Positions 1 through 30,252 of a stretch of 30,252 nucleotides of DNA are shown here, one piece after another. Origin of the DNA: an uncultured Selenomonadaceae bacterium. Its GTDB lineage: Bacteria > Bacillota > Negativicutes > Selenomonadales > Selenomonadaceae. Each line of letters opens with the position of its first letter. Within the stretch, counting starts at the first letter, position 1. The translations under genes and the position numbers were made by a program. The stretch spans positions 1-30,252 of the forward strand of contig CACZOL010000075.1 in the NCBI GenBank assembly GCA_902782705.1, given 5' to 3'. The notes beneath the pieces were generated by a model. The model ran no database searches. It had not been told where the DNA came from and saw only the letters and a list, made by a program, of their open reading frames with translations.

Positions 1-354
1 CGCCGCCGGATCGCCGTCCACCGAGCCGAAGGTTCCGTGGCCGGCCGCCAAAAGATAGCGCATGGAAAAATCCTGCGCCATACGGACGATCGCGTCGTAA
101 ACCGAGCTGTCGCCGTGCGGATGATATTTACCGAGAACCTCGCCGACGATACGCGCCGACTTCTTGTAAGGCTTCGTAGAGCCCATGCCCGCTTCCTGCA
201 TCGCGTACAGGATGCGCCGATGCACCGGCTTCAGACCGTCGCGGACGTCCGGCAGCGCGCGCGCCACGATGACGCTCATCGCATAGTCGATGTACGAAGT
301 CGACATGACGTCCGAAAGATTCACCGGAACGACTTTGTCCTTGCCAATCTCCAA
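1..354 (-). CDS. gyrA: DNA gyrase subunit A, 5' part (runs off the window edge)
   Basis: Manual minus-strand translation from TTG at 354: [46 protein letters not shown], the GyrA/ParC N-terminal signature. GAGGGTGAG lies upstream as RBS. Missing from the ORF track. GyrA is preferred over ParC from the origin context. Confidence 0.9.
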
Positions 355-423
355 AATCTCACCCTCATTCGTTTTCTGTGTCCCATATATAAATGTAAGA
401 AACTCATTTCGACAAGCATTTTA

Positions 424-432
424 TTATCCACA
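424..432 (+). promoter_or_regulatory. Perfect DnaA box upstream of gyrA
   Basis: TTATCCACA exact match, inside the palindrome TATCCAC-ACA-GTGGATA (425-441). Confidence 0.6.
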
Positions 433-438
433 CAGTGG

Positions 439-559
439 ATATGTGCCGCTAAGCTCGCACTTTCGCGCTCGCTAAGCGGTCACATTATACGCAAGGCATA
501 TGTGCCGCTAAACTCGCGCTTCGCTTTCAGCTTGCGCTCGTCAAGCGGACACATTATAC
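439..559. repeat. Two tandem imperfect palindromic (REP-like) units, 439-490 and 498-559
   Basis: Both begin ATATGTGCCGCTAA(G/A)CTCGC and end GCGCTCG(CT/TC)AAGCGG(T/A)CACATTATAC; the central loops differ. Confidence 0.85.
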
Positions 560-581
560 CACAAAAAAGCAGGCACGGCAA
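553..581 (-). promoter_or_regulatory. Putative sigma-A promoter for gyrA
   Basis: TTGCCG (581-576), 17 bp, TATAAT (558-553), with an extended -10 TGn. Confidence 0.65.
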
Positions 582-607
582 AGCCTTTCTATGCCTTGCC
601 GCGCCTG
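563..607 (-). terminator. Rho-independent terminator after tonB
   Basis: Imperfect 15-bp inverted repeat (570-584 and 593-607) followed by T6 on the minus strand. Confidence 0.7.
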
Positions 608-649
608 TATCCAACGTGTTTCACGTGCAACATGCAAACGTATATGCGA

Positions 650-1399
650 TTATTCCAGCCGGAAAGTAAAAGGCTGATACGCATAGCAGCGCACAGGACG
701 CCCGTAGCCGTCAAGCCCCGGGCTGAAGCTGAATCCTTCCGCCGCTTCCATCGCCGCGCGATCCAACGCCTCGTTTCCCGAAGACTCCACCACGTCCACA
801 TCGTCCACGCCGCCTTCTTTATTCAGCAGGAAACGCACGACCACCGTCCCCTCAATGCCTTTTCGCTGGGCCGAATAGGGATACTCCGGCGCACGGGCGC
901 TCGTGACGCTTGGCGGCACGGCAGGCGATTCGATGGCGTCGCTGGCGGGAGGAATGCCCTGCGTCTCCCCGCTGCCGTCGGGATTCCCCTCTACAGAGCC
1001 GTTGGCGGCGTCTCCGGGGCCTTCGGCTGCCGCTCCGCCGCCGGCAGGGGCGGGAGGCGCGGGAGTCTCCGCGGGCGGCTGCGGCGTCGGCGCAGGCTGC
1101 GGTTCCGGCGTCGGCGGTTCTTCCGGAGGCTTCTCCTCCAGGATATCGTCCGGCAGCGGCGGAGGCGTCTCTTCCGGAGGCTTGGGCGGCGCTTCCGGCT
1201 GCGGCGGTACGGGCGGCGTGGGGACCGCAGGCGTTTTCGGAGCCGTGGATGCGCCCGGGGCGCCCACCAGCGCCACATCGTAAACGGCTTCCAGCGGCTC
1301 GTTTTTTGCAATACGAAGCGCCGCGAATCCGAGCAGCGCGCACACAATGATATGCACGACTACGGAAGCGACAATGCCTTTAGCCGTATTCCCCGTCAT
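650..1399 (-). CDS. tonB: Energy transducer TonB
   Basis: N-terminal TM helix (IVASVVVHIIVCALLGF, with SxxxH), Pro/Glu-rich linker, C-terminal TonB domain (PEYPYSAQRKGIEGTVVVRFLLNKEGGV); follows exbD. Confidence 0.92.
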   Translation of the reverse strand: MTGNTAKGIVASVVVHIIVCALLGFAALRIAKNEPLEAVYDVALVGAPGASTAPKTPAVPTPPVPPQPEAPPKPPEETPPPLPDDILEEKPPEEPPTPEPQPAPTPQPPAETPAPPAPAGGGAAAEGPGDAANGSVEGNPDGSGETQGIPPASDAIESPAVPPSVTSARAPEYPYSAQRKGIEGTVVVRFLLNKEGGVDDVDVVESSGNEALDRAAMEAAEGFSFSPGLDGYGRPVRCYAYQPFTFRLE

Positions 1400-1809
1400 G
1401 ATCCGCCTTCCTTATCCGTCGCGAGCCCCACGCGCGAAATCCCCGCCTTGCGGAACGAATCCAGCAAATGGATGACGGCGCGATACGGAACGCCCTCGTC
1501 GGCCCGAATGATCACGGCGAAATTCTCGTCCCGCTTCCGCTCCTCTTTCGCCTTTTCCATCAGCTCGTTTTCCTTGATGAGCTTATCCTGCAGCCAATAC
1601 ACGCCGTCCCTTTTGACGGTGACGGAAAATTTCGCCGCGCTTTGCGACTGCGTTTCGGTCGCGACGGGGAGCTTGACCGGAATCGTCCGCAGCTCGCTCA
1701 TATACATGGTGCTGACGATGAAAAAAATCAACAGCAGGAAAATCATGTCGATCATCGGGCTGAGCATAAGCTGCGGCGCGCTCTGCCCGCGTTTCTTCAG
1801 CTTGATCAT
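1396..1809 (-). CDS. exbD: Biopolymer transporter ExbD
   Basis: LSPMIDMIFLLLIFFIVST TM motif and IIRADEGVPY...LLDSFRKAGISRVGLAT C-terminus. Confidence 0.92.
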   Translation of the reverse strand: MIKLKKRGQSAPQLMLSPMIDMIFLLLIFFIVSTMYMSELRTIPVKLPVATETQSQSAAKFSVTVKRDGVYWLQDKLIKENELMEKAKEERKRDENFAVIIRADEGVPYRAVIHLLDSFRKAGISRVGLATDKEGGS

Positions 1810-2474
1810 AGCTTCGCCCCCTGCGGCACGGGATGACCGTGCGCCACTGCGCGTTTCCGATCAAGATTTTTCGCGATTGCCTCCAAGAGCGTATTCCCAA
1901 TCTCTTCCACGTTCAGGGAAATCGCCTTGAGCCGACGCATGAAATAAGCGTACATGCAGATAGCGACAATCGAGATGCAAAGGCCGAATACCGTGGTAAT
2001 CAACGCCTCGCCGATACCGGCGGTCACGGCCATCGGATTGTCCAGCCGCTGGCTGAAGCTGTTGAAGGAGGCAATCATGCCCGTCACCGTGCCGAGCAGA
2101 CCAAGCACCGGGGAAAGCGTTACGATCACGTTCAGATAATTGAGATTCCGCTCGAATTTATCCATGGCCCGTTCCGCCCGAACGCTGACGAAGTTCTCGA
2201 GGCGCTCGAAATTCCCGTGCCGCGCCATAACGATGGTGGCGAGCTTCGCCAGCTCGCCTTTCGTCGAATCAGCCAGCTGCTTCGCATTCCCCCAGTCGTC
2301 GCGTTCAATACAATCGCAGAACTCTCGCGTGAATGCCTTGCCGCTGTCATTCGTACGAAAGAACAGCCATCGCTCCACCGAGATGGCGACGGCAGCCAAG
2401 GAACAGAACAGCAGCGGGTACATCACAGGCCCGCCCTTGACAAAATAATCCAATCCGGCCGAAAAAATACTCAT
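1806..2474 (-). CDS. exbB: MotA/TolQ/ExbB proton channel protein
   Basis: GGPVMYPL, SPVLGLLGTVTGMI and GIGEALITTVFGL motifs. Start placed at ATG 2474 behind AGGAAGGAGA. Confidence 0.92.
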   Translation of the reverse strand: MSIFSAGLDYFVKGGPVMYPLLFCSLAAVAISVERWLFFRTNDSGKAFTREFCDCIERDDWGNAKQLADSTKGELAKLATIVMARHGNFERLENFVSVRAERAMDKFERNLNYLNVIVTLSPVLGLLGTVTGMIASFNSFSQRLDNPMAVTAGIGEALITTVFGLCISIVAICMYAYFMRRLKAISLNVEEIGNTLLEAIAKNLDRKRAVAHGHPVPQGAKL

Positions 2475-2531
2475 GACCAATCTCCTTCCTTATGTAAACC
2501 CAAAAATATATACGACATTCTACGATCCCCC

Positions 2532-2638
2532 CTTGTCGAGGGATTTTTTCGTCAGGCACGGAAAAGTGCTCGCAGTCGTAGTTGGAGCACTACGTCAAGA
2601 GCACTTTGACACAGCATGGCGGAAAAAGACCCGACAAG
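2532..2638. repeat. ~107-bp nested imperfect inverted repeat
   Basis: Arms CTTGTCG/CGACAAG (2532-2538, 2632-2638), AAAGTGCTC/GAGCACTTT (2563-2571, 2599-2607) and CGTAGT/ACTACG (2577-2582, 2589-2594). Confidence 0.7.
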
Positions 2639-2640
2639 AG

Positions 2641-3375
2641 CTATTCGCTATATCTCTTATAAATCGCTACCCCTACGGCGAAAAACAGCGCGCCCAATCC
2701 CGCCAATGTCAACACACTCTGCCAAAGGCCCGGCTCCCACGCCGCGCTTCGCATCATGCGGTTCAGCGCGCCGATCGGAAAAAACATCACGATATGCTGC
2801 GCAAAACGCGGCAGATTCTCCACGGGGAAAAACGAGCCGCCGAAAAACGTCATCGGCATGATCAAAAAATTATTCACAAACGCCACGTCGTCGGGCTGCG
2901 ACACAAGCAATCCCACGATCACGCCGAGCGCCGCGAAACAGAACGAGCCGAGGAAAGCGCCTGCCACAAGCGTCGCCCGAAGCTCAATCGCCCCGAATAC
3001 GCCCCACGCCATCAAGAATATCAGCGAGCCGAAAAAGACGCCGCGCGCCACGCCCGCGAGCACGATTCCCAAGATGACCTCCGCCGCCCGTACCGGCGAA
3101 AGCACGAGACTTTGAAAAACATGGTAATACATCCGGCCCACGCTGATGGAACCGGCGGTCTGCTGGAAAGCGTTGACCATGATCGTAATGGCGATGATGC
3201 CGCCCGCCAGGAACGGCAGATACCCGCCGGCAACCTCGACGCGGTTTCCCAGTCCGTAGCCGAACGCGAACAGATAGATGAACGGGGAAACGATGCTGGA
3301 AAAAATATAACCCATGCGTCCGATTTTTTTGTAGAGCATGAGCATCTCGCGGCTGAATACCGCATACGCGCCCAC
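2641..3375 (-). CDS. ABC-2 type exporter permease (NodJ/DrrB-like)
   Basis: Six hydrophobic segments, YLPFLAGGIIAITIM and PMTFFGGSFFPVENLP motifs typical of ABC-2 permeases; GTG start abuts the ATPase stop. Confidence 0.85.
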   Translation of the reverse strand: MGAYAVFSREMLMLYKKIGRMGYIFSSIVSPFIYLFAFGYGLGNRVEVAGGYLPFLAGGIIAITIMVNAFQQTAGSISVGRMYYHVFQSLVLSPVRAAEVILGIVLAGVARGVFFGSLIFLMAWGVFGAIELRATLVAGAFLGSFCFAALGVIVGLLVSQPDDVAFVNNFLIMPMTFFGGSFFPVENLPRFAQHIVMFFPIGALNRMMRSAAWEPGLWQSVLTLAGLGALFFAVGVAIYKRYSE

Positions 3376-4110
3376 TTACAGATCACCTCCGCGAGACAAG
3401 CGGATAAAGAGTTTTTCGAGATCGTCCGCGCCGTTTCCGATACGCTGCTGCAATTTTTCCTTCGTCTCGCTGACGACGAGACTGCCTTCCCTGAAAATCG
3501 CAATCCGGTTGCAAAGTTTTACCGCTTCTTCCATATAATGCGTCGTAAAGATGATCGTCTTCCCTTCCGCTGAGAGCGAGGAAATAATATCCCAAATCCC
3601 CTGCCGCACATCGGGGTCCAATCCGACGGTCGGCTCGTCCAGCAGAAGCAATTCCGGATTCGGCATCAGGCTCCTGGCTATCAACACCCGCCGCATCATG
3701 CCGCCGGACAGGCTCCGAATCGTCTTGGACTGCATATCTTCCAGCTCGAACCGCGCGATGGTCGCCTCCACCGTCTCCGAAAGAGCCTCCACGCCAAAGA
3801 GGCGCCCATACATCGTGAGGGCCTCCCGCACCGTGAACTCGCGCTCCAGATTGTTGTCCTGCGGCACGAGCCCCACAAGCCGCTTCAATGTCGTCGTGCG
3901 CTCCGCCGCGTTCTGCCCGAAAATGAACAGTTCGCCCTCTTCCGGCCTGACAAGTCCGGCAATAATCTTCATCAAAGTCGTCTTGCCCGCGCCGTTCGGC
4001 CCCAAAAGACCGAACACGCCGCCTGCCGGTATGGACAAATCCAGCGGCTGGAGGACCGTCGCGCCCTTATAGATTTTCTTGATCCCTCTTGCCTCTATCG
4101 CATATCGCAT
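3376..4110 (-). CDS. ABC-2 type exporter ATP-binding protein (NodI/DrrA-like)
   Basis: Walker A GPNGAGKT, signature LSGGM, Walker B LLLLDEPT, H-loop TTHYMEEA. True start taken as MRYAIE at 4110; the longer track ORF overlaps the upstream permease. Confidence 0.88.
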   Translation of the reverse strand: MRYAIEARGIKKIYKGATVLQPLDLSIPAGGVFGLLGPNGAGKTTLMKIIAGLVRPEEGELFIFGQNAAERTTTLKRLVGLVPQDNNLEREFTVREALTMYGRLFGVEALSETVEATIARFELEDMQSKTIRSLSGGMMRRVLIARSLMPNPELLLLDEPTVGLDPDVRQGIWDIISSLSAEGKTIIFTTHYMEEAVKLCNRIAIFREGSLVVSETKEKLQQRIGNGADDLEKLFIRLSRGGDL

Positions 4111-4121
4111 AAAGATTATCC

Positions 4122-5159
4122 TCAACGCATTACGTTGTGCGCGCGCCGAAGCAGCCAGAGAAAATACGGCGTCCCGATGAAAGCCGTCATGATACCGACG
4201 CGCACTTCCATCGGCGCGGCAATCACGCGGCCGACCGTATCGCAGAATACGAGAAACGCGCCGCCCGCCAACAAACTTGCCGGAAGCAGCAGCCGATGAT
4301 CGGGTCCGACAATGAGCCGCATCATGTGCGGCACGACAAGCCCTACGAACCCGATATTCCCGCTGATACAGACGCCCGTCGCCGTAACCAGCGAAGCGAT
4401 GGTCATCATGCCGAGCCGATACTTGGCGACCGGCATTCCGACGGCTTTCGCCTCGACGTCGCCGAGCACGAGAATATTCAAATGACGCGCCATCAGGATC
4501 ATCACGGCGGCGCCCAAGAGGATCGGCCCCGCGCCCATCGCCACATGTTCCCATCGCCGATAGTCAAGACCGCCGATCGTCCAGAAAAGATACTGCTGCA
4601 GTTTCTGCTCGCTGATTACGGTGAGGATGCCCGCCGTAACCGCGCCAAGCATCATTCCTACAACGACGCCGGAAAGAAGCAGCGTCATCATCGGAATCTT
4701 CCCGTGCCGCATCGCGAGAAAAACCGTCAGCGTCACAGCGGCCAACGATCCGACCAGCGCGCATATCGGCAGCGCGAAAAGGCTCACTTCACTGAGCCCG
4801 AACGCAATCGCCGCCACCGCGCCCACCGCCGCGCCGCTGGACACGCCGATGATGCCGGGATCGGCGAGCGGGTTGCTGAAGATTCCCTGCATGACCGTCC
4901 CCGAGGCGCCAAGTCCCGCGCCGACCATGAGCCCGACCAGCGTTCGCGGCAGACGGATATGAAAAAGCACCGCTTCCTGCTCCGGCGTCACAACGACGTC
5001 CGCAAAAAAGGGCAATCCCGCATACTGGCAAAACAGCGCGACAATATTCTTGAACGGAATATCAATCTGCCCCCACGACATCGAAAGCAGCGCAACAAGA
5101 ACAAATACCGCCGCCATCAGCAGGAAAAACACCTTGGGCGGGATACGTCCGATTTTCAT
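4122..5159 (-). CDS. FecCD/BtuC/HmuU-family ABC importer permease
   Basis: IRLPRTLVG, MQGIFSNPLADPGIIGVSSGA and GFVGLVVPHMMRLIVGPDHR motifs. Confidence 0.93.
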   Translation of the reverse strand: MKIGRIPPKVFFLLMAAVFVLVALLSMSWGQIDIPFKNIVALFCQYAGLPFFADVVVTPEQEAVLFHIRLPRTLVGLMVGAGLGASGTVMQGIFSNPLADPGIIGVSSGAAVGAVAAIAFGLSEVSLFALPICALVGSLAAVTLTVFLAMRHGKIPMMTLLLSGVVVGMMLGAVTAGILTVISEQKLQQYLFWTIGGLDYRRWEHVAMGAGPILLGAAVMILMARHLNILVLGDVEAKAVGMPVAKYRLGMMTIASLVTATGVCISGNIGFVGLVVPHMMRLIVGPDHRLLLPASLLAGGAFLVFCDTVGRVIAAPMEVRVGIMTAFIGTPYFLWLLRRAHNVMR

Positions 5160-6004
5160 TTTTCGTCCTCCCCGTTCCCAAGAATGGCATGTAAAAGCGC
5201 GGCTCTTTGCCCGTCGTCCGGCGGCGGCTCAGCAAAAACTTCCGCCGTCCCGGTCAACGGATTGCGCACGACGCGAACCGGAACGCCGTAACAACGGCTC
5301 AAATACTCCGACGTCATGACTTCTTCCGGCTTTCCGTCGGCTACGATACGATGATCCCCGACGAGCATCAGTCGCGAACAAAACTTCGCCGCCAAAGAAA
5401 GCTCATGGATAACCATCAAGACCGTTTTCCCCTGCGCGCAAAGCTCACGACAAAAACGAAAGATTTCCTCTTGATAGAATATATCCAAGCCCGTCGCCGG
5501 TTCGTCGAGAAACAGGAGCGGCGTCTGCTGCGCGAGCACTTTCGCCAAGAGCACGCGCTGCCGCTGTCCGCCGGAAATCATATCCACCGAACGATGGGCA
5601 AGATCCCGCACGCCGGTATATTCCATACAGGCGTCCACGATCCTCTCGTCCGCAGGACCTTCCTTTTCCCACCACTCCAGATGCGGATACCGCCCCGTCG
5701 TCACGATCTCCCGCACGCTGTATCCGAAAGCGATCTCCACATTCTGCTGCAAATATGCGACTTCAAGCGCAAATTCCCGACTCGTCATCGTCGCTGCATC
5801 GCGTCCGTTCAGCAGCACGCTGCCCGCGCGCGGGTCGAGGATTCCCCGAAGCGTCTTTAAAAGCGTGGATTTGCCCGCGCCGTTCGGCCCGATCAGTCCG
5901 ACCATTTCCCCCCGGCGCACTTCAAAAGACACGTCCGACAAAACATTTTTATGTCTTCCGTATCCGGCGGCAAGCTTCTCCGCCTGCAAAACAATTTCAT
6001 TCAT
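5156..6004 (-). CDS. FecE/BtuD/HmuV-family ABC importer ATPase
   Basis: GPNGAGKSTLL, ISGGQRQR, LFLDEPATGLD, VIHELSLAAKFC; overlaps the permease by 4 nt. Confidence 0.93.
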   Translation of the reverse strand: MNEIVLQAEKLAAGYGRHKNVLSDVSFEVRRGEMVGLIGPNGAGKSTLLKTLRGILDPRAGSVLLNGRDAATMTSREFALEVAYLQQNVEIAFGYSVREIVTTGRYPHLEWWEKEGPADERIVDACMEYTGVRDLAHRSVDMISGGQRQRVLLAKVLAQQTPLLFLDEPATGLDIFYQEEIFRFCRELCAQGKTVLMVIHELSLAAKFCSRLMLVGDHRIVADGKPEEVMTSEYLSRCYGVPVRVVRNPLTGTAEVFAEPPPDDGQRAALLHAILGNGEDEK

Positions 6005-6009
6005 TCCCT

Positions 6010-7011
6010 TTACTCCTCGCCGGAAAACGAGATGTGGCGGTTATCCTCCTGACGAAACGCGTCGCCGTAAGCGATAAAAGCAAGCTCTTGGACGCCGAAG
6101 ACGAAATCCTGGGAGCCGTTATAGATGTAACTCTCCCTTGGGTACTCCAGCCGCCGATTCTGTATGGCCTTTATCGTCTGGAGCGAAGGATCGTCAAGAT
6201 AGCTCCGGATAAACGCTTCCGTATCGAAATTTCCTTTATCGTCATAATTCGGCAGGAGCAAAATATCCGGATTGCTTTTGACAAGAAGCTCCTTTGTCAA
6301 AGGCTGGCCGTTTTTCAGTCCCACCGCCGCCGCACCGTTGACGACGCCCGCCCGCGTGCACATATCGTCGAACGCGCTTCCAATACCGCCGTAACTGGTC
6401 ATCACGGACAGCAGCACGACGCGCTTCCTCTCTTCGGCGGGAATCCGATCGATGCGGACAGTGATATCCCGCAGGATCTCTTCCATGCGGTCGAGCACCT
6501 TCGTCCCTCGCTCCGATTCCCCGACGCTGTCTGCAATCAAGCGAATACAGGCCCGGATATCCTCATAGGACTCGCCACGTCCCGCCACCACCACGGGAAT
6601 CCCCAGTGCGCGCAGCGCCGCTACCTGCTCCATATCCGTCCAGCCGTTGGCGATGACAAGATCGGGGCGCCAGCCCACGATTTGCTCCACCGTGGGATTT
6701 CCAACCTTCTCCGGCACGCGCTTCGCCTTTTCCACGACCGACGATTCTTTCGGATCGTCCAGGAAGCGGCTGATGGCCGCCATACGGTTGGTAGGCACCA
6801 CGCCCAGCAAGATCTCGTCCGTATATATGGCCAAAGATATAATCCGCTCGGGTTTTTGGGGAATCCGCACCGCCGTCCCTTGGGCGTCCGTTACGGTATA
6901 GCCTTCTTCTCCGCCTGACCTCTGAGACGGAGGCTTTCCACAGGACACGGTGAGCAGCACGGCAAAAAATACGAACACCGCGCATAAGCTGTACATGAGC
7001 CGACGCTTCAT
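6010..7011 (-). CDS. Fe/heme/B12-type (class III) substrate-binding lipoprotein 2
   Basis: Lipoprotein signal MKRR...LLTVSC, TVTDAQGTAVRIPQKPERIISL, EQIVGWRPDLVI. Start at ATG 7011 behind AAAAGGGG. Confidence 0.88.
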   Translation of the reverse strand: MKRRLMYSLCAVFVFFAVLLTVSCGKPPSQRSGGEEGYTVTDAQGTAVRIPQKPERIISLAIYTDEILLGVVPTNRMAAISRFLDDPKESSVVEKAKRVPEKVGNPTVEQIVGWRPDLVIANGWTDMEQVAALRALGIPVVVAGRGESYEDIRACIRLIADSVGESERGTKVLDRMEEILRDITVRIDRIPAEERKRVVLLSVMTSYGGIGSAFDDMCTRAGVVNGAAAVGLKNGQPLTKELLVKSNPDILLLPNYDDKGNFDTEAFIRSYLDDPSLQTIKAIQNRRLEYPRESYIYNGSQDFVFGVQELAFIAYGDAFRQEDNRHISFSGEE

Positions 7012-7153
7012 TATGACGTCCCCTTTTCTCTTAAAATCCCAAAGCGTCGAAGCACTTTGCCCTCCCAATGGGTATGCCCTTTGCGAGGCGGCCGATGGAC
7101 TCCCGGAGAGGGCCCGCCGAAGGCGGTGGGTATAATTTTGTGTCGTTGCGTTT

Positions 7154-7182
7154 ACGTTACCTTACACCTTTGAAGATGTCAA
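7154..7182 (-). promoter_or_regulatory. Putative internal sigma-A promoter upstream of SBP2
   Basis: TTGACA (7182-7177), 17 bp, TAACGT (7159-7154), with an AT-rich upstream tract. Confidence 0.6.
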
Positions 7183-7185
7183 TAA

Positions 7186-7219
7186 AATATTCAATATAAT
7201 ATTCGATTTAATGTTCAGA
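7186..7219. promoter_or_regulatory. Three direct repeats at 12-bp period, candidate regulator site
   Basis: AATATTCAAT (7186), AATATTCGAT (7198), AATGTTCAGA (7210), immediately upstream of the -35. Confidence 0.5.
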
Positions 7220-7221
7220 TT

Positions 7222-8214
7222 TCATTTTTTCGGCACAGCCGACAGATAGCGGTTCTTCGGCTGCGCAAAGGTGTCTCCGTAAAGGATGTACGCCGCTTCC
7301 TGCGCGCCGAACACGACGTTTTGCGAGATATTGTAAATATAATGCGCCCACGGATAGCAGACGTGCCCATCGCGCACGGCTTTCATGACTTGCAGCGACG
7401 GATCGCTCATATATTCCGCGCCATACTGCTGTTCTTTCGAGGCAGGATCCTCGTAGGACGGCAGGAAAATATAGTCGGGATTGCAGGCGATGAACTGCTC
7501 CTTCGTCATGGCCTCGCCGTTCCTGTTCCCCGCCAAAGCTTTCGCGTTCCTTGCGCCGGCATAAGAAAGCACGTCGTCGATCATACAGCCCGCGCCGCCG
7601 TAAGCCGGCATGATGGAAACCAGCGCCACCGTCGCGCCTTTTTTCTCTTTCGGGACCTCCTCGATCCGCTTCATCAAAGCGGCCAGTTCTTCGTCCATCA
7701 TCGCCACGAGCTTCTCGCCCCGCTCCTTCTCGTCCACGGCGGCCGCAATCAGCCGTACCGTGTCGCGCACCTCCGCAAAATTTCGCGGCGCTTTGCAGGT
7801 GACCACCGGGATTCCGAGATCGCGAAGCGCCGCAACCTTTTCAATCGGAATCCACGTCTGTACCAGCACGAGGTCGGGCTTCAGGGCCGCCACCGTCTCC
7901 ACCGAAGGATTTCGTATGATACGGTTCGGGATTTTCTCCGCAAGCTCGGTAACATTCGATCGCTTCGGATCGACAAAAGCCTCGTTGACGGCGACCATGC
8001 GCTCCGTCTCCACGAGTCCGAGCAGCACTTCGTCCGTTCCCGTCGTCACGGATACGATGCGTTTCGGCTTTGCCGGAATTTTTACCTCGTCCCCGCGCAC
8101 GTCGGTGACTACATGAAACTCCTCCGCCTTCGTCTGCACCGTCCCCGGCCCGCAAGCGGCACACAAAAGACACAGCGCCAAAAGGCAAAGCAAGCAAGCC
8201 GCCTTCTTAAGCAT
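7222..8214 (-). CDS. Fe/heme/B12-type (class III) substrate-binding lipoprotein 1
   Basis: Signal MLKKAACLLCLLALCLLCAAC, VTDVRGDEVKIPAKPKRIVSV, ETVAALKPDLVL; paralog of SBP2. Start 8214 overlaps the cobN stop. Confidence 0.88.
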   Translation of the reverse strand: MLKKAACLLCLLALCLLCAACGPGTVQTKAEEFHVVTDVRGDEVKIPAKPKRIVSVTTGTDEVLLGLVETERMVAVNEAFVDPKRSNVTELAEKIPNRIIRNPSVETVAALKPDLVLVQTWIPIEKVAALRDLGIPVVTCKAPRNFAEVRDTVRLIAAAVDEKERGEKLVAMMDEELAALMKRIEEVPKEKKGATVALVSIMPAYGGAGCMIDDVLSYAGARNAKALAGNRNGEAMTKEQFIACNPDYIFLPSYEDPASKEQQYGAEYMSDPSLQVMKAVRDGHVCYPWAHYIYNISQNVVFGAQEAAYILYGDTFAQPKNRYLSAVPKK

Positions 8215-11200
8215 CTGCCCGTTCCTCCATTTCACCTTCGACCTCCAGATACAGCTTGACAAGAGATTCCTGCATTTCCTGCGACGCGTTCCAGAGTCCG
8301 CGCTTCTGCGCCTCCAGCAATGTCTCCGCGATACGCCGGAGCGCCCAAGGATTCACATGGTTCATCCAGGCCCGCATCTCCGGATCAAGCGCATACCGCT
8401 TCGCATATTCTTCATACATCCAATCGTCCATGATATTGCTGGTTGCGTCCCACTCATAGCTATGGGCGACGACGTTCGCCAGCTCGGAGGCGCCTTTGTA
8501 TCCGTGACGCTTCATGCCGTCAATGAACTTCGGATTCATGATCTCGCCCCGGAAAATGCGTTTTGCCTCTTCGCGTACCGACCGCACCTGCACCCTGCGG
8601 CGATCGCTGGTATCCGTGCTGTACGATTTCGGCGCTTTTCCGGTCAGCGCGCGCACCGTCGCAATCATACCGCCGTGATAGGCGTTGAAGTCGTCACAGC
8701 TGAACATGTGCACTTCACGGTTATCTTCGTTCTTGATCGTGGCCTCGATTCCCCGCATACGGCGCTTGAAAACCTCCGGCTCGTATGCCCCGGGCAGCGC
8801 GTCAGAGCCGTAAGCCGTTCCCGAATAACGTACATAAACGTCCGCGATATCGCTCAGCTTTTGCCACTCATGCGTTGCGAGGATTGCCTGGACGCCCGCG
8901 CCATAAGCGCCCGGCGGATCGCCGAAAATCCGGTACGACGCCCGCGCCCACGCTTCCTCATGACTTGCGCCGTTCTCTTCCAGCCATGCGGCGTCTGCGA
9001 GAACATGCTTGCGGACGAAATTCTCTTCTTCCGGTTCGTCAAGCTCCCGCACCATCCGAACCGCCTCGTCCATCCAGCGGATCGCGTCGGGCATGCTGTC
9101 GCGGAAAAGCCCGCTGATACGCCCCGTGACGTCAATCCTCGGCCGTCCGAGCTCCGAAAGAGGAATGATCTCAAGTCCGACGACGCGCATAGACGGACGC
9201 TGCCAAACCGGGCGCACGCCCATCAAATACAAATACTCCGCCACGCATTGCCCATGGCTTCGCATATTGGCGCCCGACCAAAAGACCACGCCCACCGACT
9301 CCGGATAGTGGCCCTCGTCCGCAATAAAGCGTTTGATGGTCTCGTCGCCCAGCGTCTTCCCCATAGCCCAAGCTGCTTGGGTCGGCATCGTCCTCGGGTC
9401 CAATCCATAGAAATTTCTGCCCGTGGGCAGAAGCGCGTCCCCGTTCGTCGTCGGCGCACCTGCCTGACTCGGCTCGATATACTGCCCTTCCAAAGCCCGG
9501 AGCGTGTTTGAAAGCTCCTCTTCCGTACGCCGAAGCTTCGGCGCAAGGGTTTCGGATACCGTGCGCAGGATCTGTTCCATGCGTACCCGCCCGTCCTCGG
9601 AAATATTTGCAAGTTCCGGCAAGGAAAGCGCGTCTTTCACCGACGCTTCGGCATATCCGCGCTCGCCCATTTTTGCGATCATGTCATGCATGACTTGCTC
9701 CGCCGCGTCAAGCTTTTTCCCGTAGGATTCCCCGTCGGGGGCCAGCGCTGCACTTTCCTCCAAAGCGCGTTCATAGTCCAGTCCTTTCTCGGCCATGATG
9801 AGACGGATCAACGATTCCCTGTCCCCGTTATCCAGCCGCAGAAGCGCCATCAGGAACTCCGTGAAATCCTCGCCCGTCGGCATCTGCCCGAGAATATGGA
9901 GTCCGGTACGGATCTGCATATTCTTGATATCCGTCACGGCATTGTGCAGCTCGCCTACATAAGCGTCAAAATCCTCTTTCTCGGCAATATGGTCGAAATG
10001 GCACGCCGCAGCTTTTTCGCGCACAATGTTCTTTGCTTCGTCAAGACTGTCCGGTTGATTCGTGCGGAAATGGGCATACTCGTCCAGCGCGCTCTCCAGT
10101 TCAGCCATCTCCGCATACACGCCGGACAAGCGCATCGGCGGCGAAAGATGGCTGACGAGGCACGCCGCGCCGCGGCGTTTTGCCTGAAGCCCTTCTCCGA
10201 CAATCGTGATCCAGTACGGATAAATGTCCGGCAAATCCCCCAGGGCGATATCCGGATAGCACCCCTCGGAAAGACCGGTGCTCTTGCCCGGCAGCCACTC
10301 CAAAGAGCCGTGCGTTCCCACATGAATGACCGCGTCCGCATGCCAAAGGTCGCGCACCCAATGATAAAACCCGATATAATGATGCGGCGGCGCAAGATCC
10401 GGCGAATGCAGGATCTTGCCCGGGTCCTCGCCAAACCCGCGCGGCGGCTGCACCGTGAGAAACACGTTTCCGTTCATCGTGCCGGGAATCAAAAGATCTT
10501 CGTCATAAAGGAACACTTCTCCCGGCGCTTCTCCCCAGTCGACCGTCATTCTCTCCCGCGTCTCGGCAGGCAGTTTCTTGAAAAACGAGCGGTATTCCTC
10601 CGCCGTGAGACGTCCCGCCGCTGCTTCCGCCTGCTCCTCGCTGAGCATCTCACGATCGTTTGTCACATGGGCCGTCAGGATGTCTATCAGTTCCTGTCCG
10701 CTCTCCGGCACGAAATCCACCTGATATCCGGCTTCCTTCATCGCCGCCAGCATACGCCGTACGCTTTCCGGCGTATCCAGTCCCGCCGCGCTTCCGATAT
10801 TGGAATTTGTCGGCGGGTAATTGTGAAGCACGATCGCGATCCGCTTCTCGTCATTCTTCTTGCGTGAAAGCGCCGCCCATTTGCGCGCTTTCGACGCCAC
10901 CCGATGAACCCGCTCCGGGAGCGGCACAAAAGACGCGACGTCATCTTCTTTCCACGTCTTCGCCGCAATCGGCACGGAATGGATCGTCCCGTCAAACTCC
11001 GGCAGGCTCACGCTGATCGAGACTGCGGAAGGCTCAAGTCCCGCAGGCGACTCTGCCCAGCTCTCCTCGCTCCCGAGAATCGTATACGCCGTAAGAATCG
11101 GCACGCCGATCCTGGACAAATCCTCCGTCGCCGTTCCCGAAAGGTGCAAAGAAAACTTCGTCGTTGTCACAAGCACATCGACCAGCCGCTTCCCGTCGCG

Positions 11201-11905
11201 GTAAAAACAGCGGTCGACAGCATCCATGAAAGACGGCGACTGCAAACTCTCGTTACGAAACGTATTCGTGAAGACCGCGATGACGTTCATGCCCTCGTCT
11301 TCCAAGGCCCGAACCAGCGAGGTGTGATAAGCAAATTCCCCGGAAATCCACTCCGAGCGGTAAAAAATCACGCCGGCCGTCGGCTTCGCCGCGTCGTAAT
11401 GCGTGGAAAGATATCCGCCGATATCCTCCGGACTGCCCTCCCAATCGGGATGCCAGACGCCGTTCCACGGCAGAGGCGTCGGCGGCGCAGCTTTGTATGG
11501 GGTACCGCCGAACTCGCTGCCCAGCCAAAGCAGCAAATTGTAATGATTTTCCGCCCCGTCATAGCGAAAATATTGCCATGCCGTTACCGCCTGCGCATCC
11601 GAAACGCCGGCCATCACCTGATCGTCGCCAGCGTTTTCCACCAAAATCAGATAGCGGCTTCCCCGCTGCCGCAAAAAACGTACCGCCCGCTGCAAAAACG
11701 GATTGTCCAGCCCGCTTCCCATCCACAGGAAAAGGCTGAACTCCGCCTCGGACACGGCGTTTTTTATTTCCCCGGAAAAATCCGTCTGACCGTTTGCCGA
11801 AAAACAACCGGCCGCAAGCTCCGGCGCCTCTGCCGTCAGTCGCTTGCATTCCTGAGTCAGAAGGTTATAACTGCGCGCCACATTCGTGCATACAAAAATC
11901 TTCAT
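8207..11905 (-). CDS. cobN: CobN/magnesium-chelatase-H family protein (cobaltochelatase CobN-like)
   Basis: ~1230 aa with LHNYPP, VQPPRG, HVGTHGSLEWLPGK, LLPTGRNFY, NPKFIDGMKRHGYKGA and NPWAL motifs. Start is ATG 11905 (GGGG RBS) or 11917. Family is certain; the biochemical role is not. Confidence 0.9.
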   Translation of the reverse strand: MKIFVCTNVARSYNLLTQECKRLTAEAPELAAGCFSANGQTDFSGEIKNAVSEAEFSLFLWMGSGLDNPFLQRAVRFLRQRGSRYLILVENAGDDQVMAGVSDAQAVTAWQYFRYDGAENHYNLLLWLGSEFGGTPYKAAPPTPLPWNGVWHPDWEGSPEDIGGYLSTHYDAAKPTAGVIFYRSEWISGEFAYHTSLVRALEDEGMNVIAVFTNTFRNESLQSPSFMDAVDRCFYRDGKRLVDVLVTTTKFSLHLSGTATEDLSRIGVPILTAYTILGSEESWAESPAGLEPSAVSISVSLPEFDGTIHSVPIAAKTWKEDDVASFVPLPERVHRVASKARKWAALSRKKNDEKRIAIVLHNYPPTNSNIGSAAGLDTPESVRRMLAAMKEAGYQVDFVPESGQELIDILTAHVTNDREMLSEEQAEAAAGRLTAEEYRSFFKKLPAETRERMTVDWGEAPGEVFLYDEDLLIPGTMNGNVFLTVQPPRGFGEDPGKILHSPDLAPPHHYIGFYHWVRDLWHADAVIHVGTHGSLEWLPGKSTGLSEGCYPDIALGDLPDIYPYWITIVGEGLQAKRRGAACLVSHLSPPMRLSGVYAEMAELESALDEYAHFRTNQPDSLDEAKNIVREKAAACHFDHIAEKEDFDAYVGELHNAVTDIKNMQIRTGLHILGQMPTGEDFTEFLMALLRLDNGDRESLIRLIMAEKGLDYERALEESAALAPDGESYGKKLDAAEQVMHDMIAKMGERGYAEASVKDALSLPELANISEDGRVRMEQILRTVSETLAPKLRRTEEELSNTLRALEGQYIEPSQAGAPTTNGDALLPTGRNFYGLDPRTMPTQAAWAMGKTLGDETIKRFIADEGHYPESVGVVFWSGANMRSHGQCVAEYLYLMGVRPVWQRPSMRVVGLEIIPLSELGRPRIDVTGRISGLFRDSMPDAIRWMDEAVRMVRELDEPEEENFVRKHVLADAAWLEENGASHEEAWARASYRIFGDPPGAYGAGVQAILATHEWQKLSDIADVYVRYSGTAYGSDALPGAYEPEVFKRRMRGIEATIKNEDNREVHMFSCDDFNAYHGGMIATVRALTGKAPKSYSTDTSDRRRVQVRSVREEAKRIFRGEIMNPKFIDGMKRHGYKGASELANVVAHSYEWDATSNIMDDWMYEEYAKRYALDPEMRAWMNHVNPWALRRIAETLLEAQKRGLWNASQEMQESLVKLYLEVEGEMEERADA

Positions 11906-11931
11906 ATTTTTCCCCATCTTTCAATCAAGAC

Positions 11932-11953
11932 GAGGGCTGCCGAAGCAGCCCTC
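11932..11953 (-). other. Perfect 9-bp hairpin with UUCG loop between the small gene and cobN
   Basis: GAGGGCTGC-TTCG-GCAGCCCTC on the minus strand, no U-tract. Confidence 0.7.
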
Positions 11954-11959
11954 TGGGTT

Positions 11960-12274
11960 TCATGCCTTTTTGTGCTTTCCTGCCGTACCGGACATGATGC
12001 GCTCATACATCGAGTGAATCTCGTCCGCCGACGCGCCTTTCGCTTTTGCCGCCTTTACATGGACGATTGCGCTCTTGTATTTCTTGTGCGCCTCGTCGTT
12101 GGGGATTTTGTCGGTGTCCTTGAAGGGATCGAAGGCTATCACGCGCTTGAAGATCGCGTGAATCTCCTCAGAGCTCTTACCCTTCGCCTTGGCTGCCGCC
12201 GCGTGCCGCTTCGCGCGGTCGTAGCGGATCTTGCCGTGGGGTCCCTCTGGAATTTTCGGTGCCGGATGTGCCAT
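11960..12274 (-). CDS. Hypothetical 104-aa His/Lys/Ala-rich protein with two internal repeats
   Basis: ATG 12274 behind a strong RBS GGAAGGAGG; fills the gap between receptor and cobN. Repeats AAKAKGKSSEEIHAIFKR and AAKAKGASADEIHSMYER. Confidence 0.85.
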   Translation of the reverse strand: MAHPAPKIPEGPHGKIRYDRAKRHAAAAKAKGKSSEEIHAIFKRVIAFDPFKDTDKIPNDEAHKKYKSAIVHVKAAKAKGASADEIHSMYERIMSGTAGKHKKA

Positions 12275-12326
12275 TTCTCTCGCCTCCTTCCGTTTCAAAA
12301 ATGAACAGGATAACCCCGTTTTCATC

Positions 12327-14372
12327 TTAAAATTTTTGTGTGAAACTAAAAAGGAAGTTGCTGGGCGCTGAATAGTATTTGGAAGACGTATGGGAAATAA
12401 TGTCATGTCGGTCAAAGATGTTGTTCAGCGTCAGCTCGAACTCGGTTTTATCTGTCGGTGCATACCCCAACGTAAACGTCGTCAGGAAATACGGTTTTAC
12501 ATGGTAAGAATGTTGTTTAGTTGGCGTCATCACACGCGCTCCGAGAAACGAAGCACTGAGTGAAGCGCGCAATTTATCTTTCTTATAACTAATTTCTCCC
12601 GTAAGCTGGATTTTTCCAAACTTTCTATCCCAGTACGTTTTATCTGCATTCGCTTTAACCTTTGGATTTTGCCACGTCAGACCTGCATTATAGGAAAAAC
12701 CATTCTTGCTCTCTACTGCGTAAGAAAGCTCCAATCCCTCGTTCTTGAAATCTTCGTTTTTAAAAGTCCAATCGCCAGGGCCGTTATAAGTTGCAGAGAT
12801 GTTATCCTTTATGCGCATGACGAAAAGCGACGCCTTCCACGAATGTTTCCCCGTTATGTTTTTCCAGCCAATTTCGTAGTTGATACCCTTCTGTGGCTTG
12901 AGATCGGCAGGTTCAACCTCTTTGTATATGGCGTAAAGCGTCGGCATAACGAAGGACTGGGAAATATTTAAGAAGAGGCTATTCGTATCGTTCATTTTAT
13001 GCAGGAACTGTCCCGACGCACTGAAATTGCTGAAATTTTTCCCGCCGGAAGCACCTGTAGACCATGTTTCGCGCCCGCCAATGATGAACGAATTTTTCTT
13101 GTCGATTTTTTGATCCCATTGCGCGAAAACGCCCCAATTATTCCTGTCCTCATGCTTTACATCGGTCCCAGTTGTTTTAAATGTCGCCAATGCCCGAAAA
13201 GATTCATGTTGACCATTAAATCCCGCTGTTAACGTCCCTTTCCCTATTTTCCAATTCCGTTGCACATCTAAACCATAAGTACTGTTCTTTTCACGCGTAT
13301 CATACCACCGTGAAGCCACTGCCGGTACTCCGTAGGTATTGGTACGATATGTCGGACCATGTGCGCTCGTCATTCCCGTATTGAAGTAAGCACTGCCCTT
13401 CCAGTTTTTGTCACGATAATTAAGTTGCGCCATGTCACGCACTGTAGCATACTCACGCAAATAGAACGGACTTCCAACCAAATACTGATTTGCAGGATTT
13501 GTTGCACTTGCAATCCGGCGATCAAACTTTGCGCTCGTCTCATAATGGCCATACAGGAAACTCAGATGATCATTGAACTTGTAACTGATTGTCCCGCTCT
13601 GGTTCAAAATGTCCCGCCAATCCGTCCTCAAGTTGCCGCCAGTTACTTCTGAATAAGTCGCCCCTTTTCGTTCTTGCCACGAGTTGCGGTCATAGGTGAC
13701 GACCAAGCCCTCGGCTCCTACGTTCAAGTGATATTTCTGTTGTCCATAGTTTCCATAACCTACGGTGACAGAATTTTTCGCTTCCGTTTTCGTAATAATA
13801 TTGATGACACCTGCCATCGCCTCGCTGCCGTACAGCACCGAGCCGCCGCCTTTAACCACTTCAATGCGCTCAATTGTGTCGGCGGCAATATCTTGTAAAT
13901 GATACTTGCCACGTTGAGCAATCGGATTGCCGTTTACAAGAACAAGCGTTCCATTGTCAGTTCCACGAATATTGGCATTATTGGACATAGTTCCCATATC
14001 TACGCCGAGCGGCCCGAACGCTTCGTACGCGAAACCATTAATCTTTTGAAGCGCCTCCGCCGCATTTTTCGCGCCGCTGTCTTTGATGTCTTCTTCAGTA
14101 ATGACTTCCGTGGCCATCGGCACGTCCACTTCACGCTTTTCCGTACGGGTAGCCGTGACTACCACTTCGCCCATGGTGTAGGCGGGCGTCTCCGACGCGG
14201 AGCTCTCCTCAGCTTTCGTCGTCGTTGCCGCCGCCTCAACTTCTGCGGCTTCTGCGGAAAGAGGAAGAATAATACCCCCCCCGAGGGCAATAATCCCTGC
14301 TAAGAGGACATTTCTGCTCTTCGCCCCAATTTTGCTCAGCGACTTTCTGCCGAGCTTCCGACTTGCTTTCAT
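12327..14372 (-). CDS. TonB-dependent outer-membrane receptor
   Basis: Signal peptide, TonB box region TMGEVVVTATRT, plug motifs NIRG and IERIEVVKGGGSVLYGSEAMAGVINIIT, C-terminal Phe (FSFTQKF). Confidence 0.93.
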   Translation of the reverse strand: MKASRKLGRKSLSKIGAKSRNVLLAGIIALGGGIILPLSAEAAEVEAAATTTKAEESSASETPAYTMGEVVVTATRTEKREVDVPMATEVITEEDIKDSGAKNAAEALQKINGFAYEAFGPLGVDMGTMSNNANIRGTDNGTLVLVNGNPIAQRGKYHLQDIAADTIERIEVVKGGGSVLYGSEAMAGVINIITKTEAKNSVTVGYGNYGQQKYHLNVGAEGLVVTYDRNSWQERKGATYSEVTGGNLRTDWRDILNQSGTISYKFNDHLSFLYGHYETSAKFDRRIASATNPANQYLVGSPFYLREYATVRDMAQLNYRDKNWKGSAYFNTGMTSAHGPTYRTNTYGVPAVASRWYDTREKNSTYGLDVQRNWKIGKGTLTAGFNGQHESFRALATFKTTGTDVKHEDRNNWGVFAQWDQKIDKKNSFIIGGRETWSTGASGGKNFSNFSASGQFLHKMNDTNSLFLNISQSFVMPTLYAIYKEVEPADLKPQKGINYEIGWKNITGKHSWKASLFVMRIKDNISATYNGPGDWTFKNEDFKNEGLELSYAVESKNGFSYNAGLTWQNPKVKANADKTYWDRKFGKIQLTGEISYKKDKLRASLSASFLGARVMTPTKQHSYHVKPYFLTTFTLGYAPTDKTEFELTLNNIFDRHDIISHTSSKYYSAPSNFLFSFTQKF

Positions 14373-14410
14373 GACTCTTTCAAACCCCCTGTAATAATAG
14401 TAGTTTTTAA

Positions 14411-14431
14411 ATGAATATTCATATATTCAAT
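14411..14431. promoter_or_regulatory. Palindromic operator candidate downstream of the receptor promoter
   Basis: ATGAATATTCAT perfect 12-bp palindrome (14411-14422) followed by ATATTCAAT (14423-14431). Confidence 0.55.
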
Positions 14432-14444
14432 TCGGGACTTTCAA

Positions 14445-14474
14445 ACTATATCATTAAAAGTAAGGGGATGTCAA
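14445..14474 (-). promoter_or_regulatory. Putative sigma-A promoter of the receptor operon
   Basis: TTGACA (14474-14469), 18 bp, TATAGT (14450-14445). Confidence 0.7.
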
Positions 14475-14591
14475 TAAAAAATGAATTATTTTATATAATT
14501 ATTTCCTATGGACTACAATTATATGATAAAATAATTATAGATTCTTATTATTTTATAACTAAAAATGAATAATTTCAATTTATGTAGGTAT

Positions 14592-14619
14592 AAAAAAACC
14601 GCGAACAAGTCGCGGCTTT
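14592..14619 (-). terminator. Terminator after ppx
   Basis: CCGCGA/TCGCGG stem followed by T7 on the minus strand. Confidence 0.7.
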
Positions 14620-14642
14620 GTCAATACGATCCGACGGTTCTT

Positions 14643-15554
14643 TCACGCCCGCAATATTTCGCTGTACAAATATCCTTCCCGCACGCCGGAGTCGCTGTAG
14701 ACGATTTCCCGGCAGCCGAGCTTTTGCATCAGCGTGTCGGCGAGGATCAATCCGGAAAACAAGGTATGAATCCGATCCGGCGCCGCGAGCATCAGACGCT
14801 CCGCGTCTTCCTCCGCGAGAGGCTTGCCGGAAACGTAATGCTTGAGAATATCGCCGAAACGTCGCGTCTTCATGCGCGTTTCTTTTTCTTCCAACCCATA
14901 CATCAGACGATAAAGCGCAGAAGCGCCCTTGAAGGTGCCTCCGATGCCGCAGGCAACGACGTTCCGCATAAGCGGGAGCTTGCAGCAGACGATTTCTATC
15001 GCTTTGGCAACTTCCTTCCGGATTGCCTCGACTTCTTCCTGCGTCGGCAACAATCCGCGCACATAAGCGACTTTCAGGGAAAGCGATCCAAAAGGCAGAC
15101 TCATTTTTCGCACGACGCGGCGCGCGCGATACATCACGATCTCGGTGCTTCCGCCGCCGATGTCGATCAGTACACCGTCGTCCGCCGCCAGGTCATGCGT
15201 CGCGCCTACAAAATCAAAGGCCGCTTCTTCTTCGCCGGAAATGACACGAATCTTTACGCCCGTCTTTTCTTCTATTTTCGCGACGGCCTCGGCGCTGTTT
15301 TTCGCATTTCTGAGCGCCGCCGTCGTAAACGCGACGACATTTTGGACGCCCATGCCTGCAAGAAAATCGCGATATTCGCTGACGACTTCGCTGGCGCGCC
15401 GTATTCCTTCCTCCTGCATCACGCCTTCCTTCACATATGCGGATAATCCGACCGTATGCTTTCGTTTCATCACTTGCACCGCATGATCGTCGTGGATCTT
15501 GTAAACCGCCATTCGTATCGTATTGGAACCGACATCGATCATTGCCAACAGCAT
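14643..15554 (-). CDS. ppx: Ppx/GppA family phosphatase (short form, no HD domain)
   Basis: MIDVGSNTIR, ISGEEEAAF, DIGGGSTE and GVREG ASKHA motifs. Confidence 0.88.
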   Translation of the reverse strand: MLLAMIDVGSNTIRMAVYKIHDDHAVQVMKRKHTVGLSAYVKEGVMQEEGIRRASEVVSEYRDFLAGMGVQNVVAFTTAALRNAKNSAEAVAKIEEKTGVKIRVISGEEEAAFDFVGATHDLAADDGVLIDIGGGSTEIVMYRARRVVRKMSLPFGSLSLKVAYVRGLLPTQEEVEAIRKEVAKAIEIVCCKLPLMRNVVACGIGGTFKGASALYRLMYGLEEKETRMKTRRFGDILKHYVSGKPLAEEDAERLMLAAPDRIHTLFSGLILADTLMQKLGCREIVYSDSGVREGYLYSEILRA

Positions 15555-15797
15555 CTTTTCACCTCCGGCCTGCCTATTCTATTTCCACGCCGACTGTAAT
15601 TTTCCTCTAAAAATTTCATCTATGTCTTTTTTCCTAAAAAATTTTCTACATTTTATCTGAAAAATCTATCCTCTGCTATTTCTTTTCTTTCCTCAATATG
15701 GTACAATGACAGAAATACTAAATTAGACCTATAAAATTTAAAATGATGGAAGCACGTGCATTCTTGCGTAACCAATACAAAGTGAGGAGACCGCGAC

Positions 15798-16364
15798 ATG
15801 AAAAACAAACTTTATGCCCTTGTAGGTCCGCACGCAAGCGGAAAAACAGCAATCATTCGTCAACTGATGAAGCACGGCGTCAATTATATCCCGCTCTATA
15901 CGACACGGTCGCCGGAAGCATACGCGAATAATCCCGTCGGAGCCGCCACCATGTATCGTTTCGTCGATAAGATTGATTTCTTCAAACAGGATTTTCTCGT
16001 TAAGATTACTTATAAAGGCGAATATTACGGCATGATGAAAGAGGAAATCCTGAACGCGCTGCAGAACCATAAAAACAGCGTCATCATTTCCGACGCGCAG
16101 GGTATCAAGCAGCTCTCAAAGCTTCTGAAAGACAGCTTTGAATCCATTTACATCATGGTCGACTATGTCACGCTCGTCGAGCGCATGCTGATGATGAAGC
16201 ATACGAACGACGAAATCAAGTATCATATCGAATATGCGGAAAGCAACGGCGAATTCGACACATGGAAAATCGCCAATCACGTCGTGAAGAACATCATTTC
16301 TTTCGACTCGTCGGTCAACCAGATTCTCGCCATTCTCGGACTGACCGTGCCCATCACCAAATAA
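15798..16364 (+). CDS. Divergent guanylate kinase-like protein
   Basis: P-loop GPHASGKT, YTTR, GEYYG and DAQG motifs of the guanylate kinase fold; several canonical residues are altered. Confidence 0.75.
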   Translation: MKNKLYALVGPHASGKTAIIRQLMKHGVNYIPLYTTRSPEAYANNPVGAATMYRFVDKIDFFKQDFLVKITYKGEYYGMMKEEILNALQNHKNSVIISDAQGIKQLSKLLKDSFESIYIMVDYVTLVERMLMMKHTNDEIKYHIEYAESNGEFDTWKIANHVVKNIISFDSSVNQILAILGLTVPITK

Positions 16365-16444
16365 CACACGCAAGCGTTGACCGGGCAAGAATGAGTGGAT
16401 TCATATGATCCGCATCTCGTATTGCGTTGCCTTTGTGGAAGCAT

Positions 16445-16480
16445 AAAAAAATCGTCGCTCTTTCGAGCGACGATTTTTTT
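16445..16480. terminator. Bidirectional terminator between the convergent gmk-like gene and gyrB
   Basis: AAAAAAATCGTCGCTC-TTTC-GAGCGACGATTTTTTT perfect inverted repeat with A and T tracts. Confidence 0.9.
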
Positions 16481-16488
16481 ATGCTTTT

Positions 16489-18549
<2,061 letters not shown>

Positions 18550-18564
18550 TCAAAAATGGACAAC

Positions 18565-18804
18565 CTAAATGGAAAAAACGCTGGAACGTCTTTTCAACGT
18601 ATCGACAGACAGCTTGGAAAGATATATGCCGCTTGTCGTAACGACAGCGGACTTCGGACGGCCGCCCGACAAATCTTTCAGAGCCTCTTTGTTTTCCGAC
18701 AAGAATTTCTTTCCGTCTTTGGAAGCGCACATTTCCTGATATGCATGCATGGACACGATGTCGCAGAGACGGACGGAATCGTCTCCTCCCAAATGAAGAA
18801 ACAT
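18565..18804 (-). CDS. remB: DUF370 / RemB (YaaB)-like protein
   Basis: MFLHLGGD...KSAVVT...IYLSKLSVDTLKRR pattern at the conserved recF-gyrB position. Confidence 0.8.
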   Translation of the reverse strand: MFLHLGGDDSVRLCDIVSMHAYQEMCASKDGKKFLSENKEALKDLSGGRPKSAVVTTSGIYLSKLSVDTLKRRSSVFSI

Positions 18805-19730
18805 TACGCATTTCTCCTCAAGATACTTCGCTTGCCTTTCTTTCCGTCGGACGGAAAAATGTCAGGCAAAAGATCGAAACGAAGCCTTTCCATGTATTTT
18901 GAGATAATCGGTCCCGTCAATTTCTCGGGCTTGATCGCCGCAAAGAGCATCACGAGCATTTTTGCGTCGTCGCTCGTTTCGTCTCCTTTCGGGATACGAG
19001 ATGCAATGGTTTGAAGCAACGAAAATCTTGCTTGAAAAGCCGTCTCTCTGGAACACCCGATAATATGGCTCACTTCGTAACCGTGCAGCCAAGGCTCACG
19101 CAGGAGAAGACGACGCACGGCGCTTTCTTCTTCTTCCCTTTTCTTCTGTTCGCAAGCCAGGCACAATTTCTTTTCCGGTGCAGTCAAACGACCGCAAGAC
19201 TGACAGGCATGCCATTGATTTTCCGAAAGCGTCCTCTGCAGCGCCATGTTCTGTGCGACGGCTCGGGAAGCTGCGGAACGAAGCTTTTCGTTTTCAATAT
19301 CCGAAACGATGTCTGCGGTTTTTTCGTAGTCGTCCGGTATCGTCTCTATTTTTTCCGAAAAGGATGCAGATAATGTTTCATTACGCACGGCAAAAGTCTC
19401 TTCCTGCGGCGTGCAAAAACATATTTCTTTGACAAGCTCTTCACAGACAAACGCGTTGATCTTGTCAATGAGCTTTCGTTCCATATAGCGAAGTTCATTG
19501 GCCCAGACCGGTGCGTCCGCCGCCAAAAACAACTTGTGAAAATCCATGCGGACCGGACGGACATGCAAAGCTACGGAAGGACCGGCAATTTCTTTCCAGT
19601 GATGAAACAGGAGATGCGTCAGATACTCTTTTTCCTGCCCGAAAGAAGAGACGAATCGCGGCAATACGTCAGAAAATCGTTCCGTTTTTCTTATACGCGC
19701 TTCTTCTTTTGCCGCTTTTCCTTTTTTCAT
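18804..19730 (-). CDS. DUF721 / DciA-like protein with C-terminal Zn-finger extension
   Basis: WKEIAG...L.LAADAPVWANELRYMERKLIDKIN DUF721 core, CQSC-x10-CLAC motif; directly downstream of recF. Confidence 0.8.
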   Translation of the reverse strand: MKKGKAAKEEARIRKTERFSDVLPRFVSSFGQEKEYLTHLLFHHWKEIAGPSVALHVRPVRMDFHKLFLAADAPVWANELRYMERKLIDKINAFVCEELVKEICFCTPQEETFAVRNETLSASFSEKIETIPDDYEKTADIVSDIENEKLRSAASRAVAQNMALQRTLSENQWHACQSCGRLTAPEKKLCLACEQKKREEEESAVRRLLLREPWLHGYEVSHIIGCSRETAFQARFSLLQTIASRIPKGDETSDDAKMLVMLFAAIKPEKLTGPIISKYMERLRFDLLPDIFPSDGKKGKRSILRRNA

Positions 19731-20836
19731 TCCGCCGTCACCGTTCCATGTTCGACATGAAAAATCTGCCCGAAACCGCCGGACGGGATATACGCTTCGT
19801 CCGTCGCCGTCACCAGCGCCTGAAGCTTTTCGCCGCGTATGAAGGAAAGGAGCTGCTCCCGTCGTTCCCGATCGAGTTCGCTCATCACGTCGTCGAGAAG
19901 GAGGATCGGATATTCGCCCGTTTCTTCACGGAAAAAAGCGAGTTCCGCAAGTTTAAGGGAAAGTACGCCTGTACGCTGCTGTCCTTGGGAACCATAAGAA
20001 CGGAGATCTGCTTCATTCACAAAAAAAGCAAGGTCGTCCCGATGAGGCCCGAAGCGCGTAACGCCGCGTAAAATATCAAGTCTTACGGATTCCGCCAGCT
20101 TCTCATTATACCATGAAAGGAGGTCGTTTGTCATGTGATCTCCTTCCCTTGCACCATGCAGCTCATAGCGAAGGGAAAGGGTTTCCTTGCCGCCGGAAAG
20201 ATTTTTTTGCATCTTGGACGCGAGCACGTCAAGTTTTTTTACGACTTCGATTCTCTTTTTGACGACGCTCACGGCTCTTGGAATGATCTGCGCGTCCCAA
20301 AGAGAAAGTTCGCTCTCTTCCGCCTCCCCGTCCCTGATCTTTTTCAAAAGGGAATTTCTCTGCGCCAACAGACGCGTATAAACGGCAAGGTCATAAAAAT
20401 AAGCAGGGTCCGCTTGGGATATCTCCATATCCAGAAATCGCCGACGTCCTGCCGGAGCTCCTTTTATCAAGAAAAGATCTTCCGGTGAGAAAAGAACGAC
20501 GTTCATCGTCCCGATCAAGTCTTTCATACGGACGGCGGCGCCGTTTCTGAGTATCTGTCTTCGTTTGTCACGAAAGAAAAGGAATTCCAGTTGATTTTCT
20601 GCGTCAAAACGCAAAAAATCAAGGGAGAACTTCGCCTCCCCTGCTTCCCACCGCACCAGCTCGGCATCGACGGAGGTACGATGCGAACGCCCAAGCGCCG
20701 CATAATAGACCGCCTCCAAGATGTTTGTTTTTCCTTGGGCGTTCTGCCCGAGAAAAACGTTGACGCCGGATGAAAGGTCAATTTGCTCTTCTTTATAATT
20801 CCTGTAATTTCTAAGCTCGATGCGCCGGATTCTCAT
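19727..20836 (-). CDS. recF: DNA replication/repair protein RecF
   Basis: GQNAQGKTN Walker A, GPHRDDL, SQGQQRT and LLLDDVMSELD motifs. Confidence 0.96.
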   Translation of the reverse strand: MRIRRIELRNYRNYKEEQIDLSSGVNVFLGQNAQGKTNILEAVYYAALGRSHRTSVDAELVRWEAGEAKFSLDFLRFDAENQLEFLFFRDKRRQILRNGAAVRMKDLIGTMNVVLFSPEDLFLIKGAPAGRRRFLDMEISQADPAYFYDLAVYTRLLAQRNSLLKKIRDGEAEESELSLWDAQIIPRAVSVVKKRIEVVKKLDVLASKMQKNLSGGKETLSLRYELHGAREGDHMTNDLLSWYNEKLAESVRLDILRGVTRFGPHRDDLAFFVNEADLRSYGSQGQQRTGVLSLKLAELAFFREETGEYPILLLDDVMSELDRERREQLLSFIRGEKLQALVTATDEAYIPSGGFGQIFHVEHGTVTAE

Positions 20837-20839
20837 CTC

Positions 20840-21067
20840 TTATGCTCCAGAGACAATCTGATACTCCATATCGCCGTCTTCCATACGCAAAGTTACCACG
20901 TCTCCCGGCGACAATTTTTTTCTGCGCGCCGTTTCCAAAACGCCGTTGACGAAAATAATACCGTCTTCAATCATCGGTCTTACCGCGCCCCCGGTCGCCA
21001 CGACGCCAGCCAGCTTCAGGCACTGATCGAGCTGTATGGATTCCGTATGGATCTCAATCTTTTCCAT
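20840..21067 (-). CDS. yaaA: S4-domain RNA-binding protein YaaA
   Basis: IQLDQCLKLAG...GG...VNG.LETARRKKL; between dnaN and recF. Confidence 0.9.
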   Translation of the reverse strand: MEKIEIHTESIQLDQCLKLAGVVATGGAVRPMIEDGIIFVNGVLETARRKKLSPGDVVTLRMEDGDMEYQIVSGA

Positions 21068-21082
21068 GCCTTTTTTCTCCGC

Positions 21083-22198
21083 TTAATGCTTCGTACGGAC
21101 AGGCGTTATGATATAGACAAAATCTTCGTTGTTCGGCTCGCGCACGGCGGCGGGCTTCAAAGAATCGTTCAGCATAAGAATGAACTGATCTCCGTTGACT
21201 ACTTTCAGGACGTCGATCAGATACGAAGCGTTGAAAGAAATATCAATATCGTCTCCGTCAATGGTCGCCTTGACGGTTTCTTCCGCCCTGCCGACAATCG
21301 GATTATCCGAAGAGATATGCACCTCTCCCATATTGAAAACGAGCTTAATGGTATTGTATTCCGAAGAACGGGCAATCAACCCGACACGGGAAACAGCTGA
21401 CAGGAAAGAAGCTGTCGGAAGCGTAACGCGCGTCGCAAAATCAGTCGGAATCGCCCGACGATAATCGGGATATTTTCCTTCGATCAACCGTGTCGTCATA
21501 TAAGCTCGTTCCGTCTCAAAGCTCATTTCACTTCGCGTGCAGGATACCGTGACTTCCTCAGGAATCTCTCCGCCCACGATATGCTGCAATTCTTCCAGAA
21601 CGCGTTTTGGAATGATATACTGACATTTTTCTTGCTGCTCTTCCTCGATGGTTTCCTCATGCAGCGCCAAACGATGGGAATTTGTCGCTACCATGCGCAC
21701 TTTGTCTCCTTCGAGTTCCAACAGCGCGCCGGTAAAAACAGGCCGTGTTTCGTCCGTCGCACAGGCGAAAGTAGTACGACGAACGAGTTCTTTCAATACG
21801 ACGCTTCGTACTTTGAACGTCTTTCCTTCCTGCAAACGACTGATTTTAGGAAAATCCTCCGCGTTCATACTCAAAAGCGTAAAATTGGAATTTCCGGAAG
21901 AGATCTTTAAGATTTTTGTCGATTTGTCGTAATCGAGCTGCACGTTTTCTTCCGGAAGCGTACGAACGACTTCCTGCATATATCTCCCGGAGACGACGAC
22001 TTCTCCAGGCGCGTCGATTTCCGCGGTTATATGAAGAACGACGCCTATCTCATAATCCGTCGCTTGTATTTCCAGCATGTCCTTTTCTGCCCTCATATAA
22101 ATACCGGACAGAATAGGAGTCTGCGGTTTATTTGCTACGGAACGCCCTGCAATTTGCAACGCTTGGACGAGTTCCGATTTCAGACAGGAAATTTTCAC
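21083..22198 (-). CDS. dnaN: DNA polymerase III beta clamp
   Basis: ATDYEI, DETRPVFTG, VATNSHRLA, RLIEGKYPDY and FNASYLID motifs; GTG start with GAGGTG RBS. Confidence 0.97.
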   Translation of the reverse strand: MKISCLKSELVQALQIAGRSVANKPQTPILSGIYMRAEKDMLEIQATDYEIGVVLHITAEIDAPGEVVVSGRYMQEVVRTLPEENVQLDYDKSTKILKISSGNSNFTLLSMNAEDFPKISRLQEGKTFKVRSVVLKELVRRTTFACATDETRPVFTGALLELEGDKVRMVATNSHRLALHEETIEEEQQEKCQYIIPKRVLEELQHIVGGEIPEEVTVSCTRSEMSFETERAYMTTRLIEGKYPDYRRAIPTDFATRVTLPTASFLSAVSRVGLIARSSEYNTIKLVFNMGEVHISSDNPIVGRAEETVKATIDGDDIDISFNASYLIDVLKVVNGDQFILMLNDSLKPAAVREPNNEDFVYIITPVRTKH

Positions 22199-22432
22199 GG
22201 TTATTCACCTCACGTATTATTAACTCAATAATATTATAAATCTTAGTCGTAGTAGTAATAGGGGCTGTGGAAATGTGTAAAAGAGACGGAAGACAAGAAA
22301 TAAAGCTTATTTTTCGATGTGTATAAGAATGTTGAAAAGAAGCTTTGATTTTCCACATAATCACAAAGGAGGGTGTATGGAGTTCTTTATCCACATTTCT
22401 TTTACAGTTTTTTCGCTGATGTTTCCACAGGA
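22199..22432. other. oriC, dnaA-dnaN part with DnaA boxes, DnaA-trios and AT-rich unwinding region
   Basis: TTATCCACA 22387-22395, TTTTCCACA 22349-22357, TGTGTATAA 22318-22326. Minus strand reads ATTTCCACA-GCCCC-TATTACTACTACGACTAAG-ATTTATAATATT (22274 to about 22230). Confidence 0.88.
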
Positions 22433-23884
22433 TTACATTTGACGGATCCGGTCGGTCAATTCTCCGATCATCTTGTCAAACTGAGCGCTTTCTTCACGCA
22501 TTTTCGTGATCTTGTCATAGGCATGCATGACGGTCGTATGGTCGCGCCCGCCGAAATATTCGCCGATCTGCGGCAAAGAAGAGTCGGTCAGCTTTCGGCA
22601 GAGGTACATAGCCACCTGCCGTGCTAAAGCGAGGTCGCGCGTTCTCTTCTTTGAGAAGAGTTCGCCCGTCTGGACATTGAAATGGGAAGCAGTGATATCT
22701 TGGATGAGCTCGAGTGTGATGCTCTTCGTAGGCTCTATTGGATAGCTTCCCTTCATTGCCTTGCCTGCGAGGTCGATCGTGATGCTTTGATTCTCGAGAT
22801 CGGCTTGTGCGACGACACGCGTCAAAGCGCCTTCGAGCTCTCGGATATTGCTGTCTACGCGACTGGCGATGAAGTAAAAAACGTCGTCCGGAATATCCAG
22901 ATGGTCGAGCATCGCTTTCTTTTGGAGAATGGCGATACGGGTCTCCAGATCCGGCGCCGTGATATCGACCGGCAGCCCCCATTCAAAGCGTGAGCGAAGA
23001 CGGTCTTCGATAATCTTTATATCGCGGGGATGGCGGTCTGCGGAAAGGATGATTGCCTTTTCCGCATCGTAGAGAGCGTTGAACGTATGGAAAAATTCTT
23101 CCTGCGTTCTTTCCTTTGTATATAAGAACTGGATATCGTCGACAAGAAGAACGTCGATATTTCTGTATTTCTGCTGGAATTCTCTCGGCTTGCCTTCGCG
23201 GATGGAAGCGATGAAGTCGTTCAGGAATTTTTCGCTGGAAATATAAAGGACGCGCTTTGTCGGGTCATCCTTCAAGATCTGGTTGCCGATTGCATGCATC
23301 AGGTGCGTTTTACCGAGACCGACGCCGCCGTAAAGGAAAAGAGGGTTGTAGACGCGGCCCGGCTTTTTAACGACGGCAAGCGCTGCAGAATATGCAAGCT
23401 GGTTGGAAGTGCCCGTGACGAAATTTTCAAAGGTGTATTTCTCTTTCAATGAAGAATGATCTCCGGGCATGATTGGGACAAAATGAGATACTTCCTTATG
23501 CGGATATGCGACAGAAGCAGACGAATCTGTGGGAAAGAGATTCGTCTGCGATGATCTTTCTTCATAGGAAGATTGTGATTCGGGGATTGGCTGTGCCGCT
23601 CCGCCGTCTTCCTTCTTTTTTGATTCAGGAATCGTTTCGATTTTTATTTCGACTTCCTTATCAAGGATAGCGCGCACGGCGTCCTTGATAAAAGGAATAT
23701 AATGTTCTTCTATATAATGAAGAGAAAAATCGTTGGGAGCGCCAAGAGAGAAAGAAACATCCGTCAGTGAAAGAGGAACGACGGGAATCAACCATCTTTG
23801 ACATTCGCTTTCCGTGATCGTATCGGTATTTCGGAAGTTTTCAAGCACTTGATTCCAGACGTTCTGCATATTTTTCGGTTCCAT
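22433..23884 (-). CDS. dnaA: Chromosomal replication initiator DnaA
   Basis: [41 protein letters not shown] and FGGRDHTTV motifs. Start placed at MEPKN (23884). Confidence 0.97.
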
Positions 23885-23964
23885 AAAAAAACACACCTGC
23901 CAAAGGAAGTAATCATGCGATGTAAATCGGTTGTTACTCCCTAAAAATGAGTCAAAAAAATCCG

Positions 23965-23996
23965 TTATCCACATTCTTATCAACAAATGTGGATAA
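23965..23996. promoter_or_regulatory. DnaA box cluster upstream of dnaA (oriC, rpmH-dnaA part)
   Basis: TTATCCACA 23965-23973, TTATCAACA 23977-23985, TGTGGATAA 23988-23996. Confidence 0.88.
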
Positions 23997-24080
23997 CTTT
24001 GGTTAATTTGGTCAGAGATATTTTATCAGACGTGACCCAAGGAATCAACAATTTTTAGTGGAAAATTCAAAATGCCTTTC

Positions 24081-24109
24081 TTGACACGTTTCAACGCGTA
24101 GTCTATAAT
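24081..24109 (+). promoter_or_regulatory. Consensus sigma-A promoter of rpmH
   Basis: TTGACA, 17 bp, TATAAT. Confidence 0.88.
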
Positions 24110-24198
24110 CAATGCAGTCAATTTCGTGGCCGATTCGTTTCTTTTACAAAGACGGTGCGGGCGCGAAGCAGATAAATTCGCAGAAGGGAGGTATGGCG

Positions 24199-24333
24199 AT
24201 GAAGCGCACGTATCAGCCGAACAAGCATTATCGCAAAGTAACGCATGGTTTTCGCACGCGCATGAAGACGAAAGGAGGCCGTCTCGTTCTGAAGAAACGC
24301 CGTCAGAAGGGAAGAAAGAAGATTTCCGCGTAA
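24199..24333 (+). CDS. rpmH: 50S ribosomal protein L34
   Basis: [44 protein letters not shown], 44 aa. Confidence 0.97.
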
Positions 24334-24364
24334 TGGCGTCTTTTCAAGATGAGGTCTTGACTTT

Positions 24365-24730
24365 ATGCTGAAGCTGCCAAAGCGCAAAATTTTGCGCAGC
24401 AAGCAGATGTTCCAAAAGGTTTACCTGCACGGACGTTCGTTTGCGGATCGTTATTTGGTACTTTACATCTTCCCGTTGATTGGAACGGAAAGAAAGGTCG
24501 GCTTTGCCGCCGGGAAAAAGCTGGGAAATGCCGTCGTGCGGAATCGCCTCAAGCGTATGATGCGCGAAAGTTATCGGCAAAACCAGGAGAAGCTTGCAGA
24601 AGGATTTTGTTGCCTTCTCGTCGCCCGTCGGGCGGCAATCGACGTCAAAGAGCCGATCATGAGGAAGGCCTTCCTGAAATTGGCAGGAAGAGCCGGCGTC
24701 CTCAAAAAAAGCGGACACGGGGAATATTGA
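24365..24730 (+). CDS. rnpA: Ribonuclease P protein component
   Basis: [28 protein letters not shown] motif. Confidence 0.95.
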
Positions 24731-24731
24731 G

Positions 24732-24944
24732 ATGGTAAAAGAGATATGTCTTTGGGTGATTCGTTTTTACCGCGCATGTTTGTCTCCTCTCAAATTGCCC
24801 TGTTGCCGTTATGTTCCGACGTGTTCGGAATACGCGATGATTGCGATTGAAAGGTATGGAGCCGCTAAGGGCGGATGGATGGCTGTGAAGAGAATCCTTC
24901 GTTGTCATCCGTTCGGAGCGAGCGGATATGATCCCGTACCTTAG
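24732..24944 (+). CDS. yidD: Membrane protein insertion efficiency factor YidD
   Basis: [11 protein letters not shown]...RILRCHPF...GYDPVP. Confidence 0.95.
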
Positions 24945-25004
24945 GGAATTGTGAAAAATCTATCGGCAAAGCCACAAAATGATTTATTCCGTGATTCCCT
25001 AGAC

Positions 25005-25030
25005 AATGCCCGGATCAGCCGGGCATTTTT
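25005..25030 (+). terminator. Terminator-like hairpin between yidD and yidC
   Basis: AATGCCCGG-ATCAG-CCGGGCATT followed by TTT. Confidence 0.65.
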
Positions 25031-25098
25031 CGAGAGAAAAAGAAATTTACGCGCTTTGCGCGAATGTTTCGCTTTTCAGGATTTTAGGATGTGATATA

Positions 25099-25812
25099 TT
25101 GGATTTTTTTGGTTCCCTGTTGAACCCTATCGTTGCCTTGATACAGTCCGGTATCGGCGTCATTTACCAGATGCTTTCCAACGCGGGATTTCCAAACTAC
25201 GGCGCTGCTATCATCCTTCTGACTGTGATCATCAAGATGATCCTCTATCCATTGACGGTCAAACAGATTAAGTCGATGAAGGGACTGCAAGAGCTTCAGC
25301 CGAAGATGAAAAAATTGCAGGAGCAATATAAGTCGAATCCGCAGCTTTTGCAGCAGGAAATGGCGAAATTGTACGAGAGCGCAGGAATCAATCCATTGGC
25401 GGGTTGCTTGCCTCTTTTGGTACAGATGCCGATTTTGATGGCGATTTATTATGCGCTCCGCGATATGACGTACGCGGGCGATCCGTCCTTTTTATGGGTT
25501 CCTTCTCTGTCTGAGGCAGACCCGCTGCACATTTTGCCTGTCGTTTCGGCAGTGACGACGTATATCGTTTCTATGCAGACGACGCCGGCGGACAACGGAT
25601 CGGCCAAGATGATGATGTACATGATGCCGCTCTTTATCGGCTGGATCAGCTGGAGCTTTGCGGCCGGTCTCGTCTTGTACTGGATCACGATGAATTTTGT
25701 CCAGGGTTTGCAGCAATGGTGGATGTTCCGTGATGAAAAGAAAGCGGAAAAGGAAGATCGGTCGAAACGCGAGCAAAAGGAAGCCAAAAAAGGAAAGAAG
25801 AAAGAGAAATAG
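25099..25812 (+). CDS. yidC: Membrane protein insertase YidC/Oxa1/SpoIIIJ
   Basis: YGAAIILLTVIIKMILYPL, GINPLAGCLPLLVQMPI, GLVLYW motifs. TTG start at 25099 behind AGGATGTGA. Confidence 0.93.
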   Translation: MDFFGSLLNPIVALIQSGIGVIYQMLSNAGFPNYGAAIILLTVIIKMILYPLTVKQIKSMKGLQELQPKMKKLQEQYKSNPQLLQQEMAKLYESAGINPLAGCLPLLVQMPILMAIYYALRDMTYAGDPSFLWVPSLSEADPLHILPVVSAVTTYIVSMQTTPADNGSAKMMMYMMPLFIGWISWSFAAGLVLYWITMNFVQGLQQWWMFRDEKKAEKEDRSKREQKEAKKGKKKEK

Positions 25813-25823
25813 GAGGCGGCCGT

Positions 25824-26660
25824 ATGGATTTCATAGAAAAAACCGCGAAGACCGTCGAGGAAGCAAAACAGGCGGCTCTGGCTGAGCTCGGCGTTCGGGA
25901 GGACGAAGCCGACATAGAGATTATCGAAGAGGCGTCGAAAGGATTCCTTGGCTTGATTGGAGGTCATGACGCGAAAGTTCGTGTCACCGTCAGGAAAAAC
26001 GGTTCGGATCAGATTTCGGCAGGAACGGACGAGATGCCGATGCCGGAAATCATTGAAACTTCCCGACAGGTTGGAGATCTTGTCAAAAAGCAGTCCAGAG
26101 AGGAAAATGCGCATGAGGAACGTCCGCGTCCGCGTATGGTTTCGGAAGAAGAGGCCGCCGTTCCTCTGGAACGGGCGGAAAAGTTCCTGCGTCAGATTTT
26201 CGAGTCGATGCATTTGGAAGTTTCCATTGAGAAAGTGAGAGGCGAAGAAGCTTACGTTTTGAATTTCACGGGCGAAGATCTTGGCATTTTGATTGGAAAG
26301 CACGGACAGACGTTGGATTCTTTGCAGTATCTTGTCAATCTTGCCGCGAATCACGGTTTGACGGAAAATCGAGTGCACATCATTTTGGATGTCGAGCATT
26401 ATCGCGACCGCCGCGAAGAAACCCTTCGCCGTTTGGCGGCTCGGCTCGCGGATAAGGCAATTCGGACGCGCCAGCGGATCATGCTGGAGCCGATGAATCG
26501 CCACGAGCGCAAGATCATTCACATGGCGCTTCAGGAAAATCGACGCGTATCGACTTACAGCTCGGGCGACGAGCCTTACCGCAAAGTCGTCATTGAGCCG
26601 AATCGCGAGCGTCGCGGCGGTTATCGCGAACGTCGGGAAAAAGAAACGTTCATAGCGTAA
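25824..26660 (+). CDS. jag: RNA-binding protein Jag/KhpB/EloR
   Basis: Jag_N (AKTVEEAKQAAL), KH (GILIGKHGQTLDSLQYL) and R3H (MNRHERKIIH) domains. Confidence 0.95.
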   Translation: MDFIEKTAKTVEEAKQAALAELGVREDEADIEIIEEASKGFLGLIGGHDAKVRVTVRKNGSDQISAGTDEMPMPEIIETSRQVGDLVKKQSREENAHEERPRPRMVSEEEAAVPLERAEKFLRQIFESMHLEVSIEKVRGEEAYVLNFTGEDLGILIGKHGQTLDSLQYLVNLAANHGLTENRVHIILDVEHYRDRREETLRRLAARLADKAIRTRQRIMLEPMNRHERKIIHMALQENRRVSTYSSGDEPYRKVVIEPNRERRGGYRERREKETFIA

Positions 26661-26700
26661 TTCATTTTACCGCGACCTTAGGCGGAAAAGAAAAAAGTGG

Positions 26701-26728
26701 AAGCCGTCGCAGTTTTGCGGCGGCTTTT
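26701..26728 (+). terminator. Terminator-like hairpin after jag
   Basis: AAGCCGTCGCA-GTTT-TGCGGCGGCTT followed by TT; one G-T pair. Confidence 0.55.
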
Positions 26729-26760
26729 ATAATAGGAAGGAATGAAGGGAGGGCGACAAG

Positions 26761-28152
26761 ATGCAGCAGGGAGATACCATCAGTGCAATCGTAACGCCGT
26801 CGGGAGCAGGAGGCGTCGGAATTATACGCCTGAGCGGAGAAGAAGCCATCGCGATCGCGGATACGATGTTTCTCGCGAAAAGCGGGAAAAAACTGGAAGA
26901 CGCCGCGGCCTCTTCTTTTTCTTACGGTCATTTGATCGGAGGCAGCGGTGAGATTTTAGATGAAGCGATTGTACTCGTCATGCGCGCGCCCCATTCCTAT
27001 ACGAAAGAAGACGTCGTCGAGCTTCAATGTCACGGCGGCGCGGTCGTCCTGCGCGCCGTACTGGAAAGGACGCTTGCACTTGGCGCGCGTCCGGCGGAGC
27101 GTGGGGAATTTACAAAGCGCGCGTTTTTAAACGGACGGCTCGATCTTTCCGAGGCGCAGGCTGTGATGGAGGTCGTGGGGGCGCGCACGGAAACGTCTCT
27201 TCGTATGGCGTCCGGTCGTCTTGCCGGACGTTTTTCGGGAAAGGTAAAAGAAATTCGGCGGAAGATATTGGAAATGATCGCGCATCTGGAAGCGACGATT
27301 GATTTTCCCGAAGAAGAGATCGACGACGTCGTCATAGACGATGTGCGGCTTCGCATTATCATCTTAGAAGAGCAGATTGAAACAATCTTGAAAACGTCGC
27401 ACGCGGGAACCATCTTACGCGACGGGTTAAAAACTGCGATCATCGGCAAGCCGAACGTCGGAAAATCGAGTTTGATGAATGCGCTTCTTTTCGAGGAACG
27501 TGTTATTGTAACTGATATTCCGGGTACAACGAGGGACAGTATCGAAGTCTGTGCGGACGTCGGCGGCGTTCCCCTTTCCTTGATTGATACGGCCGGAATC
27601 CGCGAAGCGGAAGATAAGGCGGAAAAAATTGGCGTTGCGCGCGCACGCGACTGTGCGGAAAAAGCGGCGCTCATCTTGGCGGTTTTCGACGCATCATCGC
27701 CGATGACAGAAGAAGATAAAGAAATACTTTCCTTGGTAAAAGGGAAAGACACAATTTTCCTGCTCAATAAATCCGATTGTCCTTCATCGTCGGAAGCGTT
27801 GAACGAGGCCTTGATTCGTGAGGCGGCGCCAGAAGCAGCAGTGCTTCAGATTTCCGCGAAAACAGGCGAAGGGATGGAATCTTTGGCGCGTCAAATCGAG
27901 CAAACGGTGTATGACGGCGAGCTGAAAGGCGACGAAGCGTCTTTTGTGGCTGACGCGCGGGAGGCCGATATCCTGAGACGGGCCGCCGCGTTTCTCTCAG
28001 ACGCGCTGCAAACCATTGAAAACGGTATGAGCGCCGACTTCATCGTCATCGATCTTCGGTCGGCTTGGGAAAAATTGGGAGAGATCACGGGAGAGACCGT
28101 AGGCGAGGATATCATCGACGAGATTTTCCGCAGATTTTGTCTCGGTAAATAA
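26761..28152 (+). CDS. mnmE: tRNA modification GTPase MnmE
   Basis: GVGIIRLSG, GKPNVGKSS, DTAG, NKSD and C-terminal FCLGK. Confidence 0.97.
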   Translation: MQQGDTISAIVTPSGAGGVGIIRLSGEEAIAIADTMFLAKSGKKLEDAAASSFSYGHLIGGSGEILDEAIVLVMRAPHSYTKEDVVELQCHGGAVVLRAVLERTLALGARPAERGEFTKRAFLNGRLDLSEAQAVMEVVGARTETSLRMASGRLAGRFSGKVKEIRRKILEMIAHLEATIDFPEEEIDDVVIDDVRLRIIILEEQIETILKTSHAGTILRDGLKTAIIGKPNVGKSSLMNALLFEERVIVTDIPGTTRDSIEVCADVGGVPLSLIDTAGIREAEDKAEKIGVARARDCAEKAALILAVFDASSPMTEEDKEILSLVKGKDTIFLLNKSDCPSSSEALNEALIREAAPEAAVLQISAKTGEGMESLARQIEQTVYDGELKGDEASFVADAREADILRRAAAFLSDALQTIENGMSADFIVIDLRSAWEKLGEITGETVGEDIIDEIFRRFCLGK

Positions 28153-28200
28153 TTATATTTTAATAACAAATAATAAATGTTTAAATAAAGGAGAATTACC

Positions 28201-30102
28201 GTGTTTGTTGCCGGAGAATATGATGTAATCGTAATTGGGGCAGGGCACGCCGGCGTCGAAGCGGGGCTGGCTTCTGCGCGTATTGGGAGGAAGACGCTGC
28301 TCGCGACGCTTTCTATGGACAATATCGCGTTGATGCCCTGCAATCCGTCCATCGGCGGTCCGGCAAAAGGTCATCTTGTCCGTGAAGTCGACGCGCTCGG
28401 CGGAGAAATGGGAATTTCCATCGACAAGGCGGCAATCCAGTCGCGTCTCTTGAATACAGGCAAAGGACCGGCTGTTCATGCGCTCAGGGCGCAGGCGGAT
28501 AAAAAGCTGTATCAGTTTACGATGAAAGAAACCTGCGAGAAACAGGAAAATCTAGACGTGAAACAGCTCCTGATCGAGGATATCCAAGTCGAGAACGGCG
28601 AAGTTTGCGGCGTCGTCGCGGAAACGGGAGAGATCTACCGCTGCCGCGCGGTCATTTTGGCGACGGGTACTTATTTGCGCGGCCGTATCATTATCGGTGA
28701 AACGGTGTATGACGCAGGGCCGAACGGGCAGCGCGCCGCGATGAGATTGACGGATTCTTTGAAGCGTCTGGGAATCCGTCTGATGCGATTCAAGACCGGA
28801 ACGCCTGCTCGTGTGGATGCGCGATCCTTGGATTACGACGAAATGGAAATACAGCCGGGAGACGACGAGGCAGCGGCCTTTTCCTCTATGACGGACGAGC
28901 CGACACGCAGTGTAGCGCCCTGCTGGCTTACCTATACAAATGAAGAGACCCATCGAATCATTCGTGAAAATATCCATAGGGCGCCAATGGCAAACGGCGT
29001 GATCAAAGGCGTCGGTCCTCGTTATTGCCCGTCCATAGAGACAAAGATCGTGCGTTTTCCGGACAAAGAGCGTCATCAGCTATTCATTGAACCGGAAGGA
29101 ATACATACGCAGGAGATGTATGTGCAGGGAATGTCCACAAGCCTTCCGGTGGACGTGCAGATTGATTTCCTGCATACGATTCCCGGACTTCGTCATGCCC
29201 GCGTGATGCGCGCAGGCTATGCCATCGAATACGACTGCCTCGATCCGACGCAGCTTATGCCGACGCTGGAATTGAAGGCAATCCGCGGTTTCTTTTCAGC
29301 GGGACAGTCCAACGGCACTTCCGGCTATGAAGAAGCGGCGGCGCAAGGACTTGTCGCCGGCGTAAACGCGGCAATGTATGTGGCGGGTGGAGAGCCCCTT
29401 GTACTGAAGCGTTCGGAAGCGTATATCGGCGTTTTGATCGACGATCTCGTGACGAAAGGTACGCAGGAGCCGTATCGTATGATGACGTCCCGTGCCGAAT
29501 ACCGGTTAATCCTCAGACAGGATAACGCAGATCTCAGGCTGACGGAATACGGACGTCGTGTCGGACTGGTATCCGACGCCAGATATGATCGTTACAAAAA
29601 GAAAAAAGAAGAAATTGAAACGGCTTTTAAATTATTACAAGAAACAATCTTGACGCCGAGTCGAGAAACAAACGACAAATTGGCGGCGGAAAAACTTACG
29701 GAAATACGAACATCGATTTCTCTTTTTGATTTTTTGCGTCGGCCGGATGTAAATTATCGAAAAGTGCGGGACATGTTCAACCTGCCGCGTATTTCGGACG
29801 AAGCGGAAAAGCAAGTCGATATTACCGTCAATTATGAAGGATATATTCGTCGTCAGCAGGACCAAATTGCGCGTATGGAGCGTTTGGAGACGAAACTTTT
29901 GCCGCCGGATATGGACTATGCTTCGGTTCCGAGTCTTCGGGAAGAAGCGAGGGAAAAACTCGCTGCCGTTCGTCCGCGGTCCGTCGGTCAAGCGGGAAGA
30001 ATTTCCGGAGTTTCACCCGCCGATGTTTCGGTATTGCTCGTTTGGCTGGAAAAAGAGCGGCGGGCAAAAACGGCGGAGGAGGATCATCATGGAATTTCGT
30101 GA
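28201..30102 (+). CDS. mnmG: tRNA uridine-5-carboxymethylaminomethyl modification enzyme MnmG
   Basis: [26 protein letters not shown] and [17 protein letters not shown] motifs; GTG start. Confidence 0.97.
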
Positions 30103-30252
30103 CGAGGTGCGCGAGGCGGCAAAAGCCTATGGAACGCCGATTGACGCGGAACAAACGGAACGTTTCAATAAGTATTATGAGTTGTTATTGGAATGGAATG
30201 AGAAAATAAACTTAACTGCGATCACCAATCCAAAGGAGGTTGCGGTTAAACA
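30089..30252 (+). CDS. rsmG: 16S rRNA m7G527 methyltransferase RsmG, 5' part (runs off the window edge)
   Basis: Manual translation MEFRDEV...[30 protein letters not shown]; overlaps the mnmG end. Confidence 0.92.

Follow-up and report, generated by a model that had tools for sequence, protein, structure and literature searches.

A pared-down TonB-dependent uptake operon with a CobN-type chelatase gene in a Selenomonadaceae bacterium, probably serving corrinoid salvage

A TonB-dependent receptor, an inner-membrane importer and a CobN-like chelatase subunit encoded side by side in a diderm Bacillota raise the question of which tetrapyrrole is taken up and what is done to it in the cell. The locus studied here lies in the window, i.e., the whole 30,252-nt stretch of DNA that was analyzed, and had been read in a first-pass annotation as a heme system analogous to the Bacteroidota hmu operons. 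Here, we argue that the operon is probably a pared-down, riboswitch-less operon for uptake and salvage of corrinoids (vitamin-B12-type compounds), of a type found in Negativicutes and Clostridia, and not a system for stripping iron from heme.

Operon architecture and promoter region

The cluster of co-oriented genes described in the first-pass annotation was confirmed: twelve genes, each checked with Pfam and NCBIfam, occupy positions 650-14372 of the minus strand, with one strong promoter upstream and one terminator downstream (Table 1). Adjacent genes overlap by 4 to 8 nt or are separated by at most 52 nt, apart from two wider gaps, one of 210 nt that separates the two genes for binding proteins and one of 160 nt ahead of exbB. 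The energizer set is complete within this one unit, with MotA_ExbB, ExbD and TonB C-terminal domains, the ExbD Pfam domain having been read via L060. L060 is an independent metagenome contig with a CobN of 99% identity, and because the identical gene order recurs there, also ending at gyrA, the operon is not an assembly artefact. The nearest relatives are Schwartzia, Selenomonas, Megamonas and Mitsuokella, all diderm Bacillota.

Table 1. Features of the operon in the window, in order of transcription
Feature	Position	Strand	Evidence or remark
Operon promoter, TTGACA-18-TATAGT, TG-extended, sigma-70-like	14445..14474	-	11/12 positions; top site within 300-14800
TonB-dependent outer-membrane receptor, 681 aa	12327..14372	-	Pfam Plug and TonB_dep_Rec_b-barrel
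104-aa His-repeat protein, predicted cytoplasmic, two His-motif copies, four helices predicted	11960..12274	-	
9-bp GC-rich hairpin with weak T tail, between small gene and cobN	11932..11953	-	
CobN-type class I chelatase large subunit, 1236 aa	8207..11917	-	PF02514, 1292 bits
Binding lipoprotein 1 (BP1), Peripla_BP_2	7222..8214	-	Start overlaps cobN end by 8 nt; gene also called in L060
210-nt spacer with promoter-like TTGACA and GAATAT repeats	7012..7221	-	
Binding lipoprotein 2 (BP2), Peripla_BP_2	6010..7011	-	
Importer ATPase, FecE/BtuD class	5156..6004	-	Pfam/NCBIfam
Importer permease, FecCD/BtuC class	4122..5159	-	PF01032, 311 bits; top NCBIfam match BtuC
ABC-2 type ATPase, DrrA/NodI class	3376..4098	-	Alternative start a few codons upstream
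ABC-2 membrane protein (permease)	2641..3375	-	PF01061
ExbB	1806..2480	-	PF01618
ExbD	1396..1809	-	ORF; PF02472 seen on 99%-identical locus L060
TonB, Pro-rich linker, C-terminal TonB domain	650..1399	-	TIGR01352, 75 bits
Intrinsic terminator ahead of gyrA, 15-bp stem and T run	570..607	-	Closes the operon

Horizontal transfer and decay were both rejected. First, the enzyme and transport genes have a GC content of 56 to 60% (TonB, 67%), which is not below the genome mean of 55.8% and argues against their horizontal transfer; the outlier is the receptor gene at 47%. Second, the operon is not a decaying remnant, as dN/dS of 0.08 to 0.12 for cobN and 0.035 to 0.10 for the small gene (0.035 to 0.12 overall) indicates purifying selection.

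The region upstream of the operon promoter is AT-rich, and the stretch from the -10 element to the RBS contains TGAATAT/ATTCAT repeats (14400-14425); TTCAT/GAATAT repeats are common to the promoters of related operons. L060 has the identical promoter with a different receptor gene downstream, and the receptor/promoter cassette is swapped in the copy in the window relative to its relatives. Neither a cobalamin nor any other riboswitch was detected in the window with Rfam at the gathering threshold, or at E-value thresholds on 11800-16600 and 6950-7300, and L060, L062 and L051, the operon versions most similar to that in the window, likewise yielded no cobalamin riboswitch. The 210-nt leader before the BP2 gene folds no better than shuffled sequences (z-score -0.31), and in neither promoter do matches to the consensus boxes of Fur, PerR and Zur outscore those in shuffles. 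A regulon built on the promoter-proximal palindrome ATGAATATTCAT was rejected since its two other exact copies in the genome are both inside coding sequence; the context TTCAT-N-TATTGACA has no second occurrence in the assembly. Within the operon, the hairpin ahead of cobN could determine how much of the small protein is made relative to CobN.

Related operons and transport genes

Related operons of Selenomonadaceae were found in Schwartzia (L016 and L053), Selenomonas (L018), Mitsuokella oral taxon 131 (L038) and the related genus G038 (L216). They share with the window the binding proteins, ExbBD-TonB and, except for L216, an orthologous CobN, and their FecCD/FecE and ABC-2 pairs are 61 to 82% identical to those in the window. 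By contrast, they have cobalamin riboswitches and differing subsets of the ChlI/ChlD, CbiZ, NifHDK-like and radical SAM genes, none of which is present in the operon in the window. Cobalamin riboswitches head the Schwartzia (L016) and Selenomonas (L018) operons; four relatives (Schwartzia, Mitsuokella, G029 and L010) have a gene for CbiZ, a corrinoid-specific enzyme, adjacent to that for the orthologous CobN. The last gene of the Mitsuokella operon encodes a DyP-type peroxidase. L216 begins with tandem cobalamin riboswitches followed by TBDR-BP-BP-FecE-FecCD-ABC2-ABC2-ExbB-ExbD-TonB, i.e., the backbone in the window in the same order, at 47 to 72% identity, minus the small gene and CobN. The first-pass annotation had set out what would refute a heme system, and by its own terms the riboswitches, CbiZ and ChlI/ChlD of the orthologous operons point to B12.

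The receptor is 68%, 53% and 48% identical to receptors of related clusters, and BP1 is 86% identical to its orthologue in G088. BP2 shares 47% identity with the second binding protein of L216, which is under riboswitch control. The importer ATPase is 63% identical to that of L216, and the FecCD permease is 72% and 82% identical to those of L216 and Schwartzia, respectively. Orthologues of the ABC-2 ATPase in L216, Schwartzia and G029 are 61 to 67% identical, those of the ABC-2 membrane protein in related clusters 67 to 71%, and TonB is 36% identical to its L216 counterpart over the C-terminal domain. Because L216 has the ABC-2 pair without CobN, the putative exporter is not tied to CobN; export of a leftover porphyrin by this pair, as originally suggested, thus has no specific support, the pair being part of the transport backbone even where CobN is missing.

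Searched against PDB and NCBIfam, the receptor, BP1 and BP2 gave weak, mixed siderophore, heme and B12 matches that do not specify a substrate. The BtuB/TonB-B12 models TIGR01779 (127.5 bits; cut-off 599.7) and NF007926 (105 bits; cut-off 836) rank top among the receptor models, although both scores are below the cut-offs, and BtuB is the only PDB match spanning the receptor plug and barrel (35 bits). In Escherichia coli, BtuB-TonB/ExbBD-BtuFCD follows the same three-stage transport logic with the same protein classes; the operon in the window differs from it in having two binding proteins, an extra ABC-2 pair and cytoplasmic enzymes, and its receptor scores far under the cut-offs of the BtuB models. 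Import of a tetrapyrrole-type substrate across both membranes into the cytoplasm, a claim of the earlier reading, is supported.

The gene combination had been thought undescribed. However, the operon is a trimmed variant of a known locus type, "operon-2" of Dehalobacter restrictus PER-K23, which has FepBCD/BtuCDE-type transporters, two CbiZ, CobN and Mg-chelatase subunits behind a cobalamin riboswitch (PMC4285132) and in which corrinoid starvation causes a 346-fold induction (Rupakula et al. 2015, PMC4285132). Operon-2 and its counterpart in Acetobacterium woodii join a transporter of the FepBCD/BtuCDE class to a CobN-type chelatase (PMC4285132), and the window likewise joins an importer of the BtuFCD/FepBCD class to a CobN gene, as expected for loci of this type. 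Compared with each other, the Dehalobacter operon-2 has the cobalamin riboswitch, the two CbiZ and the ChlI/ChlD-type subunits, with no outer-membrane receptor or TonB listed (PMC4285132), and the operon in the window adds the receptor, ExbBD-TonB, the ABC-2 pair and the 104-aa His protein.

Relatives have NifH/D/K-like and radical SAM genes in linkage with those for the orthologous CobN and the small protein; for organisms other than phototrophs, our literature search returned no paper that brings nitrogenase-like, CobN and radical SAM genes together. The known nitrogenase-like enzymes in tetrapyrrole pathways reduce double bonds of the ring. This linkage raises the alternative that the salvaged tetrapyrrole is neither a finished corrinoid nor heme, e.g., a metal-free or early ring of the sirohydrochlorin or hydrogenobyrinate type, which the chelatase, nitrogenase-like reductase and radical SAM enzyme of the relatives would convert towards B12, while the operon in the window would keep uptake and metallation only. 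Control by B12 riboswitches would suit a route ending in B12. Nevertheless, we regard this alternative as unlikely: the window has neither the reductase nor the radical SAM gene, CbiZ acts on complete corrinoids, and we know of no such substrate available in gut or oral habitats.

The CobN-type subunit compared with HmuS

By HMM, motif and tree, the chelatase subunit in the window is assigned to the CobN type, far from HmuS. First, it passes the CobN equivalog model TIGR02257 over its full length (946.4 bits; cut-off 822) and falls just below the cut-off of the BchH model TIGR02025 (824 bits; cut-off 829); against PDB entries, it scores 745 and 633 bits with CobN, 545 with ChlH and 400 with HmuS. 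Second, the active-site motif of the superfamily, H-x-G-x-H-G, is present as HVGTHG, and the DD..YHGG motif of domain V is present as SCDDFNAYHGG, which aligns with DSDDYLQYHGG of Burkholderiales CobN; HVGTHG and SxDDFxxYHGG are common to the protein in the window and CobN of aerobic Burkholderiales. Third, in the tree it is nested, with starred support, inside the Selenomonadaceae CobN clade. Its sister is L033, a locus with the order BP-TBDR-NifHDK-small-rSAM-CobN-BP; next come Selenomonas/Mitsuokella (TBDR-BP-rSAM-BP-TBDR-ChlI-ChlD-CbiZ-CobN-BP-NifHDK-FecE-FecCD) and Schwartzia. The orthologous CobN proteins of the Schwartzia, Selenomonas and Mitsuokella operons are 61 to 64% identical to it. 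The large subunits of CobNST and ChlHID, which act in aerobic B12 and chlorophyll synthesis, share its domain set and active-site motifs; by contrast, the operon in the window has neither biosynthetic neighbours nor AAA+ partners, and its CobN is part of an uptake locus, in an anaerobe that has genes for chelatases of the CbiK type as well.

HmuS/BtuS of the Bacteroidota hmu operon also belongs to superfamily PF02514 and adjoins a TonB-dependent receptor and ExbBD-type genes (PMC12583661, PMC6460266). It differs, however, in being membrane-anchored and periplasm-facing, with a Met-rich insert, a Met/His heme site and the motif LSLDHxxEFMGG, and it needs no inner-membrane tetrapyrrole importer. 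The protein in the window has no signal peptide or membrane anchor and is predicted to be cytoplasmic, as proposed at the outset: the maximal 19-residue hydropathy over its first 70 residues is 0.47 compared to 2.1 to 3.5 in five HmuS sequences, and it has at most four Met per 40 residues compared to seven in HmuS, i.e., the Met-rich insert is absent. In Bacteroides thetaiotaomicron HmuS, LSLDHxxEFMGG contains the second axial ligand His-1209 and Glu-1212, and the head/neck heme site is formed by Met-79 and His-254 of an HGR motif (PMC12583661). LSLDHV(Y/F)EFMGG was read in all ten HmuS sequences analyzed; the aligned segment in the window, FSCDDFNAYHGG, is a CobN-type motif with Asp in place of the His and Ala in place of the Glu. 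In an alignment that is approximate in the head domain, HGR aligns with KFS, and the Met with a WMG conserved in the clade of the window protein, so that one of the two heme-site ligands would be kept. In the tree, the ten HmuS sequences group in a starred clade of their own, with branches of 0.96 + 0.96 changes per site to the CobN group. Thus, the protein groups with Selenomonadaceae CobN and not with HmuS, and the analogy to heme systems was not borne out.

These data bear on the original proposal that heme is imported intact, that a stand-alone soluble CobN strips its iron as HmuS does, that iron or heme passes to the His protein and that protoporphyrin leaves via the ABC-2 pair. A precedent exists, as HmuS, a CobN homologue, can act as an ATP-independent dechelatase (PMC12583661). 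The conserved WMG, the missing riboswitch and the failure to find ChlI/ChlD in the assembled genome would fit this proposal, and so would the peroxidase gene at the end of the Mitsuokella operon. The DyP-type peroxidase family has been linked to heme iron release. Still, we consider it quite unlikely that the operon strips heme. Anchor, Met-rich insert, heme-site His and LSLDHxxEFMGG are all missing from a protein placed far from HmuS in the tree, orthologous operons are under B12 riboswitches and include CbiZ, the ABC-2 pair also occurs without CobN, and neither promoter has a Fur-, PerR- or Zur-like box above shuffles. The failure to find ChlI/ChlD, moreover, rests on a metagenome-assembled genome that is 77.6% complete.

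Chelatase partners, the His protein and a proposed function

Searches with Mitsuokella ChlI and ChlD found neither subunit in the assembled genome, PF01078 hitting only a ComM-like protein, and CbiZ and nitrogenase-like genes were likewise not found in the assembled 77.6%. (An in-frame stop inside the Schwartzia ChlD match proved to be the gene's own stop codon.) At this completeness, a CobN that stands alone without ATPase partners cannot be asserted: ChlD co-occurs with CobN in 50 of the 53 CobN-positive genomes of the family, and 8 of 10 genomes of the same genus have a paralogous CobN-ChlI-ChlD locus. Both a cobalamin riboswitch and a gene for CobS, the cobalamin synthase, are present in the genome; thus, the organism uses corrinoids.

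The His repeat of the 104-aa protein is real and the protein is a conserved partner in such loci, in agreement with its initial listing as a member of the cluster. Across 17 homologues, seven His are invariant and make up two copies of a single motif, and 64 relatives were found among 1.84 billion representatives. The structure model is confident (pLDDT 84) and matches no PDB fold (lowest E-value 0.95); Pfam CMD matches weakly, with no domain above threshold. A predicted complex with the CobN body (residues 345-1236) scored 0.00, which for this tool speaks neither for nor against binding. In G088, the small protein is encoded beside a receptor and a binding protein, with no adjoining CobN.

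This arrangement in G088, together with the strong purifying selection, the lack of ChlI/ChlD in operon and assembly and the isolation of HmuS with a tetrapyrrole bound at the non-catalytic head/neck site, could suggest that CobN and the His protein are non-catalytic and hold or escort the imported corrinoid or metal as a sink that keeps import going. However, the catalytic motifs are fully kept in the CobN in the window, nearly every relative with CobN also has ChlD, and we know of no precedent for a non-catalytic holding role. We therefore regard a sink as very unlikely. It is also rather improbable that the operon has been rewired such that CobN and the His protein, free of any ATPase, remove or swap the metal (cobalt or iron) of an imported tetrapyrrole and the ABC-2 pair expels the ring. 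If true, the CobN clade would have given rise to its own cytoplasmic equivalent of the HmuS dechelatase.

We favor corrinoid salvage and suggest the following scheme. As homology shows, the receptor, powered by the operon's own ExbB-ExbD-TonB, moves the substrate over the outer membrane, and the two BtuF-class lipoproteins pass it to the BtuCD-class importer for transfer to the cytoplasm. The orthologous operons point to a corrinoid or a precursor of one, rather than heme, as the substrate, and suggest that the CobN-type subunit and the His protein act on this cargo or its metal in the cytoplasm. Published enzyme activity for CobN of such salvage loci was not found in our literature search; the likeliest chemistry would be to insert cobalt into, or exchange the metal of, corrinoids that are incomplete or contain the wrong metal. 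ChlI/ChlD motors, probably encoded in the unassembled fifth of the genome, would drive the chelatase from elsewhere, and the His protein would carry Co(II) or corrinoid. The ABC-2 pair is a fixed part of the transport backbone. The B12 riboswitch, CbiZ, radical SAM and nitrogenase-like genes would have been lost in this species, with the receptor/promoter cassette exchangeable between strains.

Altogether, a receptor gene with a CobN-like neighbour does not by itself make a heme dechelatase system; this tempting mis-annotation is corrected here, and the motif and clade tests used tell CobN salvage loci from heme dechelatase systems. Anaerobes of the gut, mouth and rumen commonly have operons in which a CobN-type chelatase is joined to corrinoid uptake, and these operons respond strongly to B12 starvation. 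The copy in the window is the smallest version among the operons compared here, consisting of transport genes, CobN and one small His protein, and thus offers a convenient minimal system for the role of the chelatase, the cargo of the His protein and the ABC-2 pump that travels with the importer.

Operon layout and genomic setting

The window belongs to a MAG of 1.62 Mb (77.6% complete), and its positions 570-14474 on the minus strand form a single transcription unit of twelve ORFs from promoter to terminator. The gene cluster proposed in the first-pass annotation stands: all twelve ORFs are present, and an independent metagenome contig (L060) with a 99% identical CobN shows the same arrangement between the small gene and gyrA. 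Neighboring ORFs overlap by 4-8 nt or are separated by at most 52 nt; the only larger gaps precede the second binding-protein gene (210 nt) and exbB (160 nt). The promoter lies downstream of the ppx-like gene and its terminator.

Features of the operon (window coordinates) and of the riboswitch-linked locus on contig C62
Feature	Position	Strand	Remark
Promoter	14474-14445	minus	sigma-70-like TTGACA-18-TATAGT with TG extension; region's strongest such site
TonB-dependent receptor	12327-14372	minus	
104-aa protein	11960-12274	minus	
CobN	8207-11917	minus	1236 aa
Peripla_BP_2 lipoproteins (two)	7222-8214 and 6010-7011	minus	
Importer ATPase	5156-6004	minus	
FecCD permease	4122-5159	minus	
ABC-2 ATPase	3376-4098	minus	
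ABC-2 permease	2641-3375	minus	
ExbB	1806-2480	minus	
ExbD	1396-1809	minus	
TonB	650-1399	minus	
Terminator	607-570	minus	15-bp stem and T run; ends unit ahead of gyrA
CbiK-like protein	C62 7503-8510		exported, signal peptide; downstream of cobalamin riboswitch
Mini-CobN	C62 6353-7447		364 aa; matches CobN residues ~589-765 and ~1106-1233 only
Flavodoxin-like gene	C62		third gene behind the same riboswitch

In the 42 nt that separate the small gene from cobN lies a 9-bp, GC-rich hairpin (11932-11953, minus strand) followed by a weak T tail; it may be a partial terminator or processing site tuning the ratio of the two. Together with a Ppx/GppA-like and a guanylate-kinase-like gene, the operon occupies the ~16-kb gap between gyrB and gyrA (window 1-354, 14643-18534). 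The GC skew switches sign near 22 kb of the window; the locus is therefore near the likely replication origin.

A CobN-type chelatase in a B12-linked locus family

The operon had initially been read as a candidate system that imports a tetrapyrrole such as heme, strips its metal with CobN and exports the ring, analogous to HmuS-containing operons but built differently. The HmuS/BtuS family is a third chelatase type, distinct from B12-regulated CobN (Rocha et al., PMC6460266), and HmuS is marked by a membrane anchor, a Met-rich insertion, a Met-79/His-254 heme site and the motif LSLDHxxEFMGG with His-1209 and Glu-1212 (PMC12583661). First, the window protein passes the NCBIfam equivalog for cobaltochelatase CobN (946 bits; cut-off 822); in comparisons with solved structures, two CobNs give 745 and 633 bits, ChlH gives 545 and the HmuS dechelatase 400. 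Second, the hydrophobic N-terminus and Met-rich stretch of HmuS are absent from it, the HGR position of HmuS is KFS, and FSCDDFNAYHGG, a motif matching CobN of aerobic Burkholderiales, replaces LSLDHVYEFMGG; the sole HmuS feature with a counterpart is the Met of the head-domain heme site, in a conserved WMG. Third, when ten HmuS sequences, retrieved from metagenomes via LSLDHxxEFMGG, were aligned with 29 CobN-type sequences, HmuS formed its own clade, ~1.9 changes per site from the CobN group, and the window protein fell, with starred support, deep within a clade of Selenomonadaceae, a family of diderm Bacillota; its nearest relatives are from Schwartzia, Megamonas, Selenomonas and Mitsuokella. 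By profile, structure scores, motifs and tree, the chelatase is thus CobN-type and outside the HmuS/BtuS family, which does not support the HmuS analogy.

The operons of relatives link this CobN to B12. The sister of the window's small CobN group (70% identity) lies in an operon BP-TBDR-NifH-NifD-NifK-like-small protein-radical SAM-CobN-BP (TBDR, TonB-dependent receptor; BP, binding lipoprotein). The Schwartzia operon reads riboswitch-short CobN-like-FecE-ExbB-ExbD-small protein-CbiZ-CobN-BP-ChlI-ChlD-NifHDK-like-FecCD-ABC2-ABC2-TBDR, and that of Mitsuokella oral taxon 131 reads TBDR-BP-radical SAM-BP-TBDR-ChlI-ChlD-CbiZ-CobN-BP-NifHDK-like-FecE-FecCD-DyP. The last gene of the latter (L038:20218-21165) encodes a DyP-type peroxidase, a family of which some members have been discussed as heme deferrochelatases. 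CbiZ acts on corrinoids only, and the Schwartzia and Selenomonas loci begin with cobalamin riboswitches. Most telling is a locus of a related genus (L216; G038:C2:329000-348999, 2674-12802), in which tandem cobalamin riboswitches precede TBDR-BP-BP-FecE-FecCD-ABC2 ATPase-ABC2 permease-ExbB-ExbD-TonB, matching the backbone of the window in gene order, with 47-72% identity, but lacking CobN and the small protein. A cobalamin riboswitch also precedes a Dehalobacter restrictus operon that encodes FepBCD/BtuCDE-type transporters, CobN, Mg-chelatase subunits and two copies of CbiZ; corrinoid starvation raises expression of this operon 346-fold (PMC4285132). Taken together, these comparisons place the window's transport backbone and its CobN in a B12-linked locus family. 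Heme stripping has little in its favor and, with a CobN outside the HmuS/BtuS type and B12-linked relatives against it, we consider it improbable.

The window's genome does use corrinoids, as a cobalamin riboswitch and the cobalamin synthase CobS are present. The sole cobalamin riboswitch detected in it (C62, 9414-9589, minus; loci L007 and L008, region 5745-9589) precedes the CbiK-like, mini-CobN and flavodoxin-like genes. Mini-CobN occurs in all same-genus genomes; the CobN-like first gene after the Schwartzia riboswitch is longer (tblastn L016:3608-5368, 34% identity to CobN).

Candidate partners of CobN

Neither ChlI and ChlD nor the paralogous CobN-ChlI-ChlD locus was found in the 77.6%-complete assembly; the paralogous CobN (~45% identity) adjoins ChlI-ChlD in 8/10 same-genus genomes. 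In a 200-genome family sample, ChlD accompanies CobN in 50 of 53 CobN-positive genomes, and of the three others, two are incomplete (55% and 83%) and the third, 99% complete, has a contig-end fragment as its sole CobN match. Because CobN genes outnumber ChlD genes in some relatives (three versus two in Schwartzia, two versus one in G029), sharing of one ChlI/ChlD motor among CobNs looks usual. A "stand-alone CobN" in the window's genome is not established. CobN would most likely insert cobalt or exchange the metal, with ChlI/ChlD acting in trans.

The ABC-2 pair had been proposed to export porphyrin. Its orthologs (67-71% identity) occur in corresponding clusters of four genera, and in L216, which lacks CobN, the pair again comes after FecCD-FecE. 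Uptake loci from five further Selenomonadaceae genomes (L212-L215, L219) place a FecCD-FecE-ABC2 ATPase-ABC2 permease unit (ABC-2 at 45-49% identity) next to ExbBD and a TonB-dependent receptor; none of the five contains CobN, and an Rfam scan of L212-L215 gave no cobalamin riboswitch within 20 kb. In this locus family, the pair is thus a regular component of the importer unit, and export of a CobN product gains no specific support.

In the 104-aa protein, seven His are invariant across 17 homologs, which carry two copies of the motif H..Y..A..H followed by G.S..E.H. The predicted structure has four helices (pLDDT 84) and no structural neighbor in a PDB search. Of 1.84 billion representatives searched with a profile, only 64 proved to be related, and some of these have three repeats; purifying selection is strong. 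Close relatives (at least 50% identity) lie in CobN-type loci, except in the same-genus genome G088, and distant ones are lone genes in unrelated locations. Our best guess is a putative His-lined carrier for Co(II) or a corrinoid. In G088, the nearest GTDB relative within the genus, TBDR (68% identity to the window), small protein (82%), the first BP (86%) and FecE (80%) are contiguous (L051; G088:C44, 355-5086), with CobN and the second BP absent between them; these two genes thus behave as an insertable module.

Regulation, receptor exchange and overall reading

Whereas the Dehalobacter operon has a riboswitch, two CbiZ and Mg-chelatase subunits, that of the window has no riboswitch found by Rfam, and CbiZ, radical SAM and nitrogenase-like genes were not found in the operon or the 77.6%-complete assembly. 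The 210-nt spacer (7012-7221), suspected of being a riboswitch, has no Rfam match and folds no more stably than shuffles (z = -0.31). Related riboswitch-less promoters (L051, L060, L062) have TTCAT/GAATAT repeats in common, both near the -35 and within the leader; these repeats lie at 14400-14425 and 7185-7215 in the window and in four copies with a 12-nt period in L051. They showed no tie to other genes, and Fur, PerR and Zur matches did not exceed shuffles. The receptor gene has 47% GC, the genome 55.8% and most other operon genes 56-60%. L060 has an identical -35, -10 and upstream region yet a different receptor gene (window 14373-14480 versus L060:300-420), with similarity stopping directly after CCCGAATT, which suggests that the receptor or 5' cassette has been swapped between strains.

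The transport role of the operon is well supported. In the best-supported reading, which we regard as probable, it is a reduced form of the B12-linked uptake and salvage operons that has no riboswitch. The operon family is already known; what is new here is its minimal architecture, along with the small His protein and an ABC-2 pair linked to the importer.

Follow-up and report, generated by a model that had tools for sequence, protein, structure and literature searches.

The locus described here raises the question of why an ABC transporter pair of exporter type should lie inside an operon for uptake. The window, which is the whole stretch of DNA that was analysed (30,252 nucleotides from an uncultured Selenomonadaceae bacterium), carries on its minus strand, in this order, the genes for a TonB-dependent receptor, a His-rich protein, CobN, two binding proteins (SBP1 and SBP2), FecE, FecCD, the ABC-2 ATPase and the ABC-2 permease, followed by exbB-exbD-tonB. 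The features of this cluster are listed below.

12327..14372, minus strand: TonB-dependent receptor, BtuB-like, with plug and barrel domains; top NCBIfam model TonB-B12, below its cut-off
11960..12274, minus strand: small His-rich protein, an ORF with 82% identity in the same-genus locus L086
8207..11917, minus strand: CobN-type chelatase subunit; PF02514; TIGR02257 at 946 bits (cut-off 822)
7222..8214, minus strand: SBP1, binding lipoprotein, likely start MLKKAAC...; PF01497 (Peripla_BP_2)
6010..7011, minus strand: SBP2, binding lipoprotein, likely start MKRRL...; PF01497 (Peripla_BP_2)
5156..6004, minus strand: FecE/BtuD-type importer ATPase; PF00005; 4-nt overlap with the FecCD start
4122..5159, minus strand: FecCD/BtuC-type importer permease; PF01032, 311 bits
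4111..4121, minus strand: spacer of 11 nt from the FecCD stop to the ABC-2 ATPase start, read directly from the sequence
3376..4110, minus strand: ABC-2 (type V) transporter ATPase, 244 aa; PF00005; short form that lacks the C-terminal domain found in DrrA/NodI
2641..3375, minus strand: ABC-2 permease, 244 aa; PF01061 and PF12698; N-terminal interface helix and six transmembrane (TM) helices
2531..2641, strand not given: dispersed repeat of ~105 nt
650..2480, minus strand: exbB (1806-2480), exbD (1396-1809) and tonB (650-1399); PF01618 and the TolR/ExbD and TonB C-terminal models

The FecCD permease gene ends with the stop codon TGA, and the 11 nt spacer GGATAATCTTT precedes the ATG of the ABC-2 ATPase at 4110. 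A Shine-Dalgarno sequence (GAGGA) overlaps the FecCD stop codon, 9 nt before this ATG. The ATPase gene ends with TAA, and the GTG start of the permease at 3375 is the very next base, with GGAGG located 10 nt upstream of it. The original prediction, which placed the exporter ATPase 11 nt after the importer permease stop and the ABC-2 permease directly against the ATPase, is confirmed at both junctions. Translational coupling of the ATPase to FecCD is a reasonable reading of this spacing. The permease homologues are 241-246 aa long, except for fragments and one 276-aa entry, and have the consensus N-terminus MGWYAVF; the GTG start is considered right because both the length and the consensus match.

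The pair is an intact ABC transporter of the exporter type, type V (ABC-2). The Walker A, Q-loop, LSGG, Walker B and H-loop motifs of the ATPase are complete (GPNGAGKT, VPQ, LSGG, LLLLDE and TTH, respectively). The permease scores above the cut-offs of both PF01061 (65.7 bits against a gathering score of 26.9) and PF12698 (50.1 bits against 31.6). An AlphaFold (AF2) model of the permease was built from 21 homologues, with a pLDDT of 79.8 and a pTM of 0.81. This model displays the type V features, namely an N-terminal interface helix, six TM helices and short re-entrant helices between TM5 and TM6, and its periplasmic loops are almost absent. The top Foldseek matches in the PDB were KpsM, Wzm, ABCH, NosY, TarG, PmtCD and ABCG at TM scores of 0.6-0.73, with a Foldseek probability of 1.00 for KpsM, Wzm, ABCH, NosY, TarG and ABCG. 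Compared with PDB sequences, a profile of the permease gave nothing but weak matches to KpsM and ABCH, and the ESM Atlas returned generic ABC-2 clusters only. The type V fold and the complete ATPase motifs bear out the exporter (ABC-2) type that had been predicted for the pair.

Several named transporters were considered and rejected. The subfamilies DrrAB, NodIJ and YadGH were rejected because every NCBIfam score is far below the curated cut-off. The top NCBIfam models of the ATPase were DrrA (223 against a cut-off of 312) and NodI (199-209 against 424-549), and the matches covered the first ~220 positions only, out of ~300 in each model. The permease scored 83 with PRK15066 (YadH-type, cut-off 225), 60 with NodJ (207) and 56 with DrrB (223). 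The CcmAB heme exporter was rejected because the permease gave no match to CcmB (PF03379) at E <= 0.001, and the HrtAB type, which has a MacB/FtsX permease with a periplasmic domain, was rejected because the permease has a type V fold and its loops are minimal.

All named permease homologues with at least 51% identity belong to Negativicutes, after which the identity falls to 36%; judged by these homologues, the ABC-2 family was found here only in Negativicutes. Thirty-three genome loci were annotated by tblastn, ORF clustering, and Pfam and NCBIfam searches on cluster representatives, the gene calls in these related loci being ORF heuristics. The gene directly upstream of the ABC-2 ATPase is FecCD or FecE in 18 of the 28 loci in which an upstream gene is visible, and FecCD lies within 10 kb of the pair in 24 of 33. 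Carrier genomes contain 2-11 FecCD genes each, from which FecCD neighbourhoods are estimated to make up at most about 7% of a genome. The adjacency is therefore not ascribed to chance, and the tie between the pair and uptake genes that had been claimed for the window holds in its relatives.

A Negativicutes tetrapyrrole-locus ABC-2 family with three lineages (A, B and C) was defined in this analysis. The trees were quick searches with SH-aLRT support only. The permease tree contains a clade A+B (SH-aLRT 98) and a separate clade C (SH-aLRT 100). Lineage A (SH-aLRT 100), to which the window belongs, is nested inside lineage B, which is a grade on this tree. The window pair is placed in the family by the position of its permease in a supported clade and by its own location directly downstream of FecCD.

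The lineage B loci are, by their gene content, loci of heme uptake and anaerobic heme degradation. Their gene order is binding protein, FecCD, FecE, ABC-2 ATPase, ABC-2 permease, Flavodoxin_3, ChuW/HutW, binding protein, TonB-dependent receptor and ChaN. The ChuW/HutW protein scores 490 bits with TIGR04107 (cut-off 400), and ChuW is no more than 6 kb away from at least 24 B-type genes. The neighbours of lineage A include CobN, ChlI/ChlD, a NifH-like gene, two nitrogenase-component-1-like genes, a cytoplasmic CbiK, CbiZ, a methylmalonyl-CoA mutase with MeaB, and an ECF-type module. Twenty loci of lineage C were sampled, of which 12-13 adjoin CobN-TBDR-ChlD-ChlI (TBDR being the TonB-dependent receptor) or read CbiK, binding protein, FecCD, FecE and ABC-2; about 8 lack tetrapyrrole genes in their surroundings.

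For the window, Schwartzia and the loci L005 and L006, the FecCD tree is in agreement with the ABC-2 tree, so importer and pump are considered to have been inherited together. Recent transfer of the pair alone was rejected on this agreement and on the GC of the pair, which is like that of the neighbouring genes. The pair has thus been inherited with the type II importer, and is probably expressed with it, in operons of corrinoid and heme salvage.

The pair has also been lost. Four genomes of the same genus contain FecE, FecCD, ExbB and ExbD, then CbiZ, the TonB-dependent receptor and a binding protein, with no ABC-2 pair. Compared with the window, identity is 78-87% for FecCD and 81% for ExbB, the gap between FecCD and exbB is only about 20-190 nt, and each locus has one binding protein only. 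On the FecCD tree, the four pair-less copies branch within a clade otherwise made up of the window, two Schwartzia, a Megamonas MAG, L005 and L006, each with the pair directly downstream, which makes one loss the simplest history. A member of the ABC-2 family was detected in 193 of the 401 Negativicutes genomes searched (E <= 1e-30), an A- or B-type pair in about 46, and ChuW in 182. In one Negativicutes family, 56 of 61 genomes contain ChuW and not one contains a member of the ABC-2 family. This natural loss and patchy spread over the 401 genomes mark the pair as accessory rather than core, and by the same comparison it is dispensable.

Which tetrapyrrole is handled can be approached through the cobalamin riboswitches. 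An Rfam scan identified them in the lineage A loci L006, L009, L010, L011 and L018, and in the lineage C loci L035, L036, L039 and L042, where they lie upstream of the run CbiK, binding protein, FecCD, FecE and ABC-2; none was found inside B-type operons. One aptamer is located just after the ABC-2 permease and before the next receptor or importer genes in L009, L010 and L011, and in L010 and L018 an aptamer lies upstream, on the same strand, of the gene run that holds the pair. The clearest case is L006, a self-contained operon flanked by anthranilate synthase and RF3 genes. It is headed by two tandem cobalamin riboswitches and contains a TonB-dependent receptor, two binding proteins, FecE, FecCD, the ABC-2 pair, ExbB, ExbD and TonB, with no tetrapyrrole enzyme inside. 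The original prediction had held that an exporter has no clear role in a plain B12 uptake operon; this is contradicted by the recurrence of such pairs in B12-riboswitch-linked uptake loci of Negativicutes.

The window gave no match to the cobalamin riboswitch RF00174, either at the gathering score or at E <= 1, and no ChuW was found in its own genome, a 78%-complete MAG. SBP1 and SBP2 match heme, siderophore and B12 binders in the PDB, all of them distant, and therefore give no pointer to the substrate. The window FecCD belongs to the same well-supported clade as the L006 FecCD (74% identity by tblastn), and the window receptor is 43% identical to the L016 receptor, which is located directly behind a cobalamin riboswitch. 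The window CobN passes the TIGR02257 cobaltochelatase cut-off and scores 745 bits with CobN of M. tuberculosis (PDB 7c6o), 633 with CobN 9uk9, 545 with ChlH and 400 with HmuS (9d26). It is, by these scores, much closer to cobaltochelatases than to the heme dechelatase HmuS. The kinship with L006, the L016 receptor and the CobN scores, taken together, make it most likely that the window system serves the salvage of corrinoids or cobalt-tetrapyrroles and is not an HmuS-type heme system.

Tentatively, and with a likelihood somewhat short of even, the pair may be an optional outlet pump of the tetrapyrrole salvage operons of Negativicutes, expelling a tetrapyrrole-type molecule. The pump would be made together with the TonB-dependent receptor and the BtuCD/FecCD-type importer. 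While import runs, it would expel from the cytoplasm or inner membrane a tetrapyrrole-type molecule that is unusable or not to be accumulated. Outward transport is suggested by the modelled fold, because every solved relative found is an exporter, an extractor or, in NosFY, a mechanotransducer; the tetrapyrrole-type cargo is suggested by the gene context. The cargo of lineage A, including the window, would be a corrinoid, either an analogue of no use to the cell or a remnant of remodelling or chelation. The cargo of lineage B would be heme or its anaerobic breakdown product, with anaerobilin, which has been called cytotoxic (PMC10404700), or heme itself as candidates. The riboswitch-controlled relatives would make the pump when B12 is scarce, in step with import, which argues against a surplus valve and for the removal of unusable analogues or salvage leftovers. 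Since the L006 operon has no modifying enzyme, any by-product expelled there would come from enzymes encoded elsewhere.

Observations that count against an outlet are the natural loss, the ChuW genomes without the pair, the roughly 8 of 20 lineage C loci without tetrapyrrole genes and the riboswitch-less window. The same applies to the fact that some type V transporters, such as NosFY, do not export small molecules.

A narrower version of the outlet pump is unlikely as it stands. It describes a pump dedicated to corrinoid efflux or proofreading, which would be turned on with a promiscuous importer of the B12 family and would eject unusable analogues or the leftovers of remodelling. To our knowledge, no bacterial corrinoid exporter has been identified so far.

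Among the alternatives, it is rather improbable that the pair is a general ABC-2 pump (for a drug, sodium or a lipid) with no tetrapyrrole role, found with uptake genes by chance or through shared regulation. The closest named models (DrrAB, NodIJ and YadH), the lineage C loci without tetrapyrrole genes and the loss of the pair while the importer was kept are consistent with such a pump. However, the synteny of the pair persists across three lineages and many genera at protein identities of 44-70%, all NCBIfam scores are far below their cut-offs, and the estimated base rate of FecCD neighbourhoods is low against the observed adjacency.

It is very unlikely that the pair provides a second import route of exporter fold, perhaps fed by the second binding protein. 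Rv1819c, which has an exporter fold, imports B12 in mycobacteria. Two binding proteins and two ABC systems share one cluster in the window, L005/L006, L009 and several B loci, and the same-genus loci without the pair have a single binding protein. This pattern fails in L010, L011, L017, L020-L024 and the lineage C loci, all with one binding protein, and the rule that two binding proteins mean two ABC systems was rejected. In addition, no bacterial type V importer is present among the solved fold matches, and the permease has almost no periplasmic loops on which a binding protein could dock.

A highly improbable reading is a NosFY-like mechanotransducer. Such a device would transport no small molecule; ATP hydrolysis would instead power the loading or unloading, in the periplasm, of a binding protein or a periplasmic CbiK. 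NosY is among the top fold matches and a CbiK with a signal peptide adjoins the pair in several C-type loci, but no periplasmic partner is common to all three lineages and the CbiK beside A-type pairs has no signal peptide.

The original prediction was that the pair removes the product of the CobN-like enzyme, for example PPIX. In that reading, CobN would act as an HmuS-type heme dechelatase and the pair would export PPIX or excess heme. HmuS of Bacteroidota takes iron from heme, leaving PPIX (PMC12583661, PMC13227078) with an open fate. In the window, CobN and the pair share one co-oriented gene cluster, and lineage A is nested in the heme-locus lineage B. Against this, CobN lies within 10 kb of the pair in only 5 of 34 A/B loci (the window counted), and L005 and L006 have the same transport operon, including the pair, with no chelatase. 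The window CobN is also closer to solved CobN than to HmuS, and cobalamin riboswitches are associated with relatives of the window importer, receptor and pair. Export of PPIX is thus quite unlikely and the claim is not supported, CobN being near the pair in so few loci and the L006 operon being free of such an enzyme. Judged by gene neighbourhoods, the pair is independent of the neighbouring CobN and the link between them is weak. Homologues do mostly occur with uptake genes, as the prediction required, but its other half, a regular association with cobN, did not hold.

The outlet pump can be compared with several known systems. Wzm-Wzt, KpsMT, TarGH and PmtCD (and, by sequence, DrrAB, NodIJ and YadGH) are like the window pair in their PF01061/PF12698 domains and in having separate, abutting genes for an ATPase and a permease of ~245 aa, and these type V exporters match the fold of the permease model at the TM scores given above. 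The window pair differs from them in an ATPase without a C-terminal extension, in NCBIfam scores far below the cut-offs, and in a context of tetrapyrrole uptake rather than export of polysaccharides, drugs or Nod factors. CcmAB is a bacterial ABC-2-related pump that handles a tetrapyrrole (heme) in cytochrome c maturation. Unlike CcmAB, the window pair has no PF03379 match and no ccm genes nearby, and its context is uptake and salvage rather than cytochrome maturation. HrtAB and PefAB-CD of Gram-positive bacteria use ATP to relieve the cell of a toxic tetrapyrrole, as is proposed for the window pair. The permease HrtB belongs to the MacB/FtsX type (type VII), and Hrt is under heme-sensor control and is not known as a part of uptake operons, whereas the window permease is type V and the pair is tightly linked to importer genes.

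The hmuTRUV-hmuW-hmuF operon of F. nucleatum is involved in heme uptake and anaerobic degradation (PMC10404700). The lineage B loci resemble it in their receptor, binding protein, FecCD/FecE, ChuW/HmuW and HmuF-type flavodoxin. The published gene list of F. nucleatum names no ABC-2 pair (PMC10404700), whereas in the B loci of Negativicutes the pair lies between the importer genes and the flavodoxin gene; the window differs from the F. nucleatum operon in having no ChuW. The hmu operon of Bacteroidota is like the window in combining a TonB-dependent receptor with a CobN-superfamily protein in one uptake locus (PMC12583661). It differs in that the window CobN is much closer to the cobaltochelatase CobN and the window importer is of BtuCD/FecCD type. 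No mention of export or efflux was found in the paper on the Bacteroidota hmu operon (PMC12583661).

None of the papers searched was found to report an ABC-2 pair within an operon for heme or B12 uptake. The kind of protein itself is already known; a type V exporter that is systematically paired with type II tetrapyrrole importers in B12-riboswitch loci was not found described in these papers. Operons for B12 and heme uptake are usually drawn as one-way systems, and here a pump of exporter fold is a recurrent, co-inherited and optional part. If the pump removes unusable corrinoids, leftovers or anaerobic heme products, this would explain the tolerance of these anaerobes for promiscuous tetrapyrrole scavenging and would suggest one way in which fragments of tetrapyrroles reach gut and rumen communities. 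If the narrower corrinoid efflux or proofreading function is true, it would give a handle on the return of cobamides and their fragments to microbial communities, and the sister pairs in heme loci would be the missing outlet for anaerobilin. The clean presence and absence of the pair within one genus provides ready natural comparison strains.

Downstream of the pair, exbB follows the ABC-2 permease stop after a gap of 160 nt, most of which is taken up by the repeat of ~105 nt. Dozens of copies of this repeat with 79-88% identity are present in the own genome and in same-genus genomes.

Cobalamin riboswitches were identified ahead of gene runs that carry the ABC-2 pair in related loci from other genomes, among them these two.

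L006:2457-2942, two cobalamin riboswitch aptamers in tandem (104 and 107 bits)
L010:2166-10738, gene run that begins with a cobalamin riboswitch and ends with an ABC-2 pair

The L006 aptamers are followed by an operon encoding a TonB-dependent receptor (TBDR), two binding proteins (SBPs), the importer, the ABC-2 pair and ExbBD-TonB. The L010 riboswitch is followed by genes encoding, in this order, a 557-aa protein that gave no match in a Pfam search, a fused double ABC ATPase, CbiQ/EcfT, a PQQ-like beta-propeller protein, CbiK and the ABC-2 pair, and the whole run may be one operon.

In L039, L035, L051 and L053 the CbiK-family chelatase bears a clear signal peptide (periplasmic CbiK), and its gene lies after cobalamin riboswitches and before those of the SBP, FecCD, FecE and the ABC-2 pair. 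The CbiK proteins adjoining A-type pairs (the window's permease lineage) in L008, L010 and L018 have no signal peptide. At two loci, a C-type pair, the lineage of CbiK/importer operons, stands beside an A-type pair; in L018 both come after ChlI, ChlD, ExbB and ExbD, with a same-strand cobalamin riboswitch farther upstream.

L039:4315-5112, signal-peptide CbiK
L018:7617-10735, tandem C-type/A-type ABC-2 pairs
L027:5290-8386, tandem C-type/A-type ABC-2 pairs

Several corrinoid-type uptake loci (L001-L004 and L007), hosted by Schwartzia, Megamonas and related MAGs, contain a NifH-like gene and two nitrogenase-component-1-like genes between ChlI/ChlD and FecCD. The NifH-like gene scored 392 bits against nifH and 377 against CfbC, each slightly under the cut-off. 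These genes encode a putative nitrogenase-like tetrapyrrole reductase within the uptake locus.

L001:1850-5322, example of the NifH-like and two nitrogenase-component-1-like genes

A same-genus locus contains FecE, SBP1, the His-rich protein and the TBDR, which are 80-86% and 67% identical to their window counterparts, and neither CobN nor SBP2 is found among them.

L086 (G406:C44:1-9000), order FecE, SBP1, His-rich protein, TBDR

CobN is therefore a presence/absence element within the window's genus too, and the receptor and the His-rich protein remain together. The GC content of the window changes sharply near position ~12000, being 55-61% over 1-12000 (TonB to CobN) and 44-53% in the receptor gene and the remainder.

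Most of the gap between the ABC-2 permease and exbB is occupied by a repeat.

Window 2531-2641, dispersed repeat of ~105 nt, abutting the permease stop

Dozens of copies with 79-88% identity occur in the window's own genome and same-genus genomes, including at least 24 among the matches listed for genome G352, and the repeat resembles REP- or MITE-like elements.

Follow-up and report, generated by a model that had tools for sequence, protein, structure and literature searches.

A CobN-type large chelatase subunit embedded in a TonB/ABC import operon of a Selenomonadaceae bacterium

The window analyzed here (the whole 30,252-nucleotide stretch of DNA) comes from a Selenomonadaceae bacterium of the cattle gut. 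The Selenomonadaceae are an obligately anaerobic gut lineage, and the assignment to Bacillota made in the initial annotation is correct in that the host belongs to the diderm Negativicutes. Embedded in a 12-gene import operon on the minus strand (650–14372) is the gene for a CobN-like large chelatase subunit, CobN(A) (8207–11917). Read in the direction of transcription, the operon encodes a TonB-dependent outer-membrane receptor with a signal peptide (12327–14372), a protein of 104 residues (11960–12274), CobN(A), two substrate-binding lipoproteins of the Peripla_BP_2 type, PBP1 (7222–8214) and PBP2 (6010–7011), an ABC importer made of an ATPase of the corrinoid/heme/iron-chelate type (5156–6004) and a FecCD/BtuC-type permease (4122–5159), a DrrA/NodI-like ABC-2 ATPase (3376–4113) with its permease (2641–3375), and finally ExbB (1806–2480), ExbD (1396–1809) and TonB (650–1399). 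The receptor, transporter and ExbB-ExbD-TonB genes were assigned by profile searches, and the two lipoproteins by profile and leader together. All 12 genes are intact, with starts and stops that overlap or are tightly spaced; the start of PBP1 overlaps the stop of cobN(A), and PBP1 is the orthologue of the binding protein that follows CobN(A) in all loci of its clade (type A, below). The 104-residue product is a conserved, helical, His/Lys-rich protein with an internal duplication; its gene likewise lies upstream of CobN(A) in Schwartzia and Megamonas (61–68% identity to the window's copy), and the RNA-library contig of highest depth covers exactly this gene. Contigs from the metagenomic run that best holds the locus tile nearly all of positions 400–15000 at 99% identity or more, across the receptor–104-residue gene–CobN, CobN–PBP1 and PBP1–PBP2 junctions, and among the pieces listed only about 3441–3537 and 7428–7484 lie uncovered; a misassembly is thus ruled out as the source of this gene order. 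The receptor junction differs between strains. The best curated model for the receptor is TonB-B12, at a score far below its cutoff, and the NCBIfam models assign neither the receptor nor the binding proteins to corrinoids, heme or siderophores, all matches being far below cutoff. The receptor is 49% identical to a receptor in the Schwartzia supercluster.

Ahead of the receptor, a sequence search located a promoter-like TTGACA-18-TATAGT element followed by GAATAT direct repeats (14412–14474, minus strand), and a second promoter-like site sharing the GAATAT repeats lies at 7154–7207 (minus strand). A 9-bp GC-rich hairpin between the 104-residue gene and cobN(A) (11932–11953, minus strand) is a possible attenuator or processing site. 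Rfam searches found no riboswitch in the window, either at the gathering threshold or at E-values up to 1 over 11800–15800, and a consensus search allowing three mismatches found no Fur box. The operon thus seems to use a protein operator instead of a cobalamin riboswitch.

CobN(A) is the product of a single intact open reading frame of 1236 codons, whose true start may be Met5 (orthologues align from residues 4–7). PF02514 (CobN-Mg_chel) covers it end to end (1292.5 bits, profile positions 1–1089 of 1090), TIGR02257 (cobalto_cobN) matches at 946.4 bits, above the curated cutoff of 822.05, and NF004646 and the further CobN models score below their cutoffs. The full-length protein noted in the initial annotation, with its HVGTHG motif (residues 532–537), is borne out, as is the description of it as soluble and cytoplasmic: the highest Kyte-Doolittle 19-residue average is 0.89, giving no transmembrane helix, and the N-terminus is not signal-like, unlike those of the neighboring receptor and both binding proteins, which carry signal or lipoprotein leaders. 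On this sequence evidence CobN(A) acts in the cytoplasm. Its matches to solved CobN structures are unambiguous, with M. tuberculosis CobN (7c6o, 745 bits) and B. melitensis CobN (9uk9, 633 bits) scoring highest among all solved structures, ahead of ChlH (4zhj, 545 bits) and HmuS (9d26, 400 bits). The GC content of the CobN part (58%, against a genome mean of 55.8%) led us to reject horizontal acquisition of this part; GC falls below it only in the stretch from the receptor (47%, against 58% downstream) to dnaA. Profile searches confirmed that the window contains no ChlI, ChlD, CobS or CobT gene and no cob/cbi biosynthetic gene. The term stand-alone, as first applied to this protein, fits the lack of a partner ATPase in the window and does not fit a gene that lies inside a 12-gene import operon.

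CobN(A) shares the full-length six-domain architecture, the HVGTHG motif and the soluble, cytoplasmic character of the CobN subunit of CobNST and CobN-ChlID cobaltochelatases, and it has the DD-x4-HGG motif in common with M. tuberculosis CobN. By alignment at constant spacing, its residues H536, E575 and D1075 correspond to H554, E593 and D1100 of B. melitensis CobN, which line the Co2+ site (bioRxiv 10.64898/2026.07.21.739949). H536, in the HxG(T/A)HG motif as defined previously (PMC12583661), and E575, 39 residues downstream, are invariant in 22 of 22 aligned CobN-like proteins, and with D1075-D1076 they make up the active-site set. The six-domain large subunit of Mg-chelatase, ChlH/BchH (4zhj), which depends on ChlI/ChlD, is similar in build, whereas its H1174/D1177 loop is replaced here by the CobN-type DD motif and the organism is not a phototroph.

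The other member of the superfamily to be weighed is HmuS (also BtuS1/BtuS2), the heme dechelatase of Bacteroidota (9d26; PMC12583661; PMC6460266; PMC13227078). HmuS shares the fold with CobN(A) and, in the active site, the first His (HxGxHG) together with the Glu that pairs with it; it also has a neighboring TonB-dependent receptor with ExbB/ExbD-type genes and an imported tetrapyrrole as its target, and it dechelates without a motor (PMC12583661). CobN(A) might by analogy be a partner-less enzyme which, after the loss of its motor genes, handles imported heme, porphyrin or corrinoid in the cytoplasm independently of ATP, whether as a dechelatase, as a metal exchanger or by holding the tetrapyrrole, and a stripped macrocycle could then leave through the ABC-2 pump. 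The defining features of HmuS are, however, absent. HmuS is a periplasmic protein of about 1450–1470 residues with N- and C-terminal transmembrane anchors, a Met-rich insert of ~120 residues in domain IV and a Met-79/His-254 heme site, whereas CobN(A) is soluble, 1236 residues long and without the Met-rich insert (its Met content is 3.2%). The HmuS motif LSLDHxxEFMGG, which contains the second axial ligand His-1209 as well as Glu-1212, is matched in the same register by FSCDDFNAYHGG at residues 1072–1083, with Asp in place of His-1209 and Ala in place of Glu-1212. The active site is, from its sequence, of the CobN type (carboxylate/His) and not of the HmuS type, and the substrate would be brought into the cytoplasm by the ABC importer. 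The analogy with a heme dechelatase is not sustained by these residues, nor by the related operons that lie under cobalamin riboswitches (see below).

Conservation along the rest of the chain bears both on a partner-less role and on decay. CobN(A) retains 146 of the 149 columns that are invariant in 21 other CobN-like proteins, the three changes being conservative, and 13 of the retained columns fall in the final helices of domain VI (1189–1231), the adaptor docking region in the Brucella holoenzyme. In a leave-one-out comparison with five other type A proteins, it matches 86.7% of the positions that are invariant among them, whereas those five reach 95–99% in the same test. The lower figure is compatible with a changed, partner-less role and is also expected for a lineage with no sampled sister. 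Accelerated evolution of CobN(A) is not supported, as its root-to-tip length (0.49) lies inside the clade range (0.27–0.55), which likewise argues against a partner-less enzyme. An operon that has lost five genes and a riboswitch relative to sister genera, that varies between strains at the receptor junction and that has been deleted whole in the nearest relative (G132), where a 175-bp scar of PBP2 remains, could instead be the decaying remnant of an ancestral module, with no chelatase role left and ligand binding at most. We consider this improbable given the intact 1236-codon frame, the 146 retained superfamily-invariant residues and the 12 intact, tightly packed genes; moreover, near-identical copies of cobN(A) recur in 14 or more DNA runs spread over 8 or more studies, as well as in contigs from two RNA libraries.

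CobN(A) nests in a nine-member Selenomonadaceae clade (type A) with 100% SH-aLRT support. In five members (L006, L007, L008, L010, L014) the operon also contains ChlI (the motor), ChlD (the adaptor), CbiZ and NifH/D/K-like genes; ChlI, ChlD and NifH/D-like genes are seen within the stretch retrieved for L028, and CbiZ and Nif-like genes on the short contigs of L009 and L011. Every type A orthologue with enough context thus has ChlI/ChlD in its operon. Where the head of such an operon was captured, in L006, L008, L028 and L048, a cobalamin riboswitch stands there, and the related operons under these riboswitches make a corrinoid the probable substrate. With no cobalamin riboswitch of its own, the window operon is tied to B12 through its orthologues; judged by the operon content and riboswitches of the sister genera, we infer that the module salvages or repairs corrinoids (B12-type) and is not a heme system. 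The loss of the riboswitch and of CbiZ is compatible with a changed role for a partner-less enzyme, but the ABC-2 pump and the His-rich helper also occur in clusters that have ChlI/ChlD. Our literature searches found no paper describing the sister-genus module, whether as a nitrogenase-like enzyme with a cobalamin riboswitch or with CobN/CbiZ.

The claim that CobN(A) lacks ATPase partners was followed into the genome and the family. Searches of the organism's own assembly with TIGR02030 (ChlI) and TIGR01650 (CobS), and by tblastn with the Schwartzia ChlI, ChlD, NifH/D/K-like and CbiZ proteins, detected no ChlI, ChlD, CobS, CobT, CbiZ or Nif-like gene in 1.62 Mb (77.6% complete). The sole strong PF01078 match, a 482-residue open frame on contig C147, was taken to be ComM/YifB-like rather than ChlI. 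The claim therefore holds for the operon and the assembly; it cannot be extended to the organism, because genome completeness is 77.6% and contig C151 breaks off exactly at the point where CobN(B)-ChlI-ChlD, a locus with a second CobN-like gene, lies in relatives. The end of C151 lies inside the binding-protein gene that precedes the second CobN in seven of seven related sequences with downstream DNA, and ChlI-ChlD follow that CobN in the four relatives with enough sequence. The binding protein on C151 is 82–86% identical to the one ahead of CobN(B) in G007, G088 and L035, and 70–76% identical to less closely related copies in L036, L039 and L040. ChlI-ChlD come after CobN(B) in G007, G088, L035 and L039/L040, and L036 ends inside CobN(B). 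Collinearity with C151 is also seen in G132, the nearest relative, whose contig extends into CobN(B) and then breaks off. A scan of metagenomes for the binding protein of C151 returned matches from other species only, at 86% identity or less; it therefore supports the synteny and leaves the gap in place. The break at this point predicts a hidden ChlI/ChlD locus, and on this comparative evidence the genus-typical CobN(B)-ChlI-ChlD locus most likely falls in the assembly gap beyond the end of C151.

The wider family points the same way. Among 151 family genomes a CobN-like gene is present in 43, and ChlI/ChlD accompany it in 40; those without them are the window's own genome and two that are 55% and 86% complete. 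Leaving the window's genome aside, CobN-like and ChlI genes occur together in 40 of the 42 genomes with a CobN-like gene and in all 29 high-quality ones; both genes are carried by the same 11 genera. Orphan CobN paralogues that share a single ChlI/ChlD set are found in complete genomes (for example, Megamonas L048), and Schwartzia has three full-length CobN-like genes for two such sets; type A and type B ChlI proteins are ~66% identical. The suggestion that CobN(A) works without AAA+ partners finds no support in its orthologues or in this co-occurrence. The partner-less enzyme, favored by the lack of ChlI/ChlD in operon and assembly, is unlikely in our judgment, and so is a CobN-lineage subunit that has become independent of its AAA+ motor, which would mean that motor-free class I chemistry arose a second time, independently of periplasmic HmuS.

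A canonical biosynthetic CobN of the late-cobalt-insertion (aerobic) B12 pathway would account for the score above the TIGR02257 cutoff and for the closeness to M. tuberculosis CobN. The gene lies, however, in a TonB/ABC import operon and not with cob genes, there is no motor or adaptor in cis, and the 77.6%-complete assembly yielded no CobS. The genome has two CbiK genes, a mark of the early-insertion route, CbiD of the anaerobic route occurs in same-genus genomes, and the host lineage is an obligately anaerobic one of the gut. This pathway assignment is thus very improbable. The substrate is presumably imported, rather than the hydrogenobyrinic acid a,c-diamide that the cell would make itself. 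The non-biosynthetic role and the imported tetrapyrrole proposed at the outset are both upheld, the former by the CbiK genes that the suggested genome check brought to light (it found no chlI/chlD or cobS/cobT in the same assembly) and the latter by the import operon.

The closest counterparts are transport-linked CobN-like proteins, the “BtuS” of Rodionov et al. (2003; cited after PMC6460266). Operon-2 of Dehalobacter restrictus, for instance, encodes CbiZ, CobN, Mg-chelatase subunits and FepBCD/BtuCDE-like transporters (PMC4285132). As in this group, the window's CobN homologue is clustered with a BtuFCD-type importer in a Firmicutes-type anaerobe and is predicted to serve salvage rather than biosynthesis; linkage to an importer or TonB receptor outside cob operons is seen in the window and in at least 15 related loci. 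Unlike the Dehalobacter operon, the window operon has no CbiZ or Mg-chelatase subunits, and it differs from the group in lacking a cobalamin riboswitch and in having its own outer-membrane receptor and TonB system. From its sequence, CobN(A) is an ordinary member of a known salvage family of predicted function.

We favor, with a probability of roughly 0.55, a reading in which CobN(A), with ChlI/ChlD acting in trans, is the large subunit of a chelatase that depends on ATP and works on imported tetrapyrroles, probably of the corrinoid type. In this class I enzyme CobN(A) would be the CobN/ChlH-type subunit that binds the tetrapyrrole and the metal, and it would be fed by a dedicated route from the TonB-dependent receptor through the two lipoprotein binding proteins and the FecCD/ABC importer to the cytoplasm. 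ExbB-ExbD-TonB would power import, with the small His-rich helper and the ABC-2 pump encoded alongside, and the reaction would probably be cobalt insertion or exchange. The motor, CbiZ, the reductase and the riboswitch would have been lost from the operon in this lineage. Since the assembly holds no ChlI/ChlD or CobS/CobT gene, we infer a partner in trans, most likely ChlI/ChlD borrowed from the CobN(B)-ChlI-ChlD locus.

CobN homologues linked to transport genes are common across gut anaerobes, and their predicted role since 2003 (cited after PMC6460266) has been to salvage metallated tetrapyrroles; the assayed branch is only the HmuS of Bacteroidota. The label that automatic annotation gives to this gene, “cobaltochelatase subunit CobN”, can wrongly assign the aerobic B12 route to an anaerobe. 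The window offers a natural variant, in which the import route and the large subunit are kept while the motor, CbiZ, nitrogenase-like reductase and riboswitch of the orthologues are gone. If ChlI/ChlD were truly absent, it would represent motor-free chemistry in the CobN lineage; if they are supplied in trans, one motor would serve several substrate-specific large subunits.

The CobN-like protein is encoded by a single open frame of 1236 codons (positions 8207-11917, minus strand), is covered end to end by the CobN/Mg-chelatase profile PF02514 in a profile search (1292 bits) and scores above the cutoff of the NCBI cobalto_cobN equivalog (946 vs 822 bits). The HVGTHG motif recognized in the initial annotation occupies residues 532-537. 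Because no 19-residue stretch is strongly hydrophobic (maximum Kyte-Doolittle mean 0.89) and the N-terminus is polar, whereas the neighboring receptor carries a signal peptide and the binding proteins PBP1 and PBP2 carry lipoprotein leaders, the protein is predicted to be soluble and cytoplasmic; hydropathy thus bears out the earlier view that it has no obvious signal peptide or transmembrane helix. Among solved structures, the best matches are true cobaltochelatase subunits, M. tuberculosis CobN (7c6o; 745 bits) and B. melitensis CobN (9uk9; 633 bits), followed by ChlH (545 bits) and the Bacteroidota heme dechelatase HmuS (400 bits). Residues H554, E593 and D1100, which line the two-cobalt site of Brucella CobN (bioRxiv 10.64898/2026.07.21.739949), align with H536, E575 and D1075 of the window protein. 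The HmuS loop LSLDHxxEFMGG, which bears the second axial His-1209 and Glu-1212 (PMC12583661), is replaced by FSCDDFNAYHGG, resembling DSDDYFQYHGG of M. tuberculosis CobN. Since this motif, the Met-rich insert and the membrane anchors that define HmuS are all missing, we rejected HmuS identity; judged by sequence, the protein's chemistry appears to be of the cobalt-chelatase type. It retains 146 of the 149 residues invariant among 21 other CobN-like proteins, of which 13 fall in the final helices of domain VI, where the adaptor docks in the Brucella holoenzyme; their retention fits ongoing use of a ChlD-type adaptor, or possibly a purely structural role.

Twelve genes run in the same direction on the minus strand, cobN third among them, and encode a TonB-dependent receptor (12327-14372), a conserved His-rich protein (11960-12274), the CobN-like protein, PBP1 (7222-8214), PBP2 (6010-7011), an importer ATPase (5156-6004), a FecCD permease (4122-5159), an ABC-2 ATPase (3376-4113) and permease (2641-3375), ExbB (1806-2480), ExbD (1396-1809) and TonB (650-1399), the TonB machinery being present because the host lineage, Selenomonadaceae, belongs to the diderm Bacillota. 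The operon's predicted products make up a full import route from the outer membrane to the cytoplasm, with the CobN-like protein as the sole cytoplasmic enzyme. Contigs from the best-matching public run tile positions 400-15000 almost fully at ≥99% (gaps with no listed piece at ~3441-3537 and 7428-7484) and span the receptor-small gene-cobN, cobN-PBP1 and PBP1-PBP2 junctions; misassembly conceals no gene at the key operon junctions. The small His/Lys-rich protein (104 residues) contains two copies of the repeat AAKAKG-x4-EIH-x-[IM][FY][KE]R[IV] and has homologues in Schwartzia and Megamonas (61-68% identity). One RNA-library contig whose extent coincides with this gene has a depth of 28.6, against 3-5 on the cobN pieces, and a 9-bp GC hairpin lies 3' of the gene (11932-11953), which together suggest that it is more highly expressed than CobN.

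The operon holds no gene for a motor, the AAA+ subunit ChlI or CobS, and to this extent the description of the chelatase as stand-alone stands. In a tree of 23 CobN-like proteins, the window protein is nested in a nine-member clade (type A; SH-aLRT support 100%), its closest orthologues coming from Schwartzia, Megamonas, Selenomonas and Mitsuokella. Five other members (Schwartzia L006, Megamonas L007, Selenomonas L008 and L014, and Mitsuokella L010) share their neighbors within one operon: CbiZ upstream, a PBP1 orthologue downstream and, in addition, a ChlI-like AAA+ protein, a ChlD-like AAA+/VWA adaptor, a NifH-like and two NifD/K-like proteins. ChlI, ChlD and NifH/D-like genes also occur within the fetched stretch of L028, CbiZ and Nif-like genes on the short contigs of L009 and L011, and a cobalamin riboswitch at the operon head in L006, L008 and L028. 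Because other type A operons hold ChlI and ChlD, the ancestral module must have carried its motor in cis, and the window operon has since been stripped of it, as it has of CbiZ, the Nif-like genes and the cobalamin riboswitch. The sister-genus cluster (L006:884-23699; L007; L008:384-20038; L010; L014; L028:5999-19995) joins the orthologous CobN, CbiZ, ChlI, ChlD, NifH-like and two NifD/K-like genes to a BtuFCD-type importer and a TonB receptor. Chlorophyll and F430 synthesis likewise pair a class I chelatase with a nitrogenase-like reductase, but the sister-genus clusters differ by their tie to import and, where seen, B12 sensing; a literature search on CobN/CbiZ/nitrogenase-like/cobalamin-riboswitch clusters found no publication describing this module.

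Beyond the operon, the absence of partners probably does not hold for the organism. A CobN-like gene occurs in 43 of 151 family genomes and ChlI/ChlD in 40 of these 43, the exceptions being this assembly and two genomes of 55% and 86% completeness; ChlI is present in all 29 high-quality genomes bearing the gene (29/29), and both genes fall in the same 11 of 40 genera. No complete genome with a CobN-like gene but without the motor was found among the 151 sampled, which are related and not independent samples. Same-genus genomes encode a paralogue of type B, CobN(B), 44-46% identical to the window protein, in the order PBP-CobN(B)-ChlI-ChlD. Contig C151 of the source genome terminates within a PBP gene; the PBP ahead of CobN(B) shares 82-86% identity with its product in G007, G088 and L035, and 70-76% in L036, L039 and L040; ChlI and ChlD follow downstream in G007, G088, L035 and L039/L040, and L036 stops inside CobN(B). 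In the nearest relative, G132 (GyrB 97% identical), a contig collinear with C151 runs past the PBP and breaks off after covering the first 390 residues of CobN(B). The simplest reading is that a CobN(B)-ChlI-ChlD locus lies directly past C151, unassembled or unbinned.

Complete genomes show that motor sets can be outnumbered by the CobN-like large subunits that share them: two ChlID sets accompany three full-length CobN-like genes in Schwartzia, and in Megamonas (100% complete) a second import locus carries an orphan CobN-like gene immediately behind a cobalamin riboswitch, with no ChlID in cis. This locus (L048, G029:C67, 8631-18014, minus strand) reads riboswitch, receptor, PBP, riboswitch, CobN-like, PBP, PBP and, further along, ABC-2 genes; ChlI and ChlD are absent from it, the genome's single ChlID set lying at the type A locus, and we regard it as a clear predicted case of direct B12 control over an orphan large subunit. 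For the window protein, the most likely reading (probability roughly 0.55) is that it serves as the large subunit of a chelatase that is driven by ATP and acts on imported, probably B12-type tetrapyrroles, ChlI and ChlD being provided in trans. Working entirely without a motor would suit an operon devoid of motor genes, but we consider it unlikely, and the initial step from missing partners to a dechelatase is unsupported given the CobN-type active site, the co-occurrence with ChlI and the probable hidden ChlID locus. Proteins of this kind are known already from comparative genomics, as the import-linked CobN homologues termed 'BtuS' (Rodionov 2003, as cited in PMC6460266) and in Dehalobacter restrictus operon-2.

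By association, the substrate is more likely a corrinoid than heme: orthologous and paralogous operons have CbiZ and are under riboswitch control, and the precedent of D. restrictus operon-2 (PMC4285132) points the same way, as does, more weakly, the best receptor model, a sub-threshold TonB-B12. An Rfam scan found no cobalamin riboswitch at the window operon, which counts against a firm corrinoid call, and a consensus search found no Fur box. GAATAT direct repeats lie at both promoter-like regions (14412-14431 and 7187-7207), and the window contains exactly two copies of ATTGAATAT, a count reached by 7 of 100 shuffles; the repeats may be a putative shared protein operator replacing the riboswitch control of relatives. 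The source genome, when checked, proved to hold two CbiK genes, besides the nucleotide-loop assembly genes CbiB and CobS; a search of it (77.6% complete) turned up no CbiD, which same-genus genomes do have. It is very unlikely that the import-operon protein is a biosynthetic CobN of the canonical kind. The assembly's sole cobalamin riboswitch (contig C62, L029:9414-9589) precedes three minus-strand genes (riboswitch and genes together L029:5745-9589), encoding a CbiK (7503-8510) that bears a clear Sec signal peptide, a 364-residue CobN-like protein (6353-7447) whose profile match is confined to parts 486-672 and 989-1087, and a flavodoxin-like protein (5745-6428), an arrangement of predicted periplasmic CbiK and mini-CobN under B12 control. 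Schwartzia (L006:884-5389) has CbiK and a short CobN-like gene with a cobalamin riboswitch ahead of each.

The host assembly comprises 1.62 Mb in 234 contigs, and a near-identical cobN gene occurs in at least 14 runs of gut metagenomes, bovine or other, which come from at least eight studies. The operon is flanked by ppx (14643-15554) and the gyrA 5' end (1-354), near the replication-origin genes dnaA (22433-23986), dnaN (21083-22198), recF (19727-20836), a DciA-domain gene (18804-19730) and gyrB (16489-18534); GC skew switches sign at ~22-23 kb. GC content drops from 58% to 47% at ~12.3 kb, into the receptor stretch (12274-14372). In a second DNA run and two RNA libraries, all with contigs over cobN, receptor positions 12575-14035 are left uncovered, and one contig departs from the window sequence immediately upstream of the small gene, with a loose end at 12274; the attached receptor seems to vary between strains. 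When positions 428-14425 were compared with the corresponding locus of G132 (L043; C94:13592-14388), only ~370 bp were found between gyrA and ppx, including a 175-bp remnant 86% identical to positions 6854-7028 (PBP2 residues 15-71), the scar of a deletion of the entire 14-kb operon. Such a loss in the nearest relative would favor seeing the window operon as a decaying remnant, a reading we hold to be quite improbable. The deletion implies that the operon is dispensable and variable between close lineages.
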